Shown here piece after piece: positions 1-64,000 of a stretch of 64,000 nt of DNA. The notes beneath the pieces are model-generated. The model was not told where the DNA came from, did no database searches, and saw only the letters and a list, made by a program, of their open reading frames with translations. Every line of letters starts with the position of its first letter. The first letter of the stretch is position 1. The position numbers were made by a program, and so were the translations under genes. Origin of the DNA: an uncultured Anaerolinea sp. (GTDB lineage Bacteria > Chloroflexota > Anaerolineae > Anaerolineales > UBA4823); contig CAYQDU010000001.1 in the NCBI GenBank assembly GCA_964416275.1, positions 6,830 to 70,829 on the forward strand, in the 5' to 3' direction.

Positions 1-314
1 CGTTTGTGGGCAGTATCGAAGAAGGCGGGCAGGAACGGCTGGTGGCCTCGGCCCGCTATCATGTGCTGTCCCAGGGCGAGCCGGGCCGGGCTGAGGCTGC
101 CATCGTGGTGCGCGACGACTATCAGCAGCGCGGCCTGGGCAGCCAGATGATGCAGCGTCTGATCCGTTACGCCCGCGCTCACGGTGTGACGGCCTTTGTA
201 GCCACCGTACATCTCAGCAATGCTGTGGTTATGAGCTTCATCCAGAAGAGCGGGCTGGAATTCAGCAAGAAAATCCTCGAACCTGGCGTGTGGGAGATCA
301 CCATTCACCTGTGA
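1..314 (+). CDS. GNAT-family N-acetyltransferase, C-terminal fragment (5' end outside window)
   Basis: Frame is open to the window edge. Acetyl-CoA-binding motif A QQRGLGSQMMQRLIRYARAHG (Q/RxxGxG/A) is typical of the GNAT fold. Confidence 0.75.
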   Translation, partial: FVGSIEEGGQERLVASARYHVLSQGEPGRAEAAIVVRDDYQQRGLGSQMMQRLIRYARAHGVTAFVATVHLSNAVVMSFIQKSGLEFSKKILEPGVWEITIHL

Positions 315-329
315 GGCCCACTGCCCGGC

Positions 330-707
330 CTACAGGCGATCCAGTTCGGCGCGGGTGCGTTCGTTGTGCAGGTTGCCGGTGTTCAGGGTGGCGGCCGGCT
401 CGAGCAGCAAGACCTGCACCTCGTCATCGGCGATGGGTAAATGCTCGACGCGGCGCGGAATGATGATGAACTCGCCCTCTTGAATGACGCGTTCGCTCTC
501 GCCTTCGGCCGGGGTGCGCAGGCGCATCCGCAGGCGGCCGCTCAGTACTAAAAATAGCTCGTCTTCTTCGGCGTGGTGGTGCCAGACGAATTCGCCCCGC
601 AGTTTTGCCAGCTTAACCATCTGTCCATTTAGCTCGCCCACAATTTTTGGGTTCCAGGCTTCGGAAAACAGGCCCAGTTTTTGCGCCAGGTTTACGACTT
701 CGAGCAT
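330..707 (-). CDS. Cupin-domain protein
   Basis: 125-aa ORF with two-motif cupin pattern: GEFVWHHHAEEDELFLVLSG (G-x-HxH-x-E-x-G) and GEFIIIPRRVEH. Confidence 0.75.
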   Translation of the reverse strand: MLEVVNLAQKLGLFSEAWNPKIVGELNGQMVKLAKLRGEFVWHHHAEEDELFLVLSGRLRMRLRTPAEGESERVIQEGEFIIIPRRVEHLPIADDEVQVLLLEPAATLNTGNLHNERTRAELDRL

Positions 708-737
708 TTTCGGTTTCCATCCTTCCTGAGTTCTGCT

Positions 738-905
738 GGTTCTTCCGCTGAAGGCGGGGTTCTATCTTGGAGGGGGATGGGTGGCTACGCCACCCGCAAC
801 CCCCAAAGGTAGAACCCCGCCTTTGGGGCGCCCACCTCAGGCTTCTTTTCTGCTGGGGGTGCCCCCCTATTAACCCGTTAATCCTCTTTCGGCGAAGCTT
901 GCCTA
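738..905. repeat. Intergenic mosaic of hairpin modules (dispersed repeat family)
   Basis: Long imperfect hairpin GGGGTTCTA...GGGTGGC-tac-GCCACCC...TAGAACCCC (756-818), related to 55618-55692 and 58562-58643. It is followed by CCTCTTTCGGCGAAGCTTGCC (883-903), identical to 38858-38878. Confidence 0.55.
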
Positions 906-954
906 TCACACCCGCCCCGGTGCGTGGGGAGCTGCCCTGCTGGGCGCAGCCCGC

Positions 955-2286
955 CTATTCCATATTCAACCGGAAGCCCACCCCCCGCACGGTCAGCAAA
1001 TAGCGCGGGGTCTCCGGGTTTGGCTCGATCTCCTGGCGAATGCGGTTCACCAGCCGGTCGAGGCGGCTGTCTTGCGAGTCGCCGGGGTCGCCATAGATCG
1101 CCAGCATAATCTCTTCCCGGCGGGCAACGCCGCCGGGGCGCTGGGCAAGATATTCCAACAGCTTGAATTCCAGGTTCGATAAGTCTTGGATCAGCCGGGC
1201 GCCCACCCGCACAGTGTGACGGGCCGGGTCTACATCCAGCGTTTGAGCAATTCTTTGGGCCGCCCAGCAGGCGTAGTGGGCCAGCAAGGGCGTAAACACC
1301 TCCTCGCGCCCGGCCTGGCTCTGCGCCAACCCTTTCAGGCGCAGCATGTCCAGAGCCGCCGGTGGGGCGGGCTCCTGTTTGGCGATGGCGATTAGCGCCA
1401 GCCATTCTTCGGTCGGCAACCCTTCTTGCAGCTTGCGGCACTCCTCGGCGATGCGGGCCTGGCGCGACAGCCACTTGAGGTCGTCCAGCCGTTCCGGGTG
1501 ATCGGCCTGTTCGGCCGCCGTGTCGAGCAGGGCCTGCAGCAGGCCGATATGCCCGCCGCACAGCGTCAGCATCCTGGCCCGCTGTGGGGGGGCAAACGAC
1601 AGGCGGCGGCGGGCCTCCAACTGCTGTAAGATCGCCTCCCGGTCGGCCGGGGTGTAGGGCGTTAGCCCGATCAGCGAGCGGGAAAACAGCTCGTAGAAGC
1701 TTTCGACTTCCAGCGGGTCGCGCAGCGCCTGGGGCGCGCTGCGCATGAACAGCACGTAGCTCAACCGGTTCTTATTGGCGTCGCGCACGGCCCGCAGATG
1801 GGCAAAGGTCTGTTTATCGAAGGTCTGATAGACGCTGTCGAACTCGTCCAGCAGGAAACACAGGCGGAAGCCTCTTTCCGAGCAAAGCTGCAAGGTGATC
1901 AGCTCGAAGAAGCGCAGGCCCATCAGGGCGTCGCGGCTGGAGATGACCTGGGCCTGCAGCCCGTTGATCTGCGGACGCAGCAGCCCGGCCTCGCTCTGCT
2001 GGCCGCAGGCTTCGGCCAGGGTCATCAGCAGCAGCTCGTACAGGCCCCATTGATTAGGCTCGTACATGCGGTTGCAGTCCACCTGCACGAACAGGGTCTG
2101 GGCGGCCTGCTCGCCTAGGTAATGCTGCTGCACGTCTGGGCGCAGCAGGTGGTTTTGCAGCCGGTTTTTGCCGATGCTGGCCGCGCCGATCACCGCGCAC
2201 GATTCGGCGCTCTGGATGCGGGCAAACAGCGGGGTCAGAATTTCTTTGCGAAAGTCAAGAGAGTGTTCGGGGCCGACTTCGTTCAT
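955..2286 (-). CDS. P-loop NTPase (AAA/STAND-like) fused to C-terminal OmpR/PhoB-type winged-helix DNA-binding domain
   Basis: 443-aa ORF. Walker A-like GAASIGKN and Walker B-like CFLLDEFD, then a helical region. C-terminal wHTH LEFKLLEYLAQRPGGVARREEIMLAIYG...LDRLVNRIRQEIE...YLLTVRGVGFRL. No receiver domain. Confidence 0.7.
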   Translation of the reverse strand: MNEVGPEHSLDFRKEILTPLFARIQSAESCAVIGAASIGKNRLQNHLLRPDVQQHYLGEQAAQTLFVQVDCNRMYEPNQWGLYELLLMTLAEACGQQSEAGLLRPQINGLQAQVISSRDALMGLRFFELITLQLCSERGFRLCFLLDEFDSVYQTFDKQTFAHLRAVRDANKNRLSYVLFMRSAPQALRDPLEVESFYELFSRSLIGLTPYTPADREAILQQLEARRRLSFAPPQRARMLTLCGGHIGLLQALLDTAAEQADHPERLDDLKWLSRQARIAEECRKLQEGLPTEEWLALIAIAKQEPAPPAALDMLRLKGLAQSQAGREEVFTPLLAHYACWAAQRIAQTLDVDPARHTVRVGARLIQDLSNLEFKLLEYLAQRPGGVARREEIMLAIYGDPGDSQDSRLDRLVNRIRQEIEPNPETPRYLLTVRGVGFRLNME

Positions 2287-2328
2287 GGTGGGTTTCCTTC
2301 TGCCTTCTGTTGTTTGGGGGCGGGCTGC

Positions 2329-4038
2329 TTAAGCCGCCGATTGGCCGGGTGAAGCCAGGACTGTTTTTGCCGGGGGCCATTCCGGCGGGGGCCAGGGTTG
2401 GCCCCAGTGATCCAGCCGGTGGCATAGGATGCTGGCTAACATCAACGCCCGCTGGCGGGAGGTCAATTTGTGAGGCGCGTGCAGAATCGATGCCCGGAAC
2501 AGGGTGTTGAACAGCAGCCCCAGCAGATACTGATAGGCGTCGCTAACGCCGGTCAGGCGTTGGGCCAGGTCGCGAATCGATGAGATCACCTGGATGGGCT
2601 TCAGCAGTTCAGGATCCGCCGCCGGCGCTTCGATGGGCTGGAGCTGCTCTGGGCTGGCGATCCACAGGCACAGGCGGTAGAACAGCCCGAAATCGTCGCC
2701 CATGTAAGTCAAGCGGTTGACAATATCCGATTCCAGCTCGACAAAATCCTGCAAGATTGGCCCGTCGCCGCTGCGCTCGAAATCGACCACCCAGGCGTCT
2801 TCGCGATCGTCGATCAGCAGGTTATCGCCGTGCAAATCGCCATGCGTGACGCCGAACAGCACCTGGCTCATGAAGGGTTGGGCTTGCTGCGGCGGTTCCT
2901 GGCCCAACCGCTCGACCAGCCAGGCCACCGGGTCTGGGGCCTGCAGGCTGCGCCACAGGTCGGCCTCCATCCCCTGCCCCGGCGGCGCGGTGGGCTGCAT
3001 TGACAGGACCTTCTGATACCAGCGATGCTCCCAGACTTTACAGTAGGCCTGAAAGACTGAATAGAAGCGTTCCACCTGGGTGGTGTGATACAGGCGCGAC
3101 CACACCCCGCCAAAAAACTTTTCCAGGCTGGCCTGGACTCTTTCTGTAGGAGCGTTCAGATAATGGTCGGTAAAGGTGGTGATGTTGTTGGTGCCTAAGT
3201 AGCTGTACACCGCGCCGCCCAGGTCCCACAGAGTGGCCTGGTTGATCAGGACGGGCAGATAATTCCCCACCAGTTGGCCGCGGATGTGGGCCTGGTAATT
3301 TTCGATCTCCTGGGTGATGCGCGCCGAGCGGGCCAGCTTTACCAAAACCGGCTGGCGCCCGTCTTCGTTTACTTTCAAGATGACCGAATTGGGGCGCGGA
3401 ACAGCCGAAAGCGTCACCGGCTGGATGGGGGTCTGGATTTCCGTGGGCGAGTTCAAGCCTTCGATTTCCAGCGCCTGGGCCTGCGGGAAGAGGCGGGCCA
3501 GCACGTCTTGCACTTCGTCGGCCTGGGCTTCCGGCACGTCGAACAGCAGTCGGCGCGATACCTGGGCCAACGTCTCTGGCGGGCCAATCTGGATGCCGCG
3601 CCAGGCGTAGCAGTATTTACAGGCCGCCGCTTCCAGGGCCTCTTTCAGGGCTTCCGGGCCGTCTTCCTTGCCCACAAAGCTGAAAGCGCCTTTTTCGCGG
3701 ATGCTGCGCGTGGCGGTTTTGTGATCGCCAAACCCGCTGACGATGATCGTCTCGGCTGGCTTCAAGCGCGGGGCCAGGTCCAGCCCGCGGAAGTCTTCGG
3801 TATCCTGATCGAAATGCAGGCGCATGTCTACCAGGGCCAACTGGCAGCGAAAGCGGCGCGCTTTCTGGAGGGCATCTTCGACCAGCGCATCGCCGAAGCC
3901 CTGGGCCTGGATGGCGGTGAAGCCCCACAGGCGCAGCAGATTCATGAAAATCTCGCTGTAGACCGGGTCGTTATCGACGACTAAGACCCGGGCCTGGTTT
4001 TTTGCCGCCGGGCGAACGGTGATTGGATCGTCTTTCAT
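2329..4038 (-). CDS. Response-regulator receiver fused to protein-kinase-like (aminoglycoside phosphotransferase fold) domain
   Basis: 569-aa ORF with SD AGGAGGG before ATG 4038. Receiver motifs VLVVDNDP, LALVDMRL, IVSGFG. C-terminal kinase-like catalytic loop HGDLHGDNLLID and WVVDFERSG. Confidence 0.7.
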   Translation of the reverse strand: MKDDPITVRPAAKNQARVLVVDNDPVYSEIFMNLLRLWGFTAIQAQGFGDALVEDALQKARRFRCQLALVDMRLHFDQDTEDFRGLDLAPRLKPAETIIVSGFGDHKTATRSIREKGAFSFVGKEDGPEALKEALEAAACKYCYAWRGIQIGPPETLAQVSRRLLFDVPEAQADEVQDVLARLFPQAQALEIEGLNSPTEIQTPIQPVTLSAVPRPNSVILKVNEDGRQPVLVKLARSARITQEIENYQAHIRGQLVGNYLPVLINQATLWDLGGAVYSYLGTNNITTFTDHYLNAPTERVQASLEKFFGGVWSRLYHTTQVERFYSVFQAYCKVWEHRWYQKVLSMQPTAPPGQGMEADLWRSLQAPDPVAWLVERLGQEPPQQAQPFMSQVLFGVTHGDLHGDNLLIDDREDAWVVDFERSGDGPILQDFVELESDIVNRLTYMGDDFGLFYRLCLWIASPEQLQPIEAPAADPELLKPIQVISSIRDLAQRLTGVSDAYQYLLGLLFNTLFRASILHAPHKLTSRQRALMLASILCHRLDHWGQPWPPPEWPPAKTVLASPGQSAA

Positions 4039-4071
4039 CAGCCCTCCTGTACTCGATTCCGGCGCCTGGCC

Positions 4072-7000
4072 TTACGGCGAAATAACCGGAAAAGCCGGGA
4101 CTTTCAAAATGGGCAGCCGGATGCAGAAAACTGCACCTGGCCAGCCGTCCTGTGGCGTGTAGCGCAGCGTGCCGTGCATATCCTCCACCAACTGGCGCGC
4201 CAGCAGCAGGCCCAACCCACCCCGCCGGTCTTTGTCGGTGCTGGGGATGGGGATCTGTAAGATAAAGGGCCGCACCTTTTGATCGACCCCCGGCCCGCTG
4301 TCTTTGAACTGAATTTCGACGTGGTTGTCTGGCAGGAGGTCGGTATGGATGATGAGCTGTCGGGTCTGGCTGTGCTTCATGGCGTGAATGGCGTTGTAGG
4401 TAAGCTGGCGCAGAACGCGCCGGAAGGTTACCGTGTTTGCCATGATCTGGGCGCCGGCGCAGCCCAGATCGAGGTGTAATTGCAGTTCTGGCCCTTGGGT
4501 CTGGGTCAGTTCTTGCATGGCCCGGCGGATAAATTCGTCTAACGGCAGGGGGGTGGGGTTGAGGTTCTGCCAGGGGGCGGCTTTCCGGAGGTATTCGGCG
4601 CTTTCTTCGATGTGATGGATATACTGCCGGGCGGCTTCTGGCTGATCCAGGCTCTCGCGCGCCAGGTAGGCCCAACTTCTGATTTTGCCCAGGTAGGGGT
4701 TGATGTCGTGGGCCAGGTCGGAGGCCCAGCCGGTCATCGCGGCTACGGTGGATTTGAAGCTCAACTGGCTGCTCTGGTGAGCGCGCTCGATTGCCAGGCT
4801 GATCTGATGGGCAATGCTTTTGACCAGCTCGATTTCATCCGAGTCGAAGCCCAGCGGCCGGGGACGCTCTAACACCAGCACGCCCAGGAGGCCCTGTTTG
4901 CTCATCAGGCTGACGCATAGTTCCGATTGAATACCGGGAATCACCTCCCAATAATTGGGATCGGCCTGTACGTCGGGAACGTACTGCGGTTCCAGGTCTT
5001 CGCCGTTCAGGGCCTGGCGGGCTGTGCGGCTGGCAATCGACTGTCCATCTACCCGGATGGCGCGCAATTGCTGGTTCTCCGGGTTTTGGATGGGGTAGAA
5101 CTTCATGGTGGTTGGCACGAACTCCAGCAGGTGGTCATCTGGGTTGTACAGCAGCACGCACAGGTAAGGGCGTTTGAACAGGTCGCTCACCTTTTCCAGA
5201 ACTTTTTCCAGCACATTCTCCAGGTTCAGCTCGGTGGCCACGGTTTCAACGATGGCGTTGGCCGCATCCAGCCGTTCTTTCTCTTTGCGCACGGTTTCCA
5301 GGCGGGTCGAATCGCGGATGCTGGCCCCTACCACCTCGGCCAGGATGGTGAAGATGGTGCGCTCTTCGGTGCTGAAGTAATGCGGCTGGCGATAGTTGAA
5401 AAACATAGCCCCCACGGTTTCATCGTCGGCGCGCAGTGGGAAGGCGGCCACCGAGCGGATGCCTTCGTCTTGGGTGAAGCGCCCGATCAGCTCGGGATGC
5501 TGGTTTATATCGTCGGCCCAGATCGGCTCTGGGCTATTCAGCACCGTCTGGACGGCGTTCCGCTCGCCTTTGGATGCGTCGTCCTCGGCCTGGGGCGGCA
5601 GGGGCGTGCGCAGCCCAAATGTATCGCCCAGCCGGACTTTCCCCGTTTCGGCGTCTCGATACCACAGGGTCATCGCCGACAGTTCTGGCGAGACGTTGCG
5701 AATCGAGTCGCGGGTTTCGCGGAAGGTAGCCTGCAGATCGGTTGGCTCGGTGACCACTTTGGCGGCGCGCAGCACGGCGTATAGATGCTCCTGGCGGCGG
5801 GCGTTGTCCAGGGCCAGGAACACTACGGGGGCAAAGCGCCCCAGGATGTTCAGCGTTTGCGGCGGAAGCTGGCCTTCCACAGCGCTGGCGGCCAGCACGC
5901 CGATCACCGAGCTGCCGATGGTGATGGGAACCCAGGCGCGCGTGCCGGTCTGGTTGCTGAAGGGTGTCTTGGTCTCAATCGTCCGCCGGACGCGCCGCCG
6001 GTTGGCGGGCGAAAGGTGCACCGCCTCCAGGGCGTTGTACGAATTCACCCCCAGGCATTCATAGGTTTCCAGGGGTTCCTGGGTCAGCGAGCTGGATTTC
6101 CAGCGCCGCAGAACCAGGGTCAGGCGCTGGGCCTGGCCCAGCGTGTCTTGGATATTGGTAATCAGGTTGGGAATAACCCGGGCTTCCCGATCGCTCGCCA
6201 GGGCCTGTTCCAACATGCGCCGGGTGGCCTCGTGTTCGCGCTGCTGAATTTCGCCGGCGTTCTGGCGCTCGCGCAGGGTGTGTCCATGGTTGAAGATGGC
6301 GATGGCGGCCAGGTTGGCAAACGACTCGGCCTGCTGCAAGTCGTCGTCTGAAAAATGGCGCGGGGCGCGATAGTCGATGTAGAACACCCCCAGCGATTCC
6401 TGGGTGTTGGGCGCACGGATCGGCGCACCCAACAGGGCTTTTACGTCTTCGCGAGCGACGAACGAAGATGCGGCCAACCCGCGCTGCCCGATGCCCAGGT
6501 TCGCCTGCTCGATATTGGCAATGACCAGCGGCCCGCTGCGCAGGACGTGGGCGGCGATCCCTTTCAACCGGGATTTCTCTTTGACGAATTCTTTGATGGG
6601 CTGGCGCAGCTCACCGGCATAGCTGATGTTGGATTTGTCGAATTCGTAGACGTTGCCGCCGGGTTTGCTGGGGTAGATGATGGTCAGGTCGGCCTCCATC
6701 ACCCGGCGAGCAGCTTCGCAGATGCGGGTAAGCGTCTTTGCCAGCGGCTGGCGGTTGGCTTCGCCCATGATCGCATAGTTAGCTTCCAACAGCGCTTCTT
6801 GCTTGCGGCGCTGGCGCAGGCTTTCCCACACCAGCCCCACGTTGTTGAGCAGGGTTTCCAGCCGGTCGAGCATCCTGCCTTGCAGCGGCTTGCCGTCGTG
6901 CCGGTTATCGATGATCACGATCCCCAGGGTCGCGCCGCCGGCCCGCACCGGCAGCACCGCCGATTCGGAGAAGGAGAACTTGCGATTGAAGGCGCTGGGC

Positions 7001-8850
7001 AGTTGGGTGGAGATTTCATCCTTCAACACGATCTGGCGCTGCCCGGTCTTCAATACCTGGCTGAAGGCGTTGTCTTTTTCAGCCGCCAGGTCGATGGTCA
7101 GTTCTTTGACCGCCTCGGCAAACGGGGTAAGGCGAACCGCGCCGGTTTGCAGTTCCAGCAGAAATGTCTCAAAGTCGTAGCCCCGTTGTTCGTCGATCTC
7201 CCAATCGCGGTGAGCATCTTGATACTGGTCGGCGCCCACGCCCAGCCGCCCTCGCAGGCAGCGGTTGTTATTCTCGGCCAGGAACAGCAAGGCCCGGTTG
7301 AAGCGCATGCCGAAATTGGCGGTGGCGATGGTCAGGACGGTCAGCCAGAAGTGGTCTTCGTTTTGATCGGCGATCTGCAGCAGTTCTACCCCGGCGCGCT
7401 GCAGCACCCGCATCCGCTCGGCGTCTTTTTTCTCGGCCTGGGCCAGGCGGTTGATCTGGATTGCCCCGGCCACCTGGTCGGCCACTTCTTTGAGCAGGCG
7501 TTCATCCCGGTCGGTAAAGGCTTTGGGCCGGGTGTAATCCTGCACGATGATCCCGCCGATGACCTGATCGCTGACCAGCAGCGGCACACCCAGCCAGGAT
7601 TGGGCCTGCCGGCCATACAGCCGGATGTTATGCCGCTCGCGGAATTCTTTGACTTCTTCGTGCAGGTGGATGGTCTGGCGTTGGCGCAGCAGGTAGCCGG
7701 TCAGCCCTTCGTCGATGGGCAGCCAGGTGCGCTCCTGGCGCTGTCCGTCTTCATAGTCCAGGCAGAAATCGATCTGCCGGGTTTCCTCGTCGGTCAGGGC
7801 CACGCTGAAATTGCTCACGTCGATCAGCGCTCGCGCCTGCTGGCGCACCTCTTCCAGCAGGGTTTCCAGGTTGTCCAGGGCGGCGCGGGTGTTGATGTGC
7901 TGGCCGATCCGGCCGATGACGGCTTTTTCGGCCCGCAGGCGCTGCTCATGCTCGAACAGGCTGGCGCGCTCCAGCACGACCGACACCTGGCGGGCAAACA
8001 CGTTCAACCAGCGCCGCTCGTGGTCGTGGATGTGGGTTTCGGTTTGGTCGTAGTCCAGAATCAGGCAGCCCAGCAGGGCGCTGCCGCTCCACAGCGGCAG
8101 GATGACCCATTCGCCGTCTGGTGATTGAAACCCCGGCAGGCCCAGCCAGTTGGGGTCTGGGCGCGGGCAGCGGCGAAAGAGGGCGTCGTGGGTCGCCAGA
8201 ATATCGGCCAGGGGCAGCCCGTAGGCCGAACGGAACAGGTAGTTCGCAAAGCCTTCGGGCGGGCGGTGGCCTTCGGAAATGACCCCCACCAGGCAGTCGG
8301 TTTCGTCTTTATCTTCACCCTGCGGCCGCCAGAGCAGGTGCGTCCGTTGGAAGCCAAATTGCAGGGTATAGACCATCACAATCCGGGCCACCTCGCGGAA
8401 GGTGGGGCGCTGCACCGCTACTTCCACCATCTGACTGTAGGCCCTCTGCCAGTTATATTCGCGCTGATCCTGGCGCTCGCGCTGGAGCGTTTGTAATAAA
8501 TACAGCAGTTCCTTCTGTTTGAAGGGCTTGGTCAGATAGCGCCAGGCTCCGGCCTCGTAAGCCTGCAGCCCGTCCTCGGCATCCTCGAAGCCGGTGAAGA
8601 TGATCGCGCTGGCTTCCGGGCAGGCCGCCAGCATTTCCTGCATCACCTGAATCCCGTTCTGCGCCGCCCCCAGGCGCTGATCGATTAGCAGAATGTCGTA
8701 GGCCTCGTGGCGCAGGGCGCTTTGCCGGACGGCGCTCGTCGCCCGCCCGATTTCTGTAAACGCGTTGACCTGATACCCGGCGCGCTTGAGATAACTCGCT
8801 ACCAACCGGGCCAGTTCATCGTCGTCATCCAGGATTAACACCCGGCACAT
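4072..8850 (-). CDS. Cytoplasmic hybrid sensor histidine kinase: N-terminal receiver, about seven GAF-like units, HisKA/HATPase core
   Basis: The track start 8886 overlaps the upstream gene. ATG 8850 has SD GGAGGGG (8854-8860) and gives MCRVLILDDDDE, so 8850 is preferred. Seven GAF-like strand motifs (e.g. WLGVPLLVSDQVIGGIIVQD, AVLPVRAGGATLGIVIIDN, ELCVSLMSKQGLLGVLVLER). H-box DLAHDINPYLGKI; N/G boxes LTYNAIHAM, KDSGPGV, GGLGLLLARQLVEDMHG. No TM segment seen. Confidence 0.85.
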   Translation of the reverse strand: MCRVLILDDDDELARLVASYLKRAGYQVNAFTEIGRATSAVRQSALRHEAYDILLIDQRLGAAQNGIQVMQEMLAACPEASAIIFTGFEDAEDGLQAYEAGAWRYLTKPFKQKELLYLLQTLQRERQDQREYNWQRAYSQMVEVAVQRPTFREVARIVMVYTLQFGFQRTHLLWRPQGEDKDETDCLVGVISEGHRPPEGFANYLFRSAYGLPLADILATHDALFRRCPRPDPNWLGLPGFQSPDGEWVILPLWSGSALLGCLILDYDQTETHIHDHERRWLNVFARQVSVVLERASLFEHEQRLRAEKAVIGRIGQHINTRAALDNLETLLEEVRQQARALIDVSNFSVALTDEETRQIDFCLDYEDGQRQERTWLPIDEGLTGYLLRQRQTIHLHEEVKEFRERHNIRLYGRQAQSWLGVPLLVSDQVIGGIIVQDYTRPKAFTDRDERLLKEVADQVAGAIQINRLAQAEKKDAERMRVLQRAGVELLQIADQNEDHFWLTVLTIATANFGMRFNRALLFLAENNNRCLRGRLGVGADQYQDAHRDWEIDEQRGYDFETFLLELQTGAVRLTPFAEAVKELTIDLAAEKDNAFSQVLKTGQRQIVLKDEISTQLPSAFNRKFSFSESAVLPVRAGGATLGIVIIDNRHDGKPLQGRMLDRLETLLNNVGLVWESLRQRRKQEALLEANYAIMGEANRQPLAKTLTRICEAARRVMEADLTIIYPSKPGGNVYEFDKSNISYAGELRQPIKEFVKEKSRLKGIAAHVLRSGPLVIANIEQANLGIGQRGLAASSFVAREDVKALLGAPIRAPNTQESLGVFYIDYRAPRHFSDDDLQQAESFANLAAIAIFNHGHTLRERQNAGEIQQREHEATRRMLEQALASDREARVIPNLITNIQDTLGQAQRLTLVLRRWKSSSLTQEPLETYECLGVNSYNALEAVHLSPANRRRVRRTIETKTPFSNQTGTRAWVPITIGSSVIGVLAASAVEGQLPPQTLNILGRFAPVVFLALDNARRQEHLYAVLRAAKVVTEPTDLQATFRETRDSIRNVSPELSAMTLWYRDAETGKVRLGDTFGLRTPLPPQAEDDASKGERNAVQTVLNSPEPIWADDINQHPELIGRFTQDEGIRSVAAFPLRADDETVGAMFFNYRQPHYFSTEERTIFTILAEVVGASIRDSTRLETVRKEKERLDAANAIVETVATELNLENVLEKVLEKVSDLFKRPYLCVLLYNPDDHLLEFVPTTMKFYPIQNPENQQLRAIRVDGQSIASRTARQALNGEDLEPQYVPDVQADPNYWEVIPGIQSELCVSLMSKQGLLGVLVLERPRPLGFDSDEIELVKSIAHQISLAIERAHQSSQLSFKSTVAAMTGWASDLAHDINPYLGKIRSWAYLARESLDQPEAARQYIHHIEESAEYLRKAAPWQNLNPTPLPLDEFIRRAMQELTQTQGPELQLHLDLGCAGAQIMANTVTFRRVLRQLTYNAIHAMKHSQTRQLIIHTDLLPDNHVEIQFKDSGPGVDQKVRPFILQIPIPSTDKDRRGGLGLLLARQLVEDMHGTLRYTPQDGWPGAVFCIRLPILKVPAFPVISP

Positions 8851-8863
8851 GCTCCCCTCCTGG

Positions 8864-11080
8864 TTACAGCAGATAGGGCAGGTCAATCGCGAAGGTTGTT
8901 CCGCCCAACACGCAGCTATCGACGATATAAATTTTCCCCCCCAGCGATTCGATCAGGCTGCGTGAGATATACAGGCCGATCCCGCTGCCATCCGGGCGGG
9001 TGGTGTACCCGGCTTCAAACACCGTTTCCCACAGGCGATAGTGAATTCCCGGCCCATTATCTTCGATGCAGATGCGCAGCGTAGCATTTTTATCCGATCC
9101 GCCGGAGGTTTCCATCGAAATCTTCACCCAGCCGCCGCGCTGCGGGCGCCACTCATTGATCTGTTGGATGGCGTTGAGCAGCAGGTTGAGCAGGATTTGC
9201 TCCAGGGCGGCCGCCTGGGTGCGGACAATCGCCATTTTAGACGGCGAGATAAACTGGATGACCACGTGATTATCGTCGCTCTGCTTCTTGAGCAGGTGAA
9301 CCACTTCCTGAATGATCTCGTCGATGCGCAGCATTTCGGTCTTGCTTTTGACGATAATGCGGGCAAAAGCGCGCATCGACTGGATGATCGTATCAACGTG
9401 GTTCTGGACTTCTTGCAGCCCGGCGCGGGCCAGGCTGACCTGCCCGGCCTGGGCCTGGCCGGCCGGCTGGCCGGCCAGCGCCGCGTTTAAACAATCTTCT
9501 ACGTTTTCGATCTGGATAGTGAGCCGCCCGGCGATGTTGTTGGTTTCATGCACCATGGCGCTGCTGACGTGGCCCAATAGCGCGCTGCGCTGGATGCTGG
9601 TGGCCTGTTCTTGAAAGGCGGCCCGCTCCAGAATGGAGGCAATCGCCAGGCAGGTAGCCGCTACATAGGTGTTCGCCTCCGGCGAGATGCGCTTCGGGCG
9701 GCTGTCCAGGGCTGCCAGGGCGTAGTTGCGCTTGAAATGCCCCTGGACTGGCGCTGCAATACAGGCTTCCAGGGGGTAGTATTCCAGTAGATAGCGGAAG
9801 CGGTCGTGCTGTTCGCGCGGCAGCCGCTCGATGGAAATCGTCTCGCCGTCTTCGGCCACATCTCGCACCGGGCTGTAGATCAACCCGGCCAGGGCTTCTT
9901 TGCGGGCCAGCCCATCGCCCGATTTCTGCACCATCTCAATCGAACGCTGCCCTGGGTCGAGGGCAAACAGCATAACCGCCTCGAAGCCGATGGCTTCATG
10001 GCATTGGTTCAGCAGGGCCTGGATGGCGCGTTGGGCCGGCAGGCGCGAGACATCGAGCAGCGAGAAGTCTTTGCCCAGGGCCGGCGGTAGTTCGGCCCGG
10101 TCGGCTGTCGCCGGCGGCCTTTGCAGCAGCACATCCAGCAGGTCCTCCGGCAGCAGCGGGCGGATCAGCAGGCTGACCCCGGCGGCCTGCAGGCTCTCCA
10201 GGGCCTGCATGTGTTCGTTTGCGCTGGCCCAATCCGTCATCAAGATGACGCGCACATCCGCGCCGGCTTCCAGAATGCGCCGGACTACCTCCAGCCCGTT
10301 CATGTCGGGCAGTCCCAGGTCGATAAAAACAATGTCGGCCGGGTCGTTTCGCAGCAGCTCCAGCCCCTGGCGGCCCGAATCGGCGCTGTCTACCCGCTGG
10401 CCGACGTGTCTCAGCCAGGCCGTCACCACGCCCGATTGGTCGTGGTTGTCGTCGATAACCAGGATGTGCTTCTTGGGGTGGTTTTCCAATAAAAACCTGT
10501 CCAGCGGCGAGCGGCGGCGCGCCCCACCCCCGCCAGGCGGCGGCTGCACCTCGCCGCCTGCCCGCTCTGGCCCGCTGCGCTGCGCCAACCCCAGGCTGAT
10601 CCGCCGCCGGATGGGGTCGATCTCGCGGATTACCACACGCACCCGGTCGCCCGGCCAGAACAGGTCGAGCGGGTCTTTCTGCCTGGGCACCCACTCTGGC
10701 AGATTGCTGCGATGCAGCAGCCCGGTCAGCCCTGAATTCAGCTCGACAAAAGCCCCGTAAGCCAGCACACCGCTGATGGCGCCTTCGACTTCCTGGCCCT
10801 TATAGGCCAGCTCATGAATCCGTTCCCAGGGGTCGTCTTGGGTCAGCCGCAGGCTGAGGTCGATATGCCCGCCGGTCTCGTGCTGATCCAGCGCTACGGC
10901 CAGGCCGCTCCAGTTGAGCGGGTACAGGCTGCGCCAGTTGCTGCGCTCGTGGGCGTCCCACGAGATTTCTCGCACCCGCACGATCCCGCTGCGCCCGTCT
11001 TCCAGTTCCATCAACAGGCCCAGCGGCAGGTGGCGGATCACTTTGCAGCGCAGACTTTTGCGTTTCTTCGAGCCATCCAT
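8864..11080 (-). CDS. S1-S1-receiver-GAF-histidine kinase fusion
   Basis: 738-aa ORF. Two S1 RNA-binding folds (KVIRHLPLGLLMELEDGRSGIVRVREISWD...IDLSLR; GQEVEGAISGVLAYGAFVELNSGLTGLLHRSNL...GDRVRVVIREIDPIRRRISLGL). Receiver (ILVIDDNHD...IVFIDLGLPDMNG) and a GAF-like region. H-box MVHETNNIAGRL; HATPase boxes LLNLLLNAIQQ, EDNGPGI, GSGIGLYISRSLIESLGG. Confidence 0.85.
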   Translation of the reverse strand: MDGSKKRKSLRCKVIRHLPLGLLMELEDGRSGIVRVREISWDAHERSNWRSLYPLNWSGLAVALDQHETGGHIDLSLRLTQDDPWERIHELAYKGQEVEGAISGVLAYGAFVELNSGLTGLLHRSNLPEWVPRQKDPLDLFWPGDRVRVVIREIDPIRRRISLGLAQRSGPERAGGEVQPPPGGGGARRRSPLDRFLLENHPKKHILVIDDNHDQSGVVTAWLRHVGQRVDSADSGRQGLELLRNDPADIVFIDLGLPDMNGLEVVRRILEAGADVRVILMTDWASANEHMQALESLQAAGVSLLIRPLLPEDLLDVLLQRPPATADRAELPPALGKDFSLLDVSRLPAQRAIQALLNQCHEAIGFEAVMLFALDPGQRSIEMVQKSGDGLARKEALAGLIYSPVRDVAEDGETISIERLPREQHDRFRYLLEYYPLEACIAAPVQGHFKRNYALAALDSRPKRISPEANTYVAATCLAIASILERAAFQEQATSIQRSALLGHVSSAMVHETNNIAGRLTIQIENVEDCLNAALAGQPAGQAQAGQVSLARAGLQEVQNHVDTIIQSMRAFARIIVKSKTEMLRIDEIIQEVVHLLKKQSDDNHVVIQFISPSKMAIVRTQAAALEQILLNLLLNAIQQINEWRPQRGGWVKISMETSGGSDKNATLRICIEDNGPGIHYRLWETVFEAGYTTRPDGSGIGLYISRSLIESLGGKIYIVDSCVLGGTTFAIDLPYLL

Positions 11081-11086
11081 AGGCGG

Positions 11087-12235
11087 TCAGGCCGGCGTTT
11101 CCGGTTCTTCGAAAGTAACCCCTGGCAGCCCCTGTTCGGGCGGATAGGGCAGGCGGAACACGGCCTGGGCTTCGCCCAGGTCGGCCATATCTTGCAGGCG
11201 CTCGAAGTTGGGGGCCAGGGCGGGGTTGGGCAGCCGTTCCAGCCAGTAGATCTGCGGCTCCCATAGGCGGCTGTCGTTGCGGGTGGTTGGACGCTTGATC
11301 TGGTAGCCCCACATCATGGCGTCGGGCCTGGCCGAGCGGGTCAGAGCCGAGCCAACCGCCCGGCTGACGAAATCGGGGACGAAAGTGGGCGAGGCCAGCC
11401 GCACCTGCACGAAATAGGGCCGGGTCAGCCCGGCCAGGCGGCGGTCTAGCTGAGTAGCCGTCTTGAAGGCAAACGGCTGGGCAAAGTGCAGGTCGTTGTT
11501 CTTGCTGATCCGGCTGGCTTGCTCGCTCAGGCGGGTGAGCAGCAGCCGTTCGTACTGCTGCAAGACGGTGGGGCGCAGCAGCAGGTCGAGCAGCACCGGC
11601 TCGGGGCTGCCCGCCAGGGCGCGCCAGATTTGTTCGTCCGAACGGTCGATGGTCTCCCAGGCTTCGGACAGGTAGAGCATCTCCTGGCCGCTGTTGAAGG
11701 CGCTGTTGAAGCGGCAGATTTGGGCCAGGCCGTCGGCCGCGCTCACCTGGCGCAGAATGTCCCACCCGGCCAGGCGGTGGAATTCGTCTTGCGTGGCGGC
11801 CGGGCGCAGGATGTAGTCGATGGGGAAAATCGAGCGCAGCTCGTACCAGAAGGCGCAGGCCGCCTGGCGGGCAACCTCCTGGGTTGGGGCGCACACCTTC
11901 GCGAACAGGCTTAACAGCAGGCCGGGCTGTCCTGGGGAATGTACAACGCGCAGCGCCAGGCTGCGTTTTTCGGGCCACTCATCCTGGGCGGTGCAGTCGT
12001 TGATGTGCAGGGCTTCGATGAACAGGCGCTGCCGGTCGCGGGCCTCATCCCACAAAAAAGCAGGGCTGAAGCCCCATTTGAACTTGAGTAAATCCTGAAA
12101 AGGCCGGATGAACACCTGGCAGGCGATCACCGCCTGCCACAGGTAGGCGAACGTGCGGTCTAACGGGGCTTTGCTTTCCAGGTCGGGCAGGGTGTTGCTT
12201 TCGCCCAGCTCGACCCAGGGTAATGTTTCGGCCAT
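11087..12235 (-). CDS. Hypothetical protein (orphan, 382 aa)
   Basis: SD GGGAGG before ATG 12235, and the stop is 6 nt from the next gene. Balanced coding-like composition, no TM, no motif I can assign. The competing same-strand ORF 10812-11978 is Arg/Pro/Gly shadow. Confidence 0.6.
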   Translation of the reverse strand: MAETLPWVELGESNTLPDLESKAPLDRTFAYLWQAVIACQVFIRPFQDLLKFKWGFSPAFLWDEARDRQRLFIEALHINDCTAQDEWPEKRSLALRVVHSPGQPGLLLSLFAKVCAPTQEVARQAACAFWYELRSIFPIDYILRPAATQDEFHRLAGWDILRQVSAADGLAQICRFNSAFNSGQEMLYLSEAWETIDRSDEQIWRALAGSPEPVLLDLLLRPTVLQQYERLLLTRLSEQASRISKNNDLHFAQPFAFKTATQLDRRLAGLTRPYFVQVRLASPTFVPDFVSRAVGSALTRSARPDAMMWGYQIKRPTTRNDSRLWEPQIYWLERLPNPALAPNFERLQDMADLGEAQAVFRLPYPPEQGLPGVTFEEPETPA

Positions 12236-12259
12236 TGGAGCCTCCCTGCCAGCCTGGGC

Positions 12260-13345
12260 TTACTTTTTGGACGGCGGCGGCATCAGTTGGTTCAGGCTGG
12301 CGCTGAGCAGCGTTAGCGGGGTCGAACTGGCCGCCGAAGAATCGGACATCGAGCGCGTGATGCTGTCGATAACCCGCGCCTCATCGCCGTTGAGCATAAA
12401 GCCTTTCGCCGCCAGGCCCTGCAGCATGGTTTCCAGCGCCTTGGCCCGCGCCTGGATGCTTGCCATGGCTTCCTCGTGCTGGTGATCGGGCAGCTTGCGC
12501 AGCCGTTCGATTTCGGCCTGCAGCACATCCATCTGATAGTGCAGTTCCGCCCGCTGGACGGCGAACTCGTCGCGCAGCTTCGCCAGCTCGGCTTCTTGCT
12601 CGGCCTGTATTTTGTTGGCTTCGCCCTGGCGGCGCAGGAGCTGCTCGCGCTGATCGACCAGTTCTTTCTCTTGCTGAAGCTTGTCTTTCTCGGCGCTGGT
12701 CTTCTTTTCCTGCACCTGGCGGGCCTGTTGGATTTCGAGCAGGGCCGGGTCGCCCTGGCGGCTGGTTACCTGAACGTCGAGGATGGCAAACCCCCGGCAG
12801 GCCTGGATCTGGCCGATCTCATGCGTGACATAGCGCTGGATGACGGCGTCGTCAACCCGCAGGCGGTCCTGGCCCTGGGCCAGCTCATCGTGTTTATGGG
12901 ATTGGATAAAGCTCTTGAGAATGGTGGTGGCGGAGGCCAGCAGCACGTTGATCGGCTGGTCGATGCTCATCACAGCCAGCGGGTCCTTGACCTGCCAGTT
13001 CAGGTTGATTGCCAGCCCGACCTGCGGTCCATCCGCCGAGCGGGCTGTGACCACCGGCAGACTGGTCAGATGTTTGCGTTGATCGACGTAGTGGAGGCTG
13101 TAGACGCCGGCGGGCAGGTCTGCATACCCGCCGCGCTCGATCAGGATGCGCTGCCCGTGGGGTGCCGTCAGCACAGCGGCGCAGTCCGGGTAGACATAGA
13201 GATAGTCGGCGCCAAACTTTCCGGTGGTGAAGCTGGTGGGCGGGGTAATGATCTGATTCCCAAACTGAGGCGGAACGCCCCGTTTGCGGCTGCCCTGATA
13301 TTCTACCCAGCTACGCAGCAAACGTTTCCAAAGATCATCAGACAT
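12260..13345 (-). CDS. SPFH/Band-7-like protein with long C-terminal coiled coil, no membrane anchor
   Basis: 361-aa ORF with SD AAGGAGG before ATG 13345. SPFH-like core (VVTARSADGPQVGLAINLNWQVKDP...ILKSFIQSH). It is followed by E/Q/K/L/R heptad-rich sequence (KDKLQQEKELVDQREQLLRRQGEANKIQAEQEAELAKLRDEF...). No N-terminal hydrophobic segment. Confidence 0.65.
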   Translation of the reverse strand: MSDDLWKRLLRSWVEYQGSRKRGVPPQFGNQIITPPTSFTTGKFGADYLYVYPDCAAVLTAPHGQRILIERGGYADLPAGVYSLHYVDQRKHLTSLPVVTARSADGPQVGLAINLNWQVKDPLAVMSIDQPINVLLASATTILKSFIQSHKHDELAQGQDRLRVDDAVIQRYVTHEIGQIQACRGFAILDVQVTSRQGDPALLEIQQARQVQEKKTSAEKDKLQQEKELVDQREQLLRRQGEANKIQAEQEAELAKLRDEFAVQRAELHYQMDVLQAEIERLRKLPDHQHEEAMASIQARAKALETMLQGLAAKGFMLNGDEARVIDSITRSMSDSSAASSTPLTLLSASLNQLMPPPSKK

Positions 13346-13512
13346 CTGGCCCTCCTTACTTTTTGGCTACATCTGTGATACCTGCTGGATTGGTTTGACC
13401 GGGAGTGAAGGTACTGTTTCTATAATAGCATAAAAATAGGGCCGAAGTTTTACATTTCCCCGCCATTTTCCATACATAACATAAGGGCTCTTCTCGGCGG
13501 AAGCCCCATATT

Positions 13513-13560
13513 CATTGAGGGATGTTGTGGGGCGCTGCAGCCCCATAACATCCCTCAATG
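13513..13560 (-). terminator. 21-bp-arm hairpin 4 nt after the stop of the 195-aa gene (terminator-like, no U tract)
   Basis: CATTGAGGGATGTTGTGGGGC-gctgca-GCCCCATAACATCCCTCAATG with one G-U position. It sits between the giant-membrane-protein pair and the AT-rich leader of the SPFH cluster. Confidence 0.35.
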
Positions 13561-13564
13561 AAAC

Positions 13565-14152
13565 TTAGCGGTATGCACCTTCGATCAATATCTGGCCCTG
13601 GCCCAACTCAACCCGCTCAATCGACACTGGCAGGGCCTGGGCCTGGGCCAGTTGAGCCTGGAATTCTTGCTGGACGGCCTGCAGAATGAAATCGGGGGCG
13701 GCCGCCCCGCCGACGGTGATGGATTGTAGATCGACCAGGGGCCGGCCGTCTCCCGCTCCTACCCAGGCTCGCCCGGAGACCGGCGTGCGCAGCCCCAGGA
13801 TGTAGGCGACGCCGCCGGCGGTCACCCCCTGGGGGTCGATGGCGATGCGCGGGTGGCTGAACGGCACATTGGGGTGGCGGGCCAGGAACCAGGCCACCGC
13901 CTCGGAGGCCATCTGGTCGGTGACGACGATCTCGAAGCGCTGCCCGCTGGCCTGGCCGGAGAATAGCTTCTCGCGGATGGCGGCAATCTGCGGGTCGAGG
14001 CGCGGCTCGACCGCCGCCTGGAGAGTGAGCGGGGCCAGGCCCAGCCAGGCCAGCCCGTTTGCCAGCAGCAGGGCCAGGGCAAACCACAGGCTGGCCCGAT
14101 GTGGGCCAGCCCGCGCCGGGCCAGCCCGGCGGCGGACGTGGGCGGCGCTCAT
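13565..14152 (-). CDS. Membrane-anchored hypothetical protein (195 aa), translationally coupled partner of the giant membrane protein
   Basis: ATG 14152 overlaps the TGA of the upstream gene (ATGA). Arg-rich N-terminus, then one TM (LWFALALLLANGLAWLGLAPL), with the rest predicted outside the membrane. No family assignable; the resemblance to LmeA/DUF2993-type proteins is weak and unverified. Confidence 0.6.
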   Translation of the reverse strand: MSAAHVRRRAGPARAGPHRASLWFALALLLANGLAWLGLAPLTLQAAVEPRLDPQIAAIREKLFSGQASGQRFEIVVTDQMASEAVAWFLARHPNVPFSHPRIAIDPQGVTAGGVAYILGLRTPVSGRAWVGAGDGRPLVDLQSITVGGAAAPDFILQAVQQEFQAQLAQAQALPVSIERVELGQGQILIEGAYR

Positions 14153-17100
14153 TCCCAGGCCTCCAGGCGGGCGCGCAGCTCTTCCGACAGGCCCTTGAGC
14201 GCTTCCAGGCGGCGTTCGATCAGCACCGCCAGCCCCACCAGGATCAGCCCGGCCACGGCAAACACAATCCAGCGGTTGGCCGATAGAAGCGGCTCAATCA
14301 ATTGGGCCGTCACGTCGAGGGTCAGCCCGGCTACCCCGGCGTACAGGAAGCGCCGCAGGCGGCGGGCGCTGCCCCACCAGGCCAGCAGCAGGCACTCGAC
14401 CCCCATCCACAGGGCGTAGCGCCCGCCATTGGCCCCCCGCGCTTGCCAGAAAGACGCGCCGAGCAGCAAAATCACCGCCGCCCAATCCACCCAACGGGCC
14501 AGATCGCGGCTGCCCAGGCGGCGTTCCAGATAGCCCAATGCCAGCAGATAGACCCCCGCCGGCGCGGCGTAAATTTGCGCCTCGCGCTGGCCCCAGGCCA
14601 GGAGCAGCTCCAGGCTCCAGGCGACCAGCAGCAGGGCCACCGAGGCGTAGCCCAGGCGCAGCCGCCGGTCGGCTGTGGCCGAAGCCAGGAGGAACAGCCC
14701 GGTCACGGCCAGCAGGCTCACCAGGCGCTGCACGTTGGGCAGGTCGGCCGGCTGCACCAGACGCGTCCCCAGGGCGACGCGGATCGCCAGCCCTGGCACA
14801 TCGACGTACAGGGCCAGCCCGCCCGCCAGCCCCGCCAGGGTTGCCAGCCAGCCGGCATGCACCAGGGGCCGTTCCCATAAGGCCCGGCGCGGGTCCATCG
14901 CGCCCCGCGCCGGGCTGCGCCGCGCCAGCCGCAGGCCATACCCGGCCAGGCCGTAGCCCAGGGCCAGCAGAGCCAGGTTGGGCGGCAGATCGGCCAGGGG
15001 CGCGCCCAGGGTGAACAGGCGTTGGAGCAGGGCCAGCCCGCCCAGGGCGGGGGGCAGGTAGGCCAGCCAGGGCAGCCGCCATAGGCTGGCAAATCCGCCG
15101 ATCAACAGGCCGTTCGACAGGCTGAGAGCCGCGCTGGACGGCCCCAGGCGCAGGCTGACGGCCTGCGTGATGAGCAGGTCGGCCAGGACGAGCAGGTGCA
15201 GCGGGCGCGACCAGCCGGAGAAGCGGGCTTCGCCCCGGCGGCGCTCGCCGGCTAGCCCGGCCAGGGCTGTCAGCCAGGTTGCGGGGGCAAAGGCCAGGGC
15301 CAGCCAGTCGCCGGGCGGGCGGCCGGCGTGCAGGCCCCACCACCGCAGCCCGGCCAGCAGCGCCAGTTGAGCCGCCGCCCCGGCCACCAGCAGCCAGGCC
15401 GGTTTGCGGAAGTATGCCGTCGCCAATCCATAGGCCAGGGCTGCCAGGGCCAGGGTCAGCGGCAGCCGGTCGGGGTAGGATAGGGCCAGCAGGGCGCTCC
15501 CGGCGGCCAGCAGATAGGCCAGCCCGAACAGCGGCAGCGCCCACCAGCGCAGGATGACCTGCCAGGGGGGCAGCGCCGAGCCGTCGTCCAGGGTCGCTTT
15601 TCCGTTCGTCCACTCCAGCAGGTGCGCCAGCCCCAACAGGGCCGCAATCATCGGCCACAGCCCCAGGCCGTAATCGACCGGCTGCATCCCCCGGTCGAGC
15701 AGCCAGCTCCAATAGGGCGGCAGGGCCAGCCCGCCGGCGGCGGTCAGCAGCAGCGGCCAGCGCCGCCAGGCGGCCAGCAGAGCGCACAGCAGGGCGGCGG
15801 CGCTGTAGCCCACCTGCACCGCCCGGCGGTCGAAGCTGGTGAAGGGCAGCCCGGCGTAGATCAGCAGGAAGATCGGGATCAACAGCGCCCGCCCGGCCTG
15901 GGCGGCGAAGGGGGGCGCGGCGGCTGCCTGCGCCGGTCGCCGGTCGAGCAGGAAGCCGAAGATCAGGTACAGCCCGGCCACGCCCAGCAGCCCCCAACCG
16001 TATTGCTCGCGCGGGGCCAGGCGCTCGGCCAGGGTGAGCATCACGGCCAGCGGCAGAGTAACGGCCGCCAGGTAGACCCAGGCGGTCTGCCGGAACCACA
16101 CCGCCGACAGGCCCAATACCAGCCCGGCGAACAGCAGCCCCGCCGCCAGGGCCGCCGGCTGCGAGAGCAGGCCCAGCAGGCCAAACCCCAGGGCGGCATA
16201 GGCCAGGGTGTAGAACGGGCGGGCGAAGCGTGCGCCGGTCGGCAGGCTGCGCCGCTCGATCCAGCGCCCCAGCCCCAGGCCGGGCAGGACGAACAGCAGC
16301 CAGATCAGCCCGGCCAGCGTGGGCGGGGCGGCCGGGAAGGCTATAGCAAGGCGGGCCAGCGCCCACAGCGGCGGCGCAAACACAGCCGGATATAGGAAAC
16401 GGGCCGAGCGCAGCCCGCCGCGCAGGTCGATCACCAGGGCCGAAAGATAGAACACCAGCATCAGCCCAAAGCCCTGGCTGGCCCAGGCGGCCCGGGCCTG
16501 TGCCAGCAGCAGGCCTACCAGGATCAGGCTATGGGCCACGGCCTGCGGCGGCCGGCCGAGAAGCCTGGCCGGGCCTTTCAGGCCCAGGCTCATTCCTCCA
16601 CCGATCCATAGCAGCAGCACGGCCAGCATCGCCCAGGCAACCCCATAGCCCACAGCTTCCAGCCGCCCGGCCCGCCAGAGCTGCAGGGCCATCAGCGACC
16701 AGGGGGCTACCGCCAGGCCGGAGGCCAGCCAGGCCAGGCGCAGGGCGGTTTTGGGCTGGCGGCGGTAGAGATAGACGCCCAGGGCAAACAGGCCGCACAG
16801 CGTCCCCAGGGCGGCCGCCGACCAGCGCTCGCGCAGCGGCCCGCCGCCCAGAATCGCCAGGTTGCGGATCAGAGACAGGAACAGGGTCAGCGCAGCGGCC
16901 AGCCAGGCCCCGGTCTGCAGGGGGCGGCGGAACACCCGCCAGGCCGGGCCGCCGCTGGGGCGGCGGGGGGTGCGGGCGTAGGCATACAGGGCGCGCTCGC
17001 CCAACAGGAAGGCGGCCGCCAGCAGAGCGGCCAGAAAGGCCGAACGCCCGCTGCCCCGGCTGAAATGAGCCGCCGCCAGCCCGGCTGAAAACAGGGCCAG

Positions 17101-19959
17101 CCACACGGCCAGGTGGGCTTCTTCGCTGCGCCGGGTTTGCCAGGCGTAGCGGGCCGCCGCCAGGGCCAGCTCGAGCAGGCTGGCGACGATCCACAGGCAG
17201 GCCGGCGCATCCAGCCCGATCTCACCCAGGCGAACCAGGCCGGCGATGAGCAGGCCCAGGCTGCTGGCTCCAGCGGCCCCGGACAGGGCCCGCGGCGGGG
17301 TTAAGCGCCGGTTGGGCGGGGCAAAGGGTCGCTCCAGCCGCCCGGCCAGCCAGATATAGACCAGCGGCAGGCTGCACAGGATGAAGAGGCTGCGCTCGCC
17401 GGGCAGTTTAGCCCACAGCAGCCCAGAGGCCAGGCCAACCGGCAGCAGCAGCCCGCCCGCCAGCAGCCCGACTGGCTGGCGGGCGGCAAACCCGGCGGCG
17501 AAATAGAATCCTGCCAGCAGCAGCAGCGCCAGCGACGGCCAGCCTTCCTGGTAATAATCGAAAGCGTAATACCCGGCCAGCAGCGCCCCGATTTGGGCCG
17601 CCCGACGCCAGGGGCGGGCGTAGGCCGGGCGCTGGCGCCGCATCCAGAGCATGGCCGCCAGTAGCGCCCAGGCTGCCCCGCTCAGGCCCAGGCCGAAGAA
17701 TTCGTCGGGGGAGCGCCGGGCGGTCCAGGCGAAGTAGAAAGCGGCCAGCAGCAGCAGCGCGGCCCAGGTATGGAAAAAGGCGGGGCCCAGGCGCCCGCTC
17801 AGGCTGAAGGCTGCGCGCCGGGCGGGAAGGTTGGGGCGGCCGGCCGTGCGGCGGTCTGGGCGCAGCAGCTCGGCCAGGCCGGGCGGCGCGGCGTGCGCCA
17901 GCCAGGCCAGCCACAGGTTCAGCCCGGCCCAGTTGCCCAGGGCGTAGGCCAGCCCGCCGCGCTCGCTCGCCGTCAGGGGCGGCCCAACGGCCAATCCGCC
18001 GATCAACCAGGCGCACACGAACAGCGGCCTGGCAAAGCCCCCCGCGCCGCGCCCTGCCAGCCATGCCGCCGCGCCCAGGTGCAGGATCGCCAGCAGCGCC
18101 CAGGCCAGCCCCAACTGCACCGGGCTGCCGTGGATGGCGTCGATCCAGCCGGCGGCGGCAGAGAGAAGCAGCAGCCCGGCGGCATAGAGCCAGCCCGGCC
18201 GCCGGCCGAACCGGGCCGCCAGCATAGCCGACCCGGCCAACAGCAGGTGGACCGCGGCCACGACGCTGGCCTGGCGCAACGCCCACAGGCCGGCCGCCAG
18301 CGCCAACAGCCCGGCCAACCGGCCCAGCAGGCGGGCGGCGTAGGCGAGCCGGGCGCCCGGCTCGCTGGCGCGCTCCAGGCGATGGGCCGCCCACAGGTAC
18401 AGCGGCGTGACGGCGGCCAGCCCCAGGGCGCGCCAGGTGGGGGAGCCGTGCAGATGGGCCAGCAGGGCGTCGGCGGTCAGCCAGGCCGCCCAGGGCAGGC
18501 CGAGGGCCGCCGCCCAAATCAGCTCGCGCCGCCGCAGGCGCAGGGCGCTCCAGGCGAACACCGCCCCGGCCAGCCAGCTGGTGAGGGCCTGGGCCAGTCG
18601 TTCGATCTCGTCCAGGGGCGCGGCGGGGATGCGGCGGGTAAGCCCAAAAATCAGCAGCACGCCTGTCCCCAGCACGGCGGTTTGCCAGAAGGGGCGGGCC
18701 AGAACGCGCCACCGCCGGGCCAGCGTTGATCCGCTTGCCGACGAGAGCCAGTCTGCCATCCCGGCCAGGAGCAGCCCTATCGCCCCCAGGAGCGGGGCCC
18801 GCCAGGCCGGGTCGGCCCCGGCGGTTTGCAGCAGGGCCGCGGCCAGGCTGCCCAGGGCCAGGGCCGCCAGATAGCCGAAGAATTCGGCTTGCAGTCGGTA
18901 GACCGTGAACAGGTAGGCGCCCAGGCAGACCAGCGAGGCCAGCAGCCATACTTCCGGCCAGCGCTGGGCGGGAAAACCGCCGGAGAGGTAGAAGGCGTAA
19001 AAGTCCAGCGGGGCCAGCAGCGACGCCACCGCGCTCAGCGCCAGGCCCGATCCGGGCAGCTTCATGCGGGCGCGCACGTACCAGCCCAGGCCGTAAAACA
19101 GGCCGGTGAACCCTGCTAAAAAGGTTACTTGCAGCCAGGGTGGGAAAGCCTGCCAGTTCCACACCACCAGCGAGACGGCCGCCGCAAACAGCAGTCCCGC
19201 CCCCAGGAACAGCAGGGCGTTCAAGGTGCGCTGCGAGAGCAGCGATTCGGATACCTGCTCCCAGGTGAGGGGCGGGCGCAGCGCGGCCGGCCGGGCAGCC
19301 GGGGCTGGCAAAACAGCGGCTGGGGCCGGGGCGGGCGCAGGAACGGCTGCCGCCGGTGGAGCGGCCGCCTGATCCGGCGCAGCCGATACGCGGGCCGCCA
19401 GCCGGGCCAGGTCTTTTTCCAGTTGTCGCAGGTTGGCCTGGTAAGCGCGGGAGTCTAAGATTTGCCCGCTTTGCGCCAGGGTCAGCAGGGCAGCCCGCTG
19501 CGCCTGCCAGTTGGCCTGGGCCTGTTCGATGGGCGGCGGGGTGGGCTGGTCTGGAACGCCGGCGAGCCGATCCTGCAGCCCGGCGATGCGTTCGGCGGCC
19601 GCCTGGCGCAGTTGGCGGGCGGTTTCGGGCGCAATGGCCCGGCTGCGCTGCCAGCGCAGGGCCGCTTCTTGCAGGGCGGTTTGCTCGGCCAGGGTCTGCT
19701 GGGCCTCCAAGGCATCCGCCTCCGAAAGCGGAGCCGGGCGCAGGCCCAGTTCAACTTCCATCTCATGCGCCTGTTGGGCGTAGCGCTGCGCCAGCGCCCG
19801 GCGGTAGCTGGCTGGAACCTCACCCCATCCATCGATTTCGGCCAGCAGGTAGCGCAGCCGATCCAAAGCCTCCAACCGGGCAGGCTCGGCCTGAAAACCG
19901 CAGGTGGGGCATGGCTCTGGCGGATGGATTTCGCTCTGCTGGCAGCCTGGGCAGCGCAC
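14149..19959 (-). CDS. Giant polytopic membrane protein (1936 aa): N-terminal zinc ribbon, helical/coiled-coil region, Ala/Pro linker, roughly 45-50 TM segments
   Basis: 5.8-kb uninterrupted ORF. GTG start 19959 with SD AAGGAG (19967-19972). CPGC-x10-CPTC ribbon. The remainder is a run of about 20-aa hydrophobic segments separated by short R/W/P/G loops (counted by eye). Third codon positions are strongly G/C. Alternative same-strand frames are RPG-rich shadows. Confidence 0.8.
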   Translation of the reverse strand: MRCPGCQQSEIHPPEPCPTCGFQAEPARLEALDRLRYLLAEIDGWGEVPASYRRALAQRYAQQAHEMEVELGLRPAPLSEADALEAQQTLAEQTALQEAALRWQRSRAIAPETARQLRQAAAERIAGLQDRLAGVPDQPTPPPIEQAQANWQAQRAALLTLAQSGQILDSRAYQANLRQLEKDLARLAARVSAAPDQAAAPPAAAVPAPAPAPAAVLPAPAARPAALRPPLTWEQVSESLLSQRTLNALLFLGAGLLFAAAVSLVVWNWQAFPPWLQVTFLAGFTGLFYGLGWYVRARMKLPGSGLALSAVASLLAPLDFYAFYLSGGFPAQRWPEVWLLASLVCLGAYLFTVYRLQAEFFGYLAALALGSLAAALLQTAGADPAWRAPLLGAIGLLLAGMADWLSSASGSTLARRWRVLARPFWQTAVLGTGVLLIFGLTRRIPAAPLDEIERLAQALTSWLAGAVFAWSALRLRRRELIWAAALGLPWAAWLTADALLAHLHGSPTWRALGLAAVTPLYLWAAHRLERASEPGARLAYAARLLGRLAGLLALAAGLWALRQASVVAAVHLLLAGSAMLAARFGRRPGWLYAAGLLLLSAAAGWIDAIHGSPVQLGLAWALLAILHLGAAAWLAGRGAGGFARPLFVCAWLIGGLAVGPPLTASERGGLAYALGNWAGLNLWLAWLAHAAPPGLAELLRPDRRTAGRPNLPARRAAFSLSGRLGPAFFHTWAALLLLAAFYFAWTARRSPDEFFGLGLSGAAWALLAAMLWMRRQRPAYARPWRRAAQIGALLAGYYAFDYYQEGWPSLALLLLAGFYFAAGFAARQPVGLLAGGLLLPVGLASGLLWAKLPGERSLFILCSLPLVYIWLAGRLERPFAPPNRRLTPPRALSGAAGASSLGLLIAGLVRLGEIGLDAPACLWIVASLLELALAAARYAWQTRRSEEAHLAVWLALFSAGLAAAHFSRGSGRSAFLAALLAAAFLLGERALYAYARTPRRPSGGPAWRVFRRPLQTGAWLAAALTLFLSLIRNLAILGGGPLRERWSAAALGTLCGLFALGVYLYRRQPKTALRLAWLASGLAVAPWSLMALQLWRAGRLEAVGYGVAWAMLAVLLLWIGGGMSLGLKGPARLLGRPPQAVAHSLILVGLLLAQARAAWASQGFGLMLVFYLSALVIDLRGGLRSARFLYPAVFAPPLWALARLAIAFPAAPPTLAGLIWLLFVLPGLGLGRWIERRSLPTGARFARPFYTLAYAALGFGLLGLLSQPAALAAGLLFAGLVLGLSAVWFRQTAWVYLAAVTLPLAVMLTLAERLAPREQYGWGLLGVAGLYLIFGFLLDRRPAQAAAAPPFAAQAGRALLIPIFLLIYAGLPFTSFDRRAVQVGYSAAALLCALLAAWRRWPLLLTAAGGLALPPYWSWLLDRGMQPVDYGLGLWPMIAALLGLAHLLEWTNGKATLDDGSALPPWQVILRWWALPLFGLAYLLAAGSALLALSYPDRLPLTLALAALAYGLATAYFRKPAWLLVAGAAAQLALLAGLRWWGLHAGRPPGDWLALAFAPATWLTALAGLAGERRRGEARFSGWSRPLHLLVLADLLITQAVSLRLGPSSAALSLSNGLLIGGFASLWRLPWLAYLPPALGGLALLQRLFTLGAPLADLPPNLALLALGYGLAGYGLRLARRSPARGAMDPRRALWERPLVHAGWLATLAGLAGGLALYVDVPGLAIRVALGTRLVQPADLPNVQRLVSLLAVTGLFLLASATADRRLRLGYASVALLLVAWSLELLLAWGQREAQIYAAPAGVYLLALGYLERRLGSRDLARWVDWAAVILLLGASFWQARGANGGRYALWMGVECLLLAWWGSARRLRRFLYAGVAGLTLDVTAQLIEPLLSANRWIVFAVAGLILVGLAVLIERRLEALKGLSEELRARLEAWE

Positions 19960-19999
19960 CGGGCAACTCCTTGTCCTGGCTTACAGGTTGACTCACCCG

Positions 20000-20005
20000 A
20001 TTATA
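20000..20005 (-). promoter_or_regulatory. Candidate -10 element for the giant membrane protein gene
   Basis: Perfect TATAAT on the minus strand, about 35 nt upstream of the SD/GTG. No convincing -35. Confidence 0.3.
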
Positions 20006-20043
20006 GTGCAAAACGGGCGCTTTTACGCGGGGCAGATTTGCCG

Positions 20044-20105
20044 GCAGCTCCCCGCTCAACTGTGGTGGAGGCGACTGGCAAATCGGCGCCGCAGCCGAAA
20101 ATCTC
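20044..20105. repeat. Partial copy of the dispersed hairpin-module repeat
   Basis: GCAGCTCCCCGCTCAACTGTGGTGGAGGCGACTGGCAAATCGG aligns with 55727-55770 (GCTAGCTCCCCACGCAACCGTGGTGGAGGTGACTGGCAAGCTTGG). Confidence 0.45.
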
Positions 20106-20133
20106 CCATCTTTCTCGTTGCGAAGTCGGCAGG

Positions 20134-22605
20134 TCAGAAAAGGCGGGCCAACCACAGGCGGAACTGGAGCGCCTGCCAGGCGCTGATTGCCTGGCCGGCG
20201 GTTTGCCGGTCGGGCGGGTGTAAGCTGTAGGCCGAGCGGGTATAAGGGTCTACGATGCGGTGGGCCTGGGTGGGCGCGGCGGCCAGGGCGCGGCGCACCC
20301 GGCGACGCAGCCAACCCGTCCAGCGCGCCCCATCGGCCGGCAGGCCTGCCCACCAGACCTGCCACTGAGCGGCGAACTCATAGGGGGTCTGGCCGGGCGG
20401 CTGGGGCAGGGCCAGGCGTTGCCCGGCCCGGCGCAGGCGGATATATACTTCGGCCAGGGCCAGGCCGGGCGGCAAACGGCGCAGGCGCAGCCCGTCGATC
20501 CAGGCGGCCGCGCCGGCGGCCAGGGCCAGCAGGGCGGCTGCGCCGGCCAGCAGGCCCAGCCCGCCGCGCATATAGGGGATGGCGGCCTGGATGGCCGCCC
20601 AGGCCGCGCGCCAGGCCGACCTCAGGCCGCCGCCCGCCGGCCCGGCGGGCGGCCTGGCCGGCAGCGGGGCCGGCGGTTGAAGCGACTGGCTGGGGCGCTC
20701 CAGCGGCGGGCGGGAACTGGTCGGCTCGAAGGCCACCCAGCCCAGGCCGCTGAAGTAGATTTCAGGCCAGGAATGGGCTTCGGCCTCGGTGACGCGGAAG
20801 GCGGGGCGGAGCGGGTTGACGGAGGCGAGCGGAGTTCCTTGTGCGTAGCCAACAACCAGCCGGGAGGGCAGCCCGGCCGCCCGGGCCAGCACCACCATAG
20901 CCGTGGCGTAATAATCGCAGTAGCCCCGCCGCACGCCGAACAAGAAATAGGCGCTCAAATCCTGGTCGGACGGCGGAGCGGGCAGGTCGAGGCTGTAGGG
21001 GTAGCGGCGCAGGAAACGCTCGATGGCTTTGGCCCGGTCATAGGGGGTATCGGCGCTGCCGCCCAGGGCTGCCCCCAGCGAGCGCACCCGCCCCGGCAGG
21101 CTGGCGGGCAGGGCCAGGTAGCGTTCCCTGATCCAGCCGGGAGGCGGATCGAGCGCCCGGCGCAGATCGGCCTCCCCGGCCAGCAGGCGGCGGGCCTGCA
21201 CCCGGTAGGCCCCGCCGGGCGGCGGCTGGGGCAGCCAGGCCCGGAACAGGTCGGCCTCCAACTCCGGCGCGCTGCGCCAGTTGGCGGCAAACGGCTGGTT
21301 GAGGCCGGTCAATTGACCGGCGAAGTAGACCTGCACCGGCTGCGGCTGCCCGGCCGCGTCGAGGGTTGCTGCGCCAGGTAGCTGCACCGTCAGGGTCAGC
21401 GGGGCGGCGGGCCCCGGCAAGGTGGATGAAACCGGCTGGCCGGGCGGATAATCCTCTCGGCGCGTGGGGCTGGTCAGCCAGCCATGCCCGGTGTAGATGT
21501 CGTAAGCGGCGGCGGCCCAATAGAGCGGCGGCGGGCGGCGGGCGTCGATGGTCTGCGGCCCATCATCCACCCTGACCTCCATCACCACCTGCTGGCCCAG
21601 CTCTGGCCCGGCGCCGATCAGGCGGCTGCGGGGCAGGACGCCTGGCAGCGGCGGGGGTGGGGTAGGGGTGGGCGGCGGCTGTAAGCCTAAGGATTGGCTC
21701 AGTTGGGCGTTGGCTTCGGGCGGGGCTTGCAGCAGGCGCTGAAGTGCATCCAGCGTGCCTTGCGGCGAGATGCGGGCCAGCAGATAAGCCAGCGAGATCA
21801 CCCCCAGCACCTGCGCCAGGGTCCACAGGCTCAGATCGAAGGCCAGGCCCTCGGCGCTGTCGATCTGACGGCGCTGCCAATCGGCGCGCTGCTGGTCGAA
21901 TGCCAGCCAGGCCATCAGCCCCAGGGCGGCCCCCAGAGTGGGCAGCAGGTACAGCGGCGAGGCCCGACTGAAGGCCAGGGCGGCGGCCAGCAGCCCGGCG
22001 GCCGGCAGGCTGGCCGCCAGGGCGCTGCGCCGCTGGCGCAACCGCCAGCCGGCCCAGGCCCCGACCGCCCACAGCAGCAGGCCCCACGCCAGGCCGGTCG
22101 CCAGCGGGTCGGCCTGGGCGGCGCTGCGGCCCAGGCCGGTCGCCCAGGCCACGCTGCGCCCGGCCAGCAGGGCCAGGCGCAGGCGCAGATCGTCCAGGGC
22201 GGCCAGAAACGGCCAGGGAGCGGGCAGGGCGGCTCCGGGCCGCCACAGCCAGAGCGCATCCAGCCAGCGCAGCCCGGCCAGCCCGGCCGCCAGCAGGCTG
22301 CCCGCCAGCCGCCCGGTGTGGAGCAGGTTCCACATCAGCCCGGCGACGGCCAGCCACAGGGCGACCCCCACCCCCTCAGCCGGGGCCCGCCTTGAGGCCT
22401 CTCCAGGGGGGGAGATGCGCGCTAGCCACCAGGCCAGCAACGCGCCGAGCAGGGCGCTCAGGGCCAGGGCGTTCTCGTCCAGGGTGGGGGCGGCCTGGCC
22501 CAACCCCAGGGCCACGCTGCCCAACAGCAGACCCAGCAGGCCGCCGCCTACCAGGGGGCCGGGGCCAACTCTGCGCAGCAGCCAGGCCGCCAGGCGCTCG
22601 ATCAT
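20134..22605 (-). CDS. TgpA-like membrane transglutaminase
   Basis: 823-aa ORF with an N-terminal multi-TM region. Transglutaminase core RGYCDYYATAMVVLARAAGLPSRLVVGY ... AHSWPEIY ... WVAFEPT (Cys-His-acidic triad). C-terminal TM. Confidence 0.8.
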   Translation of the reverse strand: MIERLAAWLLRRVGPGPLVGGGLLGLLLGSVALGLGQAAPTLDENALALSALLGALLAWWLARISPPGEASRRAPAEGVGVALWLAVAGLMWNLLHTGRLAGSLLAAGLAGLRWLDALWLWRPGAALPAPWPFLAALDDLRLRLALLAGRSVAWATGLGRSAAQADPLATGLAWGLLLWAVGAWAGWRLRQRRSALAASLPAAGLLAAALAFSRASPLYLLPTLGAALGLMAWLAFDQQRADWQRRQIDSAEGLAFDLSLWTLAQVLGVISLAYLLARISPQGTLDALQRLLQAPPEANAQLSQSLGLQPPPTPTPPPPLPGVLPRSRLIGAGPELGQQVVMEVRVDDGPQTIDARRPPPLYWAAAAYDIYTGHGWLTSPTRREDYPPGQPVSSTLPGPAAPLTLTVQLPGAATLDAAGQPQPVQVYFAGQLTGLNQPFAANWRSAPELEADLFRAWLPQPPPGGAYRVQARRLLAGEADLRRALDPPPGWIRERYLALPASLPGRVRSLGAALGGSADTPYDRAKAIERFLRRYPYSLDLPAPPSDQDLSAYFLFGVRRGYCDYYATAMVVLARAAGLPSRLVVGYAQGTPLASVNPLRPAFRVTEAEAHSWPEIYFSGLGWVAFEPTSSRPPLERPSQSLQPPAPLPARPPAGPAGGGLRSAWRAAWAAIQAAIPYMRGGLGLLAGAAALLALAAGAAAWIDGLRLRRLPPGLALAEVYIRLRRAGQRLALPQPPGQTPYEFAAQWQVWWAGLPADGARWTGWLRRRVRRALAAAPTQAHRIVDPYTRSAYSLHPPDRQTAGQAISAWQALQFRLWLARLF

Positions 22606-22607
22606 GC

Positions 22608-23927
22608 TTACAGTCGCCTCCAGGGCGCGTCTTGGGCGGGGTTGACCACCCGTACCCCGCCGGTGGGGGTGACTTTTAGCTCTGGCCGGCCGCGCCGCCC
22701 CGGCTGCGCCTCCGGACGGTCGAGCAGATCGGGGGTGATGCGCTGGTGAGCGATGCCGCGCTCCGTTAAGAGATTGAGAATTTCTGATTTCTGGTCGCCG
22801 GCTTTAGCCGGATCGAAGGCCGCGGGGTCGAGCAGGAGCAGGGTGGGGATGGCGCCTTTCCACATCAGCGGCAGCAGGGTGGGCAGCCAATCGCCGGAGA
22901 TGTTGGCGGTGATGATGACCAGGCTGGACGGGCCGTTCAGGCTGGCCTCCAGGCCGGCCAGCAGCTCCGCCAGGGGGCGCTCGCCCGGTTCAAGCAGGGC
23001 CAGGGCGCGCAGGATGGCGTAGCGATGAAAATCGCCCTGGCGGGGCGGCAGCCAGGCCAGCGCCTGGCTCTCTGGCAAGCGGGCGGTTGCGCCGCTGGCG
23101 ATCAACCCCACCGCCCGGTTGAGACGCAGACCCCGGTCGGCCAGCGAGGCGGCCAGGATCACGCCATGCTCCTGGGTGGAGCGCGCTCCCTGCCCGGCCT
23201 GGACGGCCCGGTTGGCGTCGAGAATGATCCACCAGTCGCCGGAGGGTGTGCTTTCAAAGGTGCGCACGTAGGGCTTGCCGCGCCGGGCGGTGGTGCGCCA
23301 GTGCATCCAGCGCAGGCTGTCGCCGGGGACGTACTCGCGCACGCTGGCCGCGCTGACGGTGCGCTCGGCCAGGTTGGGGCGCGGGCGGCCCTGCCCGGCC
23401 TTGCCGCCGGGGGCCACCTCGATGTGCGGCAGCGGCACCACCGGCGGCGTAACCATCAACTGCACCGCGTGCGGGTTATGCAGCGTCACCGAGAACAGGC
23501 CCAGCGGGTCGGCGGTGCGCAGGGTGGTAGGGCCAAGGGTGAACAGGCCGCGCCGGGTGCAGGTTACTGTGGTGTGCCAGGCGCTGTGCGAGCCGCCGTC
23601 GGCCCCGGTGGCCTGGCTGGCCTGGCTGCCTGGCAGGGTGGAGTGGTCTTGAATCTCCACCCACAGGGCCGGGGCCAGGCCGCGGTTGAACAGGGTGAAA
23701 CGCTCTTCCAACTGGTCGCCCACCTGGGCCCAGCCAAAGCGCATCTCGCGCTCCAGGTGCAGCCCGCTCGCCAGCGAGCGGGCCCACAGCCAGCTCAGCC
23801 CCAGCGCTCCGCCCAGGCCCAGCAGCAGGAAGCGCCAGCCGGTGTAATCGTCGGCCAGGGCCAGGATCAGCAGCAGCCCAATGAGCAGCAGCAGCGGGCG
23901 GGCGTGACTTTGAATGGATGGTTTCAT
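22608..23927 (-). CDS. DUF58 (vWA-like) protein
   Basis: 439-aa ORF ending 2 nt before the transglutaminase start. Two N-terminal TMs. DUF58 signature REYVPGDSLRWMHWRTTARRGKPYVRTFE. Confidence 0.8.
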   Translation of the reverse strand: MKPSIQSHARPLLLLIGLLLILALADDYTGWRFLLLGLGGALGLSWLWARSLASGLHLEREMRFGWAQVGDQLEERFTLFNRGLAPALWVEIQDHSTLPGSQASQATGADGGSHSAWHTTVTCTRRGLFTLGPTTLRTADPLGLFSVTLHNPHAVQLMVTPPVVPLPHIEVAPGGKAGQGRPRPNLAERTVSAASVREYVPGDSLRWMHWRTTARRGKPYVRTFESTPSGDWWIILDANRAVQAGQGARSTQEHGVILAASLADRGLRLNRAVGLIASGATARLPESQALAWLPPRQGDFHRYAILRALALLEPGERPLAELLAGLEASLNGPSSLVIITANISGDWLPTLLPLMWKGAIPTLLLLDPAAFDPAKAGDQKSEILNLLTERGIAHQRITPDLLDRPEAQPGRRGRPELKVTPTGGVRVVNPAQDAPWRRL

Positions 23928-23993
23928 CGGCGAGGACGAGAAAAAGTGGGCGCCGGGCAGCTGCCCGGCGCGCCTGCCCGGCGGCGAGGGCGC

Positions 23994-25199
23994 TCAGCCC
24001 TGGCGCGCTGTTTTCAGCATTTGCTTCATCTGCTCCAGGTGGGTATTGAAATGCGCCGGCAGCTCGGTAACGGTGTAGGTCAGCCGCCAGAAGGCGCCCT
24101 TGCGTTCCTGCAGTTCCGGCGGCAGATAGGCGATCAGGCTGGCGGTTTCGTGATAGGCGCGCTTCAGTTCGTCTACCAACTCGCTGGCCCCAGGATAGGC
24201 GTCGACCGTGGCCCGCACGGCGGCGTCCAGGTTGCTGCCGAAGTCGTCGGCCCAGCGCTCCTGGCTCTCGGCCATCTCGACTACGAAGGCTTGAAAGCCG
24301 CGCTCGCTGTGGATCAGGTGGGCCAGAATTTCTTTGATGTTCCACTCCTGGGCAGGTTTGCAGGCCGCGTCGGCCTCGCTGACGTTTTGGAACAGCGCAT
24401 TCAATTCGTCGATAAATCTGGCCTGTATTTGCCGCAGGTAGGTTGCAAGGCCTTTGAGCGAAGCCGGGATTTCAGGCAGCGGGCGAGATGAGAGCGTCAG
24501 TTGCAGGGTCAGCTTTTGCGGGCCGCGATAGATCTCTACCGGGATGCGCTCATTAGCCCGGTGGCCGGCCAGGGCGGCGGCCAGGTCGTTAAACGAGCGC
24601 ACTTCGCGCCCGGCCAGCCCCACGATCACATCATTCGGCAGCAGACCGGCCGCCGCAGCCCCCATGCCCTGCACCACGCTTTCGATGCGCACCCCGCTTG
24701 TCGCCGGAACGCCCAACTCGGCGGCCTGAGCGGGGGTAAAGTCGTTCAGGTTGACGCCCAGCATCGGGCGGCGGGTGAAGCGTTCGTCTTCCCCGGTTTC
24801 CAGCACCGAGGCCAGGTTCTCCAGGCTGTCGCGCCAGCCTTTTTCAATCTCCTGCACGGTGCGGGTCCATTCCTGATCGTCTTCCGGCAGGGCGTGTTCC
24901 AGGATCACCCGCACGCCGCCTTCCTGGATCTGGCAGGTCACCCTCACCTGGCTGCGGGCCGGGTCGTCGCGGCCGTACCAGACGAAGTCCACTTCCTGCC
25001 CCGCCTCGACGCTGGTGTACTCGCCGCTGGCGTAGTAGCCGCTGTTCCAGGCCAGATACATCCGCCCGCCAGGGCGCGGATCAACCGTTGCGATGTCGCA
25101 CAGCCATTCGCGCAGCGCGCTGGCGTTGGTGAAGGCCCGGCAAACCTGTTCCGGGGTGGCCCGGATGTATTGCTCGAAGGTGAGAACACGGGTAGACAT
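23994..25199 (-). CDS. SRPBCC(AHSA1-like)-PDZ-DinB triple-domain protein
   Basis: N-terminus YIRATPEQVCRAFTNASALREWLCD...GGRMYLAW (SRPBCC/AHSA1-like). Middle LGVNLNDF...GVRIESVVQGMGAAAAGLLPNDVIVGLAGREV (PDZ). C-terminus WNIKEILAHLIHSERGF...HFNTHLEQM (DinB-like four-helix His pattern). Confidence 0.65.
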   Translation of the reverse strand: MSTRVLTFEQYIRATPEQVCRAFTNASALREWLCDIATVDPRPGGRMYLAWNSGYYASGEYTSVEAGQEVDFVWYGRDDPARSQVRVTCQIQEGGVRVILEHALPEDDQEWTRTVQEIEKGWRDSLENLASVLETGEDERFTRRPMLGVNLNDFTPAQAAELGVPATSGVRIESVVQGMGAAAAGLLPNDVIVGLAGREVRSFNDLAAALAGHRANERIPVEIYRGPQKLTLQLTLSSRPLPEIPASLKGLATYLRQIQARFIDELNALFQNVSEADAACKPAQEWNIKEILAHLIHSERGFQAFVVEMAESQERWADDFGSNLDAAVRATVDAYPGASELVDELKRAYHETASLIAYLPPELQERKGAFWRLTYTVTELPAHFNTHLEQMKQMLKTARQG

Positions 25200-25291
25200 A
25201 GAAACTCCTTTCAGCGGGTCTGACGGGTATCAACCGGGGCAGCCCGGGGCGGCAAGGCTCAGGCCCATTAGCTGGGCCGCGGCAAAGCGCC

Positions 25292-27358
25292 TTAATATTC
25301 AAGCAGCGCCTGCACCGCCGCGGCGATCTTTTCGACCGAGGGGATGACCGCCTCCATCAACTTCAGGTTGTAGGGAATGGGCGTGTCTGGCACGGCCAGG
25401 CGCTGCACCGGGGCGTCCAGGCTGGTGAAGGCCTCCTGGGCAATGACGGCGGCAATCTCGGCCCCAAACCCGGCCGTCAGGGCGTCTTCGTGGACGATCA
25501 GAACCTTGCCGGTCTGCTGTACGCTGTCCAGCACAGCCTGGCGGTCCCAGGGGATGATGGTGCGCAGGTCGAGCAGGGTCACCCGGCTGGCGAAGGGCTG
25601 GACAGCCTCCAAACAGCGCGGCGTCATGCCGCCCCAGGTTACCAGGGTCAGCTCGCGGCCCTGGGTCAGGCGAGCGGCCTGGCCGAAGGGCAGGCAGAAA
25701 TCATCGCCGGGGTAGGGGCGGCGGCCTTCGGGCTGGTCGATCAGGGCGCGATGCTCGAAGAAGAAGGTCGGGTCGTCGCCGCGCAGGGCGCTGCGCAACA
25801 GGCCGGCCGCGTCTTCGGCGTTGCTGGGGAAGGCGATGCGCCAGCCCAGGGTGTGCGCGTAGACCGCCTCGGCGGTGACGCTGTGCCACGGGTCGCCGGT
25901 CTTTTTGCCAAAACCTACCGGGATGCGCACCACCAGTGGGGCGGCAAAGCGGTTGGCGGTGCGCCAGCGCAGAGTTCCGGCGTCGCTGATCTGTTCGTGG
26001 GCCGGGTCGGCGTATTTGCGGAACTGGATTTCCGGCGCGGGCAGCAGCCCGGCCAGGGCCATGCCCACCGCCCGGCCAATGATGCCGTCTTCGTTGAGCG
26101 AGGTGTCGAACACCCGCAGCGGGCCAAAGTGAGCCTGCATGTCGAGGGTGGCCCCATGCACCCCGCCTTTTACGCCCACATCTTCGCCAAACACCAGCAG
26201 GCGTGGGTTGCGAGCCATTTCAGCTTCCAGGGTGCGCCGCACGGCCTCCAGCAGGTTGATGCGCGGCCCACTGGGCTGGGGTGTGGGGCTGCCCAACGTC
26301 GGCAGAGCGCCTTCGGGGCGCAGCCCGCCCTGGGCCGGGGCCTGGCCGGAAAAGAACAGGTGGCGGGTCACGGTTTCGGGGGCCGGTTCGGGGGCGGCTT
26401 CGGCCTCCTGGCTGGCGGCCTGCAGCTCGGCCTGCACCTCGGCCTCCAGGGCCTGCCAGCGAGCCTCGGCCTGCGGGTCGGCCTGGGCCAGGAAGGCTCG
26501 CAGGCGCGGCAGCGGGTCGCGGGTCTGCTCGGCCTGGCGCTCTGCGGCCGTCTTGTAAGATTGATCGTCGATGAAGGTATGCCCGGCCAGGCGCACCACC
26601 CGCAGGTGCAGCAGGGCGGGCAGCCCCTGGCGCACATAGGTCACGGCCTGGCTGATCGCCCGCCAGGCTTCGAGCGGGTCGGTCCCGTCACAGTCGATGA
26701 TCTTGAGATTGGCGTAGGCGGCCAGGTTAGCGGCCAGGTTGCCGCCCGGCGTCTGGCAGTCGGCTGGCACCGAGATGCCGTAGGCGTTATTCTCGATGAA
26801 GAACAGCATGGGCAGGGTTTCCGTGGCGGCGATATTCAGGGCAGCCCAGAAGCCGTTGGCGGCTGTGCTGGCCTCGCCCCCAGCGGCCACAGCCAGCGCG
26901 CCCTGCCAATCGGCTTCGTTCAAGATGCGCCGGCGGTAGTGGATGGCCTGGGCCCAACCGGCGGCCGGGGTATACTGCGCCCCCACGTCGCCGGAGGCCG
27001 GCAGGATGGTCGGCCCGCCGCAATGGGGCAGGTTGAATACCACGCCCACATCCCGCCCATCGCTGGGGCCGCCGGCGCGGGCCATGCCGGCGGCCAGGGC
27101 TTCGGTCAGGCGCAACCCGCAGGCCAGCAGGAACGGCCGCGAGCGGTAATATACGGTGGCCGCGTCGTGCGGGTGATCCAGGGCCTGGGCCAGTAAAACC
27201 TGGCCCAGCTCGTGGCCCCCGGCCGAGAACTGGTACTTGACCTTGCCCTGCGGGGTGAGCTGTTCGACTTCTAATCGGTCGAGCTGGCGTGATTGCAGCA
27301 TCAGGTGGGCGACTTTCCACCAATCTATCGGCGGCAGGGGCGGGGTTTTACGAGGCAT
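25292..27358 (-). CDS. TPP-dependent 2-oxoacid dehydrogenase E1 component, fused alpha/beta subunits
   Basis: 688-aa ORF. E1-alpha-like half (GHELGQ..., AAGGEAS..., FFIENNAYGIS), an Ala/Glu-rich linker, then the E1-beta/transketolase-like half (LLVFGEDVGVKGGVHGAT, FDTSLNEDGIIG). Confidence 0.85.
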   Translation of the reverse strand: MPRKTPPLPPIDWWKVAHLMLQSRQLDRLEVEQLTPQGKVKYQFSAGGHELGQVLLAQALDHPHDAATVYYRSRPFLLACGLRLTEALAAGMARAGGPSDGRDVGVVFNLPHCGGPTILPASGDVGAQYTPAAGWAQAIHYRRRILNEADWQGALAVAAGGEASTAANGFWAALNIAATETLPMLFFIENNAYGISVPADCQTPGGNLAANLAAYANLKIIDCDGTDPLEAWRAISQAVTYVRQGLPALLHLRVVRLAGHTFIDDQSYKTAAERQAEQTRDPLPRLRAFLAQADPQAEARWQALEAEVQAELQAASQEAEAAPEPAPETVTRHLFFSGQAPAQGGLRPEGALPTLGSPTPQPSGPRINLLEAVRRTLEAEMARNPRLLVFGEDVGVKGGVHGATLDMQAHFGPLRVFDTSLNEDGIIGRAVGMALAGLLPAPEIQFRKYADPAHEQISDAGTLRWRTANRFAAPLVVRIPVGFGKKTGDPWHSVTAEAVYAHTLGWRIAFPSNAEDAAGLLRSALRGDDPTFFFEHRALIDQPEGRRPYPGDDFCLPFGQAARLTQGRELTLVTWGGMTPRCLEAVQPFASRVTLLDLRTIIPWDRQAVLDSVQQTGKVLIVHEDALTAGFGAEIAAVIAQEAFTSLDAPVQRLAVPDTPIPYNLKLMEAVIPSVEKIAAAVQALLEY

Positions 27359-27454
27359 GGGGCGCAGCCAAAGCTCCTTTGCAGCGAAAGATGAGAATAT
27401 TATACCTTGCAGTTTTGTAATTTTTTGTTAGACTCAATCCAGCAATCAGACGGG

Positions 27455-27790
27455 TACCACCCCATTCAACCGTGGAGCAGGCCTGGCGCTCTTTGAGCGC
27501 CTTCAAGAAAGAGAAGCTGCCTGGATTTTGCCGCCCGAAGCGCGCCGCCCGAAGCGCGCCGCCCGAAGGCGAAGTTCGCCCGTCATTCTCCCCCCGGTTG
27601 AGTGGGGAACCGCCGCCAGACGATTCCTACCCGTTTTTGAAAGAAGAAAAGCGGCTCTTCCGGCCTGGCCGGGGAATTTTCTGTTACTGGAGGGTTGCGG
27701 GGGGCAGCGCCCCCTGCAATCCTCCAAGATCGGTTAGCTCCCGCCTCCGGCGGAAGAGCCAGAAATCTAGGGTTGACCCAAGATGCGGTT
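27455..27790. repeat. Intergenic mosaic of hairpin modules (dispersed repeat family), largest copy
   Basis: TACCACCCCATTCAACCGTGGAGCAGG + GGCGCTC-ttt-GAGCGCC (27485-27501) matches the reverse complement of 34300-34345. Degenerate GGATTTTGCCGCCC module. Further hairpins include GGAGGGTTGCGGGGGGC-agc-GCCCCCTGCAATCCTCC near 27690-27727. Confidence 0.6.
27530..27571. repeat. 14-bp tandem triplication inside the repeat element
   Basis: GCCGCCCGAAGCGC, GCCGCCCGAAGCGC, GCCGCCCGAAGGCG head to tail. Confidence 0.7.
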
Positions 27791-29591
27791 CGCGCGGCGC
27801 TTTTTTCAGATAGGGCTCCTGGTCGGCCTGGCGTTTTTGCCGCTGGGCCTGGCCGGCGCGGCCGCGCCCGCCCCGGCCGAGGCTGCCCTGAGCGGGACGC
27901 TGACGGTGGTATGGGGCGACGCCCCCGGCGGTCAGCATACCCCGCCGCAGTACCGCCTGCACCTGGACGATGGCCGGATTGCACTGCTCCTTCCCACGCC
28001 GGGAGCGGGCTGGTCGCCCGACGACCTGCTGGCGGCCCGCGGCCAGCGGCTGCGGGTGAGCGGCGGTTGGGTCAGCCCGGCGGCCCGGGGCGATCTGCCG
28101 TCCCCGGCCGATCTGTATCAGGCCGAGCGCATCGAGCGGGCCGACGGCGCGGTTCGCCCGGCGGATGCGCCGCAGGTATTCGGCGCGCATCCCTGGATCA
28201 GCGTGCTGTGCCGCTTTAGCGATATCCCCGCTACCCCGCGCGACCAGGCTTATTTTCAAGAGATGTACGCCAACGCCCCTGGCCGGTTGGACCATTACTG
28301 GCGGGCCCAGTCGTATGGACTGGCGAATGTGGCCGGGTCGAGCGCGGTGGGCTGGGTCGATCTGCCGCAGCCGCGGGCGGCTTACGATTTGAATGGCGAC
28401 CCTCGCCAGTTCGACCTGAACCGGGCGGCGCAAGACTGCACTGCCGCCGTCGATGGGCAGGTGGATTTCTCGCAGTACGACGGGATCAACTTGATGTTCA
28501 ACGCTGCGCTGGATGGCTACGCCTGGGGCGGCCAGCACTGGTTCAACGCCGGGCTGGACGGCAAGCGCTATTTCTACGTCGCCTGGGTTCCGCCCTTCGG
28601 CTATACCGATATTACCGTCATCCAGCACGAGATGGGGCATGGCTTCGGGATGTCTCATTCTTCCTCTGGCGACGCCAAAAGCTACGATAACGCCTTCGAT
28701 GTGATGAGCGATTCGTGGCAGGGCTGCTACACCACCCCGGCCTTTCGCGATCGCGTCTATGGCTGCATGGGCCAGGGGACGATTGCCGATCACCGCAAGA
28801 AGTTGGGCTGGCTTGGCCCCGATCAGATCGAGACCGTTGAGCAGGGCCGCGCGGCCGAGGTGAGCCTGGGCTGGCTGGAAGCCGGCGAGCAGCCCGCCCC
28901 TGGCTACCGGATGATCCGCATTCCCCTGCCGGGGGGCAGCCGCTATTACACCGTCGAACTGCGCGGCTATGTCTATCAGGCTGGGCTGACCCCCTGGCCC
29001 GGCTATGACCAGAAATTCCGGCCTATCCTGGGGGCGGTGGGCGATCAGGCGGTGGTGATTCATCAGGTAGACCCGGCGCGAGAAAGCCCGGCCCACATCA
29101 TCGACCAGGATGGCAACGGCAACACCGCCGACGCTGGGGCTTACTTCCTGCCCGGCGAGAGCTACACCAGCCCCGACGGGCTGGTGAGCATCCGGGTGCT
29201 GGCCCTGGAGGCCGGGCAGGCCCGCCTGCACGTCAGCAATGGCCTGGCCTCCAGCGCCCCGCAGCGTTTGCAGATCAGCGGCCCAACCATGGGCGTGACC
29301 AACCAGGAATACACGTTTACGGCCTCGGTGCTGCCGCTGGAAGGCGCCGCCCCCATCACCTATACCTGGACGGCGGCCGGCCAGCCGTCGGTGATGCACG
29401 TCAACGGCGTCAGCGATGCCATTACCCTCTCGTGGGAAGTGAGCGGCACGCAGGCCCTCACCGTCACGGCGATCAACGCGTTGGGGGCGCTCACCCAGGG
29501 GTTGAGCTTTCCCGTACTGCGCCCGGACGCCGCTCCGGGGGTCTGCCCGCTCGCACAGCACTGCCTGCTGCTGGCGGTGGTGATGCGCTAG
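27783..29591 (+). CDS. Secreted metzincin-type zinc metalloprotease with C-terminal PKD/Ig-like unit
   Basis: Signal peptide MRFARRFFQIGLLVGLAFLPLGLAGAAAPAPAEA. Zinc motif HEMGHGFGMSH (HExxHxxGxxH). PKD-like YTFTASVLPLEGAAPITYTWTAAG. Hydrophobic C-terminal tail ending in R. Confidence 0.7.
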   Translation: MRFARRFFQIGLLVGLAFLPLGLAGAAAPAPAEAALSGTLTVVWGDAPGGQHTPPQYRLHLDDGRIALLLPTPGAGWSPDDLLAARGQRLRVSGGWVSPAARGDLPSPADLYQAERIERADGAVRPADAPQVFGAHPWISVLCRFSDIPATPRDQAYFQEMYANAPGRLDHYWRAQSYGLANVAGSSAVGWVDLPQPRAAYDLNGDPRQFDLNRAAQDCTAAVDGQVDFSQYDGINLMFNAALDGYAWGGQHWFNAGLDGKRYFYVAWVPPFGYTDITVIQHEMGHGFGMSHSSSGDAKSYDNAFDVMSDSWQGCYTTPAFRDRVYGCMGQGTIADHRKKLGWLGPDQIETVEQGRAAEVSLGWLEAGEQPAPGYRMIRIPLPGGSRYYTVELRGYVYQAGLTPWPGYDQKFRPILGAVGDQAVVIHQVDPARESPAHIIDQDGNGNTADAGAYFLPGESYTSPDGLVSIRVLALEAGQARLHVSNGLASSAPQRLQISGPTMGVTNQEYTFTASVLPLEGAAPITYTWTAAGQPSVMHVNGVSDAITLSWEVSGTQALTVTAINALGALTQGLSFPVLRPDAAPGVCPLAQHCLLLAVVMR

Positions 29592-30853
29592 GCCGGTTCG
29601 GCCAGGGCCCGCTGGATGATGCCGGCAGAGCGCAGGCCCAGCCAGGCGGTTTGGGCGGCGGTGCTGAGGGTCAGAGCCAGCATGCCCGCATACAGCCCGG
29701 CAACCTGGCCCCACAGCACGCCCAACCCCAAAATCATCCCGTTTACGATCAGGTAAACCGCCACGCTTTCGGTAATGCCGCGCGTGACGCGCCCATGCAA
29801 GATAGCGCCCTGGTACCAGCTTTGCAGCACGCTCAGAGCGGGCAGCGGCAGGGCGAACAGCAGCCCCGCGCGGGCCAGCTTCGCCAGGGCCGGTTCCAAC
29901 CCCATCACGCTTCCAAACCAGACGTCCGACAGAGGGGTAAAGGCGATCAGGGCCAGGGCGGCGGTGGTGGTCAGGATCAACCATTCGGCGAAGCGCTTGA
30001 GGCGGCGAGCCGCGCCGGGTTCGTCCAGCAGGGCCACCACCACTTCGTTATAGGCGATGCCCAGGCTGCGCAGCATAAACGCCAGCCCGGTAACCACCGA
30101 CCACACCGCCAGCGATTCGATGGCAAGCGGCATGCGGCTGATGGCCGCGCTGCCGATGGGATTCGCCAGCAGGGTCAGCAGTTGGGTCATCACCAGCGGC
30201 ACATAAAAGGCCCGGAAGGCGCCCCAGGTGAGGGCGGGCTGCACCGGCGGGGCCGACAGCAGATCGCCGAAGCGCACCGGGCGCACAGCCAGCCCGGCGT
30301 ACAGGGCTTCGCTCAGCACCCCGGCGGCTATGGCGCTGGTGCCGATGACGATGCCCGGCAGGCGGTCGGCCAGCGGCCCGTTCGCCAACTGGTAGCCGGC
30401 AATCAGCACGATCAGGTTGGCCGTCAGGCGCACCACTGTGCCGATGCCCACCGTGCGCGAGCGCCCAAAGCGGATGAGCGTTCCCTGGTTGAAGCGCCGA
30501 TAGGCAATCGACCAGGTCCAGGGGGTCATGATGATTAGCCCGATGCGGGCCGGTTCGACGATCTCGGCCGGCGCGCCGATCAGCCCCACCACGATGGGAT
30601 AGTACAGTGGGGTGAGGGCTACCAGCAGGTGCAGCCCGGTGAGCAGCGCGCCCGAGATCAACATGAAGCGGCGCAGTTTCAGGTATGAAGCCAGGTCTTT
30701 GCTCAAGGCGGTGGCAGCAGCCAGCAACATGATGATGGGCGACTCGAAGATCAACGCCAGCGGGAAGACCACCCCGCCGTAGGCCGCCAGGTGAATTTCC
30801 GGGTCGGGCAGGCGGGCGATCACCGCGCTCATGGCGGGCAGTTCCAGGGCCAT
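29588..30853 (-). CDS. MATE/MOP-superfamily-like polytopic transporter (start codon uncertain)
   Basis: 421-aa ORF with about 12 TM segments. ATG 30853 falls inside what looks like TM1: the upstream in-frame sequence RRIVATWWPLAASWLL has no ATG/GTG/TTG. Confidence 0.6.
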   Translation of the reverse strand: MALELPAMSAVIARLPDPEIHLAAYGGVVFPLALIFESPIIMLLAAATALSKDLASYLKLRRFMLISGALLTGLHLLVALTPLYYPIVVGLIGAPAEIVEPARIGLIIMTPWTWSIAYRRFNQGTLIRFGRSRTVGIGTVVRLTANLIVLIAGYQLANGPLADRLPGIVIGTSAIAAGVLSEALYAGLAVRPVRFGDLLSAPPVQPALTWGAFRAFYVPLVMTQLLTLLANPIGSAAISRMPLAIESLAVWSVVTGLAFMLRSLGIAYNEVVVALLDEPGAARRLKRFAEWLILTTTAALALIAFTPLSDVWFGSVMGLEPALAKLARAGLLFALPLPALSVLQSWYQGAILHGRVTRGITESVAVYLIVNGMILGLGVLWGQVAGLYAGMLALTLSTAAQTAWLGLRSAGIIQRALAEPA

Positions 30854-30961
30854 CAGCAGCCAGGAGGCGGCCAGCGGCCACCAGGTGGCAACGATGCGGC
30901 GAGTGGACAGGCCGGGGGTGATGGAAGGCGTTTGGCTACCGTGGTAAGGGGGGAGGAACGC

Positions 30962-31507
30962 TTACTCGATCCGAAGGGTGTCGCCGGGGCAAAGCCGCCC
31001 GGCCCGCTCGACCACCGCCACCAGGCCGCGCTTGCGCCGGCCCACTTTGGGGAACAGGCGAGCGGCCTCGGCCGCCCCGGTTTGGGCGGCGATGATACGG
31101 GCCGGGTCGCTGCATGGGTGGTTTTCGGCGGTAATCAGCAGTACGGCCCCGCTAGGGAAGAACAGGCGGGTGTTGGGCGGCAGTTGGGATAGCTGAGGCT
31201 GGCCCTGGAGGAGCAGGTTGGCCCCCAGCCATTCCGGGCGCACTTCGGCTACGCCCAGGGCGGCAGCCACCTCGGCCAACTCCTCGACCGAAACGATGGA
31301 CGCCTGGCGATCGTTGCGGATTTGGGTGCCGCGTGGGTACCACGGCCAGCGCCCATTCGAGCGGCGGGTGAAGCCGTAGTGCCGGTCGCCCACCAGCCCG
31401 GCCAGTTCAGCCTCGATGTGCGGCTGGGCGGTGGAGACCAGCGAATCAGCCTCCAGGGCCAGGTACACCCCGGCCAGGGTTGCGTTGAGGTAGGTAGAAT
31501 TTGACAT
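30962..31507 (-). CDS. MOSC-domain protein
   Basis: 181-aa ORF with MOSC-like pattern (GDRHYG, QASIVSVEELAEVA, GANLLLQG, TAENHPCSDPA with the conserved Cys). Confidence 0.7.
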   Translation of the reverse strand: MSNSTYLNATLAGVYLALEADSLVSTAQPHIEAELAGLVGDRHYGFTRRSNGRWPWYPRGTQIRNDRQASIVSVEELAEVAAALGVAEVRPEWLGANLLLQGQPQLSQLPPNTRLFFPSGAVLLITAENHPCSDPARIIAAQTGAAEAARLFPKVGRRKRGLVAVVERAGRLCPGDTLRIE

Positions 31508-31514
31508 GGGGGGT

Positions 31515-31520
31515 ATTATA
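31515..31520 (-). promoter_or_regulatory. Candidate -10 element giving a leaderless MOSC mRNA
   Basis: Perfect TATAAT (minus strand), 7 nt (ACCCCCC), then ATG 31507. No SD. Confidence 0.35.
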
Positions 31521-31550
31521 CGTTAATGTAAGCGATTGCGGGCCAGACGC

Positions 31551-31643
31551 GGTGCGACGCATCTGCTTTCGATGCGTCGCACCTGAGTGGAAGTGGGAGC
31601 TGGCGGGCCAGGCGCGTCGCGCCTGCTCTGGGCGCGACGCGCC
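31551..31643. repeat. Twin GC-rich 13-bp-stem hairpins
   Basis: GGTGCGACGCATC-tgctttc-GATGCGTCGCACC (31551-31583) and GGCGCGTCGCGCC-tgctctg-GGCGCGACGCGCC (31611-31643). The second lies 6 nt after the phosphatase stop codon. Confidence 0.6.
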
Positions 31644-31649
31644 ATTTAA

Positions 31650-32678
31650 TCATCCGGCTACGAAGCGCACGGCTACCAGGGTCAGGTCGTCTTCCTGGGG
31701 CTTGCCGGCGCTGAAATCGACAATCGCCTGGCGGGCCAGGCGCACCATCTCGTGGGCTGAAGGGCTGGCGGTCTGGACGGCGGCAGCCAGCCGCGCCCCA
31801 CCGAACGGCTCGCCGGCCGGGTTTTCGGCCTCCGTGGCCCCGTCGGTATAGAGCAGCAGCGCGTCGCCGGGGGCCAGTGGAATGCTGACCTGCGAGAACG
31901 TGGCTTCTTCCACCAGGCCGATGGCCGGGCCGGTGGGGGCCAGCCATTCGGTGGCCGGCCAGAACCCGCCCGCCCCGCGCAGCAGCAGGGGCGGGTTATG
32001 CCCGGCGTTGACATAGCTCAGGCGGCGCTCGTGCGGGTTATACATTCCCAGAAACAGGGTCACAAAGGTGGTGAACTGGCTGTTATGGATGAACAGCCGG
32101 TGGACGCGCTGGGCGACATCCAGCGGCGCGGCGCTGAGCGGGGCCAGGCTGCGCAGGGCGGCCTGGATCGAAGCCATGTGCAGCCCGGCCGAGATGCCAT
32201 GCCCGGCCACGTCGGCAATCGCCAGCCCCTGCAGGCCGTCGGGAAAGTCGAGAAAGTCGAAGTAATCGCCGCCCACGATCTGGGCCGGGCGGCTGAAGGC
32301 GGCTACTTCCAGGTAGGGCGTGTCTGGGGGCTGCTGGGGAAGCAGCGAGCGCTGTACGTTTTGAGCCAGCTCCAACTCGAATTCCAACTGGGCAGCCTGC
32401 TCAGCCGACATATCCCCTAAACATACGGCAGTGGTATAGTCCATTTCCAGCACCTCCGGTTCGATGGGATAGCCGCATACCTGGCATATCCCAAAGGAGT
32501 CGGTTTCGATCCGTTGCAAAACCCCCTCGATCACCTGCAGGTGGTCTTCGACGGCCCGTTCGCCGGCCGGGCCAAGGCGAGCCTGCCGTTCCGGGTGGGT
32601 CGCATGTTGCAGCCATCCGGCTACAAAATCGCGCTTGCCCAGTAAGCTGTCTCGAATCTGGCTGAGAGCCAACCCCAT
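31650..32678 (-). CDS. PP2C/SpoIIE-family phosphatase with N-terminal DksA/TraR-like zinc-finger region
   Basis: The track start 32780 is replaced by ATG 32678, which is preceded by SD AGGAGG (32685-32690). N-terminus VLQRIETDSFGICQVCGYPIEPEVLEMDYTTAVC (CxxC-x17-C). SpoIIE motifs GGDYFDF, IADVAGHGISAGLHM, YVNAGHNPP, LLLYTDGATE, DDLTLVAVRF. Confidence 0.8.
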   Translation of the reverse strand: MGLALSQIRDSLLGKRDFVAGWLQHATHPERQARLGPAGERAVEDHLQVIEGVLQRIETDSFGICQVCGYPIEPEVLEMDYTTAVCLGDMSAEQAAQLEFELELAQNVQRSLLPQQPPDTPYLEVAAFSRPAQIVGGDYFDFLDFPDGLQGLAIADVAGHGISAGLHMASIQAALRSLAPLSAAPLDVAQRVHRLFIHNSQFTTFVTLFLGMYNPHERRLSYVNAGHNPPLLLRGAGGFWPATEWLAPTGPAIGLVEEATFSQVSIPLAPGDALLLYTDGATEAENPAGEPFGGARLAAAVQTASPSAHEMVRLARQAIVDFSAGKPQEDDLTLVAVRFVAG

Positions 32679-32866
32679 GCTGTACCTCCTGAGAATTACG
32701 TGGGTTGGCAAAGGCCCGGCGCAGCCGCCCGTTTCTTCCCCAACCCACAGCGATTCGTGTGCGCAGCGCACATAAATCAAGAGAACTTATGTTCGATTAA
32801 TTATACCATAGATATTGAAAATTCAAGGGGTGTTTCTGAAATAAAATTGCGAGATCAACGCCGCGC

Positions 32867-33610
32867 TCAGGCCGGGGTCTCGCCCCATACCAGGGTATAG
32901 ACTTCGTGGGCCTGGGCTTTCCCGGCTGCGTAGTCTTGCTCCAGGCGAGCCAGCCCGGCCTGGTAGGCTGCTTCGGAGATCAGGCACAAGGAAGAATAGG
33001 CTTTGTTGCGGTAGCGTTCCAGCAGGGCCGGGGTGAAGGCCACCGCGCGGCGGGTGTGATCGAGCCAGGTTTGGCCGAACCCGGCGGTCTGCATGGCCTG
33101 CCGGATGCGCTCAAGGGTGGGATAGCGGCGCAGCTCTACGTCCACGATCTCTGGGAAATAGGCCGCCATGGTGCGGGCGCGGATGTCTGCGCTCGAGTCA
33201 GTGATGGTCAGAACCAACCCGGCCGGGCGCAAGACGCGGCGCATCTGGCTGAAGAAGTGTTCCAGGTCGGGGATGTAGTGGATCACGTCCACCGAGTAGG
33301 CCAGGTCGAAAGCCGCCTCGGGGTAGGGGAAGGCCACCCCGGCGTCGGCCTGCTGCAAACGCAGGCCAGGATTCTTCTGGCGGGCCTGTTCGATCATCCC
33401 GCCTGACTGGTCAAAGCCCTGCCCGGTCACATTCCATGCCTGGCTGAGGGCGTACAGAAAGTCGGCTGTGCCGCAGCCGACTTCGAGAATGTCTTGATGG
33501 GAACGATCTTGCAGGGTTTCCAGCACACGGGCCAGGGTGGCCGGGCTGGCGCTGCGGTTGGCGGCGTAGGTGGCCGCGATGGCGTTATAGTCGATGTCGA
33601 GAGAGGACAT
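32867..33610 (-). CDS. Class I SAM-dependent methyltransferase
   Basis: 247-aa ORF with SAM-binding motif I ILEVGCGTADF and post-I acidic residue. Confidence 0.8.
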   Translation of the reverse strand: MSSLDIDYNAIAATYAANRSASPATLARVLETLQDRSHQDILEVGCGTADFLYALSQAWNVTGQGFDQSGGMIEQARQKNPGLRLQQADAGVAFPYPEAAFDLAYSVDVIHYIPDLEHFFSQMRRVLRPAGLVLTITDSSADIRARTMAAYFPEIVDVELRRYPTLERIRQAMQTAGFGQTWLDHTRRAVAFTPALLERYRNKAYSSLCLISEAAYQAGLARLEQDYAAGKAQAHEVYTLVWGETPA

Positions 33611-33646
33611 AAGCCTCCGCGCGGATGGGTAGATTTTGGAGCCGGG

Positions 33647-34045
33647 TCAGGCGTCGATGGATAGATATTCTACCAGACCGCGCAGTTGGGCCAGCACTTT
33701 GGCCCGGTCGGCTTCGCTCAGGCGGCCGAACAGCATCAGCAGATCGAAGTCGCTCATCGACAGGCTGGGTTCGAGAGCCTGGCGGTAGGCCGGGGGCAGG
33801 AAATACAGCAGGGGGCGCTGCAAGATGCGGCCAAGCTGCACCAGTTCAAACACGCCCACTTCCCGGCTGCCGTTTTCAATGGCGGTCACCGCCCGGGTCG
33901 ATAGACCCAGTTCGGCGGCCAGATCGCCCTGGCTCAGGCCCAGTTCCTGGCGCGCCCGTTCGATCAGCTCGCCCATCTGCTGGGTAAAGTGGTTGGGAAG
34001 CTCGTGTTTCGCTACTGCTACATTAAACAAACTGTCGAGTCTCAT
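33647..34045 (-). CDS. XRE-family helix-turn-helix transcriptional regulator
   Basis: HTH LGLSQGDLAAELGLSTRAVTAIENGSREV. ATG 34045 (AGGA-containing SD upstream) is preferred over the track start 34102. Confidence 0.7.
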   Translation of the reverse strand: MRLDSLFNVAVAKHELPNHFTQQMGELIERARQELGLSQGDLAAELGLSTRAVTAIENGSREVGVFELVQLGRILQRPLLYFLPPAYRQALEPSLSMSDFDLLMLFGRLSEADRAKVLAQLRGLVEYLSIDA

Positions 34046-34194
34046 GACGCATTCCTTTGTAGGCCATTCATCTTCACTCCCCATTTTATCGAAAGGAAGC
34101 ATTTATTTGCCTTACAATCCTGTTGTTTAGCCTTTACCCGGCGTTAATGCCTGGCCTTATAGCCCGCTCACATAGAAGATTTCCCAAAAATTTA

Positions 34195-34350
34195 ATGGGA
34201 TGGTACCCCCTGGCAAGCAAAGCTCGCCTGGAAAGAGGATTAATCGTGGATTTTGTCGCACTTCGCGCGACAAAATCCACGGAATAACTCTTTTTGAAGG
34301 CTCTCGAAGAGCGCCATGCCTGTTCCACGGTTTAAGGGGGTGGTAGCCCC
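34195..34350. repeat. Intergenic mosaic of hairpin modules (dispersed repeat family)
   Basis: Hairpin CGTGGATTTTGTCGC-acttcgc-GCGACAAAATCCACG (34245-34281). It is flanked by GAAAGAGGATTAAT, GCTCT-cga-AGAGC and CCACGGTTTAAGGGGGTGGTAGCCCC modules shared with 27455-, 38755-, 44385- and 55618- copies. Confidence 0.7.
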
Positions 34351-34436
34351 ATGCCGGTTCTTGTGAATTCTCTCATTTGCGGCTTAATTGGACATGATAG
34401 AATGATGAAAGTTCATGTCGCAGCGCGTCACAAACC

Positions 34437-34487
34437 TTGACAGGCAACCGTGGATTTGGTATGCTCGAACTACCAAACGGTCGGTAG
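34437..34487 (+). promoter_or_regulatory. Sigma70-type promoter and candidate operator of the TetR/beta-oxidation operon
   Basis: TTGACA (34437-34442), 17 nt, TATGCT (34460-34465). Imperfect palindrome CTACCAAACGGTCGGTAG (34470-34487) sits just downstream. Confidence 0.5.
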
Positions 34488-34522
34488 GGAAGCGGCCCGG
34501 CTTGGAAGGGCGGGGAGGTGAC

Positions 34523-35116
34523 ATGACCCGTGACGAAATCTTGATCGCGGCAGCGCAGATTTTCAGCCAGAAGGGCTTTCACGCCACTTCCATGGCCGAT
34601 ATTGCCCAGGCGGTTCACCTCCAAAAGGGCAGCCTGTATCACCATATTTCCAGCAAACAGGAATTGCTGGTCGAGATGCTCGACCGGGCTTTGGACCTGC
34701 TCATCGAACAGATGCAGGCCGTGATGAGCCTGCCGCTGCCGCCCGAAGAGAAGCTGCGCCAGGCGATGGCCGCCTACCTGAACACGCTCATCGAGCATCG
34801 CGATCTGGCCTCGGTCTTGCTCTTAGAACATCGCTCGCTTGAACCGGAGTATCGTTCCCGCCATCTGCCGCGCCGCGATCGCTACGAGCGCCTGTGGCGC
34901 GATTTGATTCAGCAGGGCCTCGACCAGGGCGCTTTTTGCTGCGCCGACCCCGGCATGGCCGCCAGGGCTGTGCTGGGCGTAATGAACTGGACCATCACCT
35001 GGCTCAAGCCCGACGGCCCCCTCTCCACCGATCAGGTCGCCAGCCAGTTCAGCGACCTGCTCTTGAATGGCCTGCTGGCCCGCCGGCCAGCCGGCCCGGA
35101 GGCTGGCGGCGTATGA
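34523..35116 (+). CDS. TetR-family transcriptional regulator
   Basis: ATG 34523 after SD GGAGGTG. N-terminal HTH ILIAAAQIFSQKGFHATSMADIAQAVHLQKGSLYHHISSK. Confidence 0.85.
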   Translation: MTRDEILIAAAQIFSQKGFHATSMADIAQAVHLQKGSLYHHISSKQELLVEMLDRALDLLIEQMQAVMSLPLPPEEKLRQAMAAYLNTLIEHRDLASVLLLEHRSLEPEYRSRHLPRRDRYERLWRDLIQQGLDQGAFCCADPGMAARAVLGVMNWTITWLKPDGPLSTDQVASQFSDLLLNGLLARRPAGPEAGGV

Positions 35117-36186
35117 ATCCCACCCCTGTTTCTCTTGATATCCAGATTTTTGAAACCTGCCGCGGGGCGCAGATCTTTCAATTGCCCCTGCCGGTTTTCC
35201 CCGGCCTACAGGGCTACGCTTATCTGGTCCTGGCCGAAGGCCAGGGCGGCCCCTACCGGGCGTTGATCGACGTGGGGTCGGGGTTCGGCGAGTCTAATCA
35301 GCGCCTGGAAGCCGGGCTGCAGGCCGCCGGCGAGCGCCTGGGCCGCCCCTTTGGGCTGGCCGACCTGACCCATATCCTCATCACCCACAGCCACATCGAC
35401 CACTTCGGCGGCCTGGGTTATGTGCGCTCGCGCACCGCCGCCCGCCTGGGCGTGCATGAGCTGGACCTGCGCAACCTGACCAACTACGAGGAGCGCCTGT
35501 TCATGGCCTCCCGCCGCCTGGATACCTACCTGATCGAAGCCGGGGTTTCTGCTCACAGCCGGGCCGGGCTGATCGAGATGTATCACATCACCAAGAGCCT
35601 GCACCGCTCGGTGCGGGTCGATTTCACTTACGAAGCTATCGGGATGCACCTGGGCCCGTTCGAGTTCTTTCATGTTCCGGGCCACAGCGCCGGGCACGTG
35701 GTTATCCGCCTGGACGATGTGCTGTTCAGCGGCGATCACGTGCTGCAAGACACCAGCCCGCACCAATCGCCCGAACACCTGACCCTCTCCACCGGGCTGG
35801 AGCATTATCTGCATTCTTTGGCCGCCCTCCATGCCTGGGCGGGCGCTATTCGCCTGACCCTGGGCGGGCATAAGGCCCCCATTACCGACCTGCCGGGCCG
35901 CATCGAGGCCATCCGCAGCCTGCACCAGGCGCGGCTGGAGAAAACCCTGGCCCTGCTGGCCGAGCCGCATACGATTGCCGAAGTCTCGCACGCCCTGTTC
36001 GGCGAGGTGCAGGGCTATAACGTGCTGCTGGCCCTGGAAGAAGCCGGGGCGCACGTGGAATATCTGTACCAGCGCGGCCTGCTGGGCGTCGAAAACCTGG
36101 CCGAGCTGGAAGCGGCCGCCGGTTCGCAGGCCGGGCCGCTGCCCATCCGTTATCGCTGTCTCCCCTGCCGCCCCGAGGATCAGTGA
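35113..36186 (+). CDS. MBL-fold metallo-hydrolase
   Basis: ATG 35113 overlaps the TetR stop (ATGA). HxHxDH motif ILITHSHIDHFGG. Later HVPGHSAGH. Confidence 0.8.
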   Translation: MNPTPVSLDIQIFETCRGAQIFQLPLPVFPGLQGYAYLVLAEGQGGPYRALIDVGSGFGESNQRLEAGLQAAGERLGRPFGLADLTHILITHSHIDHFGGLGYVRSRTAARLGVHELDLRNLTNYEERLFMASRRLDTYLIEAGVSAHSRAGLIEMYHITKSLHRSVRVDFTYEAIGMHLGPFEFFHVPGHSAGHVVIRLDDVLFSGDHVLQDTSPHQSPEHLTLSTGLEHYLHSLAALHAWAGAIRLTLGGHKAPITDLPGRIEAIRSLHQARLEKTLALLAEPHTIAEVSHALFGEVQGYNVLLALEEAGAHVEYLYQRGLLGVENLAELEAAAGSQAGPLPIRYRCLPCRPEDQ

Positions 36187-36258
36187 AATCAGCCGCTTCT
36201 GTGAAAGCAGTGATGTAAAATCAGCGCTCTCAGTATATCTGTGATTCAGGAGGAACCG

Positions 36259-37353
36259 ATGTACGCTTTTGCTCCAACCGAAGAGCAACAAATGCTGATC
36301 GACGCCATCCAACGCTACGCCGTCAACGATCTGCGCCCTAAAATGCGCGACGCCGAAGAAGAAGGCGCTCTGCCCGATAAGCTCATCCGCAAGGGCTGGG
36401 AGCTGGGCTTCTTGCAGGCTTCCATCCCCGAAACCTACGGCGGCTTCGGCGACCGCTCGGCGGTGACGGGCGTGCTGGCGGCCGAAGAGCTGGCCTACGG
36501 CGACCTGGCCGGCGCACTGGCCGTGATGGCGCCGGGACTGTTTGCTGCGCCCATCTTGCTGGCCGGCAGCGAGGCGCAAAAGCAAACCTATCTGCCCGCC
36601 ATCGTGGAAGCCGATTGGACCCCCTACACCGCCGCTTTTCTCGAACCGGCCTTCGATTTCGACCCCAACGAACTGCGCGCCACAGCCATCCAGGATGGCG
36701 ATGCCTGGGTGCTGAACGGCGAAAAGACCTATGTCCCCTATGCCGACCGGGCCGAGGCCATGATCGTCTACGCCAGGCTGGGCGACCAGACCCAGGGCTT
36801 CATCATGCCCAAGGGCGCGCCCGGTCTGGAAGTGGGCGAGCGCCAGAAGACCCTGGGCATCCACGCCCTGCCGGTCTACAAGGTGAGCTTCAAAGACGTG
36901 CGCCTTCCGCTGGAGAATCGCCTGGGCGGGCCAGGCGGCCACGATTTCGCTCCCCTGCTCTCCTCCATGCGCCTGGGCTGGGCGGCCCTGGCGGTGGGCA
37001 TGTCGCGCGCCGCCCTGGATTACGCCATCGACTACGCCAAGAACCGGGACGTGTTCGGCGTGAAGGTGGCCCAGAAGCAGGCTATCGCCTTTATGCTGGC
37101 CGAAATGGCGACCGAGATCGAAGCCATGCGCCTGCTGCTGTGGGAAGCGGCCTGGATGCTGGATGTCGGCAAGCCCGAAGCTCACGAGCAGGCATACCTG
37201 GCCGCGGTCGGCGCAGCCGATATGGCGATGATGGTCACCGACCGGGCGGTGCAGACCCTGGGCGGCCACGGCTACATCCGCGAGTACCCGGTGGAGCTGT
37301 GGATGCGCAACGGGCGCGGTTTTGCCATGCTGAACGGGCTGGCGATTGTATAA
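36259..37353 (+). CDS. Acyl-CoA dehydrogenase
   Basis: ATG 36259 after SD AGGAGG. ACAD-like N-terminus (FAPTEEQQMLIDAIQRYA), middle beta domain (WVLNGEKTYVPYA) and C-terminal helical domain (YPVELWMRNGR). Confidence 0.85.
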   Translation: MYAFAPTEEQQMLIDAIQRYAVNDLRPKMRDAEEEGALPDKLIRKGWELGFLQASIPETYGGFGDRSAVTGVLAAEELAYGDLAGALAVMAPGLFAAPILLAGSEAQKQTYLPAIVEADWTPYTAAFLEPAFDFDPNELRATAIQDGDAWVLNGEKTYVPYADRAEAMIVYARLGDQTQGFIMPKGAPGLEVGERQKTLGIHALPVYKVSFKDVRLPLENRLGGPGGHDFAPLLSSMRLGWAALAVGMSRAALDYAIDYAKNRDVFGVKVAQKQAIAFMLAEMATEIEAMRLLLWEAAWMLDVGKPEAHEQAYLAAVGAADMAMMVTDRAVQTLGGHGYIREYPVELWMRNGRGFAMLNGLAIV

Positions 37354-37384
37354 CAGGTAGCGTAGCGCAGGCAAGGAGGAAACG

Positions 37385-38629
37385 ATGATTGAGTTCGAGG
37401 CTCCCAAGCCCATCCAGATGCTTACCACCGCCCTGGAAACCGTGGCGGTAAATATGATGCGCCCGGTCTCGCGGAAGTTCGACGAGAACGAGCACGACAT
37501 CCCCTGGGACTATATCAACTTCATGCACATGGCAATGCGCCAGACCGGGGCCGGGTCGCTGGCCCCGGCCGAAAAGAAGAAAGACGAGGGCGGCGAAAAA
37601 CGCCCACCCATTGGCTACCAACAGCTTGCCACCACGTTGGAAATTCTGTCCTGGGGCGACTGCGGCATGTACCTGGTCACCCCGGGCGGCGGGCTGGGGG
37701 CGGCCGCCGTGCAGGCCGCCGGCACGCCCGAACAGCGCGAGAAGTTCCTGGCCCGCTTCAAAGGCGAAAAGCCCGTCTTTGGCGCAATGGCGATGACCGA
37801 ACCGCAGGCCGGGTCTGACACCTCGGCCATCCGCACCTCGGCCGTGCTGGATAAGGACGCCAACGAGTGGGTGCTGAACGGCGAGAAGATTTTTGTTACC
37901 GCCGGGCAGAAATCGCTGTGCGACAGCGAGGGCTTTGTAGTGGTGTGGGCCACCATCGACCCCAGCGCCGGGCGGGCCGGAATGCGCGCCTTTGTCGTCC
38001 CGGCCGGCACACCGGGGGTCAAAGTGACCAAGCTGGAGCATAAGATGGGCATTCGGGTAAGCGACACGGCCGCCATCGTGCTGCAAGACGCCCGCGTGCC
38101 GTTCGAGAATATGCTCGGCAGTCTCGAGATCGTGCGCGAGGGCAGCAAGGGCTTCAAAGGCGCCATGGCGACCTTCGACGCCACCCGCCCGCTGGTGGCC
38201 GCCACCGCGGTGGGCGTGGCCCGGGCCGCCCTGGAGGAGCTGAAAGCCATGCTGGCAAAAGAAGGCGTAGAGATTCGCTACGACCGGCCGCGCCAGAAGA
38301 TGACCGCCATCGAGCGCGAAGTGATCGACATGGAGATTATGCTCCGCTCGGCCTGGCTGCTGGTGCTGAAGGCGGTCTGGATGGCCGATAACCACCTGCC
38401 CAACTCGAAAGAGGCCTCCATGTCGAAGGTGCGCGCCGGCGACATCGTCAACAAGATCACCCAGCGGGCGGTCGAGATCATGGGGCCGTTGGGCTACAGC
38501 CGGGAATTCCTGTTGGAAAAATGGTTCCGCGACGCCAAGATCAGCGATATTTATGAAGGCACCGGCCAGATCAACCGCCTGATTGTGGCCCGCCATATCC
38601 TGGGTTACAGCGGCAAAGAGCTGCGTTAA
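37385..38629 (+). CDS. Acyl-CoA dehydrogenase (second paralog)
   Basis: SD AAGGAGG before the ATG. AMAMTEPQAGSDTSAIRT, WVLNGEKIFVTAG, IYEGTGQINRLIVARHIL. Confidence 0.85.
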   Translation: MIEFEAPKPIQMLTTALETVAVNMMRPVSRKFDENEHDIPWDYINFMHMAMRQTGAGSLAPAEKKKDEGGEKRPPIGYQQLATTLEILSWGDCGMYLVTPGGGLGAAAVQAAGTPEQREKFLARFKGEKPVFGAMAMTEPQAGSDTSAIRTSAVLDKDANEWVLNGEKIFVTAGQKSLCDSEGFVVVWATIDPSAGRAGMRAFVVPAGTPGVKVTKLEHKMGIRVSDTAAIVLQDARVPFENMLGSLEIVREGSKGFKGAMATFDATRPLVAATAVGVARAALEELKAMLAKEGVEIRYDRPRQKMTAIEREVIDMEIMLRSAWLLVLKAVWMADNHLPNSKEASMSKVRAGDIVNKITQRAVEIMGPLGYSREFLLEKWFRDAKISDIYEGTGQINRLIVARHILGYSGKELR

Positions 38630-38754
38630 ACAAAATGGCGCGGGATGGACAGGAAAGCCCCCTGCCCGCCCCGCGCCATCCTTGCGCCGTACCTTAACAA
38701 TGCCACGCAGGCTAGATAAATGGCATTTTTACCGGGCAGTGCGCCGCGGGCGCC

Positions 38755-38900
38755 GCCTCATTAAACCCTGGAGCGGGCATGGCGCTCTTCGAGCGCCTTC
38801 AAAAAGAGTTGTTACGTGGATTTTGTCGCACGAAGTGCGACAAAATCCACGCTGAACCCTCTTTCGGCGAAGCTTGCCAGTCGCCTCACCACGGTTTGAT
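38755..38900. repeat. Intergenic mosaic of hairpin modules (dispersed repeat family)
   Basis: GGCGCTC-ttc-GAGCGCC (38781-38797). Hairpin CGTGGATTTTGTCGCAC-gaa-GTGCGACAAAATCCACG (38815-38851). CCTCTTTCGGCGAAGCTTGCC (38858-38878). CACCACGGTTTGAT. Confidence 0.7.
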
Positions 38901-39124
38901 AGAGCGCTGCTGCGCCGCGCAGAAAGGGCGAGCCATCCCCCCCATTCTTGTCTCCACAGCCCACTTGGCAAAGCCGATGCGCGGGCAAAATAGGCGGGCA
39001 AAATATTTTGTATCTTGACCTGTGCTGAAAGCGTCGGTAAACTATAGTGTAGTACGTGTGGGTTAGAAAACGATCTCGCTCGCAAGCGGGTGGTCGAAAG
39101 TTCAAAAGCAAAGGAGAAGAAGTT

Positions 39125-40141
39125 ATGCGCGCTCACCCCGGTACGTCTCGCCCGGTTTCACCGGCCGGCTTCCTGACACTGGTTCTGCTGGCTGCCCTGT
39201 TGTTGAGCGGCTGCTCGGTATTCAATCGACAGGCCCCCGCCCCGGCTGGCTCGGAGGCTGCCCCGGCGGTTTCCGAAGCCGCCCCCCAGGCGGCCGCCAG
39301 CGAAGACGCCCCGGCCCTGTATACCCAGGCCGCCGAGACGATCATGGCCGAGCTGGCCCAAAAGGCCCCGGCCACCACCCAGCCGCCAGCCGCCCCCCAG
39401 CCCTCCAATACGCCTACCGAGGAGCCGCTGCCCCCCACCAGCACCCCCCGGCCCACCAATACCCCCCTGCCCTCGGACACGCCGCTGCCCTCGAATACGC
39501 CGCTGCCCTCGAATACGCCGCTGCCCACCAACACCACCACGCCCGAGACGCCCCCCACCGCCACCCTGCCGCCTGAACCGAACTGGAACCTGGTGCAGAC
39601 CGACGATTTTACCAACACCTACTGGCCGCACGATAACCTGGAATCGGTGCGCTTCCGCTACACGATGGGCGGGTATACCATCCTCAACCGGGCCGAAAAG
39701 ACCATCGTCTGGTCGGCCCGCGACGATCAGTATGCTGGCGTGCGGGTCGAAGTGAAGGCCCAGAAGATCGCCGGGCCGCTGGATGGCTACTACGGCGTCG
39801 TATGCGGCTTCAGCAACGGCGGCAATTACTACTTCCTGGGCGTGGGCGCTAACGGCTGGTATGGCATCGGCCTGCAGCTCAGCAATAAGCTCACCTGGCT
39901 GATCGAAGGCATGGACATCACCGGCATCGTCCGCACCGGCAACGCTCCCAACGTGATCCGGGCCGACTGCCAGAACCAGAGCCTGACCCTATGGGTCAAC
40001 GGCACTATGCTGGCAACGGTGCGCGACACCACCTTCTCGGCCGGCAGCGTAGGCATGGCCGTTGGAAATCAGGCCGCTACCGGCACCGAAGCTCTGTTCG
40101 ACGATTTTTCGATCTACACCACCGAGCCGGCCAACCCGTAA
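39125..40141 (+). CDS. Lipoprotein with Pro/Thr-rich linker and C-terminal ConA/LamG-like (DUF1080-style) domain
   Basis: ATG 39125 after SD AAGGAG. Lipobox LLLSGC. PT-rich repeats. The C-terminal approx 180 aa are beta-rich (WSARDDQYAGVRVEVKAQ...YYGVVCGFSNGGNYYFLGV...ALFDDFSIY). The fold call is tentative. Confidence 0.6.
   Translation: MRAHPGTSRPVSPAGFLTLVLLAALLLSGCSVFNRQAPAPAGSEAAPAVSEAAPQAAASEDAPALYTQAAETIMAELAQKAPATTQPPAAPQPSNTPTEEPLPPTSTPRPTNTPLPSDTPLPSNTPLPSNTPLPTNTTTPETPPTATLPPEPNWNLVQTDDFTNTYWPHDNLESVRFRYTMGGYTILNRAEKTIVWSARDDQYAGVRVEVKAQKIAGPLDGYYGVVCGFSNGGNYYFLGVGANGWYGIGLQLSNKLTWLIEGMDITGIVRTGNAPNVIRADCQNQSLTLWVNGTMLATVRDTTFSAGSVGMAVGNQAATGTEALFDDFSIYTTEPANP
39461..39532 (+). repeat. 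18-bp coding tandem repeat (TPLPSN units)
   Basis: ACGCCGCTGCCCTCGAAT occurs twice exactly (39479-39514), flanked by diverged units. It encodes NTPLPSDTPLPSNTPLPSNTPLPTN. Confidence 0.7.
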
Positions 40142-40169
40142 TTCCGGCGCAGGTATAAAAATGGACAGG

Positions 40170-40215
40170 CATCCGGGTATGGATAGGCGGCGGGTCGCCC
40201 ATCCATACCCGGATG
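40170..40215 (+). terminator. Terminator-like hairpin after the lipoprotein gene
   Basis: CATCCGGGTATGGAT-16 nt-ATCCATACCCGGATG (15-bp stem), followed by GTTGTTGATCGTTT. Confidence 0.4.
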
Positions 40216-40333
40216 GTTGTTGATCGTTTCCCCCTTTGCGTGGCAAAATTTCATGATATCTCACAGCCCGGCCGGGCTGCGGCAAACGCCGCACCCCGCC
40301 AGGCCCTGGTTTGGATTCGTTCGAGGAGGTCCT

Positions 40334-42760
40334 ATGAAATACAACATCCACAAAGCGGTGGTGATTGGCGCCGGGACGATGGGCGGCGGAATTGCCGCTC
40401 TGCTGGCGAACGCTGGCGTGCCGGTCACCCTGCTGGATATTACTCCCAACCAGCTCACCCCCGAGGAGCAGCAGCAGGGTAAGACCCTGGCCGACCCGGC
40501 GGTGCGCAACCGGATCGTGCGCGATCTGTTCGAGCGCGCGGTGAAGGCCCGCCCGGCCAATTTCCTCTCGGCCGACTTTGCGGCGCGGGTGACGACCGGC
40601 AATCTGGAGGACGATTTCCAGGCCGCAGTGGCCGAGGCCGATTGGGTGATCGAGGTGATCGTCGAAAATCTGGCCGTCAAACGCCAGCTGATGGAGCGCA
40701 TCGACGCGGCGCGCAAGCCCACCACCATCGTCAGCACCAACACGTCTGGCATCCCGGTCGCCCAGATTGCCGAAGGTCGCTCGGAGAGCTTCCGCCAGCA
40801 CTTCTTAGGCGCACATTTCTTCAACCCGCCGCGCTACCTGAAGCTGTTGGAGATCATCCCCACCTCCGACACGCTGCCCCAGGTGGTCGAGACGCTCAGC
40901 CGCTTCAGTGAGTTTCGCCTGGGCAAGGGCGTAGTGCTGTGCAAAGATACGCCCAATTTCATTGCCAACCGCCTGGCGTTTGGCAGCGCCGCCTTTGGGC
41001 TGGATTATATTCTGGAGAACGGCTACACCGTCGAAGAGGTGGACGCCATCACCGGCCCGGCCATGGGCAACCCCAAGACCGCCACCTTCCGCCTGATCGA
41101 CCTGGTGGGCATCGATGTGTGGGAGCATGTGGGCAGGAACCTGGCCCCAGCCATTCCACACGATGAGCATGCCCTGCGCTACCTGAACAGCCAGCGAGTC
41201 AACGCCCTGATTGGCGGGCTGGTGAGCCGGGGGGCGCTGGGCAACAAGTCGAAGCAGGGGTTTTACAAAGAAGTGCGCACCGCCGAAGGCGGCAAGGAAT
41301 TTTGGGCTTTGAACCTCCAGACGTTGGAATACGAGCCGTCTCAAAAGGTGCGCTTTGACTCGCTGGGCAAGACCCGCGATAAAGCCAATTTGGGCGACCG
41401 GCTGAAGATCATCCTGGCGGCCGATGACCGGGCCGGGCAGCTGGCGCGGGCCCTGACCTATCAGAGCCTGGCCTACGCTTCCGAGCGCATCCCAGAGATT
41501 GCCGATACGCCCAAGCCCATGGACGACGCCATGCGCTGGGGCTTTGGCCGTGAGGCCGGCCCGTTCGAGATATGGGATATGATCGGCGTGGCCGAGGCCG
41601 CCGCCGCCATGCGCCAGGCCGGTTTTGCGCCGGCTCCCTGGGTGGACGAGATGTTGGCCGCCGGCTGCCAGACCTTCTATCAGTATCAGGGCCGCGTCAA
41701 GACCGGGGTGTATAACCCGGCCCTGTGCGCCTATGAAGCCATTGAGCGCCCGGCCGGGCTGGCGCCGCTGCCAGAACTCAAGGCGGCTGGCAAGGGGATC
41801 AAGAAGAATATGGGCGCCGACCTGATCGACCTGGGCGACGGCGTGGCCGCCCTCGAATTCCACACCAAGATGAACACCCTCGACCAGGACATCTTCACCC
41901 TGCTCGGCGATGGGCTGGACCTGGTCGAAAAGGACTTCGACGCCCTGGTGATCGGCAACGAGGCCGAGAATTTCAGCGCCGGGGCCAACCTGTTCCTGGT
42001 GGTGATGAATGCCCAGAACGGCCAGTGGGACGCCCTGGATCAGTTGATCGCCGGGATGCAGTCGGCCCTGATGCGGGTGCGCTATTTCCCCAAGCCGGTG
42101 GTGATCGCCCCGGCCGGGTTGGCCCTGGGCGGCGGCGCCGAGATCATCATGAGTGGGTCGCGGGTGGTAGCGCACGGCGAACTGTACGCCGGGCTGGTGG
42201 AGTTGGGGGCGGGGGTTATTCCGGCCGGCAGCGGCACAAAAGAGATGCTGCGTCGCATCCTCAACCCGCCCATGCGCACCCAAAACGCCGACCCGCTGCC
42301 TTTCCTCCAGCGCATCTTCGAGCAGATCGGCCTTGCAAAGGTGGGAACCAGCGCCGAAGAGGCCCGCCAGATGGGCTTCCTCAGCCCGTGCGACCGGGTG
42401 ACCCTGAACCGCGACCGGCTGTTGAGCGAAGCCAAGCGGGAGGCGCTGCACCTGGCGGCTTCGGGCTATCAACCGCCCCGGCCGGAGAAGATCTACGCCG
42501 CCGGACAGAGCGCTCGCGCCGCCTTGCAGGTAGGCATCTACATGATGAAGGAAGGCGGCTACATCACCGAGTACGAGGCGATCATCGCCGGCAAGCTGGC
42601 GAACGTGCTGACCGGCGGCGACCTGAGCGCCCCCGCCTGGGTGGACGAGCAGTATATCCTCGATTTGGAGCGCGAAGCCTTCCTCTCGCTGTGCGGCAAT
42701 GAAAAGACCCAACAGCGCATGTGGAACATCCTCCAGACCGGCAAGCCCTTACGCAACTAA
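40334..42760 (+). CDS. Bifunctional 3-hydroxyacyl-CoA dehydrogenase / enoyl-CoA hydratase (dehydrogenase N-terminal)
   Basis: ATG 40334 after SD GAGGAGG. NAD fold VVIGAGTMGGGIAALLA. HADH C-domain. Crotonase fold (FSAGANLFLV, PVVIAPAGLALGGGAEI). Confidence 0.85.
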   Translation: MKYNIHKAVVIGAGTMGGGIAALLANAGVPVTLLDITPNQLTPEEQQQGKTLADPAVRNRIVRDLFERAVKARPANFLSADFAARVTTGNLEDDFQAAVAEADWVIEVIVENLAVKRQLMERIDAARKPTTIVSTNTSGIPVAQIAEGRSESFRQHFLGAHFFNPPRYLKLLEIIPTSDTLPQVVETLSRFSEFRLGKGVVLCKDTPNFIANRLAFGSAAFGLDYILENGYTVEEVDAITGPAMGNPKTATFRLIDLVGIDVWEHVGRNLAPAIPHDEHALRYLNSQRVNALIGGLVSRGALGNKSKQGFYKEVRTAEGGKEFWALNLQTLEYEPSQKVRFDSLGKTRDKANLGDRLKIILAADDRAGQLARALTYQSLAYASERIPEIADTPKPMDDAMRWGFGREAGPFEIWDMIGVAEAAAAMRQAGFAPAPWVDEMLAAGCQTFYQYQGRVKTGVYNPALCAYEAIERPAGLAPLPELKAAGKGIKKNMGADLIDLGDGVAALEFHTKMNTLDQDIFTLLGDGLDLVEKDFDALVIGNEAENFSAGANLFLVVMNAQNGQWDALDQLIAGMQSALMRVRYFPKPVVIAPAGLALGGGAEIIMSGSRVVAHGELYAGLVELGAGVIPAGSGTKEMLRRILNPPMRTQNADPLPFLQRIFEQIGLAKVGTSAEEARQMGFLSPCDRVTLNRDRLLSEAKREALHLAASGYQPPRPEKIYAAGQSARAALQVGIYMMKEGGYITEYEAIIAGKLANVLTGGDLSAPAWVDEQYILDLEREAFLSLCGNEKTQQRMWNILQTGKPLRN

Positions 42761-42825
42761 TCATCCATCGGGTTGCGGGCGGCTGCACCGCCCCCAGCCC
42801 GTTCGATGAATGACACAGGAGGACG

Positions 42826-44031
42826 ATGATGATTGCGAATAACGATCCTACCCGCGATGCGGTGATTGTGGCCGCCACGCGTACCGCGGTGGGCAAGGCC
42901 AAGCGCGGTAGCCTGGCGACCACCCGCCCCGATGAGATGGCCGCCGCCGTGATCCGCGAGCTGCTGCGGCGCACCCCAGCGCTGAACCCCGGCGAGATCG
43001 ACGACTACGTGCTGGGCTGCGCCTTCCCGGAAGGCGAGCAGGGTATGAACATGGCCCGCATGGTGGCCCTGCGGGCCGGCCTGCCGGTGGAAGTAGCCGC
43101 CGAGACGGTCAACCGCTTCTGCTCATCGGGCCTGCAGAGCATTGCCCATGCCGCCTATTCGATTATGGCCGGGCAGACCCAGGCCGCCATCGCCGCCGGG
43201 GCCGAGTCGATGAGCATGGTGCCGATGACTGGCTTTCACTTCGCGCCCATGCCCTACCTGGCCGAAAACCAGCCCCAGGCCTTTACCAATATGGGCCTGA
43301 CGGCCGAGAACGTGGCCGCCCAATACGGCGTCAGCCGGGCAGACCAGGACGCCTTCGCCCTGCGCAGCCACCAGCGGGCGGCCAAAGCCGTGGAGAGCGG
43401 CCTGTTCGACCCCGAAATTACGCCCCTGGAAGTCTGTACGGTCGAACTGGGGCCGGAAGGGCGGCGGCGTGAAAAGACCTTTGTCTTCAAGCGCGACGAA
43501 GGCCCGCGCGCCGACACCAGCCTGGAAGCCCTGGCCAGGCTCAAACCGGCCTTCAAGGAGGGCGGCAGCGTGACCGCCGGTAATTCGTCGCAGATGTCGG
43601 ATGGGGCGGCGGGGGTGATTATCCTGTCGCGGGCCAAGGCCGAGAGCCTGGGCCTGAAGCCGCTGGCCCGCTTTGTCAGCTTTGCGGTGGGCGGCGTGCC
43701 GCCGGAAGTGATGGGCATTGGCCCCATCGCGGCCGTACCGAAGGCCCTCAAGATCGCCGGGCTGTCGCTGCGCGAGATCGGCCTGATCGAACTGAACGAA
43801 GCCTTTGCCGCCCAGGGCCTGGCGGTGATGCGCACGCTAGAAATGGACCCGGAGATCACCAATGTCAATGGTGGGGCGATTGCCCTGGGTCACCCCCTGG
43901 GCTGCACCGGCTCGAAATTGACCACCCAGTTGATCTATGAGATGAAACGCCGCAGCGTGCAGTTCGGCATGGTTACGATGTGCATCGGCGGCGGTATGGG
44001 CGCAGCCGGTATCTTTGAGAACCTGAACTGA
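42826..44031 (+). CDS. Acetyl-CoA C-acyltransferase (thiolase)
   Basis: SD AGGAGG (17-22 of 428xx); the start is ATG 42826 or 42829. Active-site Cys NRFCSSGLQSI. C-terminal NGGAIALGHPLGCTGSKL, MCIGGGMGAAGIFE. Confidence 0.9.
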   Translation: MMIANNDPTRDAVIVAATRTAVGKAKRGSLATTRPDEMAAAVIRELLRRTPALNPGEIDDYVLGCAFPEGEQGMNMARMVALRAGLPVEVAAETVNRFCSSGLQSIAHAAYSIMAGQTQAAIAAGAESMSMVPMTGFHFAPMPYLAENQPQAFTNMGLTAENVAAQYGVSRADQDAFALRSHQRAAKAVESGLFDPEITPLEVCTVELGPEGRRREKTFVFKRDEGPRADTSLEALARLKPAFKEGGSVTAGNSSQMSDGAAGVIILSRAKAESLGLKPLARFVSFAVGGVPPEVMGIGPIAAVPKALKIAGLSLREIGLIELNEAFAAQGLAVMRTLEMDPEITNVNGGAIALGHPLGCTGSKLTTQLIYEMKRRSVQFGMVTMCIGGGMGAAGIFENLN

Positions 44032-44047
44032 TTAAGGAGATGACAGC

Positions 44048-44380
44048 ATGGCCGATATTCCCGTCAAGACCCTGGTATACAACCATGAGAAGTTCTTTCT
44101 GCCCGAAGTGGCCGGCGATCTGGATGCGGTGATCCAATACTGCCTGACCGGCGAGGAAGCAGGCGACTATATCATTACCATTAAAGACGGCCAGTGCAAG
44201 GTGGCGGAAGGGCTCGCCCATAACCCCACCGTGACCCTGACCGCCGACGGGCGCGACTTCGCCGATGTGCTGATGGGCCGCGCCAATGGGATGCAGTATT
44301 TCATGACCGGCAAGATCAAGCTGGCCGGCGACCTGAACATGGCGATGAAGCTGACCAGCTTCTTCAACATGGGCGGGTAG
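44048..44380 (+). CDS. SCP2 sterol-carrier-like domain protein
   Basis: 110-aa ORF after SD AAGGAG. SCP2 pattern DAVIQYCLTG...ITIKDGQCKV...FMTGKIKLAGDLNMAMKL. Confidence 0.75.
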   Translation: MADIPVKTLVYNHEKFFLPEVAGDLDAVIQYCLTGEEAGDYIITIKDGQCKVAEGLAHNPTVTLTADGRDFADVLMGRANGMQYFMTGKIKLAGDLNMAMKLTSFFNMGG

Positions 44381-44384
44381 ATAT

Positions 44385-44510
44385 TACGTGGATTTTGGCG
44401 CACGCAGTGCGCCAAAATCCACAATTAACCATCTTTCCAGGCGAGCGAAGCTCGCCAGCCACGCCTACCACAGCCGGGTTTGCGGGCGGCTGCGCCGCCG
44501 CAAACCCGGC
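44385..44510. repeat. Intergenic mosaic of hairpin modules between convergent genes
   Basis: Hairpin GTGGATTTTGGCGCAC-gca-GTGCGCCAAAATCCAC (44388-44422), a T-to-G stem change compensated by A-to-C. GGCGAGC-gaa-GCTCGCC module. GC hairpin CCGGGTTTGCGG...CCGCAAACCCGG (44474-44509). Confidence 0.65.
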
Positions 44511-44524
44511 TATAGATCCAATCC

Positions 44525-45295
44525 TTATGGCAAGGGCTGCCAGTTGATGTCGGTGGGGATGATCCGGCGGGTGTTGGCCGAGAAGGAAATGGTGTAAAAG
44601 CCGTTCGTAGCCGAGCCGACCAGGAAGATGAAGTAGGCATAGCTGCTGCGGGTCTGGAGCAGCATGGGCCCATTCAGGGTGGTCACTCCGCTGGCGTCGG
44701 TGAACCAGACTTTCCACTTCCCCGACTTGCCCAGGAAGCTCAGCATCTGCCCGTTGCCCAGGTCGTTGGCGATCACGTCGGCTTTGCGCAGATAGGGGCG
44801 GGCGAACACGTCGATGGCCGCCAGGGAGGTGGTGTTGGCGATATTGAAACGCGCTTTGCCGTTGTTGTTGGTGGTGCGGGTGAGATTGACCCGGAACGAC
44901 GAAAGCGCCAGCCCGCCCCCGGCCCCCAGGTGGGCGACGATGTTATAGGCTCCGTTGTCGATCAGATACAGGTTGGTTTCCAACAGCGGGGTGGTGCTGC
45001 ACGGATTGGCCAGGTTAGCGACCGAATAGCGCACGCGGAAGTTGCCCGATGGCAGGCGATACGGTCCGGCCACATTCATAAACATCGTGTTTTTGACGAT
45101 GCAGCCAACCCCTTCTACCCAGATATCCAGCGGATATTGCGATACAGTATTGCCCATATCCAGGCCATTGACGCCGTGAACTAGCCAGATCAGAGCGGTC
45201 GGGCCGTCGGGCGCAGCCTGCGCGCCTCCGGGGAAGACCCCGCCGGCCAGCACAGCCAGAATCAGAGCGATCATAAGCGATGTTTTCTTGAGCAT
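44525..45295 (-). CDS. Secreted protein, DUF4397-like
   Basis: Signal peptide MLKKTSLMIALILAVLAGGVFPGGAQA. Repeated pattern resembling DUF4397 (LIWLVHGVNG...LDIWVEG; YNIVAHLG). The family call is tentative. Confidence 0.5.
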   Translation of the reverse strand: MLKKTSLMIALILAVLAGGVFPGGAQAAPDGPTALIWLVHGVNGLDMGNTVSQYPLDIWVEGVGCIVKNTMFMNVAGPYRLPSGNFRVRYSVANLANPCSTTPLLETNLYLIDNGAYNIVAHLGAGGGLALSSFRVNLTRTTNNNGKARFNIANTTSLAAIDVFARPYLRKADVIANDLGNGQMLSFLGKSGKWKVWFTDASGVTTLNGPMLLQTRSSYAYFIFLVGSATNGFYTISFSANTRRIIPTDINWQPLP

Positions 45296-45352
45296 CCGGT
45301 TCCTCCAAAAATGGTATTGGGGCTATTGTATCAGACAAATGCGCGCTGTCCG

Positions 45353-45398
45353 GCTTCGCCGGGAAAGAGGATTAATCATACCTCTTTCCCGGCGAAGC
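45353..45398. repeat. 18-bp-arm inverted repeat built from the GAAAGAGGATTAAT module
   Basis: GCTTCGCCGGGAAAGAGG-attaatcata-CCTCTTTCCCGGCGAAGC. Confidence 0.6.
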
Positions 45399-45437
45399 GG
45401 CAGCGCTCTACGAAACCGGGGTGGGGTTGCTGTATGT

Positions 45438-46382
45438 CTAGCGCAGAATACCCGAGCAGGAGACGACCCGGGTAGAAGTTCTGCGCTTCCAGGGTTTGTC
45501 GTTGATCTCGATGGCGCAGCTCAACGCCTGGCGCGAATCAAGCAGTTGAGCGCTGACGATGGCAATACTGCCGGCCGGCATTTCCATGCTGGCCGACCAG
45601 GGCAAATAGACTTTTTTGCTCACCTGCTTGCCCTGGTTGTTGTAATATGTCACCTGGGCTGCGCCGGAACCTTCCAGGCGATAGGTTAGCTTGTAGCTGC
45701 CGCCTTCTGGAACCGCAAAATCGGCCGGAAAGTCGCCCGACGCGCCGGGTAATCGGCTGGCGAGCTGACCGCCGCCGTAGACAAACGCGCCGTACCCGCA
45801 GATGCAGCAGGCCGCTAAGACCGTGACGGCAATGACAAGGATGCCAAAGAAATCTCGTTTTTGTTTGGGCTTTGTCGGCAGCGGTTTTTTAGAAATCTTT
45901 TGGCTGGCTTTGGATTCCGGGGCGGGCGCTTCTACCACGCCGGGGATGGCGGGCGGCACGTAGGTGGACGGAAATGCTGGAACCGGCTCGCTGGCGTACG
46001 ACAGGCCCGGCGCCGGCCCCAGGGGGATGTTGACGTCGGCGTCGGCCAGCCAGGGCGGCAGGGTGGGCTTGACTGGCGGGCTGGCCGGTGGGCTGGCCGG
46101 CGGGCTGGCCGGAGCGGGCGCTGCGCCGGGCGTCCAGGTTCCTGCCGCCAGGGCCTCCAGGCGTTGGCGGGCCTTGGCGTTGGCAGGGTCGATCTCCAGT
46201 ACTTTTTGCAGGCAAAATTTGGCCCGTTCGGGCTGCTCTACCACCTGGCTGAGCAAATACCAGGCCCGGGCCTCGCGCGGCGATTGGCGCACCAGGTCGG
46301 CCAGCAGGCTGCGGGCCGCGGCCGGGTCGCCGCTGCGGGCGGCCTGGATGGCCTGAGAGAAAAGTTCATCGAGTGTGGGCAT
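45438..46382 (-). CDS. TPR - Pro-rich linker - single TM - MmpS-like C-terminal domain protein
   Basis: N-terminal TPR-like AWYLLSQVVEQPERAKFCLQKVLEIDPANAKARQRL. TM FFGILVIAVTVLAACCICGYGAFVY. C-terminus YKLTYRLEGSGAAQVTYYNNQGKQVSKKVYLPWSASMEM...SCAIEINDKPW...VSC resembles MmpS domains (tentative). Confidence 0.55.
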   Translation of the reverse strand: MPTLDELFSQAIQAARSGDPAAARSLLADLVRQSPREARAWYLLSQVVEQPERAKFCLQKVLEIDPANAKARQRLEALAAGTWTPGAAPAPASPPASPPASPPVKPTLPPWLADADVNIPLGPAPGLSYASEPVPAFPSTYVPPAIPGVVEAPAPESKASQKISKKPLPTKPKQKRDFFGILVIAVTVLAACCICGYGAFVYGGGQLASRLPGASGDFPADFAVPEGGSYKLTYRLEGSGAAQVTYYNNQGKQVSKKVYLPWSASMEMPAGSIAIVSAQLLDSRQALSCAIEINDKPWKRRTSTRVVSCSGILR

Positions 46383-46403
46383 AAGTCCTCTTCGGGGGGC
46401 CTG

Positions 46404-46949
46404 TCATCCGGCCTGGTGTTGGCGCTCGTCGTGGGTGGCCTCGTCGATCACGATGCACACCGCGATAATCAGAGCGTCGTCCAGGCCGGGCAGCACGTCG
46501 ATGCCGTAGGTGTCGGTCAGGCTGAACCAGCGTTTCGAGATCTGCGCGATGCGCTGCCCGCCCTGGTAGATGGCGTATTCGTGATCCCAAAAGTTGCCGC
46601 GCACTTCCCAATCTTCGGCTCCGGGGCGGGCCACGCTGAACTGATCGCCCAGCAGGTTGATCCAGGCTTTGCGCACGGTGGCGATCGTTTGCCCGCGGCG
46701 ATAGATGTCCATTGTCTCGCGCAGGGCCAGGCGGCGCTCTTTGATGGTGGCCGCTTCATTCCCGTGCAGGTCTTGCATCACGAAGGTTTCGCGCAGGGCC
46801 AGGATTTTGCCATCCACAAAAAAAGCCCGCTGTCCGTCGGCGGTTTCGACGTAAAAATCCTTGCCAATCGAGACCAGGCGCTGGCGAATTTTATAGCGGT
46901 TAGCCGGGGTCGGGTCGGAAGCAGACCGGGCGTCGTCGTTCGGGCGCAT
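46404..46949 (-). CDS. LURP-one-related/DUF567 (tubby C-terminal-like) protein
   Basis: YKIRQRLVSIGKDFYVETADGQRAFFVDGKILALRETFVMQDLHGNEAATIKERRLALRETMDIY pattern. Confidence 0.55.
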   Translation of the reverse strand: MRPNDDARSASDPTPANRYKIRQRLVSIGKDFYVETADGQRAFFVDGKILALRETFVMQDLHGNEAATIKERRLALRETMDIYRRGQTIATVRKAWINLLGDQFSVARPGAEDWEVRGNFWDHEYAIYQGGQRIAQISKRWFSLTDTYGIDVLPGLDDALIIAVCIVIDEATHDERQHQAG

Positions 46950-47028
46950 GCAAGCTCCTTGATCCTAAATATTGTATCGCAAGTTCACACCAAGCATACG
47001 AAAATTTGCGTGAAGAAGTTGCGCCCGG

Positions 47029-48129
47029 CTATGGCTGGATCGCCGGCAGGAGGTAGTTTTCGATCAATTGGAACTCCACTTCGTGATCCACCCCGTTGGC
47101 GGTGAACACGACCACCAGGTCCTGGTCGGGGATGACGGCAATCATCTGGCCGTTCCGGCCCAGGGCGGCGTAGCCGTGCATCGACGGGCGCAGCCACCAG
47201 TGGTAGCCGTAACTCAGCCGGGGGTTATCGGTGACCGCCACGTGTTCGGCGACGGCCGTCTTCACCCAGGCTGAAGAGATCACCGGCCGCCCGTCCCAAT
47301 TGCCCGCGTGCAGGTAGAGCTGTCCCAGGCGGGCCAGGTCGTGCGGGGTGAGCTGCAAGCCCCACCCGCCGATGGGCTGTCCCTGCGAGTCTTCCAGCCA
47401 TTCGGCGTCGCGAATGCCGATGGGGTCGAACAGGAACTGGCGGGCAAAGGACAGGGCGTCCATGCCGGTGGCCTTTTGCAGGATGACCGAGAGCAGGTGC
47501 GAGCAGCCCGTGCAGTAATTGAAGCGCTTTCCAGGCGGCTCCACACTAGGCAGGTCAAGCATAAAGCTGGCCCAATCGGGGCTGGGGTAGAGGCGGTTGA
47601 TATCATCCTCGCTCCACTTCAGCCCGCTCGACATGGTGAGGATGTCTTCCAGGCGGAGGGCGTCTTTTTCGGGCGAGGGGTTGGCGAAGGTTTGATCGGG
47701 GAAGAACGTCAGCGCTTTCTCGTCCAGGCCGGCGATAAAGCCCTGGTCGATGGCGATGCCAACCAGGGTGGCAATGAAGCTCTTGGTGACAGAGTAGACT
47801 TCCAGCCGGTCATTGGGGCCGCGCGAGCCAAAATATTCATCGACCACTGCCTGGCCGCGGCGCACCACCATCAGGCTGGACAGGTTGGGGGCCTGCCGGC
47901 GAGCGGCTTTGACCAGGGCCTGCACCTGGGCGGGGTCCAGCCCCACCGCCTGCGGGGAGGCGATGGGCCAGGCGTCGCCGGGCCAGGCTGGCGCGGGGGT
48001 CTGCGGGCGGAGCGTGGCTGGGGCGGCGGCCGACGGCGCCGGAAGACCCGGCCCCGCCGGGGGCATGCACCCGGCCATCCCTCCCGCCAGCAGGCACAGC
48101 AGGAACAGTATTTGACCGATTCGTTTCAT
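47029..48129 (-). CDS. Serine hydrolase (class C beta-lactamase / PBP family), probable lipoprotein
   Basis: SxxK motif YSVTKSF. ATG 48129 gives the lipoprotein signal MKRIGQILFLLCLLAGGMAGC. The track start 48180 is an alternative. Confidence 0.75.
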   Translation of the reverse strand: MKRIGQILFLLCLLAGGMAGCMPPAGPGLPAPSAAAPATLRPQTPAPAWPGDAWPIASPQAVGLDPAQVQALVKAARRQAPNLSSLMVVRRGQAVVDEYFGSRGPNDRLEVYSVTKSFIATLVGIAIDQGFIAGLDEKALTFFPDQTFANPSPEKDALRLEDILTMSSGLKWSEDDINRLYPSPDWASFMLDLPSVEPPGKRFNYCTGCSHLLSVILQKATGMDALSFARQFLFDPIGIRDAEWLEDSQGQPIGGWGLQLTPHDLARLGQLYLHAGNWDGRPVISSAWVKTAVAEHVAVTDNPRLSYGYHWWLRPSMHGYAALGRNGQMIAVIPDQDLVVVFTANGVDHEVEFQLIENYLLPAIQP

Positions 48130-48196
48130 GGCTGGATCCAATGTGTGTTTCCCGGTTCTTCCGCGCTGGGGGCGGAACATTTCCTCCGGCGTGGTT

Positions 48197-50365
48197 TTAT
48201 GGCTGGCTCAGATAGTACAGGCGGAGGAGCTTTAGCTCGTCGTAGTTCACCGCCTCGCCCAGGGCGTCGAAGACCGGGCGCAGGCGCTCGGCGCCCAGGC
48301 TGGCGAACGCTTGCAGGCCGGCCTGTTTTTGGTCTTCGGACAGGGCGGAAGCGGCCAGGAATTCATCGCTGCGGCGCAGGGGGTGGCCGTCTTGTGCGAA
48401 GCGGGTCAGGTGGTCGAGGATGGTGGTGAGCTGCACCTGGTAGCGTTCAGCCAACTGGGCCAGCGTGTACCCGGCGTTGAAGGCTTCGCCCACCTCATCC
48501 TGCCGGCCGCCGGCGGAGGCCTGGGTGCTGCGCTCACGCTTGGGGGTGGAGCGTGGGCGCTCGGCCAGGCCGCGCTCTTGGCAGTAGGCCGTAATGACCG
48601 TCAGAAAAGCCTGGCCGTAATGCTCCAGCTTCACCTGGCCCACCCCGCTGATCTGAAGCAGGCTGGCTTCGCTTTGCGGATAGTAGGCCGCCATCTCGAC
48701 CAGGGTGCGATCCGAGAAGATCACGTAGGGCGGCAGGCCGGCGGCTTCGGCCAGGGCTTTGCGCGTCTGGCGCAGCCGGTCGAACAGGGCCGGGTCGTGT
48801 TCGATCTCGCCGGCCTGGCGGGCGGCTGGCGCTGGCAGCGCCTCGGCCTGGAGCTGGCCGAAGATGGGCGTGCGGGCGCGCAAGATTTCGACCGCCTGGG
48901 GCGTGAGGCTGAGCGTGCTGTGCTGTTCGTCAAGCTCCAGCAAGCCCTTCTGCACCAACTGCCGCCCGATGTGCAGCCATTGATTGCGGCTCAGGTCTTT
49001 GCCGATGCCGTAGGTGGACAGGTTTTGATGTTCGAATTTCAGCACCTTCTGATTTTCAGAGCCGAGCAGTACATCTACGATGTGACTCGCGCCAAAGCGT
49101 TCGCCGGCGCGCTTGACGCACGAAAGGAACTTCTGGGCTGGGATGGTGATGTCTACCTGGGTCTTCTGCCCACCCAGGCAGTTATCGCACATGCCGCAGT
49201 TTTCGGTGGTGTAGGTTTCGCCAAAGTAGGCCAGCAGGGGCCTGCGGCGGCATACGTCGCTCTCGGCGTAGCGGGTAAGGGCTTGAAGCTGCTGGTTGGC
49301 GGCCAACTGGCCCTGCTCGTCCTTCTGGTCGATGAAATGGCGCTGTTTATGCACATCACCATAGCTGTAGAGCAGCAGGCAGGTGGCGGGCAGGCCATCT
49401 CGCCCGGCCCGGCCCATCTCCTGGTAATAGCCTTCAATGCTCTTGGGCAGGTCGGAGTGGATGATGAAGCGCACGTTGGGCTTGTTGATGCCCATGCCGA
49501 AGGCGATGGTGGCGACGATGATCTGGATGTCGTCGCGGATGAAGGCTTCCTGGTTGCGGAAGCGGGTGGCTTCGTCCAGCCCGGCGTGATAGGGGCGGGC
49601 GGCGTAGCCCTGGTGAGCCAGGGTCTCCGCCAGGTTTTCGGCCCCCTGGCGCGAGAAGCAGTAGATAATCCCAGCCTGGTCTTTGAAGCGTTCCAAGAAT
49701 TGGAGCGTCTGGCGGGTGGGGCTGCGCTTGGCCTGGACTTCGATCAGCAGGTTTTCGCGGTTGAAGCTGGCGACGAACTCGTTCGAGTCGGCAAAGTGCA
49801 GGCTGGTTTTGATGTCTTGCCGGACGCGCGGCGTGGCGGTGGCGGTCAGGGCCAGGCAGACCGCCTCCGGGAAGCGGTTGCGCACGGCCACCAGCTGGCG
49901 GTATTCGGGCCGGAAATCGTGGCCCCATTCCGAGATGCAGTGAGCCTCGTCGATGGTCAGACAGTCGGGCTTCACCTTTGCCAGCAGGTCAAACAGGCGG
50001 GGGGTGAGCAGGGTTTCGGGGGCCACGTAGAGCAGCCTGACCTGCCCCTGGCGCACCCGTTCCATGTTGGCGGCGTAGTCGGGAAAAGCCAGCGAGCTGT
50101 TCAGGAACACGGCCGGCACGCCCAGCTCGCGCATCTGATCCACCTGGTCTTTCATCAGGGCAATCAGCGGCGAGACGACCACCGTCAGGCCGGGAAAGAT
50201 CAGGGCTGGCAGCTGGTAGCACAGCGATTTGCCGCCCCCGGTAGGCATCACCGCCAGGGTGTCGCGTTTCTGTAAGACGTTATCGATGACTTCGCGCTGG
50301 AGCGGCTTGAAGGTGTCGTAGCCAAAGACCTGCTTCAGCAGCGTTTGAGGTTGCGTGGATGTCAT
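48197..50365 (-). CDS. recQ: ATP-dependent DNA helicase RecQ
   Basis: VFGYDTFKPLQREVI, motif I MPTGGGKSLCYQLPA, DEAH box TIDEAHCISEWGHDFRPEY, zinc-binding/RQC Cys cluster, HRDC region, plus an extra C-terminal helical domain. Confidence 0.9.
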   Translation of the reverse strand: MTSTQPQTLLKQVFGYDTFKPLQREVIDNVLQKRDTLAVMPTGGGKSLCYQLPALIFPGLTVVVSPLIALMKDQVDQMRELGVPAVFLNSSLAFPDYAANMERVRQGQVRLLYVAPETLLTPRLFDLLAKVKPDCLTIDEAHCISEWGHDFRPEYRQLVAVRNRFPEAVCLALTATATPRVRQDIKTSLHFADSNEFVASFNRENLLIEVQAKRSPTRQTLQFLERFKDQAGIIYCFSRQGAENLAETLAHQGYAARPYHAGLDEATRFRNQEAFIRDDIQIIVATIAFGMGINKPNVRFIIHSDLPKSIEGYYQEMGRAGRDGLPATCLLLYSYGDVHKQRHFIDQKDEQGQLAANQQLQALTRYAESDVCRRRPLLAYFGETYTTENCGMCDNCLGGQKTQVDITIPAQKFLSCVKRAGERFGASHIVDVLLGSENQKVLKFEHQNLSTYGIGKDLSRNQWLHIGRQLVQKGLLELDEQHSTLSLTPQAVEILRARTPIFGQLQAEALPAPAARQAGEIEHDPALFDRLRQTRKALAEAAGLPPYVIFSDRTLVEMAAYYPQSEASLLQISGVGQVKLEHYGQAFLTVITAYCQERGLAERPRSTPKRERSTQASAGGRQDEVGEAFNAGYTLAQLAERYQVQLTTILDHLTRFAQDGHPLRRSDEFLAASALSEDQKQAGLQAFASLGAERLRPVFDALGEAVNYDELKLLRLYYLSQP

Positions 50366-50372
50366 AGGGAAA

Positions 50373-50378
50373 ATTATA
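50373..50378 (-). promoter_or_regulatory. Candidate -10 element giving a leaderless recQ mRNA
   Basis: Perfect TATAAT (minus strand), 7 nt (TTTCCCT), then ATG 50365. No SD. Confidence 0.35.
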
Positions 50379-50519
50379 ATCGAATGGTGAATTTACCAGG
50401 CGATACCTGGGCATCCAGAACTGAAAAAGCCGCGGGGAGTGTAAGCCGCCGCGCAGCCCACACTCCCCGCCTGTCGCCGGAGATTACTCTAACCTGGCCC
50501 TGGCCCTGTCATCCGCCCG

Positions 50520-51470
50520 TCAGGGCTGGGCGGTGGGTTTCTGCTGCGCCAGCCACAGCGCCGAGCTGGGGATGAACAGCGATTGCCCGAAGTCGGCCTT
50601 GCCGAACTCGGCGATCTTTTCCTGAACCGGCACGGAGATAAGCCAATCGATAAACTTGTTGGCCGAGTCCTTCTGGATGTCGGGGCTTTTATCGGGGTTG
50701 ACTGCAATCACGCCGTAGGGGTTGAGCAGGTCTTTGTCGCCTTCCATCAAGATCGCCAGCTTCAGGCCGGTCTTGGTGCGGGCCAGGTAGGTGGCCCGGT
50801 CGCTGAGGGTGTAGGCCTGCTGCTCTTCGGCCATGGTCAGTACTTCGCCCATGCCCTGCCCGGCCGAGATGTACCACTCGCCAGTCGGCTCGATGGCGGC
50901 TTTCTTCCAGATGCCCAGTTCTTTGGTATGCGTGCCAGACTGGTCGCCGCGCGAAATGAACGGGCTTTTCGTCTCGGCAATCTTCTTGAGGGCCTCCACC
51001 GCGGTCGATAGGCCCTTGACTCCGGCCGGGTCGCTCTCCGGGCCGACGATGATGAAGTCGTTATACATCACGTCTTCGCGGCGGCTGCCATGCCCGGCTT
51101 TCATGAACTCGTCTTCTTTGGCGCGGGCGTGTACCAGCAGCACATCGGCGTTGCCATCTTCACCCAGCTTGAGGGCCTGCCCGGTGCCGACCGCGATGAC
51201 TTCCACCTTCAGGCCGGTCTCTTTCTCGAACATAGGCAGCAGGTAGTCCAACAGGCCCGAATCCTGGGTGCTGGTGGTGGTGGCTAGAATCAGCTTGCCG
51301 GCGGCGTGAGCCGGGGCGGTGGGGGCGGCGGTAGCCGCGGCGGGGGGGGCGGTCTTGGCAGGCGCCTCAGTTTTGGCCGGGGCCTGGGGCGCGGCCGTGG
51401 GCGCTGCGCAGGCGCCTAGCACAAAGGCTGCCAGCAGCAGCACGGTCAACAGTTGGGTAATCTTCTTCAT
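50520..51470 (-). CDS. tupA: Tungstate/oxyanion ABC transporter substrate-binding lipoprotein (TupA-like)
   Basis: ATG 51470 gives the lipoprotein signal MKKITQLLTVLLLAAFVLGAC. TupA-type anion-binding motif LATTTSTQDSGLLDYLLP. Confidence 0.7.
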   Translation of the reverse strand: MKKITQLLTVLLLAAFVLGACAAPTAAPQAPAKTEAPAKTAPPAAATAAPTAPAHAAGKLILATTTSTQDSGLLDYLLPMFEKETGLKVEVIAVGTGQALKLGEDGNADVLLVHARAKEDEFMKAGHGSRREDVMYNDFIIVGPESDPAGVKGLSTAVEALKKIAETKSPFISRGDQSGTHTKELGIWKKAAIEPTGEWYISAGQGMGEVLTMAEEQQAYTLSDRATYLARTKTGLKLAILMEGDKDLLNPYGVIAVNPDKSPDIQKDSANKFIDWLISVPVQEKIAEFGKADFGQSLFIPSSALWLAQQKPTAQP

Positions 51471-51602
51471 ATTTCTCTCCTCTTCTATGAATGATGGGTC
51501 TTCCGGCTTTGCCGGGAAAACTTCCTGGGGGGCGCAGCCATCCGCCAACCCCCCAATCGGGAACAAACCCCGCCTACAGCGGCCTGGACGGCGGTCCCTG
51601 CC

Positions 51603-52337
51603 TCAATAGACCATCTCGCCGTTGGCGAAGGCCAGCGTACGCGGGTCGGTTGGGGCGGCAAAGAACTGTTCGGTGGCGGCGGTTTCGATGAGCTTGCCGT
51701 TGAGCATAAACGCCACCCGCTGCGCCAGGCGATGGGCTTGAAAGACGTTGTGCGTCACCACCACCACGGTGGCCCCCTGCTCCTGGTTCACCTGGCGCAC
51801 GATCGACTCGATCAGCCCCACGTTGTAGGGGTCGAGGTTGGCGGTCGGCTCGTCGAGCAGCAGAACCTCAGGCTGGATGACGATGGCGCGCGCCAGGGCT
51901 ACCCGCTGAGCCTCGCCGCCCGAAAGCGAGCGAGCCGGCTGGCGGGCCAGGGCTTCCAGCCCCACCTGCCGCAAACGGGCCTGGACAGTTGCGCTGTCAT
52001 CGCGCTGGCCGCGCAGGCGCAGCCCATAGGCCACGTTATCCCACACGCTGCGGTCGAGCAGCATGGGGCGCTGGAAGACGGTGGTCACCCGGCGGCGCAG
52101 TTCCAGCGGCATATCCTGCCCAGCGGCGAAGCGGGCCCCATCGAACTCCATCCAGCCGGCGCTGGGCGGTTCGAGGAAATTGAGCAGGCGCAGCAGGGTG
52201 CTTTTACCGGCCCCGCTTGGCCCCACCAGGGCCAGGATTTCACCCCGCCGGATGTCGAGCGCATCGACCGCCAGCACCCGGCGGCCCTGGTAGTCTTTCT
52301 GCAGGCCTTCCAGGTGATAGTGAACCGGGTTATTCAT
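51603..52337 (-). CDS. ABC transporter ATP-binding protein (TupC-like)
   Basis: Walker A GPSGAGKST, signature LSGGEAQRVALARA, Walker B LLLDEPTANLD. Overlaps the permease gene by 8 nt. Confidence 0.85.
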   Translation of the reverse strand: MNNPVHYHLEGLQKDYQGRRVLAVDALDIRRGEILALVGPSGAGKSTLLRLLNFLEPPSAGWMEFDGARFAAGQDMPLELRRRVTTVFQRPMLLDRSVWDNVAYGLRLRGQRDDSATVQARLRQVGLEALARQPARSLSGGEAQRVALARAIVIQPEVLLLDEPTANLDPYNVGLIESIVRQVNQEQGATVVVVTHNVFQAHRLAQRVAFMLNGKLIETAATEQFFAAPTDPRTLAFANGEMVY

Positions 52338-52998
52338 CCATGGCCTTCCCTTGCAGCTTGAGCATTGCCAGGTTGACCAAGAACGATAGCCCCAGCAGCA
52401 CCGCCCCCAGGGTCAGGGCCAGGGCAAAGTCGCCCTTGCGCGTTTCCAGCACGATGGCGGTGGTGAGGACGCGGGTGCTGTGTTCGATATTGCCGCCCAC
52501 CAGCATCACCGCCCCTACTTCCGATAGGATGCTGCCGAACCCGGCGATGATCGAGACGATCACCCCCACGCGGGCTTCCCACACCACCGTCCAGGCGGCC
52601 TGGCGGCGGGTGGCGCCCAGGGCCAGTACCTGCTGGCGCAGGTTGGGGTCGACGCCCATCACCGCCGCCATGGTGAACCCGGCCACCAGCGGGAAGGCGA
52701 TGATGGTCTGGGCCAGGATCATAGCGCTGGGGGTGAACAGCCTGGGGATGAACGACCAGCCCAGCGCTCCCAGCGGCCCGCTGCGCGACAGCAGCAGGTA
52801 GACGAACAGGCCGATCACCACCGGGGGAAAGCCCATCCCGGTGTAGAGCATGGCAACGATGACCCGGCGGCCCACAAAGCGCGTCAGGCCCATCAGCGCC
52901 CCCAACGGGATGCCGATCAGGGTGCTGAATAAAAGGGCAATGCCAGAGACGCGCAGCGAAAGGGAGATGATCTCGATTAAATCGGGCAGCACTCGCAC
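52330..52998 (-). CDS. ABC transporter permease (TupB-like)
   Basis: 222-aa ORF with a GTG start, about 5-6 TM segments, and a BPD-transporter-like loop (LGATRRQAAWTVVWEARVG). Confidence 0.8.
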   Translation of the reverse strand: MRVLPDLIEIISLSLRVSGIALLFSTLIGIPLGALMGLTRFVGRRVIVAMLYTGMGFPPVVIGLFVYLLLSRSGPLGALGWSFIPRLFTPSAMILAQTIIAFPLVAGFTMAAVMGVDPNLRQQVLALGATRRQAAWTVVWEARVGVIVSIIAGFGSILSEVGAVMLVGGNIEHSTRVLTTAIVLETRKGDFALALTLGAVLLGLSFLVNLAMLKLQGKAMDE

Positions 52999-53009
52999 AC
53001 CAATGTGTT

Positions 53010-53053
53010 ACTTGTATTCAGACAAGTATATTGTGGGTGGGAGTTTTTGTCCA
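53010..53053 (-). promoter_or_regulatory. Promoter with overlapping palindromic operator upstream of the Tup-like operon
   Basis: Minus strand TGGACA (53048-53053), 17 nt, TATACT (53025-53030). Inverted repeat ACTTGT-attcag-ACAAGT (53010-53027) overlaps the -10 and start site. Confidence 0.4.
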
Positions 53054-53166
53054 GTCTCGCTTAAAAATTTGGGGGGTTCGATTGAAGAGTGTGCGGGTGG
53101 GCCGCTCGCACTCGACTGGGGCGGGGAGGACTGGCGAACTTTGCTCGCCTGCCTGGAGACCTCGTT

Positions 53167-53856
53167 TCAGCTTTTGAACGGCCCGAACTGGGGGAATTGG
53201 GCCGGAGAGGCCCGGCTCAGGCGCTCGGAGGTGGGGCTGAGAAAATAATCGCTGCCGTTGCGGTGCAGCAGGGGAATGCGCCGCCGCTGGTCGCCAAAAT
53301 GCGCGCGCATCTCCTCCGAGAGCAGAGCGTAGCTCTCGAACTCATCCGGCCAGCCGGCGAAGAGGTCGTCGTAGAAGCGCACAAACTCCTGGCGGTAGGC
53401 CGGGGCGACGGCCCCCAGGTTGCTGATGACCCAGCAGGCCGGCTCGAAGTCCCACTCATAGGCCAGCCCAATGAACCGGTTGCGCGAATCGATGTAGGGG
53501 AAGAAGGGAAACTGGCGGCAGCTCATCGCCCGGAAGGGGCGCTGGCAGTGAGCCGGCCCCCGACAGGCCAGCAGGATCATCGTATCGGGGGTGTCGGCGC
53601 GCAGTTCGGCCGGGTCGCACGGCTCCGACAGGCACTCGTCGCCGCGCCACTCGTGCCACAGGTCGGTATGGGCCTGCAGATACGCCCATTCCTGGTGATA
53701 GGCCACCGGCACGGCCACACAAATATCGCAGCAGGCCGGGATGCGGTTGGGGTTGTATGGGGCGCACTTCAGCCCGCAGTCGAAATCCGTCACCGGGGTG
53801 TCGAAGCGGTCGTAAAGCTGGCGCAGAGCCAGGCGAGGGGTGAGTTCGGGGGGCAT
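53167..53856 (-). CDS. Cys-rich protein, YkgJ-type cysteine-cluster (zinc/iron-chelating) family-like
   Basis: FDCGLKCAPYNPNRIPACCDIC and later CRGPAHCQRPFRAMSCRQFPFFPY resemble the two halves of the CxxCxxCC-type domain. Tentative. Confidence 0.5.
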   Translation of the reverse strand: MPPELTPRLALRQLYDRFDTPVTDFDCGLKCAPYNPNRIPACCDICVAVPVAYHQEWAYLQAHTDLWHEWRGDECLSEPCDPAELRADTPDTMILLACRGPAHCQRPFRAMSCRQFPFFPYIDSRNRFIGLAYEWDFEPACWVISNLGAVAPAYRQEFVRFYDDLFAGWPDEFESYALLSEEMRAHFGDQRRRIPLLHRNGSDYFLSPTSERLSRASPAQFPQFGPFKS

Positions 53857-53903
53857 ATACTAAAGAAACGGGCGCTTTCGCCGCAGGTTCACAATCATGC
53901 CGG

Positions 53904-54746
53904 CTATTTTACCATGCTGGCTGCCAGCGGCAGGTAGATGGTGTGCGGCAGAATGAGGATGGCCTGGGTGGTGGTGACCACGCCGGCCGGGTTGGCGATC
54001 TCGATCAGCAGGTGCTGCAGGCCGGGTGTGTTCCAGGCGTAGGTCTGGGTGTTGCTGCGCCCGCCGGCAATCTGCGCCCCGGCCTGCCCGCTGACCGTCC
54101 AGGTGTAGGTGACGGGCAGGGAGGCGTTGGGCGAGGTCGCGACGGTGAAGGCGTATGGGACGCGGGTCAGGCCGGTGGTCGGGCCGTTCGAATCGAGCGG
54201 CGTCGCCGGAACTACGTCGGCCGGGCAAGATACACGCCCGGTGTTCTGCGCTTGCAGCCCGCTGCTCTCCCTGGCCTGCACCTTCCAGGTGTAGGTGTTG
54301 CCCAGGGTTGGACCAGCGCCGCTGGCCCCCGGCAGCCCACAGGCCACCTGGAAGCCGGGGGCGGTCAGGTCGGACGGGGCGTACAGGCTGGTCTGGAAGA
54401 AGCCGGCGTAATAGGCCCGCACCCGGTTGTCGATGCTGACCGTCAGGCTGATGATGTAGTTGGAGCTGGTGGCGACCGTCTCTTGGTACGCCCACTGGAT
54501 GTAACAGCGGTCGGTATAGGGTTCGGGGCGGTAGCATTGAGGAGCCGGGCTGTCGATGGCGGTGATGTTGGGGGCCAGATCGCCCTGGCCGGAGGTCGAG
54601 CGGGGCGCATCGACTGCCTGGGGCAGCGGGGTGGGCGTGATCAACCCCGGCGGGGCCGCCTCGGCCGGGCGCAAGATCAGCCCCATCAGCGCCAGGAGCG
54701 CCGCGGCCAGCAGGATCGCTCCAAAACCGCGCAATTTTGCAGACAT
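53904..54746 (-). CDS. Secreted protein: unassigned 4-Cys domain + PKD/Ig-like unit + short C-terminal YLPL tail
   Basis: Signal anchor MSAKLRGFGAILLAAALLALMGLIL. 4-Cys domain CYRPEPYTDRCYIQW...GFQVACGLPGASGAGPTLGN...GRVSCPA, paralogous to the next gene. PVTYTWTVSG PKD-like. Ends HTIYLPLAASMVK. Confidence 0.6.
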   Translation of the reverse strand: MSAKLRGFGAILLAAALLALMGLILRPAEAAPPGLITPTPLPQAVDAPRSTSGQGDLAPNITAIDSPAPQCYRPEPYTDRCYIQWAYQETVATSSNYIISLTVSIDNRVRAYYAGFFQTSLYAPSDLTAPGFQVACGLPGASGAGPTLGNTYTWKVQARESSGLQAQNTGRVSCPADVVPATPLDSNGPTTGLTRVPYAFTVATSPNASLPVTYTWTVSGQAGAQIAGGRSNTQTYAWNTPGLQHLLIEIANPAGVVTTTQAILILPHTIYLPLAASMVK

Positions 54747-54767
54747 AAGCGCCTCCCTGGCGGCCGG

Positions 54768-55325
54768 CTAGGGTGCAAAGGCCGGGCAGTGGACCGTCCC
54801 GTAATTGGCCGATTTCAGGTTGTTGGAATCGGTGGCCCTGATCGTCCAGGCGTAGGCGTTGCCCAGGTTGGGTCCGGCCTCGCCGGCCCCCGGCGCGCCG
54901 CAGGCCACCTTGAAGCCCTGGCCCTGCAGGTTGTAGGGGACGTACATTGAGGTCTGGAAGAAACCGTTGTAGCGCGCCACCGTCCCGATGGTGTTGAGCG
55001 TGACGGTCATGGCGATCATGTAATTGGGGCTGGCGCTGACGCTCAGATAGTACCAGTTGATGTAGCAGGTGTCCTGGCTCGGGTCGGGTTGGTAGCAAAC
55101 CGAGGTGGGCGAGTCGATGAAGCCGATCGTGGGCGCCTGGGGATCCATCGCCTTATCGCCGGGCGGGGCGTAGACCTGGCGCACATTCTGATCCTGCGTT
55201 TCACTTTTCAGCGCCGTCTCGCCGTTGGGGCCGGTCGGCCCCTGGCCGCGGGCCGGGGCGATCAGGAGAAACACCGCCGCCAGCAGAGCGGCGGCCAGCA
55301 GCAGGGGGAACACAAGCTTGCGCAT
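54768..55325 (-). CDS. Secreted protein: unassigned 4-Cys domain (paralog of 53904-54746)
   Basis: Signal peptide MRKLVFPLLLAAALLAAVFLLIAPARG. CYQPDPSQDTCYINW...GFKVACGAPGAGEAGPNLGN...GTVHCPA. 21-nt gap to the paralog. Confidence 0.6.
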   Translation of the reverse strand: MRKLVFPLLLAAALLAAVFLLIAPARGQGPTGPNGETALKSETQDQNVRQVYAPPGDKAMDPQAPTIGFIDSPTSVCYQPDPSQDTCYINWYYLSVSASPNYMIAMTVTLNTIGTVARYNGFFQTSMYVPYNLQGQGFKVACGAPGAGEAGPNLGNAYAWTIRATDSNNLKSANYGTVHCPAFAP

Positions 55326-55429
55326 CTTACCCTCCGAATGCGATCATGATCGGGCGGGGCTGCAGTGAGCAAACAAGCCTGTCACTGGAACCCCCGGCCG
55401 AATCGGGAGTATTTCGGATAATTATTGTA

Positions 55430-55458
55430 ATTATAGTCTCTTTATGGAAAATGAGCAA
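55430..55458 (-). promoter_or_regulatory. Sigma70-type promoter for the 4-Cys paralog pair
   Basis: Minus strand TTGCTC (55453-55458), 17 nt, TATAAT (55430-55435), within an AT-rich island. Confidence 0.4.
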
Positions 55459-55554
55459 GCGAGGAAGAATTTCGTCATAAAATTTTCGGCCTCTCGTCCC
55501 ATTTCTGTGGAGCGCCACGAACTTTTACCAAAGTTGGAACAGTCACCCTTTGGA

Positions 55555-55583
55555 TAGACAGGGATAGACGTCCAGATTATAAT
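55555..55583 (+). promoter_or_regulatory. Sigma70-type promoter directed at the beta-propeller gene (long structured leader)
   Basis: TAGACA (55555-55560), 17 nt, TATAAT (55578-55583). GATAGAC direct repeats at 55553 and 55563 overlap the -35. Confidence 0.4.
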
Positions 55584-55617
55584 AAATGTCTATTCAACTT
55601 GTGCGGCTTATAAAATT

Positions 55618-55885
55618 CGGGTTCTTCCGATCTCGCCGGGAGAATTTCCACGTTGGGTCGGGCGTAGCTGTCTGCACCTCCCAACATAGATCAAAACCGG
55701 CTTTTGGCTGAAGAGCCAAAATTCTGCTAGCTCCCCACGCAACCGTGGTGGAGGTGACTGGCAAGCTTGGCCGAAAGAGGGTTAATCATGGATTTTGTCG
55801 CCCGAAGGGCGACAAAATCCATGCAACATCTCTTTTTGAATGCGCTTGCAGAGCGCCATGCCTGCTCCACGGTTTAATGGGGTGG
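55618..55885. repeat. Intergenic mosaic of hairpin modules (dispersed repeat family)
   Basis: Long-hairpin module 55618-55692. TTTTGGCT-gaag-AGCCAAAA (55702-55721). Hairpin CATGGATTTTGTCGCCC-gaa-GGGCGACAAAATCCATG (55787-55823), with compensated stem changes. GCGCT-tgcag-AGCGC. CCACGGTTTAATGGGGTGGT. Confidence 0.7.
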
Positions 55886-55929
55886 TGTCAAAATTCTTCA
55901 AAAATGTCAAAAATACGAGGAACAAGACG

Positions 55930-58554
55930 ATGAAACGGAAGCTTGCTTTTCTGAGTCAAATTTTGATCGCCTTTTTGTTGGCTTTGCCTCCTCAACCTGA
56001 GAGAACAGTGGTCGAGCCGCCCACTGCCCAATTGACGTCCTGGGTGGATCCATTTGACGCCTCTGAATTAAACGCCCGGTGGACCTGGAAATATGAAAAC
56101 CCGGATGGCTGGAGCCTATCTGCTCGGCCTGGATACTTACAGATGACCCCTGTGGGGCGCTTGAACAACACCGAAAACAACCTGCAAAATTTGCTCTACA
56201 CCGCAGCGCCATCGGATGACTTTCAGGTAACGGCCAGCCTGGAATTTACCACCACCGCCGATGGACAGGGCGCCGGACTGGTGCTGTACCTGGATGACGA
56301 CAGCTATGTTGAGTTATCGCTCGAACGATGGGGGGGCGAGCCATTTCTTCACCTGCGCAAAGAATCCGGATCCTTTACCATCATCCAGTTCCCTCAACTT
56401 CTTCACGAAACCCGCGTCTATCTACGTTTGGCTGTCGAGCGGGGCTTTGCCAGTGGCTATTACAGCCTGGATCAGCAGGAGTGGATCTATATCGGCCAGG
56501 CTGCACTGGACAGCCTGGCGATGTCCATTGGGCTGCAGGCGTTTACCGACCAGACCGGGCCGGGAGAAAGCCCGGCCTACTTCGACCAGGTGGAAGTGGG
56601 CGCGGTACCGACGCCAGATATCGTCTGGGAGCACCAGGGCCTGTATGGGGCCTTCACGGGTGGGCCGTTTGACCGGATCGCCTTTGATACCGAAACCGGC
56701 GACCTGTATGGCTGCGTGCGCGGCGTCTACGGGTTGTACCGCCTGCCGTATGGCGCACAGGCCTGGCTGCCGGTGCAGTCCAGCGGCGGCGGCTGCAGCG
56801 GCCTGGCCATTGACAATCAGGATCATATAATATATTGGAGCAACGGATGGAGCGTCATGCGCAGCGCCGATGACGGTGGGCGATGGCAGACAATTTACCT
56901 CTCCCCAAGCCCTGTTGGGGTCACTGACATCGAAGTTTCGGCGGCTGCGGCGCATACTGTTTTCGTAGGCCTGGCGAGCGGCGAAGTTCTTCGCTCGGCA
57001 GATGCGGGAATTACCTGGCAGGCGGCTCAATTCTCTCTGGATGGCAGCAACTGGGTAGATCAAGTTGACTGTGCATTAGGTGGGGTGGAGAGCGACCCAA
57101 CCTCACCGGACAGGGTGTTCATGGTAGCCAGCGGGGGGCCAAACCTGGCCTGCGCCCACAGCGGCGTTTATCGCAGTCTGGATGGCGGCGCAAAATTTAC
57201 CCGTGTATTGTCGGATACGCTCCTCCTTGGCAGTTCCCTGGCAGTCAGCGCAAATGGGACCGTGTTTGCAACCTTGAACGGCCACTTAAATCGCAGCCTC
57301 AATCATGGCAGCGATTGGACTATTCTCGATACCGGTATTCCAGTCTTGTACAGTCCAATTACCTTCCACCCGAGCTATCCGAATACCGTTTTTGTCTCAT
57401 TTGGGCGGAGCGATGATAATGGCGACACCTGGACGGGGCTTTCCACCGGCTACATCTTGCCGATCATCGATCCAAGCCATACGAACCGCTGGGTTTACAC
57501 GACTATGTATGGTTTCCGCCTCTCGCTGGATAGTGGGGAAACTGTGCAGGAGTTCAACGCCGGCCTGCAGGAGATCCAGGTCACGCGGGTGGCAATCGAC
57601 CCCACCAACCCGCAGCACATGTTTGTTTGCGCCAACAATGAGCTGGCCCGTTCGAAAGACGGCGGCCAGACCTGGGATTATCCACTGGGGTTCTCCGGCG
57701 GGCATGATGTGATGATCGATCCCACCGATCCGCAGATCGTTTACAGCCTGGACAGCGGAGGCTCTGGTTTTAACAAGAGCCTGGATGGTGGGGACACCTG
57801 GCAATATTACCCTGTGGCGGATACGAGCTACGAATACGATCTTCCCCAGGCATTGGCGCTTGATCCGGGCGATAACCAAACGGCATATTTGGCGATGGTC
57901 GGTTATGGCCCGCCCTGGTCTAAGACGCTGGGCGGGGTCTATAAAACGATCGATGCGGGCGAGACGTGGACGGTGACGGCCATGACGAATATGCCCGTGC
58001 AGACCGTGGCCTTTGACGCGGATGGGCAGACGCTCTACACCGGCCTGGCGACCGTGAATGACGCCAACCGCCCGGCCCTGTACTACAGTCGGGACGGCGG
58101 CGACCACTGGACCGCGTTTGATGCCCTAAAGGGGTGGCCGGTTACCGCCATCGTAGCCGACCCACGTTATGCTGGTCACGTGTACGTTGGTACGCAGAAT
58201 GGTTTGTGGAAAACCGAGGATTCTGGCGCGACCTGGAACCTGGCGCTGGATGGCGGGGCCGTCAATCGGATCGCCATCTATCCGGACCTGCCGGATGTGG
58301 TTTACGCCCTGGTTGCAGGTGCGTACATCTACCGCAGCCTGGATGCTGGCGGGCAATGGACGCTCATCTACATAGCCCGGCCATCGGATGGTTCCCCCTC
58401 CGAGCTGCATTTCCAGGAACTGCAGGCGCTGGCTGGGCGGCAAGGCGTACGGGCCGAGCCGGGGGCGCCCCAGCTTTTCATGGGCAATACCCGGGGGCTC
58501 TTTATAACTCGGGTAACTTTCACCCGCGTTTTCTTACCGCTGATCCTTCGGTAA
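55930..58554 (+). CDS. Secreted ConA-like + tandem BNR/Asp-box beta-propeller protein (sortilin-Vps10/GH74-like architecture)
   Basis: ATG 55930 gives the signal MKRKLAFLSQILIAFLLALPP. N-terminal ConA/DUF1349-like region. Twelve Asp-boxes (SADDGGRW, SADAGITW, SLDGGAKF, SLNHGSDW, SDDNGDTW, SLDSGETV, SKDGGQTW, SLDGGDTW, TIDAGETW, SRDGGDHW, TEDSGATW, SLDAGGQW). Ends TRVFLPLILR. Confidence 0.8.
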   Translation: MKRKLAFLSQILIAFLLALPPQPERTVVEPPTAQLTSWVDPFDASELNARWTWKYENPDGWSLSARPGYLQMTPVGRLNNTENNLQNLLYTAAPSDDFQVTASLEFTTTADGQGAGLVLYLDDDSYVELSLERWGGEPFLHLRKESGSFTIIQFPQLLHETRVYLRLAVERGFASGYYSLDQQEWIYIGQAALDSLAMSIGLQAFTDQTGPGESPAYFDQVEVGAVPTPDIVWEHQGLYGAFTGGPFDRIAFDTETGDLYGCVRGVYGLYRLPYGAQAWLPVQSSGGGCSGLAIDNQDHIIYWSNGWSVMRSADDGGRWQTIYLSPSPVGVTDIEVSAAAAHTVFVGLASGEVLRSADAGITWQAAQFSLDGSNWVDQVDCALGGVESDPTSPDRVFMVASGGPNLACAHSGVYRSLDGGAKFTRVLSDTLLLGSSLAVSANGTVFATLNGHLNRSLNHGSDWTILDTGIPVLYSPITFHPSYPNTVFVSFGRSDDNGDTWTGLSTGYILPIIDPSHTNRWVYTTMYGFRLSLDSGETVQEFNAGLQEIQVTRVAIDPTNPQHMFVCANNELARSKDGGQTWDYPLGFSGGHDVMIDPTDPQIVYSLDSGGSGFNKSLDGGDTWQYYPVADTSYEYDLPQALALDPGDNQTAYLAMVGYGPPWSKTLGGVYKTIDAGETWTVTAMTNMPVQTVAFDADGQTLYTGLATVNDANRPALYYSRDGGDHWTAFDALKGWPVTAIVADPRYAGHVYVGTQNGLWKTEDSGATWNLALDGGAVNRIAIYPDLPDVVYALVAGAYIYRSLDAGGQWTLIYIARPSDGSPSELHFQELQALAGRQGVRAEPGAPQLFMGNTRGLFITRVTFTRVFLPLILR

Positions 58555-58561
58555 CGTTGCA

Positions 58562-58643
58562 GGGCTCTCCCGGCTTCGTTGGGAAAATTTCTATGTTGGG
58601 GGGTTGGCGGGCGGCTACGCTGCCCTCCCCCCCAATATAGATC
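58562..58643. repeat. Long-hairpin repeat module directly after the beta-propeller gene stop
   Basis: GGGCTCTCCCGGCTTCGTTGGGAAAATTTCTATGTTGGGGGG...GGC-tac-GC...CCCCCCCAATATAGATC. Same orientation and architecture as 55618-55692 and 738-832. Confidence 0.6.
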
Positions 58644-58720
58644 AGATCTTGCCCGCGGCGGCGGAGCCTTTAAAAGATTTACGGCCAGGGTTTTAACCTG
58701 GCCGTAAAAAAAAACAGTAG

Positions 58721-58795
<75 letters not shown>

Positions 58796-58821
58796 GTGCT
58801 TTCGTTCCGTCGTGCGGCGCA

Positions 58822-58850
58822 CATTATACTCGAAGAATTGGCGCAGTGCA
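58822..58850 (-). promoter_or_regulatory. Sigma70-type promoter of tRNA-Val
   Basis: Minus strand TTGCAC (58845-58850), 17 nt, TATAAT (58822-58827), about 20 nt upstream of the mature 5' end. Confidence 0.55.
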
Positions 58851-59156
58851 AGGGACAGATTGCGCCCGCGCGCCGCTGGTCTTAACCTGACCCGCGCTGT
58901 TTCGCTCCCAGTCCTTAAACAAACCCAAAATCACCCCTCCCACCCCGCCGCGGGGAGTATAATCCCCGCGTTACTTTTGTACCGCCTGATGCAACATATA
59001 GAATGAATGCCAGGATATATTTTGGAAAAAGTTTGCAGCGCGGCCGCAAACTTTTCCCAAACCGATAGAAAAATTCCGCCTTGGGCGGCGGAACCAAAAT
59101 CTGCAATCCCGGAACTTTTTCAAGCCTTGTACGTTATACCTAATGGAGGTCCGAAT

Positions 59157-59546
59157 ATGTCTCTCAAAACAAACCAACTCTCTATCGCTGTTCGTCTGAT
59201 TCTGGCCCTGACGCTGCTGGCCGGCCTGTTCGCCTGGCTGCCGCAGCCGGCCCAGGCCGCCGCCGCCGACGCGCCAACCGCCGCCAAATGGGGCGCCAAA
59301 CTGGTCAACCAGACCGTGGTCATCAACGGGTCGGGCTTCCCGGCCTCGCACACCTTCATCGTGCGCGCCAAATATCGCGCCAGCGACCCCTACACCAAGC
59401 TCGGCAAAGTCAAAGCCAGCAAGCAGGGCAAGATCAACAATGCCGTGGTCGAACTGCCTTCTGTCTGGGCCACCGTGACCAAGCTCCAGGTGTGCCTGAA
59501 AGACAGCGCTACCAACAAATCGTCCTGCGTAACCGCCAAGCGTTAG
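59157..59546 (+). CDS. Small secreted hypothetical protein (129 aa)
   Basis: ATG 59157 after SD GGAGGT. Signal peptide MSLKTNQLSIAVRLILALTLLAGLFAWLPQPAQA. Two Cys near the C-terminus. No family assignable. Confidence 0.55.
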   Translation: MSLKTNQLSIAVRLILALTLLAGLFAWLPQPAQAAAADAPTAAKWGAKLVNQTVVINGSGFPASHTFIVRAKYRASDPYTKLGKVKASKQGKINNAVVELPSVWATVTKLQVCLKDSATNKSSCVTAKR

Positions 59547-59594
59547 CATAAAATCGGCCCTTCCGGCGCAGCCGGAAGAGCCAGAATCATTCAC

Positions 59595-59641
59595 GCGTCC
59601 GGGAGCGGGCGGCCAGCGCCGCCCGCTCCCGGACGCTTTTT
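59595..59641 (+). terminator. Rho-independent terminator shared by convergent genes
   Basis: 18-bp perfect stem GCGTCCGGGAGCGGGCGG-ccagcg-CCGCCCGCTCCCGGACGC, followed by TTTTT (59637-59641). The T tract overlaps the galK stop codon on the other strand. Confidence 0.75.
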
Positions 59642-60836
59642 AGAAGACGCTCACCCCATCGCTGGCCTGGCACAGATAGACCTGCGCCTGCCGCCCGGCG
59701 GCCTGAGCATAGCCGGCCTTCAGCCCGGCGATGAACGCCTCGGCCTGCGGGCGCTCCACCAGGTTCACCGTGCAGCCGCCAAAGCCCGCCCCGGTCAGCC
59801 GGGCGCCGATGCAGCCCGGCAGCCCCCGGCTCAGTTCCACCAGCGTATCCAACTCGGGCGTGCTGACCTCGTACAGGGTGCGCAGGCTGTTATGCCCGGC
59901 GTACAGCAGCGCCCCCAAGGCCTGCTTATCGCCGCGCTGCAGAGCGCTCAACGCCGATTGCACCCGCCCGATCTCCTTCACCACATGCTCGGCCCGCTTG
60001 CGCGCCATCTCGCTCAGATAGGGCGCATAGGCCGCAAACTCGGGCGTCGAAATATCGCGCAGCGAAGTGATCTGTGGGCGATAGGCCTGCAGCTCGCGCA
60101 CCGCCTGCTCGCAGGCCGCCCGGCGGTCGTTATAACCCGAATTCGTCAGGCTGCGCCGCACGCCCGAATCGGCGATCACGATAGCGATGCCCTCCGGGAT
60201 GGGCGCGGCCTGCCACGCCAGGCTGCGGGTATCGAAATACAGGGCCTGCCCGGCCTGCCCGCAGGCACAGGCAAACTGATCCATCAGCCCGCAGGCCAGG
60301 CCCACATAGGCGTTCTCGGCCCGCTGGCACAGGCGGGCCAGCTCCAGCCGGGTCGCCGACCAGCCCTCCAGCGCCTGCCAGGCAGCCGCAAAGCCCACCT
60401 CCACCGCCGCCGACGAGCTTAACCCCGCCCCAATCGGCACGTTCGATGTATATGCCGCCTGCAGGCCCCCCGCCCGCAGCTCGGCCTCGCCCAGCGCCCA
60501 GGCCACCCCGGCCGGGTATCGCGCCCAGCCCGGCAGGGCCGGGCCATCCGGGCGCAGGGCCAGATCCTCCGGGCGCAGCGAAACGCTTTGCTTCAAATCC
60601 AGGGCGTGCAGGTGCAGCCGCCCGTCTGGGCTGGGCGCAGCGGCAATATGCACCTCCCGGTCGATGGCGGCCGGCAGCACAGGCCCATCGTTATAATCCA
60701 CATGCTCGCCCAACAGATTCACCCGCCCCGGCGAGCGCACCATCACCGCCGGGGGCCGGCCAAACAGCCGGGCAAAATTCTGGCGCAGTTCATCGATGTC
60801 CATGCAGGGCAACTCCAATACGACTGGCTCAGCCAT
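59640..60836 (-). CDS. galK: Galactokinase
   Basis: Galactokinase signature GRVNLLGEHVDYNDGPVLPAAID. GHMP kinase motif PIGAGLSSSAA. C-terminal GARLTGAGFGGC. Confidence 0.9.
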   Translation of the reverse strand: MAEPVVLELPCMDIDELRQNFARLFGRPPAVMVRSPGRVNLLGEHVDYNDGPVLPAAIDREVHIAAAPSPDGRLHLHALDLKQSVSLRPEDLALRPDGPALPGWARYPAGVAWALGEAELRAGGLQAAYTSNVPIGAGLSSSAAVEVGFAAAWQALEGWSATRLELARLCQRAENAYVGLACGLMDQFACACGQAGQALYFDTRSLAWQAAPIPEGIAIVIADSGVRRSLTNSGYNDRRAACEQAVRELQAYRPQITSLRDISTPEFAAYAPYLSEMARKRAEHVVKEIGRVQSALSALQRGDKQALGALLYAGHNSLRTLYEVSTPELDTLVELSRGLPGCIGARLTGAGFGGCTVNLVERPQAEAFIAGLKAGYAQAAGRQAQVYLCQASDGVSVF

Positions 60837-60869
60837 GCGCCAGGCGCGCCGGTCGAGCAGCCGCTTTTA

Positions 60870-61457
60870 TTATATCGAGTCTTCCGGATTGGCCGAGAAA
60901 GCCATTATATCGTATGCGGGCGGAAACGCATACGCCCCCGGCGCGTCGGGCGGGGCCTGCTTGCGCTTGGCGCTCCAGCGCTGGATGTCCAGCCGGTAGA
61001 CCGCCACACCTTCCAGCTCGTCGGGCTGCATCGGGCGGTAATCCTGGCCCGGCTGCAGGTGAGGGGCGTACTTCGCCATCAGCAGCTTCAGCCCGTGCAT
61101 GGCCTCGGCCGGGTCGCTCACGATGCTTGCCTGCCCGTAGGCCACCACGCTGCTGTACTCGACGCTGAAACCGCGCGAGCGCGCCGCTGGGATCAGGCGG
61201 CCCATCTGGGCGGCGGTGAAGGCCACGCTGGCCCCATCCTGCAAGGCGGCATGCGTGCCGCCCTGGTCGGAACTGTGATAATAGATTGCCCGGCGGGCCG
61301 GATCGTAGACAAACAGGTTGGTGTTCAGCCGCGGCTGGCCGTCGCACACGCTGGCGGTCGTTCCAAACGGCGCGGCCTGCAAGAATTCTTCGATCCAGGC
61401 TGCATCTTCCACCGCCCGGTCTTTGCGGCGCACTTCGACAAATGTGGGGTCGTTCAT
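60870..61457 (-). CDS. Pyridoxamine 5'-phosphate oxidase-family flavoprotein (NimA/general-stress-26-like split barrel)
   Basis: The track ORF extends to 61742 through an RPG-rich shadow. ATG 61457 with SD AGGAG gives MNDPTFVEVRRKDRAVEDAAWIEEFLQAAPFGTTASV...AIYYHSS, typical of the family. Confidence 0.7.
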   Translation of the reverse strand: MNDPTFVEVRRKDRAVEDAAWIEEFLQAAPFGTTASVCDGQPRLNTNLFVYDPARRAIYYHSSDQGGTHAALQDGASVAFTAAQMGRLIPAARSRGFSVEYSSVVAYGQASIVSDPAEAMHGLKLLMAKYAPHLQPGQDYRPMQPDELEGVAVYRLDIQRWSAKRKQAPPDAPGAYAFPPAYDIMAFSANPEDSI

Positions 61458-61516
61458 CTCCAGGCTCCTCATACAAAAGAAGGTTCTTCCACCTGTGGGA
61501 GGGTCGCAGCCGGGCC

Positions 61517-63331
61517 TCAGCCCTGGTCTGCGCCCTCCCACAGGCGGCGCATCTCGGCGCAGGTTTCCAGCAGCTCGTCCAGCCGGCCCACCGCGACCAC
61601 CCGCCCGTCCTGCAGCACGATGATCTGGTCGGCCCGGCGCAAGGCCGGGCGGCGGTGCGAAACCGCCAGCACGGTAACCGCCCCGGCCGGCGGCACGGCC
61701 CCGGCCTGCAGCACGGCTCCCAGGCCGGCCACCCGCTCCCACAGGGTCTGCTCGGTCTCCACATCCAGCGCGCTGGAAATATCGTCGATCACCAACAGCT
61801 CGGGCTGGCGCACGAAAGCCCGCGCCGCGGCCGCCCGCTGGCGCTGCCCGCCCGAAAGCTTGACCCCCCTGGCCCCCACGATGGTATCCAGCCCGGCGGG
61901 CATCTGGGCCAGGTCGGGTTCCAGCACCGCCAGACGCACCGCCTGGGCCAGGGCCTCCCCGTCTGCGCCAGGCGGCGCGCCCATGAGAATATTATCCCGC
62001 AGGCTTTCGCTGAACAGGACCGGGGCCTGGGGGGTATAGGCGGCCCGCGGCGGGGTGAAGAACTCGGCCGGGCGCTCCACCGCCTGCCCGTTCCATGCCA
62101 CCCGCCCCTGGGCGGGCAGCAGGCCCAGCAGCGCCCGCAGCAGGGTGGTCTTGCCGGAACCGACCCGCCCGGTGACCACGGTGAAAGCGCCGCGCGGCAG
62201 ATCAAAGCTCACTCCCACCACGCCCTGGCTTGCGCCGGGGTACAGGTAGGTCAGATCGCGCACGCTCAGGCGTTCCAGGCGGTCGGCCGGGGTGCGGGCG
62301 GGGGGCGCGGCCTCGGGCAGCGGGCCGGAAAGATGCACCGGCGTGTGACGCACCAGATCGCCCGGCGCGGCGCCCTGCATCAGGCGCTGCATGCGCTCGA
62401 TTGACACCGCCACCTGGCGGTACCAGGCCAGCTTCTCGCCGAGGATGGCGGTGAAGTTCGAGACGTAATCCAGATAATACACGAAGATCGCCAGGTCGCC
62501 CACGCCGAACTGCCCGCCGCGCATAGCCCCGGCCGCCCCCAGCAACACGATCCCAGCCCCGATGTTCGACATATTGCGATACAGGGCGTTAAGCAGCTCG
62601 TTGAACAGGCGGTCTTTCACCGCCGCGCTGCGCCGGGCGTCGTTGATCTGGCGGAAACGGGCCATCACCCCGGCCTCGGCCGTGTTGGCCTGCACGGTCA
62701 GCGCCGCCCCGAACATCTCGGCGATAAACCCGGTCACCTGGCCGGCCGCCTCCCGGCTGGCTTCGCGGTAGCGCCCGACGGCGCTCATGGCCTGGTTGTC
62801 GATCACCAGCACGCGCAGCAGCGGGATCAGCAGCAGCAGGGTGACCGGCAGGTTGGTGCGGGCCATCACAATGAAGGCTGCCACGGCGAAGGCCCCGAAG
62901 GCCGGGGCGATCCACAGCTCGGCCATGAAGAAGGCCGTCTCTTGCACGTCTTCGCGGAAGCGGCTGACCGCCTCGCCGGGCGAATCCGGCACGGCCCCGG
63001 CCGCCGGGCGCTGCAGGATATGCTCGAACATATTCTGGCGTAGAAGCGCCTCCACCCGGTAGCGGAAGTTGAAATACAGCAGCACGTCGCCAAAGATGGC
63101 CGCCGCCCGCCCGGTGGCGATGCCCACCGTGATGGCCGCAAAGGCATACGGCCCCCAGGCCGCCGGGGCTGCCCCGCGGCTCAGGCTGTTGAAAAAGCCG
63201 CGGATCGCCAGGGCCGTAAGCTGCGGAAAGACGGCGAAGAAGAGCGCCTCGAAGGCTGCCAGGCCCAGGTACAGCCCTGGCCGGTAGCAGGCGATGCGCC
63301 ACAGGTACCACCCCGTCTTGGGCCTGTTCAT
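61517..63331 (-). CDS. ABC exporter, fused TMD-NBD subunit (type I exporter)
   Basis: Six N-terminal TM segments. Walker A GRVGSGKTTLL, signature LSGGQRQRAAAARA, Walker B LLVIDDISSALD. ATG 63331 overlaps the upstream stop (ATGA). Confidence 0.85.
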   Translation of the reverse strand: MNRPKTGWYLWRIACYRPGLYLGLAAFEALFFAVFPQLTALAIRGFFNSLSRGAAPAAWGPYAFAAITVGIATGRAAAIFGDVLLYFNFRYRVEALLRQNMFEHILQRPAAGAVPDSPGEAVSRFREDVQETAFFMAELWIAPAFGAFAVAAFIVMARTNLPVTLLLLIPLLRVLVIDNQAMSAVGRYREASREAAGQVTGFIAEMFGAALTVQANTAEAGVMARFRQINDARRSAAVKDRLFNELLNALYRNMSNIGAGIVLLGAAGAMRGGQFGVGDLAIFVYYLDYVSNFTAILGEKLAWYRQVAVSIERMQRLMQGAAPGDLVRHTPVHLSGPLPEAAPPARTPADRLERLSVRDLTYLYPGASQGVVGVSFDLPRGAFTVVTGRVGSGKTTLLRALLGLLPAQGRVAWNGQAVERPAEFFTPPRAAYTPQAPVLFSESLRDNILMGAPPGADGEALAQAVRLAVLEPDLAQMPAGLDTIVGARGVKLSGGQRQRAAAARAFVRQPELLVIDDISSALDVETEQTLWERVAGLGAVLQAGAVPPAGAVTVLAVSHRRPALRRADQIIVLQDGRVVAVGRLDELLETCAEMRRLWEGADQG

Positions 63332-64000
63332 ACCAGCGCCTCTTCCAACCCGGTTTCGAGCAGCCGCCGGAAGTGCGAGCCAGGGTCAGCCGCCAGGGCC
63401 GCTCGCGGCCCAAACTCGATGATCCGCCCCTGCTCCAGGGTCATGATCTGATCGGCGCGCTGCACCGTGCCGAGGCGGTGGGCCACGATCACCGCCGTGC
63501 GCCCCTGCCGCAGCCGGTCGATGGCCGCCTCGATGTGGGCCTCGCTGGCCGGGTCCAGCCGCGACGAAGCCTCGTCCAGGATCACCAGCCCGGGGTCGCG
63601 CAAAAAGATGCGGGCAAAGGCCAGCAGTTGGGCCTGCCCGGCCGAAAGCCCGCCCCCGCCCGATTCGAGGCGGGTATCCAGCCCGGCCGGCAGGCCGGCG
63701 TACCAGGCCCCCAGGCCCAGGTCTTCCAGCGCCGCCCGGATGCGCTCGTCGGAGATCGCCGGGTTGAAGAAGGTCAGGTTATCGCGCACGCTGGCGTTGA
63801 ACAATTGCACATTCTGAGGAATCATGCCCACCTGGCGGCGCAGAGCGGGCAGGGGCAAGGCCCGCAGATCGAGCCGCTCGCCGTTGGCCTCCAGGCGCAC
63901 CGCCCCGCGCTGGGGGTCGTACAGGCGGAACAACAGCCGGGTGAGGGTGGTCTTGCCACTGCCGGTGCGCCCCAACAGCCCCAGGGTTTGCCCGGCCTCC
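63328..64000 (-). CDS. ABC exporter, fused TMD-NBD subunit, C-terminal part (5' end outside window)
   Basis: The frame stays open to the window edge (EAGQTLGLLGRTGSGKTT). Walker A GRTGSGKTTL, signature LSAGQAQLLAFARI, Walker B LVILDEASSRLD. Likely heterodimer partner of 61517-63331. Confidence 0.85.
   Translation of the reverse strand, partial: EAGQTLGLLGRTGSGKTTLTRLLFRLYDPQRGAVRLEANGERLDLRALPLPALRRQVGMIPQNVQLFNASVRDNLTFFNPAISDERIRAALEDLGLGAWYAGLPAGLDTRLESGGGGLSAGQAQLLAFARIFLRDPGLVILDEASSRLDPASEAHIEAAIDRLRQGRTAVIVAHRLGTVQRADQIMTLEQGRIIEFGPRAALAADPGSHFRRLLETGLEEALV

Follow-up and report, generated by a model that had tools for sequence, protein, structure and literature searches.

Histidine kinases are known to respond to small molecules, light, membrane state and partner proteins, and S1 domains bind single-stranded RNA (ribosomal protein S1, PNPase, RNase E/II). 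The locus described here raises the question of whether RNA could be an input to a kinase pathway, with an S1 pair as its sensor. In the window, the stretch of 64,000 nucleotides from an uncultured Anaerolinea sp. that was analyzed, the gene concerned and its parts were delimited as follows.

8864..11080, minus strand: S1-S1-REC-GAF-histidine kinase gene (S1-HK), 738 aa plus stop codon (open reading frame; same gene model in independent assemblies)
10853..11056, minus strand: S1a, divergent S1/OB fold, residues 9-76 (AlphaFold2 topology, Foldseek, S1a profile, deep relatives)
10583..10801, minus strand: S1b, canonical S1 domain, residues 94-166 (Pfam S1, bS1 profile match, residue conservation)
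10472..10582, minus strand: Gly/Pro/Arg-rich disordered linker, residues 167-203 (low pLDDT, low conservation)
10121..10471, minus strand: REC domain, residues 204-320 (Pfam Response_reg, residue counts)
9683..10045, minus strand: GAF-like domain, residues 346-466 (sub-cut-off Pfam GAF, relatives, alpha/beta pattern in the model)
9848-9877, minus strand: invariant motif YSPVRDVAED of the GAF-like domain, residues 402-411 (invariant columns)
9341..9682, minus strand: DHp helical hairpin, residues 467-580 (helices in the model, invariant H511/E512, alignment to known kinases)
9548-9550, minus strand: phospho-acceptor H511 in the motif H-E-T-N-N (invariant column)
8867..9340, minus strand: catalytic ATP-binding (CA) domain with N/G1/F/G2 boxes, residues 581-738 (Pfam HATPase_c)

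The 738-aa model was repeated by independent gene calls in other assemblies of the same organism. From the N-terminus, the protein comprises S1a, S1b, a disordered linker, REC, a second disordered linker, the GAF-like domain, DHp (H511) and CA. An order of S1, REC, GAF-like and HisKA/HATPase domains had been proposed by a sequence-only reading, and it was borne out by Pfam, the AlphaFold2 model and the invariant kinase motifs. The same reading had seen no transmembrane segment, which agrees with a highest Kyte-Doolittle mean of 1.34 over 19 residues; judged by its sequence, S1-HK is soluble. S1-HK proved to be a genuine bacterial sensor kinase, soluble and bearing two folds of the ribosomal-protein-S1 type at its N-terminus, and an S1 pair as the front end of a histidine kinase is an unusual architecture.

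The second of these folds was readily identified. In the whole protein, S1b (residues 94-164) matched Pfam S1 (PF00575) with 51.9 bits (cut-off 22, E 1e-13), the isolated segment still scored 46.8 bits, and its profile match to bS1 reached E 1.9e-60. The AlphaFold2 model shows a five-stranded OB barrel (strands 97-106, 109-115, 118-123, 146-155 and 160-165). Taking F19, F22, H34, D64 and R68 of PNPase as the reference for RNA contacts, the equivalent positions hold Y108, F111, H123, D155 and R159. Among 59 family members, F111 was invariant (59/59), position 108 was Tyr in 50 and Phe in 7, H123 was present in 53 and D155 in 38, and position 159 was Arg in 54 and Lys in 5. The score and the retained contacts supported the view that the second S1 is near-canonical. 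Because the canonical RNA-contact residues are kept across the family, S1b would be a canonical binder of single-stranded RNA, and RNA binding by it is a reasonable expectation.

Structure and profile methods were needed for S1a, since Pfam and BLAST could not confirm it. Residues 1-94 of the window copy gave no Pfam match even at E<=10, Pfam S1 matched this unit in 19 of 30 family members at sub-threshold level only, and a BLAST comparison of S1a with S1b found no significant similarity (E 1.4). Three deep relatives (L064, L066, L070) have two Pfam S1 stretches. AlphaFold2 returned the beta1-3/alpha/beta4-5 topology twice, at residues 9-76 and 97-165, with a pLDDT of about 90, and Foldseek aligned both units over 159-171 columns to tandem bS1 domains (7a05 D3-D4, E 9e-14; 9guv_B, TMq 0.73). 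A family profile made from S1a only matched ordinary multi-S1 proteins in 3-13 stretches each (E 1e-15 to 1e-47). On the evidence of the model and Foldseek, the family profile and Pfam in the deep relatives, S1a is a true S1 homologue. The proposal that both S1 folds are clear thus stood in full for S1b; for S1a it stood as to the fold and failed as to its being clear, PF00575 having been found by HMM once rather than twice.

The resemblance to bS1, whose domains 3-5 bind RNA, is close. The tandem folds superpose on D3-D4, S1b and the inter-repeat junction 'SLRLxxxDPW' align to bS1 repeats, and S1b shares the RNA-contact residues. Unlike bS1, S1-HK has two repeats only, the first with a remodelled surface, and these are fused to a signalling enzyme; all its rpsA NCBIfam scores were far under cut-off. 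S1a has L20, L23 and R35 in place of the canonical aromatic and His residues, and comparison with the canonical contacts found no D/R pair before beta5. Its invariant residues are R35, R37, E38 and W49, and its surface is a remodelled one with Arg and Trp. With a column conservation of 0.58, S1a matches the catalytic domains in conservation and is therefore under selection.

Lacking the canonical aromatic contacts, S1a could be a protein-binding surface, which counts against RNA as the input. Carried to the whole pair, this becomes an explanation in which the S1 module does not bind RNA at all and serves protein-protein interaction, for example with the receiver or with the products of two upstream genes described below. 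The loss of two aromatic contacts and the His contact from S1a would fit it, and so would the precedent of bS1 domains 1-2, which are protein-binding S1 folds. However, S1b has kept each of the five canonical RNA-contact positions, and its F111 is invariant, a pattern difficult to account for unless the domain binds nucleic acid; we regard this explanation as very unlikely.

The S1 pair is followed by a linker with pLDDT below 50 at residues 172-188 and a column conservation of 0.26, and then by the receiver. Response_reg (PF00072) matched residues 206-316 with 68.8 bits (cut-off 30.2, E 5.6e-19). The receiver has the acidic pair D210/D211, the phospho-acceptor D254 (58/59 members) and T282 (57/59). 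The Lys of the K-P motif, present at position 307 in 57 of 59 members, is replaced by R307 in the window copy, a change confined among family members to this copy and P0001. REC sits N-terminal to GAF-DHp-CA, unlike in a classical hybrid histidine kinase, where the receiver is C-terminal to the core, and Pfam found no Hpt domain in any cassette protein; we have therefore rejected that class for S1-HK. The linker between REC and the GAF-like domain is, like that between S1b and REC, of low confidence in the AlphaFold2 model and poorly conserved. With both linkers disordered and variable, there is no obvious allosteric path from the S1 pair.

The position of the receiver bears on a second explanation, in which the S1 pair is an output: phosphorylation of D254 by the protein's own or a neighbouring kinase would switch RNA binding by S1-S1-REC, giving post-transcriptional control with an ANTAR-like logic. 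The ANTAR response regulators (EutV, AmiR, PdtaR) are RNA-contacting two-component proteins (PMC3369931). They differ from S1-HK in carrying a C-terminal helical ANTAR output, whereas S1-HK has an N-terminal S1 pair and is itself a kinase; Pfam found no ANTAR domain in it. In line with an output role, the S1 pair directly neighbours REC and the receiver residues are intact family-wide. Several of the family's database names, all of them automatic, read 'response regulator'. In addition, a natural split variant is known from two assemblies, in which a complete S1-S1-REC gene stands alone and is followed by an ATGA-overlapping GAF-HK-like open reading frame; this arrangement is equally compatible with S1 as the effector of a response-regulator-like unit and so weighs against RNA as the input. 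On the other hand, response-regulator outputs normally lie C-terminal to REC, whereas here the S1 pair is N-terminal to it and joined through a disordered linker, and in both partner proteins of the cassette an N-terminal REC precedes the enzymatic part. In two further proteins S1 stands in front of kinase-type domains and no REC was detected (L080, S1-HisKA-HATPase; P0183, S1-S1-TCAD9), which speaks against S1 as a mere output under the control of REC. We consider the output explanation unlikely, although it is the main rival to our preferred reading. The protein P0160 (S1a plus the C-terminal half of TCAD9) was dropped as evidence, being likely a deletion between genes 1 and 3 of the cassette or a misassembly; it is known from one Logan contig of 3.9 kb, on which its neighbours resemble those of the cassette.

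We have then considered the enzymatic half. The GAF families (PF01590/PF13185) matched residues 350-460 of the window protein with 18.4 bits, under the cut-off of 22.4, and passed in relatives (GAF_2, 32 bits in L064; GAF, 25.9-28.2 bits in L079 and L081); the alpha/beta pattern of the AlphaFold2 model is compatible with GAF. The last helix of this domain runs unbroken into DHp in the model, and the S1 pair does not adjoin DHp. The more orthodox sensor is the GAF-like domain, which carries a pocket-like, invariant motif; this is a point against RNA as an input. The DHp helices span residues 467-535 and 542-577 in the model. Pfam HisKA (PF00512) did not match the window protein and reached only 16.7-17.2 bits, under cut-off, in L066 and L080; HATPase_c matched residues 623-736 with E 2.7e-18. 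The family alignment shows no variation in H511-E512-x-N514-N515 or in the N, G1, F and G2 boxes, the CA residues being N632, N636, D674, G676, G678, F688, G698, G700 and G702. DHp and CA aligned end to end with FixL, ZraS and NtrB, and those of HK853 were also alignable. With its motifs invariant and this alignment, the proposal of a complete HisKA/HATPase core was well founded. S1-HK thus resembles cytoplasmic HisKA-class kinases of the NtrB, FixL, ZraS and AtoS type in a DHp+CA alignment of about 250 residues, the H-E-x-x-N motif, the N/G1/F/G2 boxes and a GAF-like domain that feeds the DHp helix; it differs from them in its N-terminal REC and S1 pair and in lacking a Pfam HisKA match. With all NCBIfam scores far under cut-off, no named kinase is its equivalog. 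S1-HK is best explained as a soluble, dimeric and probably bifunctional (kinase/phosphatase) kinase of the HisKA class.

The most informative context for S1-HK, absent from the sequence-only reading, is the conserved same-strand cassette that it heads (S1-HK, REC-GAFn-HK, REC-APH/TCAD9 kinase-like protein, P-loop ATPase-OmpR wHTH protein), which is tight and is kept down to about 27% identity. Its other members and the features upstream are listed here.

4072..8850, minus strand: partner kinase REC-5xGAF-HK, 1592 aa from the ATG at 8850 (Pfam, gene call)
2329..4038, minus strand: REC plus APH/TCAD9 kinase-like domain with HGDLHGDN and VVDFE motifs (Pfam TCAD9 E 2.5e-24, APH, REC)
955..2286, minus strand: P-loop ATPase plus OmpR-type winged-helix DNA-binding domain, no REC (Pfam Trans_reg_C E 2.9e-17)
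11087..12235, minus strand: conserved 382-aa protein, function unknown (6 nt upstream of S1-HK)
12260..13345, minus strand: SPFH/Band-7 protein with coiled-coil tail, first gene of the cluster (Pfam Band_7 E 1.3e-7)
13511..13562, minus strand: hairpin with 23-nt arms, inverted repeat I1 (directly after the preceding gene)

The partner kinase adjoins S1-HK on the same strand in 64 of 65 loci, and the 13-nt gap between the S1-HK stop codon and this gene holds an AGGAGG Shine-Dalgarno sequence. Its plan is likewise REC-GAF-HK but lacks S1, which makes the S1 pair look like an added module. The two kinases are not recent duplicates, as their direct comparison gave distant REC and CA similarity only. 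The REC-APH/TCAD9 gene was present in 50 of 52 loci and the ATPase-wHTH gene in 42 of 52; the latter encodes a Walker A (GAASIGKN) and a Walker B (LLDEFD) motif, and its PDB and NCBIfam matches were confined to the C-terminal DNA-binding domain.

The two upstream genes are an addition of the Anaerolineales. The 382-aa gene occurred in 42 of 69 loci, those of the Anaerolineales-type clade, and the SPFH gene in 39 of 64. The 382-aa protein had no Pfam, NCBIfam or PADLOC match; its homologues are all hypothetical proteins, and those named by source come from Chloroflexota. Neither gene was detected in loci of the Caldilineaceae/Chloroflexaceae type, which keep the S1 pair. The hairpin (arms 96% complementary, region z-score -3.55, unique in the window) is the probable boundary of the cluster's transcription unit, and Rfam on the whole window returned tRNA only, with no known RNA element accompanying the cluster.

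These neighbours would suit an S1 pair that binds protein, given the 382-aa gene merely 6 nt away; against it, many lineages keep both S1 units where that partner was not detected. They also bear on a third explanation, in which the S1 pair serves purely as a tag for localisation: it would dock the kinase and the other cassette proteins on ribosomes, on mRNA or on a complex that degrades RNA, and would leave catalytic rates unchanged. A flexible tether suits a tag better than an allosteric sensor, bS1 domains as observed on the 30S subunit gave the nearest structural matches, and in Anaerolineales the cluster also encodes an SPFH protein of scaffold type. However, no ribosome-binding determinants were identified, and the Caldilineaceae/Chloroflexaceae-type loci keep the S1 pair where neither upstream gene was detected. 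A tag and nothing else seems quite unlikely to us.

We have also compared the cassette with conflict systems. According to Kaur et al. 2020 (PMC7159879), active APH-like kinases occur as rare effectors among multicellular bacteria, Chloroflexi being one such group; that paper speaks of APH-like kinases in general terms only and does not contain the name 'TCAD9'. A point in common with VMAP-ternary systems is the Pfam TCAD9/APH match of the cassette's third gene, in which the catalytic motifs are intact. PADLOC on all cassette proteins gave weak matches over receiver regions and nothing more, and Pfam found no vWA or MoxR in the cassette genes. A known defence system, including VMAP-ternary with its vWA-MoxR-VMAP core, was accordingly rejected, the link being one of domain family only.

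S1-HK has 120 full-length homologues at 37-87% identity, and conservation over the full length extends to about 79 species representatives of the family, nearly all of them Chloroflexota; in this phylum the architecture occurs in hundreds of sequences. The literature searched held no paper on the family, nothing relevant on S1 with a histidine kinase or two-component system, and no account of a kinase whose sensor module binds RNA. The worry that the architecture might be common and already functionally described was thus justified in its first half and, within the literature searched, not in its second.

Our preferred reading, plausible although short of probable, is that the kinase pathway takes occupancy of the S1 pair by RNA as an input. 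A kinase that may be gated by RNA binding had also been suggested by the sequence-only reading, and this suggestion was supported in part. The location of the S1 pair at the extreme N-terminus, the usual site of kinase sensor modules, speaks for such an input. At the front of the kinase, a flexible tether would hold a tandem S1 module that descends from the repeats of ribosomal protein S1, while the GAF-like domain would drive the core directly. Because the tether is flexible, the signal would not be transmitted by helical torque; RNA may act instead by recruiting or clustering the kinase, or by breaking an inhibitory contact between the S1 pair and the receiver. Phosphate flow among S1-HK, the adjacent REC-GAFn-HK and the REC-APH/TCAD9 kinase would be altered, with the APH-like kinase and the ATPase-winged-helix regulator as the putative output. 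The analysis establishes the folds of the domains, the residues for catalysis and RNA contact, the existence of the family and the conservation of the cassette; RNA binding, any influence of RNA on the kinase and the sequence of phosphotransfer steps are inferred.

A model for such gating is PKR, in which two RNA-binding domains on a flexible tether lie ahead of a self-phosphorylating kinase (PMC3509664). The tethered RNA-binder pair before a kinase is an analogy, not homology: PKR joins dsRBDs to a eukaryotic protein kinase, whereas S1-HK joins S1 to a GHKL histidine kinase, and PKR responds to dsRNA, whereas an ssRNA preference is predicted for S1-HK. In its boldest form, which is possible though rather doubtful, S1-HK would be the first RNA-sensing histidine kinase, a bacterial counterpart of the PKR logic confined to filamentous Chloroflexota. 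Single-stranded RNA on the S1 pair would switch a two-kinase, three-receiver relay ending in the APH-like kinase and a STAND-like ATPase-transcription factor. The RNA sensed may be untranslated RNA, foreign RNA or a specific transcript. At one variant locus a caspase-like protease adjoins the S1-S1-TCAD9 protein, which leaves room for a role in immunity or cell fate.

If the S1 pair were only a tag or an output, S1-HK would be an incremental though interesting variant of domain architecture. The cassette itself is an undescribed pathway of two kinases with a leading REC, an APH-like kinase under receiver control and an ATPase-winged-helix regulator; its parts are without exception soluble and open to reconstitution in vitro. 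To our knowledge, almost no signalling has been studied experimentally in Chloroflexota. S1-HK is a good, as yet unproven candidate for an RNA-coupled kinase pathway; if its S1 pair couples RNA to phosphotransfer, RNA would be a new class of signal for two-component systems, and this coupling would offer a handle on regulation in Chloroflexota.

The S1-HK gene is a 738-aa ORF on the minus strand of the window (8864-11080), and independent gene callers returned the same gene model in other assemblies of the same organism. Pfam analysis of the whole protein revealed one S1 domain at residues 94-164 (51.9 bits; cut-off 22 bits), a Response_reg domain at 206-316 (E 5.6e-19) and HATPase_c at 623-736 (E 2.7e-18). 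GAF scored 18.4 bits at 350-460, which is sub-threshold (cut-off 22.4 bits), and neither HisKA nor a second S1 was matched. The highest 19-residue hydropathy was 1.34, hence no transmembrane segment. These data supported the receiver, kinase core and lack of membrane segments proposed in the sequence-only reading.

That reading had also placed two S1 domains at the N-terminus, each expected to match PF00575. The profile recognized S1b (the second unit, residues 94-166) and missed S1a (the first, 9-76): residues 1-94 alone gave zero Pfam matches, even at E<=10, and S1a showed no significant similarity to S1b by BLAST. We have then considered fold and profile evidence. The full-length AlphaFold2 model (59-sequence family alignment, mean pLDDT 83.5; N-terminal-only model, 89.7) displayed the beta1-beta2-beta3-helix-beta4-beta5 pattern twice, at 9-76 and 97-165. 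Tandem S1 domains of bS1 aligned with both units over 159-171 columns in Foldseek (7a05 D3-D4, E 9e-14; 9guv_B, TMq 0.73, rmsd 3.1), and both were spanned by NCBIfam rpsA models and an Rrp5 chain. An exhaustive search of 1.84 billion representatives with an S1a-only profile retrieved ordinary multi-S1 proteins (3-13 matched stretches each, E 1e-15 to 1e-47), and Pfam found two S1 stretches in each of the deepest-branching relatives (L064, L066 and L070). Thus, S1a is a real S1 fold, though divergent in this clade, and the claim of two S1 domains stood on Pfam for S1b and on fold and profile for S1a. The pair is homologous to the bS1 repeats; S1-HK itself is not a ribosomal protein, since every rpsA model scored far below cut-off.

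Residue counts and conservation values were taken from an alignment of 59 family members. The catalytic residues were invariant or nearly so: H-box H511, E512, N514 and N515; N box N632 and N636; G1 box D674, G676 and G678; F box F688; G2 box G698, G700 and G702. The HisKA-type H-E-x-x-N pattern goes with phosphatase competence. The DHp and CA regions aligned with FixL, ZraS, NtrB and HK853 over ~250 residues; the core is HisKA-class, near the NtrB, FixL and ZraS types, and S1-HK is an equivalog of none of the named kinases. In the receiver, the acidic pair is present, as are D254 and T282. S1-HK is a soluble kinase with its catalytic and receiver residues intact. The conserved receiver Lys of the K-P motif, present in 57/59 members, is R307 in the window copy (nt 10160-10162, minus strand), an Arg shared only with P0001, its closest relative at 87% identity. 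The equivalent CheY change, K109R, impairs activation, so that, by analogy, the receiver of this lineage may signal differently.

In the GAF-like domain, the motif Y-S-P-V-R-D-V-A-E-D (residues 402-411; window 9848-9877, minus strand) was invariant, with S403, P404, R406, D407 and E410 found in 59/59 members, a pattern suggestive of a docking surface or of a conserved pocket for a ligand. The last helix of this domain runs on into DHp helix 1 in the AlphaFold2 model, where the two are directly coupled. The S1-to-REC and REC-to-GAF linkers had pLDDT below 50 and conservation of 0.26 and 0.22, respectively, against 0.53-0.67 for the domains.

S1a was as conserved as the other domains (0.58), with an invariant set of its own (R35, R37, E38 and W49; also W41 and W57) and L20, L23 and R35 at the aromatic/His positions. 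At the PNPase S1 RNA-contact positions, S1b carries Y/F108, F111 (59/59), H123, D155 and R159; the tethered tandem module is thus predicted to hold one canonical RNA-binding unit. Against this intact contact set, a role of the pair as a protein-interaction module is very unlikely.

All the best 120 database matches contained S1, REC and HATPase (699-797 aa, query cover 95-100%, identity 36-87%), under automatic names only ("response regulator," "S1 RNA-binding domain-containing protein," [quoted passage not shown]). A scan with two peptide patterns specific to the family, covering a single genome for each GTDB species, yielded 79 loci, nearly all from Chloroflexota (Anaerolineales, Caldilineaceae, Ardenticatenaceae, Thermoflexales, Chloroflexaceae and Candidatus Viridilinea); a few Nitrospirae, Phaeodactylibacter and Planctomycetaceae bins may be mis-binned or true outliers. 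Given this distribution and the full-length matches, the architecture is no one-off: it is common and of long standing in a single phylum. Full-text literature searches turned up no paper describing it.

S1-HK lies within a tightly packed same-strand gene cluster:

12260-13345, minus strand, SPFH/Band-7 protein, heading the cluster
11087-12235, minus strand, 382-aa protein, with S1-HK 6 nt downstream
8864-11080, minus strand, S1-HK
4072-8850, minus strand, REC-5xGAF-HK, after a 13-nt gap containing AGGAGG
2329-4038, minus strand, REC-APH/TCAD9 kinase-like protein (motifs HGDLHGDN and VVDFE)
955-2286, minus strand, P-loop ATPase with OmpR-type winged helix (Walker A GAASIGKN, Walker B LLDEFD)

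Among species representatives with enough flanking sequence for each partner, a REC-GAFn-HK gene was directly downstream of S1-HK in 64/65 loci, REC-TCAD9 was present in 50/52, the ATPase-wHTH in 42/52, the 382-aa protein in 42/69 and SPFH in 39/64. The company of another REC-first kinase and of an APH-like kinase under receiver control is all but obligatory for S1-HK. By BLAST, which may overlook more divergent copies, the 382-aa and SPFH genes were detected solely where the kinase shares ~38% identity or more with that of the window, in loci mostly from Anaerolineales. The sole clear exception to the cassette linkage among the 65 loci was an Anaerolineales orthologue (L026 9965-12163, 41% identity), an orphan with no cassette partners nearby.

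The cassette comprises two kinase cores and three receivers, with no Hpt or REC-containing DNA binder among its proteins, and none matched a known defence system in PADLOC. We have rejected a classical hybrid kinase, as REC is N-terminal and Hpt is lacking. The last gene has a C-terminal winged helix, no receiver and ~350 further residues with the Walker motifs and no Pfam match; it represents an ATPase-driven, possibly STAND-like transcription factor family kept with the cassette. The 382-aa protein had no domain match in Pfam, NCBIfam or PADLOC; its homologues were hypothetical (33/33), those with a named source were all Chloroflexota, and in Anaerolineales no more than a few tens of nt separate its gene from S1-HK, which follows it.

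Between a 195-aa ORF and the SPFH gene, a 219-nt gap (folding z = -3.55) holds a near-perfect hairpin, unique within the window (13511-13562; 23-nt arms, 6-nt loop) and placed directly after the 195-aa ORF. It is probably where a separate transcription unit begins and, since it has no U-tract, could be a terminator, stabiliser or regulatory element. The start of the 195-aa ORF is overlapped by 4 nt by a 1936-aa ORF (14149-19959, minus strand) that had no Pfam match. Its product is a very large polytopic membrane protein with a zinc ribbon (CPGC...CPTC) at the N-terminus and many Ala, Leu, Gly, Arg and Trp residues; this composition probably explains much of the rise to 72-74% GC between 14 and 24 kb. 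Beyond it (20134-23927, minus strand), an 823-aa transglutaminase-like protein adjoins a 439-aa DUF58 protein, a pairing typical of MoxR-type operons. The sole Rfam match in the window was a tRNA gene (58721-58795, minus strand).

RNA gating, as put forward in the sequence-only reading, is a plausible, unproven proposal. We tentatively favour that the S1 pair would bind single-stranded RNA, its occupancy acting as pathway input, because an S1 unit or pair precedes kinase-type domains lacking REC in two variants and because, S1 aside, the partner kinase is built on the same plan. One variant, L080, is S1-HisKA-HATPase with no detectable REC. In the other, P0183 (L086 1-3521, Logan DRR659520), a fusion joins S1a-S1b to the N-terminal portion of a TCAD9-like domain; next comes, with a 4-nt overlap, a caspase-like Peptidase_C14 gene, and an ATPase-wHTH homologue lies on the opposite strand. 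This single 3.5-kb contig carries a hint of conflict or cell death. P0160, joining S1a to the C-terminal half of TCAD9, was set aside as a likely deletion or misassembly.

Since the tether is flexible, RNA occupancy would recruit or cluster the kinase or, alternatively, release an S1-REC contact; helical signal transmission would not be the route. The converse, an RNA-binding output controlled by REC, is unlikely, yet draws support from a complete 345-aa S1-S1-REC gene in TARA and another marine assembly (L088 784-1907; L089). Its stop overlaps (ATGA) an ORF resembling the start of the GAF region, and the variant looks like a natural kinase split at the REC-GAF linker. That the pair is a localisation tag and nothing more appears less likely still.

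The nearest analogue of this RNA-input reading is PKR, in logic only; the ANTAR regulators, known RNA-contacting two-component proteins, differ in fold and have a C-terminal output. The TCAD9/APH domain ties the cassette, at the level of the domain family, to effectors noted for VMAP-ternary conflict systems (PMC7159879), whose vWA-MoxR core the cassette lacks. The cassette is conserved and undescribed, and the S1-HK family is a real, well conserved and uncharacterised one of two-component kinases with an S1 front end.

Follow-up and report, generated by a model that had tools for sequence, protein, structure and literature searches.

An open reading frame of 5.8 kb on the minus strand of the window (the whole stretch of DNA analyzed, 64,000 nucleotides) is a real, conserved gene, coding along its entire frame, and the locus encodes a lineage-specific membrane module of Chloroflexota, found in Anaerolineae-type lineages. 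Covariation between the tandem repeats of its product, hereafter the giant protein, indicates that the membrane part is a predicted transmembrane alpha-solenoid, very long and almost loop-free, with the helices arranged in two continuous rows.

The giant gene and its distribution

The frame is uninterrupted and has a GTG start and a Shine-Dalgarno-like sequence of its own (Table 1), as the first-pass annotation of this DNA had described and as the ORF coordinates and a direct read of the sequence bear out. Codon-position GC is 0.76/0.56/0.87, frame-specific and steady along the ORF, approximately 78 full-length homologues share 32–46% identity with the protein, and the ORF is unbroken in 59 related loci, with none of the frameshifts in orthologous loci that had been raised earlier as possible grounds for doubt. 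Local G+C is 73%, and ORFs of 584–690 aa are also present in other frames, which might suggest a mere high-G+C open frame or a mis-assembly with no real gene behind it. We give that reading a negligible probability and regard it as refuted by the stable codon-position GC, by the conserved columns of the family and by the occurrence of full-length homologues, their architecture kept end to end, in at least 79 species-level genomes; the confident structure prediction of the giant protein also argues against it. Every one of these genomes, identified in a scan of genome contigs, belongs to the Chloroflexota, and most are labelled Anaerolineae, Caldilineaceae, Ardenticatenaceae or Thermoflexales. 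The four-helix repeat of the giant protein is confined to its own family (65 of 1.84 billion representatives).

Two proposals about expression of the gene held in part. The TATAAT hexamer upstream is present and is a candidate −10 element, but a consensus scan of the minus strand found no −35/−10 promoter pair matching it. The giant stop codon and the start codon of the 195-aa partner gene do overlap, as the ORF coordinates show, and translational coupling fits the window; it is not a general rule, however, as in one related locus (L001) an 88-nt gap separates the two genes.

Table 1. Features of the giant gene, its product and the partner gene; positions are those of the window, residues those of the respective protein.
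Feature	Position	Strand	Residues	Basis or remark
TATAAT hexamer, candidate −10 element of giant gene	20000–20005	−		direct read
AAGGAG, Shine-Dalgarno-like	19967–19972	−		direct read; 7 nt upstream of giant GTG
Giant gene, 1936 aa plus stop	14149–19959	−		ORF list; GTG start
Cys4 zinc ribbon, CPGC-x10-CPTC, cytoplasmic	19894–19959	−	1–22	translation, Cys conservation
Three tandem helical-hairpin repeats, ~57 aa each, cytoplasmic	19369–19890	−	~24–197	hhalign
Pro/Ala-rich linker	19288–19368	−	~198–224	sequence
R0 module, five TM helices, DUF2157-like	18808–19287	−	225–384	Pfam match
13 tandem 4-TM repeats, ~115 aa each	14269–18807	−	385–1897	hhalign, iterated HMM, AlphaFold
Repeats R1, R2, R3, R4, R5			385–506, 509–620, 615–750, 755–865, 861–967	
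Repeats R6, R7, R8, R9			974–1095, 1105–1211, 1217–1324, 1319–1428	
Repeats R10, R11, R12, R13			1429–1545, 1552–1663, 1656–1800, 1797–1897	
Last TM helix and cytoplasmic C-terminal helix, ending RLExWE	14152–14271	−	1897–1936	model, conservation
ATGA, shared giant stop and partner start	14149–14152	−		ORF coordinates
Partner gene, 195 aa	13565–14152	−		ORF list, translation
Partner TM helix			18–37	preceded by Arg-rich N-terminal tail, followed by ~150-aa alpha/beta domain, predicted outward-facing

Domain architecture of the giant protein

The four cysteines of the N-terminal ribbon (C3-P-G-C6, ten residues, C17-P-T-C20), already recognized in the first pass, are each at least 90% conserved among 54 homologues, and the PDB matches of this segment are weak and of zinc-ribbon type, e.g. 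anti-TRAP and L37e. The helical stretch that follows had been taken for a coiled coil and is instead made of three tandem hairpins, whose sub-alignments score 51.5, 33.3 and 28.9 against one another in hhalign, as compared with 12.5 or less for reversed controls; in the family consensus, LGLRP closes the first and third of them. The expected Ala/Pro linker, a flexible one, then leads to R0, the first membrane module.

DUF2157 was among the families listed earlier for a Pfam check, and R0 does match it: residues 225–400, scanned alone, hit PF09925 with E = 4.3e-9 and 36.7 bits (gathering score 32.4 bits) over profile positions 32–139 of 146, a match that the whole-protein Pfam scan missed. The R0 segments of nine homologues likewise have DUF2157 as their top family in every case and as their sole family in eight, at sub-cut-off scores of 20.8–30.5 bits. 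A resemblance to DUF2339 had also been suggested, and those predicted polytopic membrane proteins do, like the giant protein, have many TM helices. PF10101 nevertheless matched in no whole-protein or segment scan at E up to 1–10, nor in the homologue R0 segments at E up to 0.01, and membership in that family is not supported.

Downstream of R0, comparisons of windows of the protein with one another by hhalign score up to 103.6, against a reversed-control maximum of 26.2, at offsets that are multiples of approximately 115 aa, and an iterated repeat HMM tiles the protein with 13 copies. The repeating unit is of four TM helices rather than the two first proposed, a two-helix sub-repeat within it being without statistical support. 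These repeats are unrelated to DUF2157 (hhalign 19.9, which is noise). Thirteen copies are found in 102 of the 120 complete family proteins, a tightly fixed number which suggests that length matters. Mean column conservation peaks in R0 (0.68), R6 (0.62) and R13 (0.71), and R6 and R13 carry the invariant polar residues E988, R989, N1033, Q1795, E1812, D1825 and R1866. At the C-terminus, residues 1897–1936 form a single 40-residue helix in the AlphaFold model; E1933 and W1935 of this tail are at least 90% conserved in the 54 homologues, and in the majority of complete relatives and C-terminal fragments the sequence closes with this W-containing motif.

Loops 1 and 3 of the repeats are K/R-rich (up to 0.61) whereas loops 2 and 4 are not, a pattern that fits the positive-inside rule with N-in and C-in topology. 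The modules add up to about 58 TM helices in one chain (five in R0, 13 × 4 in the repeats and one in the tail), with both ends cytoplasmic. The first estimate of 45–50 was thus too low, and the earlier description, a single polytopic membrane protein of very large size that carries a zinc ribbon at its N-terminus, is supported. Piezo has 38 TM helices, and the count for the giant protein is well above this.

A predicted transmembrane alpha-solenoid

The AlphaFold model, which spans residues 740–1936 (pLDDT 85.8, pTM only 0.58), is all-helical, with four helices per repeat joined by loops of two to seven residues. Covariation was analyzed by mean-field DCA of 1758 pairs of adjacent repeats (Meff ~1400). 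Of the 60 strongest inter-helix couplings, 47 join helices that are neighbors in sequence, in antiparallel register, 12 join helices i and i+2, and one is at i+3. The i/i+2 couplings include H4 to H2 of the following repeat, that is, across the repeat border, and the couplings replicate between both repeat copies of the pair alignment. Helical hairpins with i+1 and i+2 contacts running across repeat borders are the hallmark of alpha-solenoids, and it is these contacts that lead us to a continuous two-row arrangement in the membrane.

In their stacked hairpins and i+1/i+2 contacts the repeats resemble soluble alpha-solenoids (TPR, HEAT and designed circular tandem-repeat proteins), and the 50 Foldseek matches listed for the model are soluble alpha-solenoids and designed toroids, all weak; those to Ctr9, importin-beta/CRM1, 7rdr and 6xr1 have non-significant E-values. 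Those proteins are water-soluble, whereas the helices of the giant protein are all hydrophobic, of TM length and alternating in topology. No structural analogue, and no Piezo, channel or transporter, was found in the PDB among the 50 matches listed. If the model is right, this architecture is without a solved or described counterpart, and it would carry the alpha-solenoid principle from soluble proteins into the bilayer.

Operon context

The conserved operon order is giant gene, PrsW-type protease, partner. The partner has the single TM helix and the predicted extracytoplasmic domain first described for it, its AlphaFold model has a pLDDT of 90, and its family alignment holds 43 sequences; it is 44–53% identical in L001 and L003 and has no Pfam or NCBIfam match. 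Of the related loci, 49 extend far enough downstream to show it, and in 43 of these it follows the giant gene on the same strand, a co-occurrence that supports a predicted functional link between the two proteins, as the first-pass annotation had supposed.

In 32 of these 49 loci the operon also encodes a PrsW-family protease, whose copies retain the EExxK, FxxxEN and HxxxN motifs; it is thus predicted to be a catalytically intact intramembrane metalloprotease. No PrsW homologue occurs anywhere within the 64-kb window, and since about one-third of related operons also lack one, the protease is not obligatory in cis. In the sigma-W pathway of B. subtilis, which responds to envelope stress, PrsW acts as the site-1 protease. 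The giant operons resemble that PrsW–RsiW system in the motif-intact protease of those 32 loci and in the predicted N-in, single-pass, C-out topology of the partner, which is that of a PrsW substrate. They differ in that the partner lacks an anti-sigma domain and has a cytoplasmic tail of only ~17 residues, in that zf-HC2 and sigma-factor genes are absent, and in the missing PrsW of the window. Anti-sigma and sigma domains were likewise found in none of the giant protein, the partner or the conserved neighbors.

Clustering of all ORFs of the 59 related loci found nothing conserved beyond the giant gene, PrsW and the partner. Toastrack/LiaF-C, LiaRS, PspA/LiaH and sigma/anti-sigma genes are not conserved beside the operon in these loci, and a Lia/PSP context (LiaI-LiaF-TM) is not supported. 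The window encodes histidine kinases, which are without conservation at the related giant loci.

Possible functions

The best explanation overall, which we put forward tentatively, is that the giant protein is a solenoid membrane module acting as a fixed-length scaffold or as a sensor, reading or organizing the state of the cytoplasmic membrane and envelope. It is drawn from the match of R0 to DUF2157, the role of PrsW in the sigma-W pathway and the lack of any transporter, kinase or enzyme signature in Pfam and NCBIfam searches with the whole protein and with single repeats, the last in agreement with the first-pass annotation; of the membrane-shaping or envelope-scaffold role guessed at there, the putative scaffold remains the most plausible reading. 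The solenoid would expose a large surface to lipid, and docking sites may be provided by the conserved modules at the two ends (R0 at one, R13 with the tail at the other) and by R6 in the center. The zinc-ribbon/hairpin domain could be a cytoplasmic output or recruitment arm, and when the envelope is stressed PrsW might act on the giant complex or on the partner. DUF2157 and the first TM module of the giant protein are both multi-TM, without an enzymatic motif and linked, the latter putatively, to envelope-state sensing. The matching span (residues ~243–377) is, however, ~7% of the giant protein, the downstream repeats are unrelated to it, and Toastrack, LiaRS and PspA partners are not conserved. 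Also counted against a scaffold or sensor are a DUF2157 score just above the cut-off here and under it in homologues (21–30 bits), the lack of a conserved sigma/anti-sigma neighbor and of PrsW in the window and, for a scaffold, the conserved polar residues of R6 and R13, which could mark a conduction or binding site.

Those residues are the starting point for a channel or transporter, in which conserved polar positions in R0, R6 and R13 would form the lining of a path for ions or solutes and the repeats would form a regulatory or force-collecting arm comparable to Piezo blades. The conservation peaks of these three modules and the invariant residues of R6 and R13 are in keeping with this, as is the tandem 4-TM array itself, given that the Piezo blade consists of nine 4-TM units (PMC5880808). 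The likeness, in that such units add up to a very large number of TM helices, is one of architecture only: covariation points to a continuous two-row solenoid, not to discrete four-helix bundles, no pore module, beam or cap is recognized, and the protein is bacterial, whereas the retrieved Piezo papers describe eukaryotic channels. Searches of all PDB sequences with the family and repeat profiles returned no Piezo chain, and there is no channel or transporter match by sequence or among the Foldseek matches listed. Piezo membership is not supported, and we hold a channel or transporter to be quite improbable.

It is also unlikely, in our estimation, that the system is a lipid-handling machine, with the partner as a lipid-binding ‘taco’ (TULIP/LmeA-like) and the solenoid as a platform that would extract, present or corral (glyco)lipids for outer layers. 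The giant protein is almost wholly lipid-embedded in the model and loop analysis, and in the PDB, Foldseek matches the partner model best to lipid binders, led by CETP (2obd; E = 1.3e-3, prob 0.99, TM-score 0.26) and including LPS-binding protein (LBP, 4m4d; E = 0.02), ToxS and Bet v 1/START proteins. All of these are weak (TM-score 0.27 or below, none at E ≤ 1e-3), however; the partner has no sequence match to lipid-binding families, and the operon genes conserved across the 59 loci include neither an ATPase nor any other source of energy. The lineages that carry the gene invite a different thought, as all genome-contig matches are Chloroflexota with mostly Anaerolineae-type labels and these lineages are filamentous: the protein may be a membrane fence, ruler or diffusion barrier specific to filaments, e.g. 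at septa or cell–cell junctions, without a signaling role. The repeat number held at 13 would suit such an element. In the 59 loci, however, the conserved neighbors include no division or septum gene, and the presence of PrsW in the operons suggests regulation rather than a purely structural role, and we consider this reading rather improbable.

A more specific form of the scaffold, improbable in its joint details, is a single-chain ‘membrane corral’ in which the curving array of 29 TM hairpins would form a two-layer ring, closed or nearly so. Its head (R0/DUF2157) would dock on its tail (R13, the last TM helix and RLExWE), the 13-repeat count would set the ring diameter, and the enclosed lipid patch may house the partner and PrsW. 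In its plan such a ring would resemble a c-ring or an LH1 fence, and would differ from them in being made from one chain. If the corral is true, it would be a new class of membrane-organizing protein and the first transmembrane alpha-solenoid. Should the model be correct, the locus would also point to an envelope system not seen before in Anaerolineae-type Chloroflexota. These bacteria abound in wastewater, sediments and soils, but their cell biology is poorly understood. A natural fixed-length membrane scaffold would be of interest to structural biologists and protein designers as well.

The gene, its start region and its composition

The 1936-aa membrane protein (hereafter the giant protein) is the product of a real gene. 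Its long reading frame alone would be weak proof, because the region has 73% G+C and frames of 584–690 aa are present in other registers. The gene is established by its codon-position G+C (0.76, 0.56 and 0.87 at positions 1, 2 and 3, constant across nine consecutive 200-codon blocks), by about 78 full-length relatives of 1800–2100 aa among 5.8 billion proteins searched (32–46% identity over 100% of the query, all annotated as hypothetical), and by an alignment of 54 sequences in which 42 columns are invariant and about 200 nearly so, spread from residue 1 to 1935. The features described in the first-pass annotation (both reading frames, the ATGA that they share, AAGGAG, TATAAT, the Cys motif and the Pro/Ala stretch) were all found, and a consensus scan detected no paired −35/−10 promoter on the minus strand.

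The high G+C of the gene stems largely from the composition of its product (20.6% Leu, 19.8% Ala, 9.4% Gly, 8.3% Arg, 6.4% Pro, 4.4% Trp). Across window positions 14000–24000, G+C climbs from about 62% to about 73%. As GC3 is high (0.78–0.88) in every gene tested, the data suggest that the rise reflects the amino-acid composition of membrane-rich proteins (Ala, Leu, Gly, Arg, Pro and Trp) and is not a sign of foreign origin.

Features of the giant gene, its product and the surrounding genes (window positions unless residues or a related locus are named)
Feature	Position	Strand	Remarks
Giant ORF	14149–19959	−	1936 aa, GTG start (ORF list)
Partner ORF	13565–14152	−	195 aa, ATG start (ORF list)
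ATGA common to both ORFs	14149–14152	−
AAGGAG	7 nt upstream of giant GTG	−
TATAAT	20000–20005	−	upstream of giant
Cys4 zinc ribbon	residues 1–22		CPGC-x10-CPTC, each Cys at least 90% conserved
Three tandem helical-hairpin repeats	residues ~24–197		~57 aa each (hhalign)
Pro/Ala linker	directly after hairpin repeats
R0 (first TM module)	residues 225–384		five hydrophobic helices
R1–R13 (tandem repeats)	residues 385–1897		~115 aa each (profile comparison, iterated HMM)
Last TM helix, then cytoplasmic helix	C-terminus		ends in conserved ...RLExWE
DUF58 gene	22608–23927	−	upstream of giant
Transglutaminase-like gene	20134–22605	−	823 aa, immediately upstream of giant
SPFH/Band-7 gene	12260–13345	−	no N-terminal TM helix; long coiled C-terminus
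Soluble 382-aa protein	11087–12235	−	after SPFH gene; no family match
1604-aa response-regulator protein	within 2329–11080	−	about five GAF domains, histidine-kinase ATPase domain
738-aa protein	within 2329–11080	−	S1, receiver and histidine-kinase ATPase domains
569-aa protein	within 2329–11080	−	receiver-APH-TCAD9
MalT-like regulator, related locus L003	4978–7671
MalT-like regulator, related locus L006	4576–7815
MalT-like regulator, related locus L001	25497–25787		locus end

Thirteen tandem repeats of four helices

When the giant protein was compared with itself, window against window, by profile, scores reached 103.6 (reversed-control maximum 26.2) at offsets that cluster at multiples of about 115 residues, and the iterated repeat HMM tiles the array without gaps; among all ORFs of the window, it matches the giant protein only. 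The first-pass annotation had proposed iterated two-TM units, a reading that is not supported: each repeat has four TM helices (H1–H4), and a two-TM sub-repeat within this unit is not significant (score 12.1). R0 was likewise rejected as a fourteenth copy (hhalign score 19.9, within noise).

Thirteen detectable copies are present in 102 of 120 complete family proteins (range 9–16), while distant relatives (P0079–P0086 and P0063) keep R0 and the C-terminal modules around 5–16 copies; the number of repeats can thus evolve between subfamilies but is fixed within the main one. Some of these distant relatives lack the zinc ribbon (P0080, for example, begins with a TM helix). A profile of the window's own 13 repeats matched 65 proteins at E ≤ 1e-3 among 1.84 billion cluster representatives, almost all of them collinear with the giant protein as complete members or fragments of its family, and apparent ‘short relatives’ from this search proved to be such fragments. 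No family was matched by single repeats, by their consensus or by shorter relatives. Profiles of the giant family, of its repeat and N-terminal domain, and of the partner found nothing significant among PDB sequences, and we found no description of the family in the literature.

Topology and fold

Loops 1 and 3 of the repeat are rich in Lys and Arg (up to 0.61 per position) and loops 2 and 4 are not; in the repeat model, helix 2 starts with an aromatic residue at position 33, R35 and P36 (74% Pro). The positive-inside rule would place loops 1 and 3 in the cytoplasm; with the five helices of R0 and one closing helix, the protein would then have 5 + 52 + 1 = 58 TM helices and both termini inside.

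An AlphaFold2 model of residues 740–1936 built with the family alignment (mean pLDDT 85.8, pTM 0.58) consists entirely of helices, four to each repeat, joined by loops of 2–7 residues. The input for mean-field DCA was 1758 unique pairs of neighbouring repeats (Meff about 1400). Among the top 60 inter-helix couplings, 47 join sequence-adjacent helices in antiparallel register, 12 join helices i and i+2 in parallel register, and one lies at separation 3; the strongest i/i+2 couplings link H4 of one repeat with H2 of the following one, across the border between them, and the two copies of each repeat pair replicate one another. From this covariation, the array is predicted to be a continuous two-row alpha-solenoid, not a row of isolated four-helix bundles. 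Foldseek of the model against the PDB found nothing at E ≤ 1e-3; the matches listed comprise designed circular repeat proteins and soluble solenoids of the TPR and HEAT types, in agreement with a two-row solenoid. Taken alone, this structural description is one in which we have high confidence. Tandem four-TM units are a plan common to Piezo and the giant protein, but Piezo homology is rejected on sequence search, on fold (Foldseek, among the matches listed) and on covariation, which does not bear out the bundles.

The end modules

R0 and R13 are the best-conserved TM modules. The first-pass annotation had seen a loose likeness to DUF2339, which is not supported, and had named DUF2157 as a family to check: scanned alone, R0 matches it above the Pfam cut-off (E = 4.3e-9; 36.7 bits, cut-off 32.4). 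Membership is confined to this one module, about 7% of the protein, and whole-protein Pfam and NCBIfam scans gave no match. DUF2157 is the top family for all nine homologous R0 segments and the sole family for eight, at 21–30 bits, below the same cut-off; precomputed PF09925 flags on the relatives P0077 and P0080 were not reproduced when the whole proteins were scanned. According to PMC11237479, DUF2157 makes up the N-terminal TM region of LiaF and is unified with LiaI as a four-TM sensory domain of the Lia/PSP envelope-stress response, but the defining Lia neighbours are missing at the giant locus.

At the N-terminus, the roughly 200 aa first described as coiled coil are indeed helical, yet they form three hairpin repeats and no generic coiled coil (hhalign 51.5, 33.3 and 28.9 among the repeats, against at most 12.5 for reversed controls), with LGLRP closing repeats 1 and 3 in the family consensus. 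A profile search with this domain returned, within reach of a word-limited search, same-family fragments only and no new architectures. At the other end, most complete relatives and C-terminal fragments keep ...RLExWE to the last residues (1930–1936; window 14152–14172); this sequence pattern suggests a docking or recognition motif, which would bind either a cytoplasmic partner or the N-terminal domain of the giant protein itself.

A membrane operon of Chloroflexota

Exact protein look-up recovered four loci, and in each the giant gene is followed by a partner homologue (44–53% identity to the 195-aa anchored protein). Two of these loci have a gene of the PrsW family (membrane proteases) in between, where stop and start codons overlap. 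When 185,579 species-representative genomes were scanned with a single peptide pattern, which may undercount, 79 loci were found, every one in Chloroflexota, with labels that include Anaerolineae/Anaerolineales, Ardenticatenaceae, Caldilineaceae (including Caldilinea aerophila MAGs), Thermoflexales and Ca. Aquidulcis. Where at least 2.2 kb follows the giant gene (49 loci), a same-strand partner is present in 43 and an intervening PrsW in 32, and the PrsW copies retain the EExxK, FxxxEN and HxxxN motifs. All-against-all clustering of flanking ORFs detected nothing conserved beyond giant, PrsW and partner. The window's operon is of the minority type that lacks PrsW, and no PrsW homologue occurs within the 64 kb.

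Searches of Pfam, NCBIfam and PDB sequences gave no match for the partner family (43 members). Its AlphaFold model (pLDDT 90) has a TM helix at residues 18–37, followed by an alpha/beta domain of four long strands and two helices.

Possible function

Scaffold or sensor is more likely than catalyst for the giant protein, because nearly all of it would be lipid-embedded hairpins with minimal loops and no catalytic motif, and because the repeat number is fixed and the end modules conserved. By analogy, the annotated relatives, DUF2157/LiaF-TM and PrsW, may both point to the sensing of envelope state; PrsW connects the operon with the regulated intramembrane proteolysis that accompanies envelope stress, but the operon has no anti-sigma substrate. 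From this architecture and these relations we tentatively favour, as a composite statement, a fixed-length membrane scaffold or sensor in which the zinc-ribbon/hairpin region would form a cytoplasmic arm.

Foldseek on the partner gave weak matches with lipid binders first (CETP, E = 1.3e-3 and TM-score 0.26; LBP; ToxS; Bet v 1/START), a possible likeness that we take as a lead and not an assignment. We consider it unlikely that the system is a machine for lipid handling. A role as channel or transporter, for which conserved polar residues in R0, R6 and R13 would be used, seems quite improbable, and we hold a filament-specific structural element to be improbable to the same degree.

Neighbouring genes

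The DUF58 and transglutaminase-like genes upstream (70–75% G+C) are equally as G+C-rich as the giant gene; such pairs are usually found with a MoxR ATPase. Just downstream of the partner gene sits the pair of SPFH and 382-aa genes. A link of the giant gene with the upstream pair and the SPFH gene is rejected, as neither arrangement is conserved in the related loci examined. Several loci have MalT-like STAND/LuxR regulators (WHD_MalT, TPR_MalT, GerE) close to the giant gene; because they did not emerge as conserved from flanking-ORF clustering and genes of this kind are probably frequent in these genomes, this adjacency is probably coincidence. A 766-aa ORF at 27684–29984 (minus strand) has no Pfam match at E ≤ 0.001. 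Downstream of the giant gene, minus-strand positions 2329–11080 hold a run of unusual signalling genes, and TCAD9 (‘ternary complex associated domain 9’) in the 569-aa protein suggests a conflict or regulatory system.
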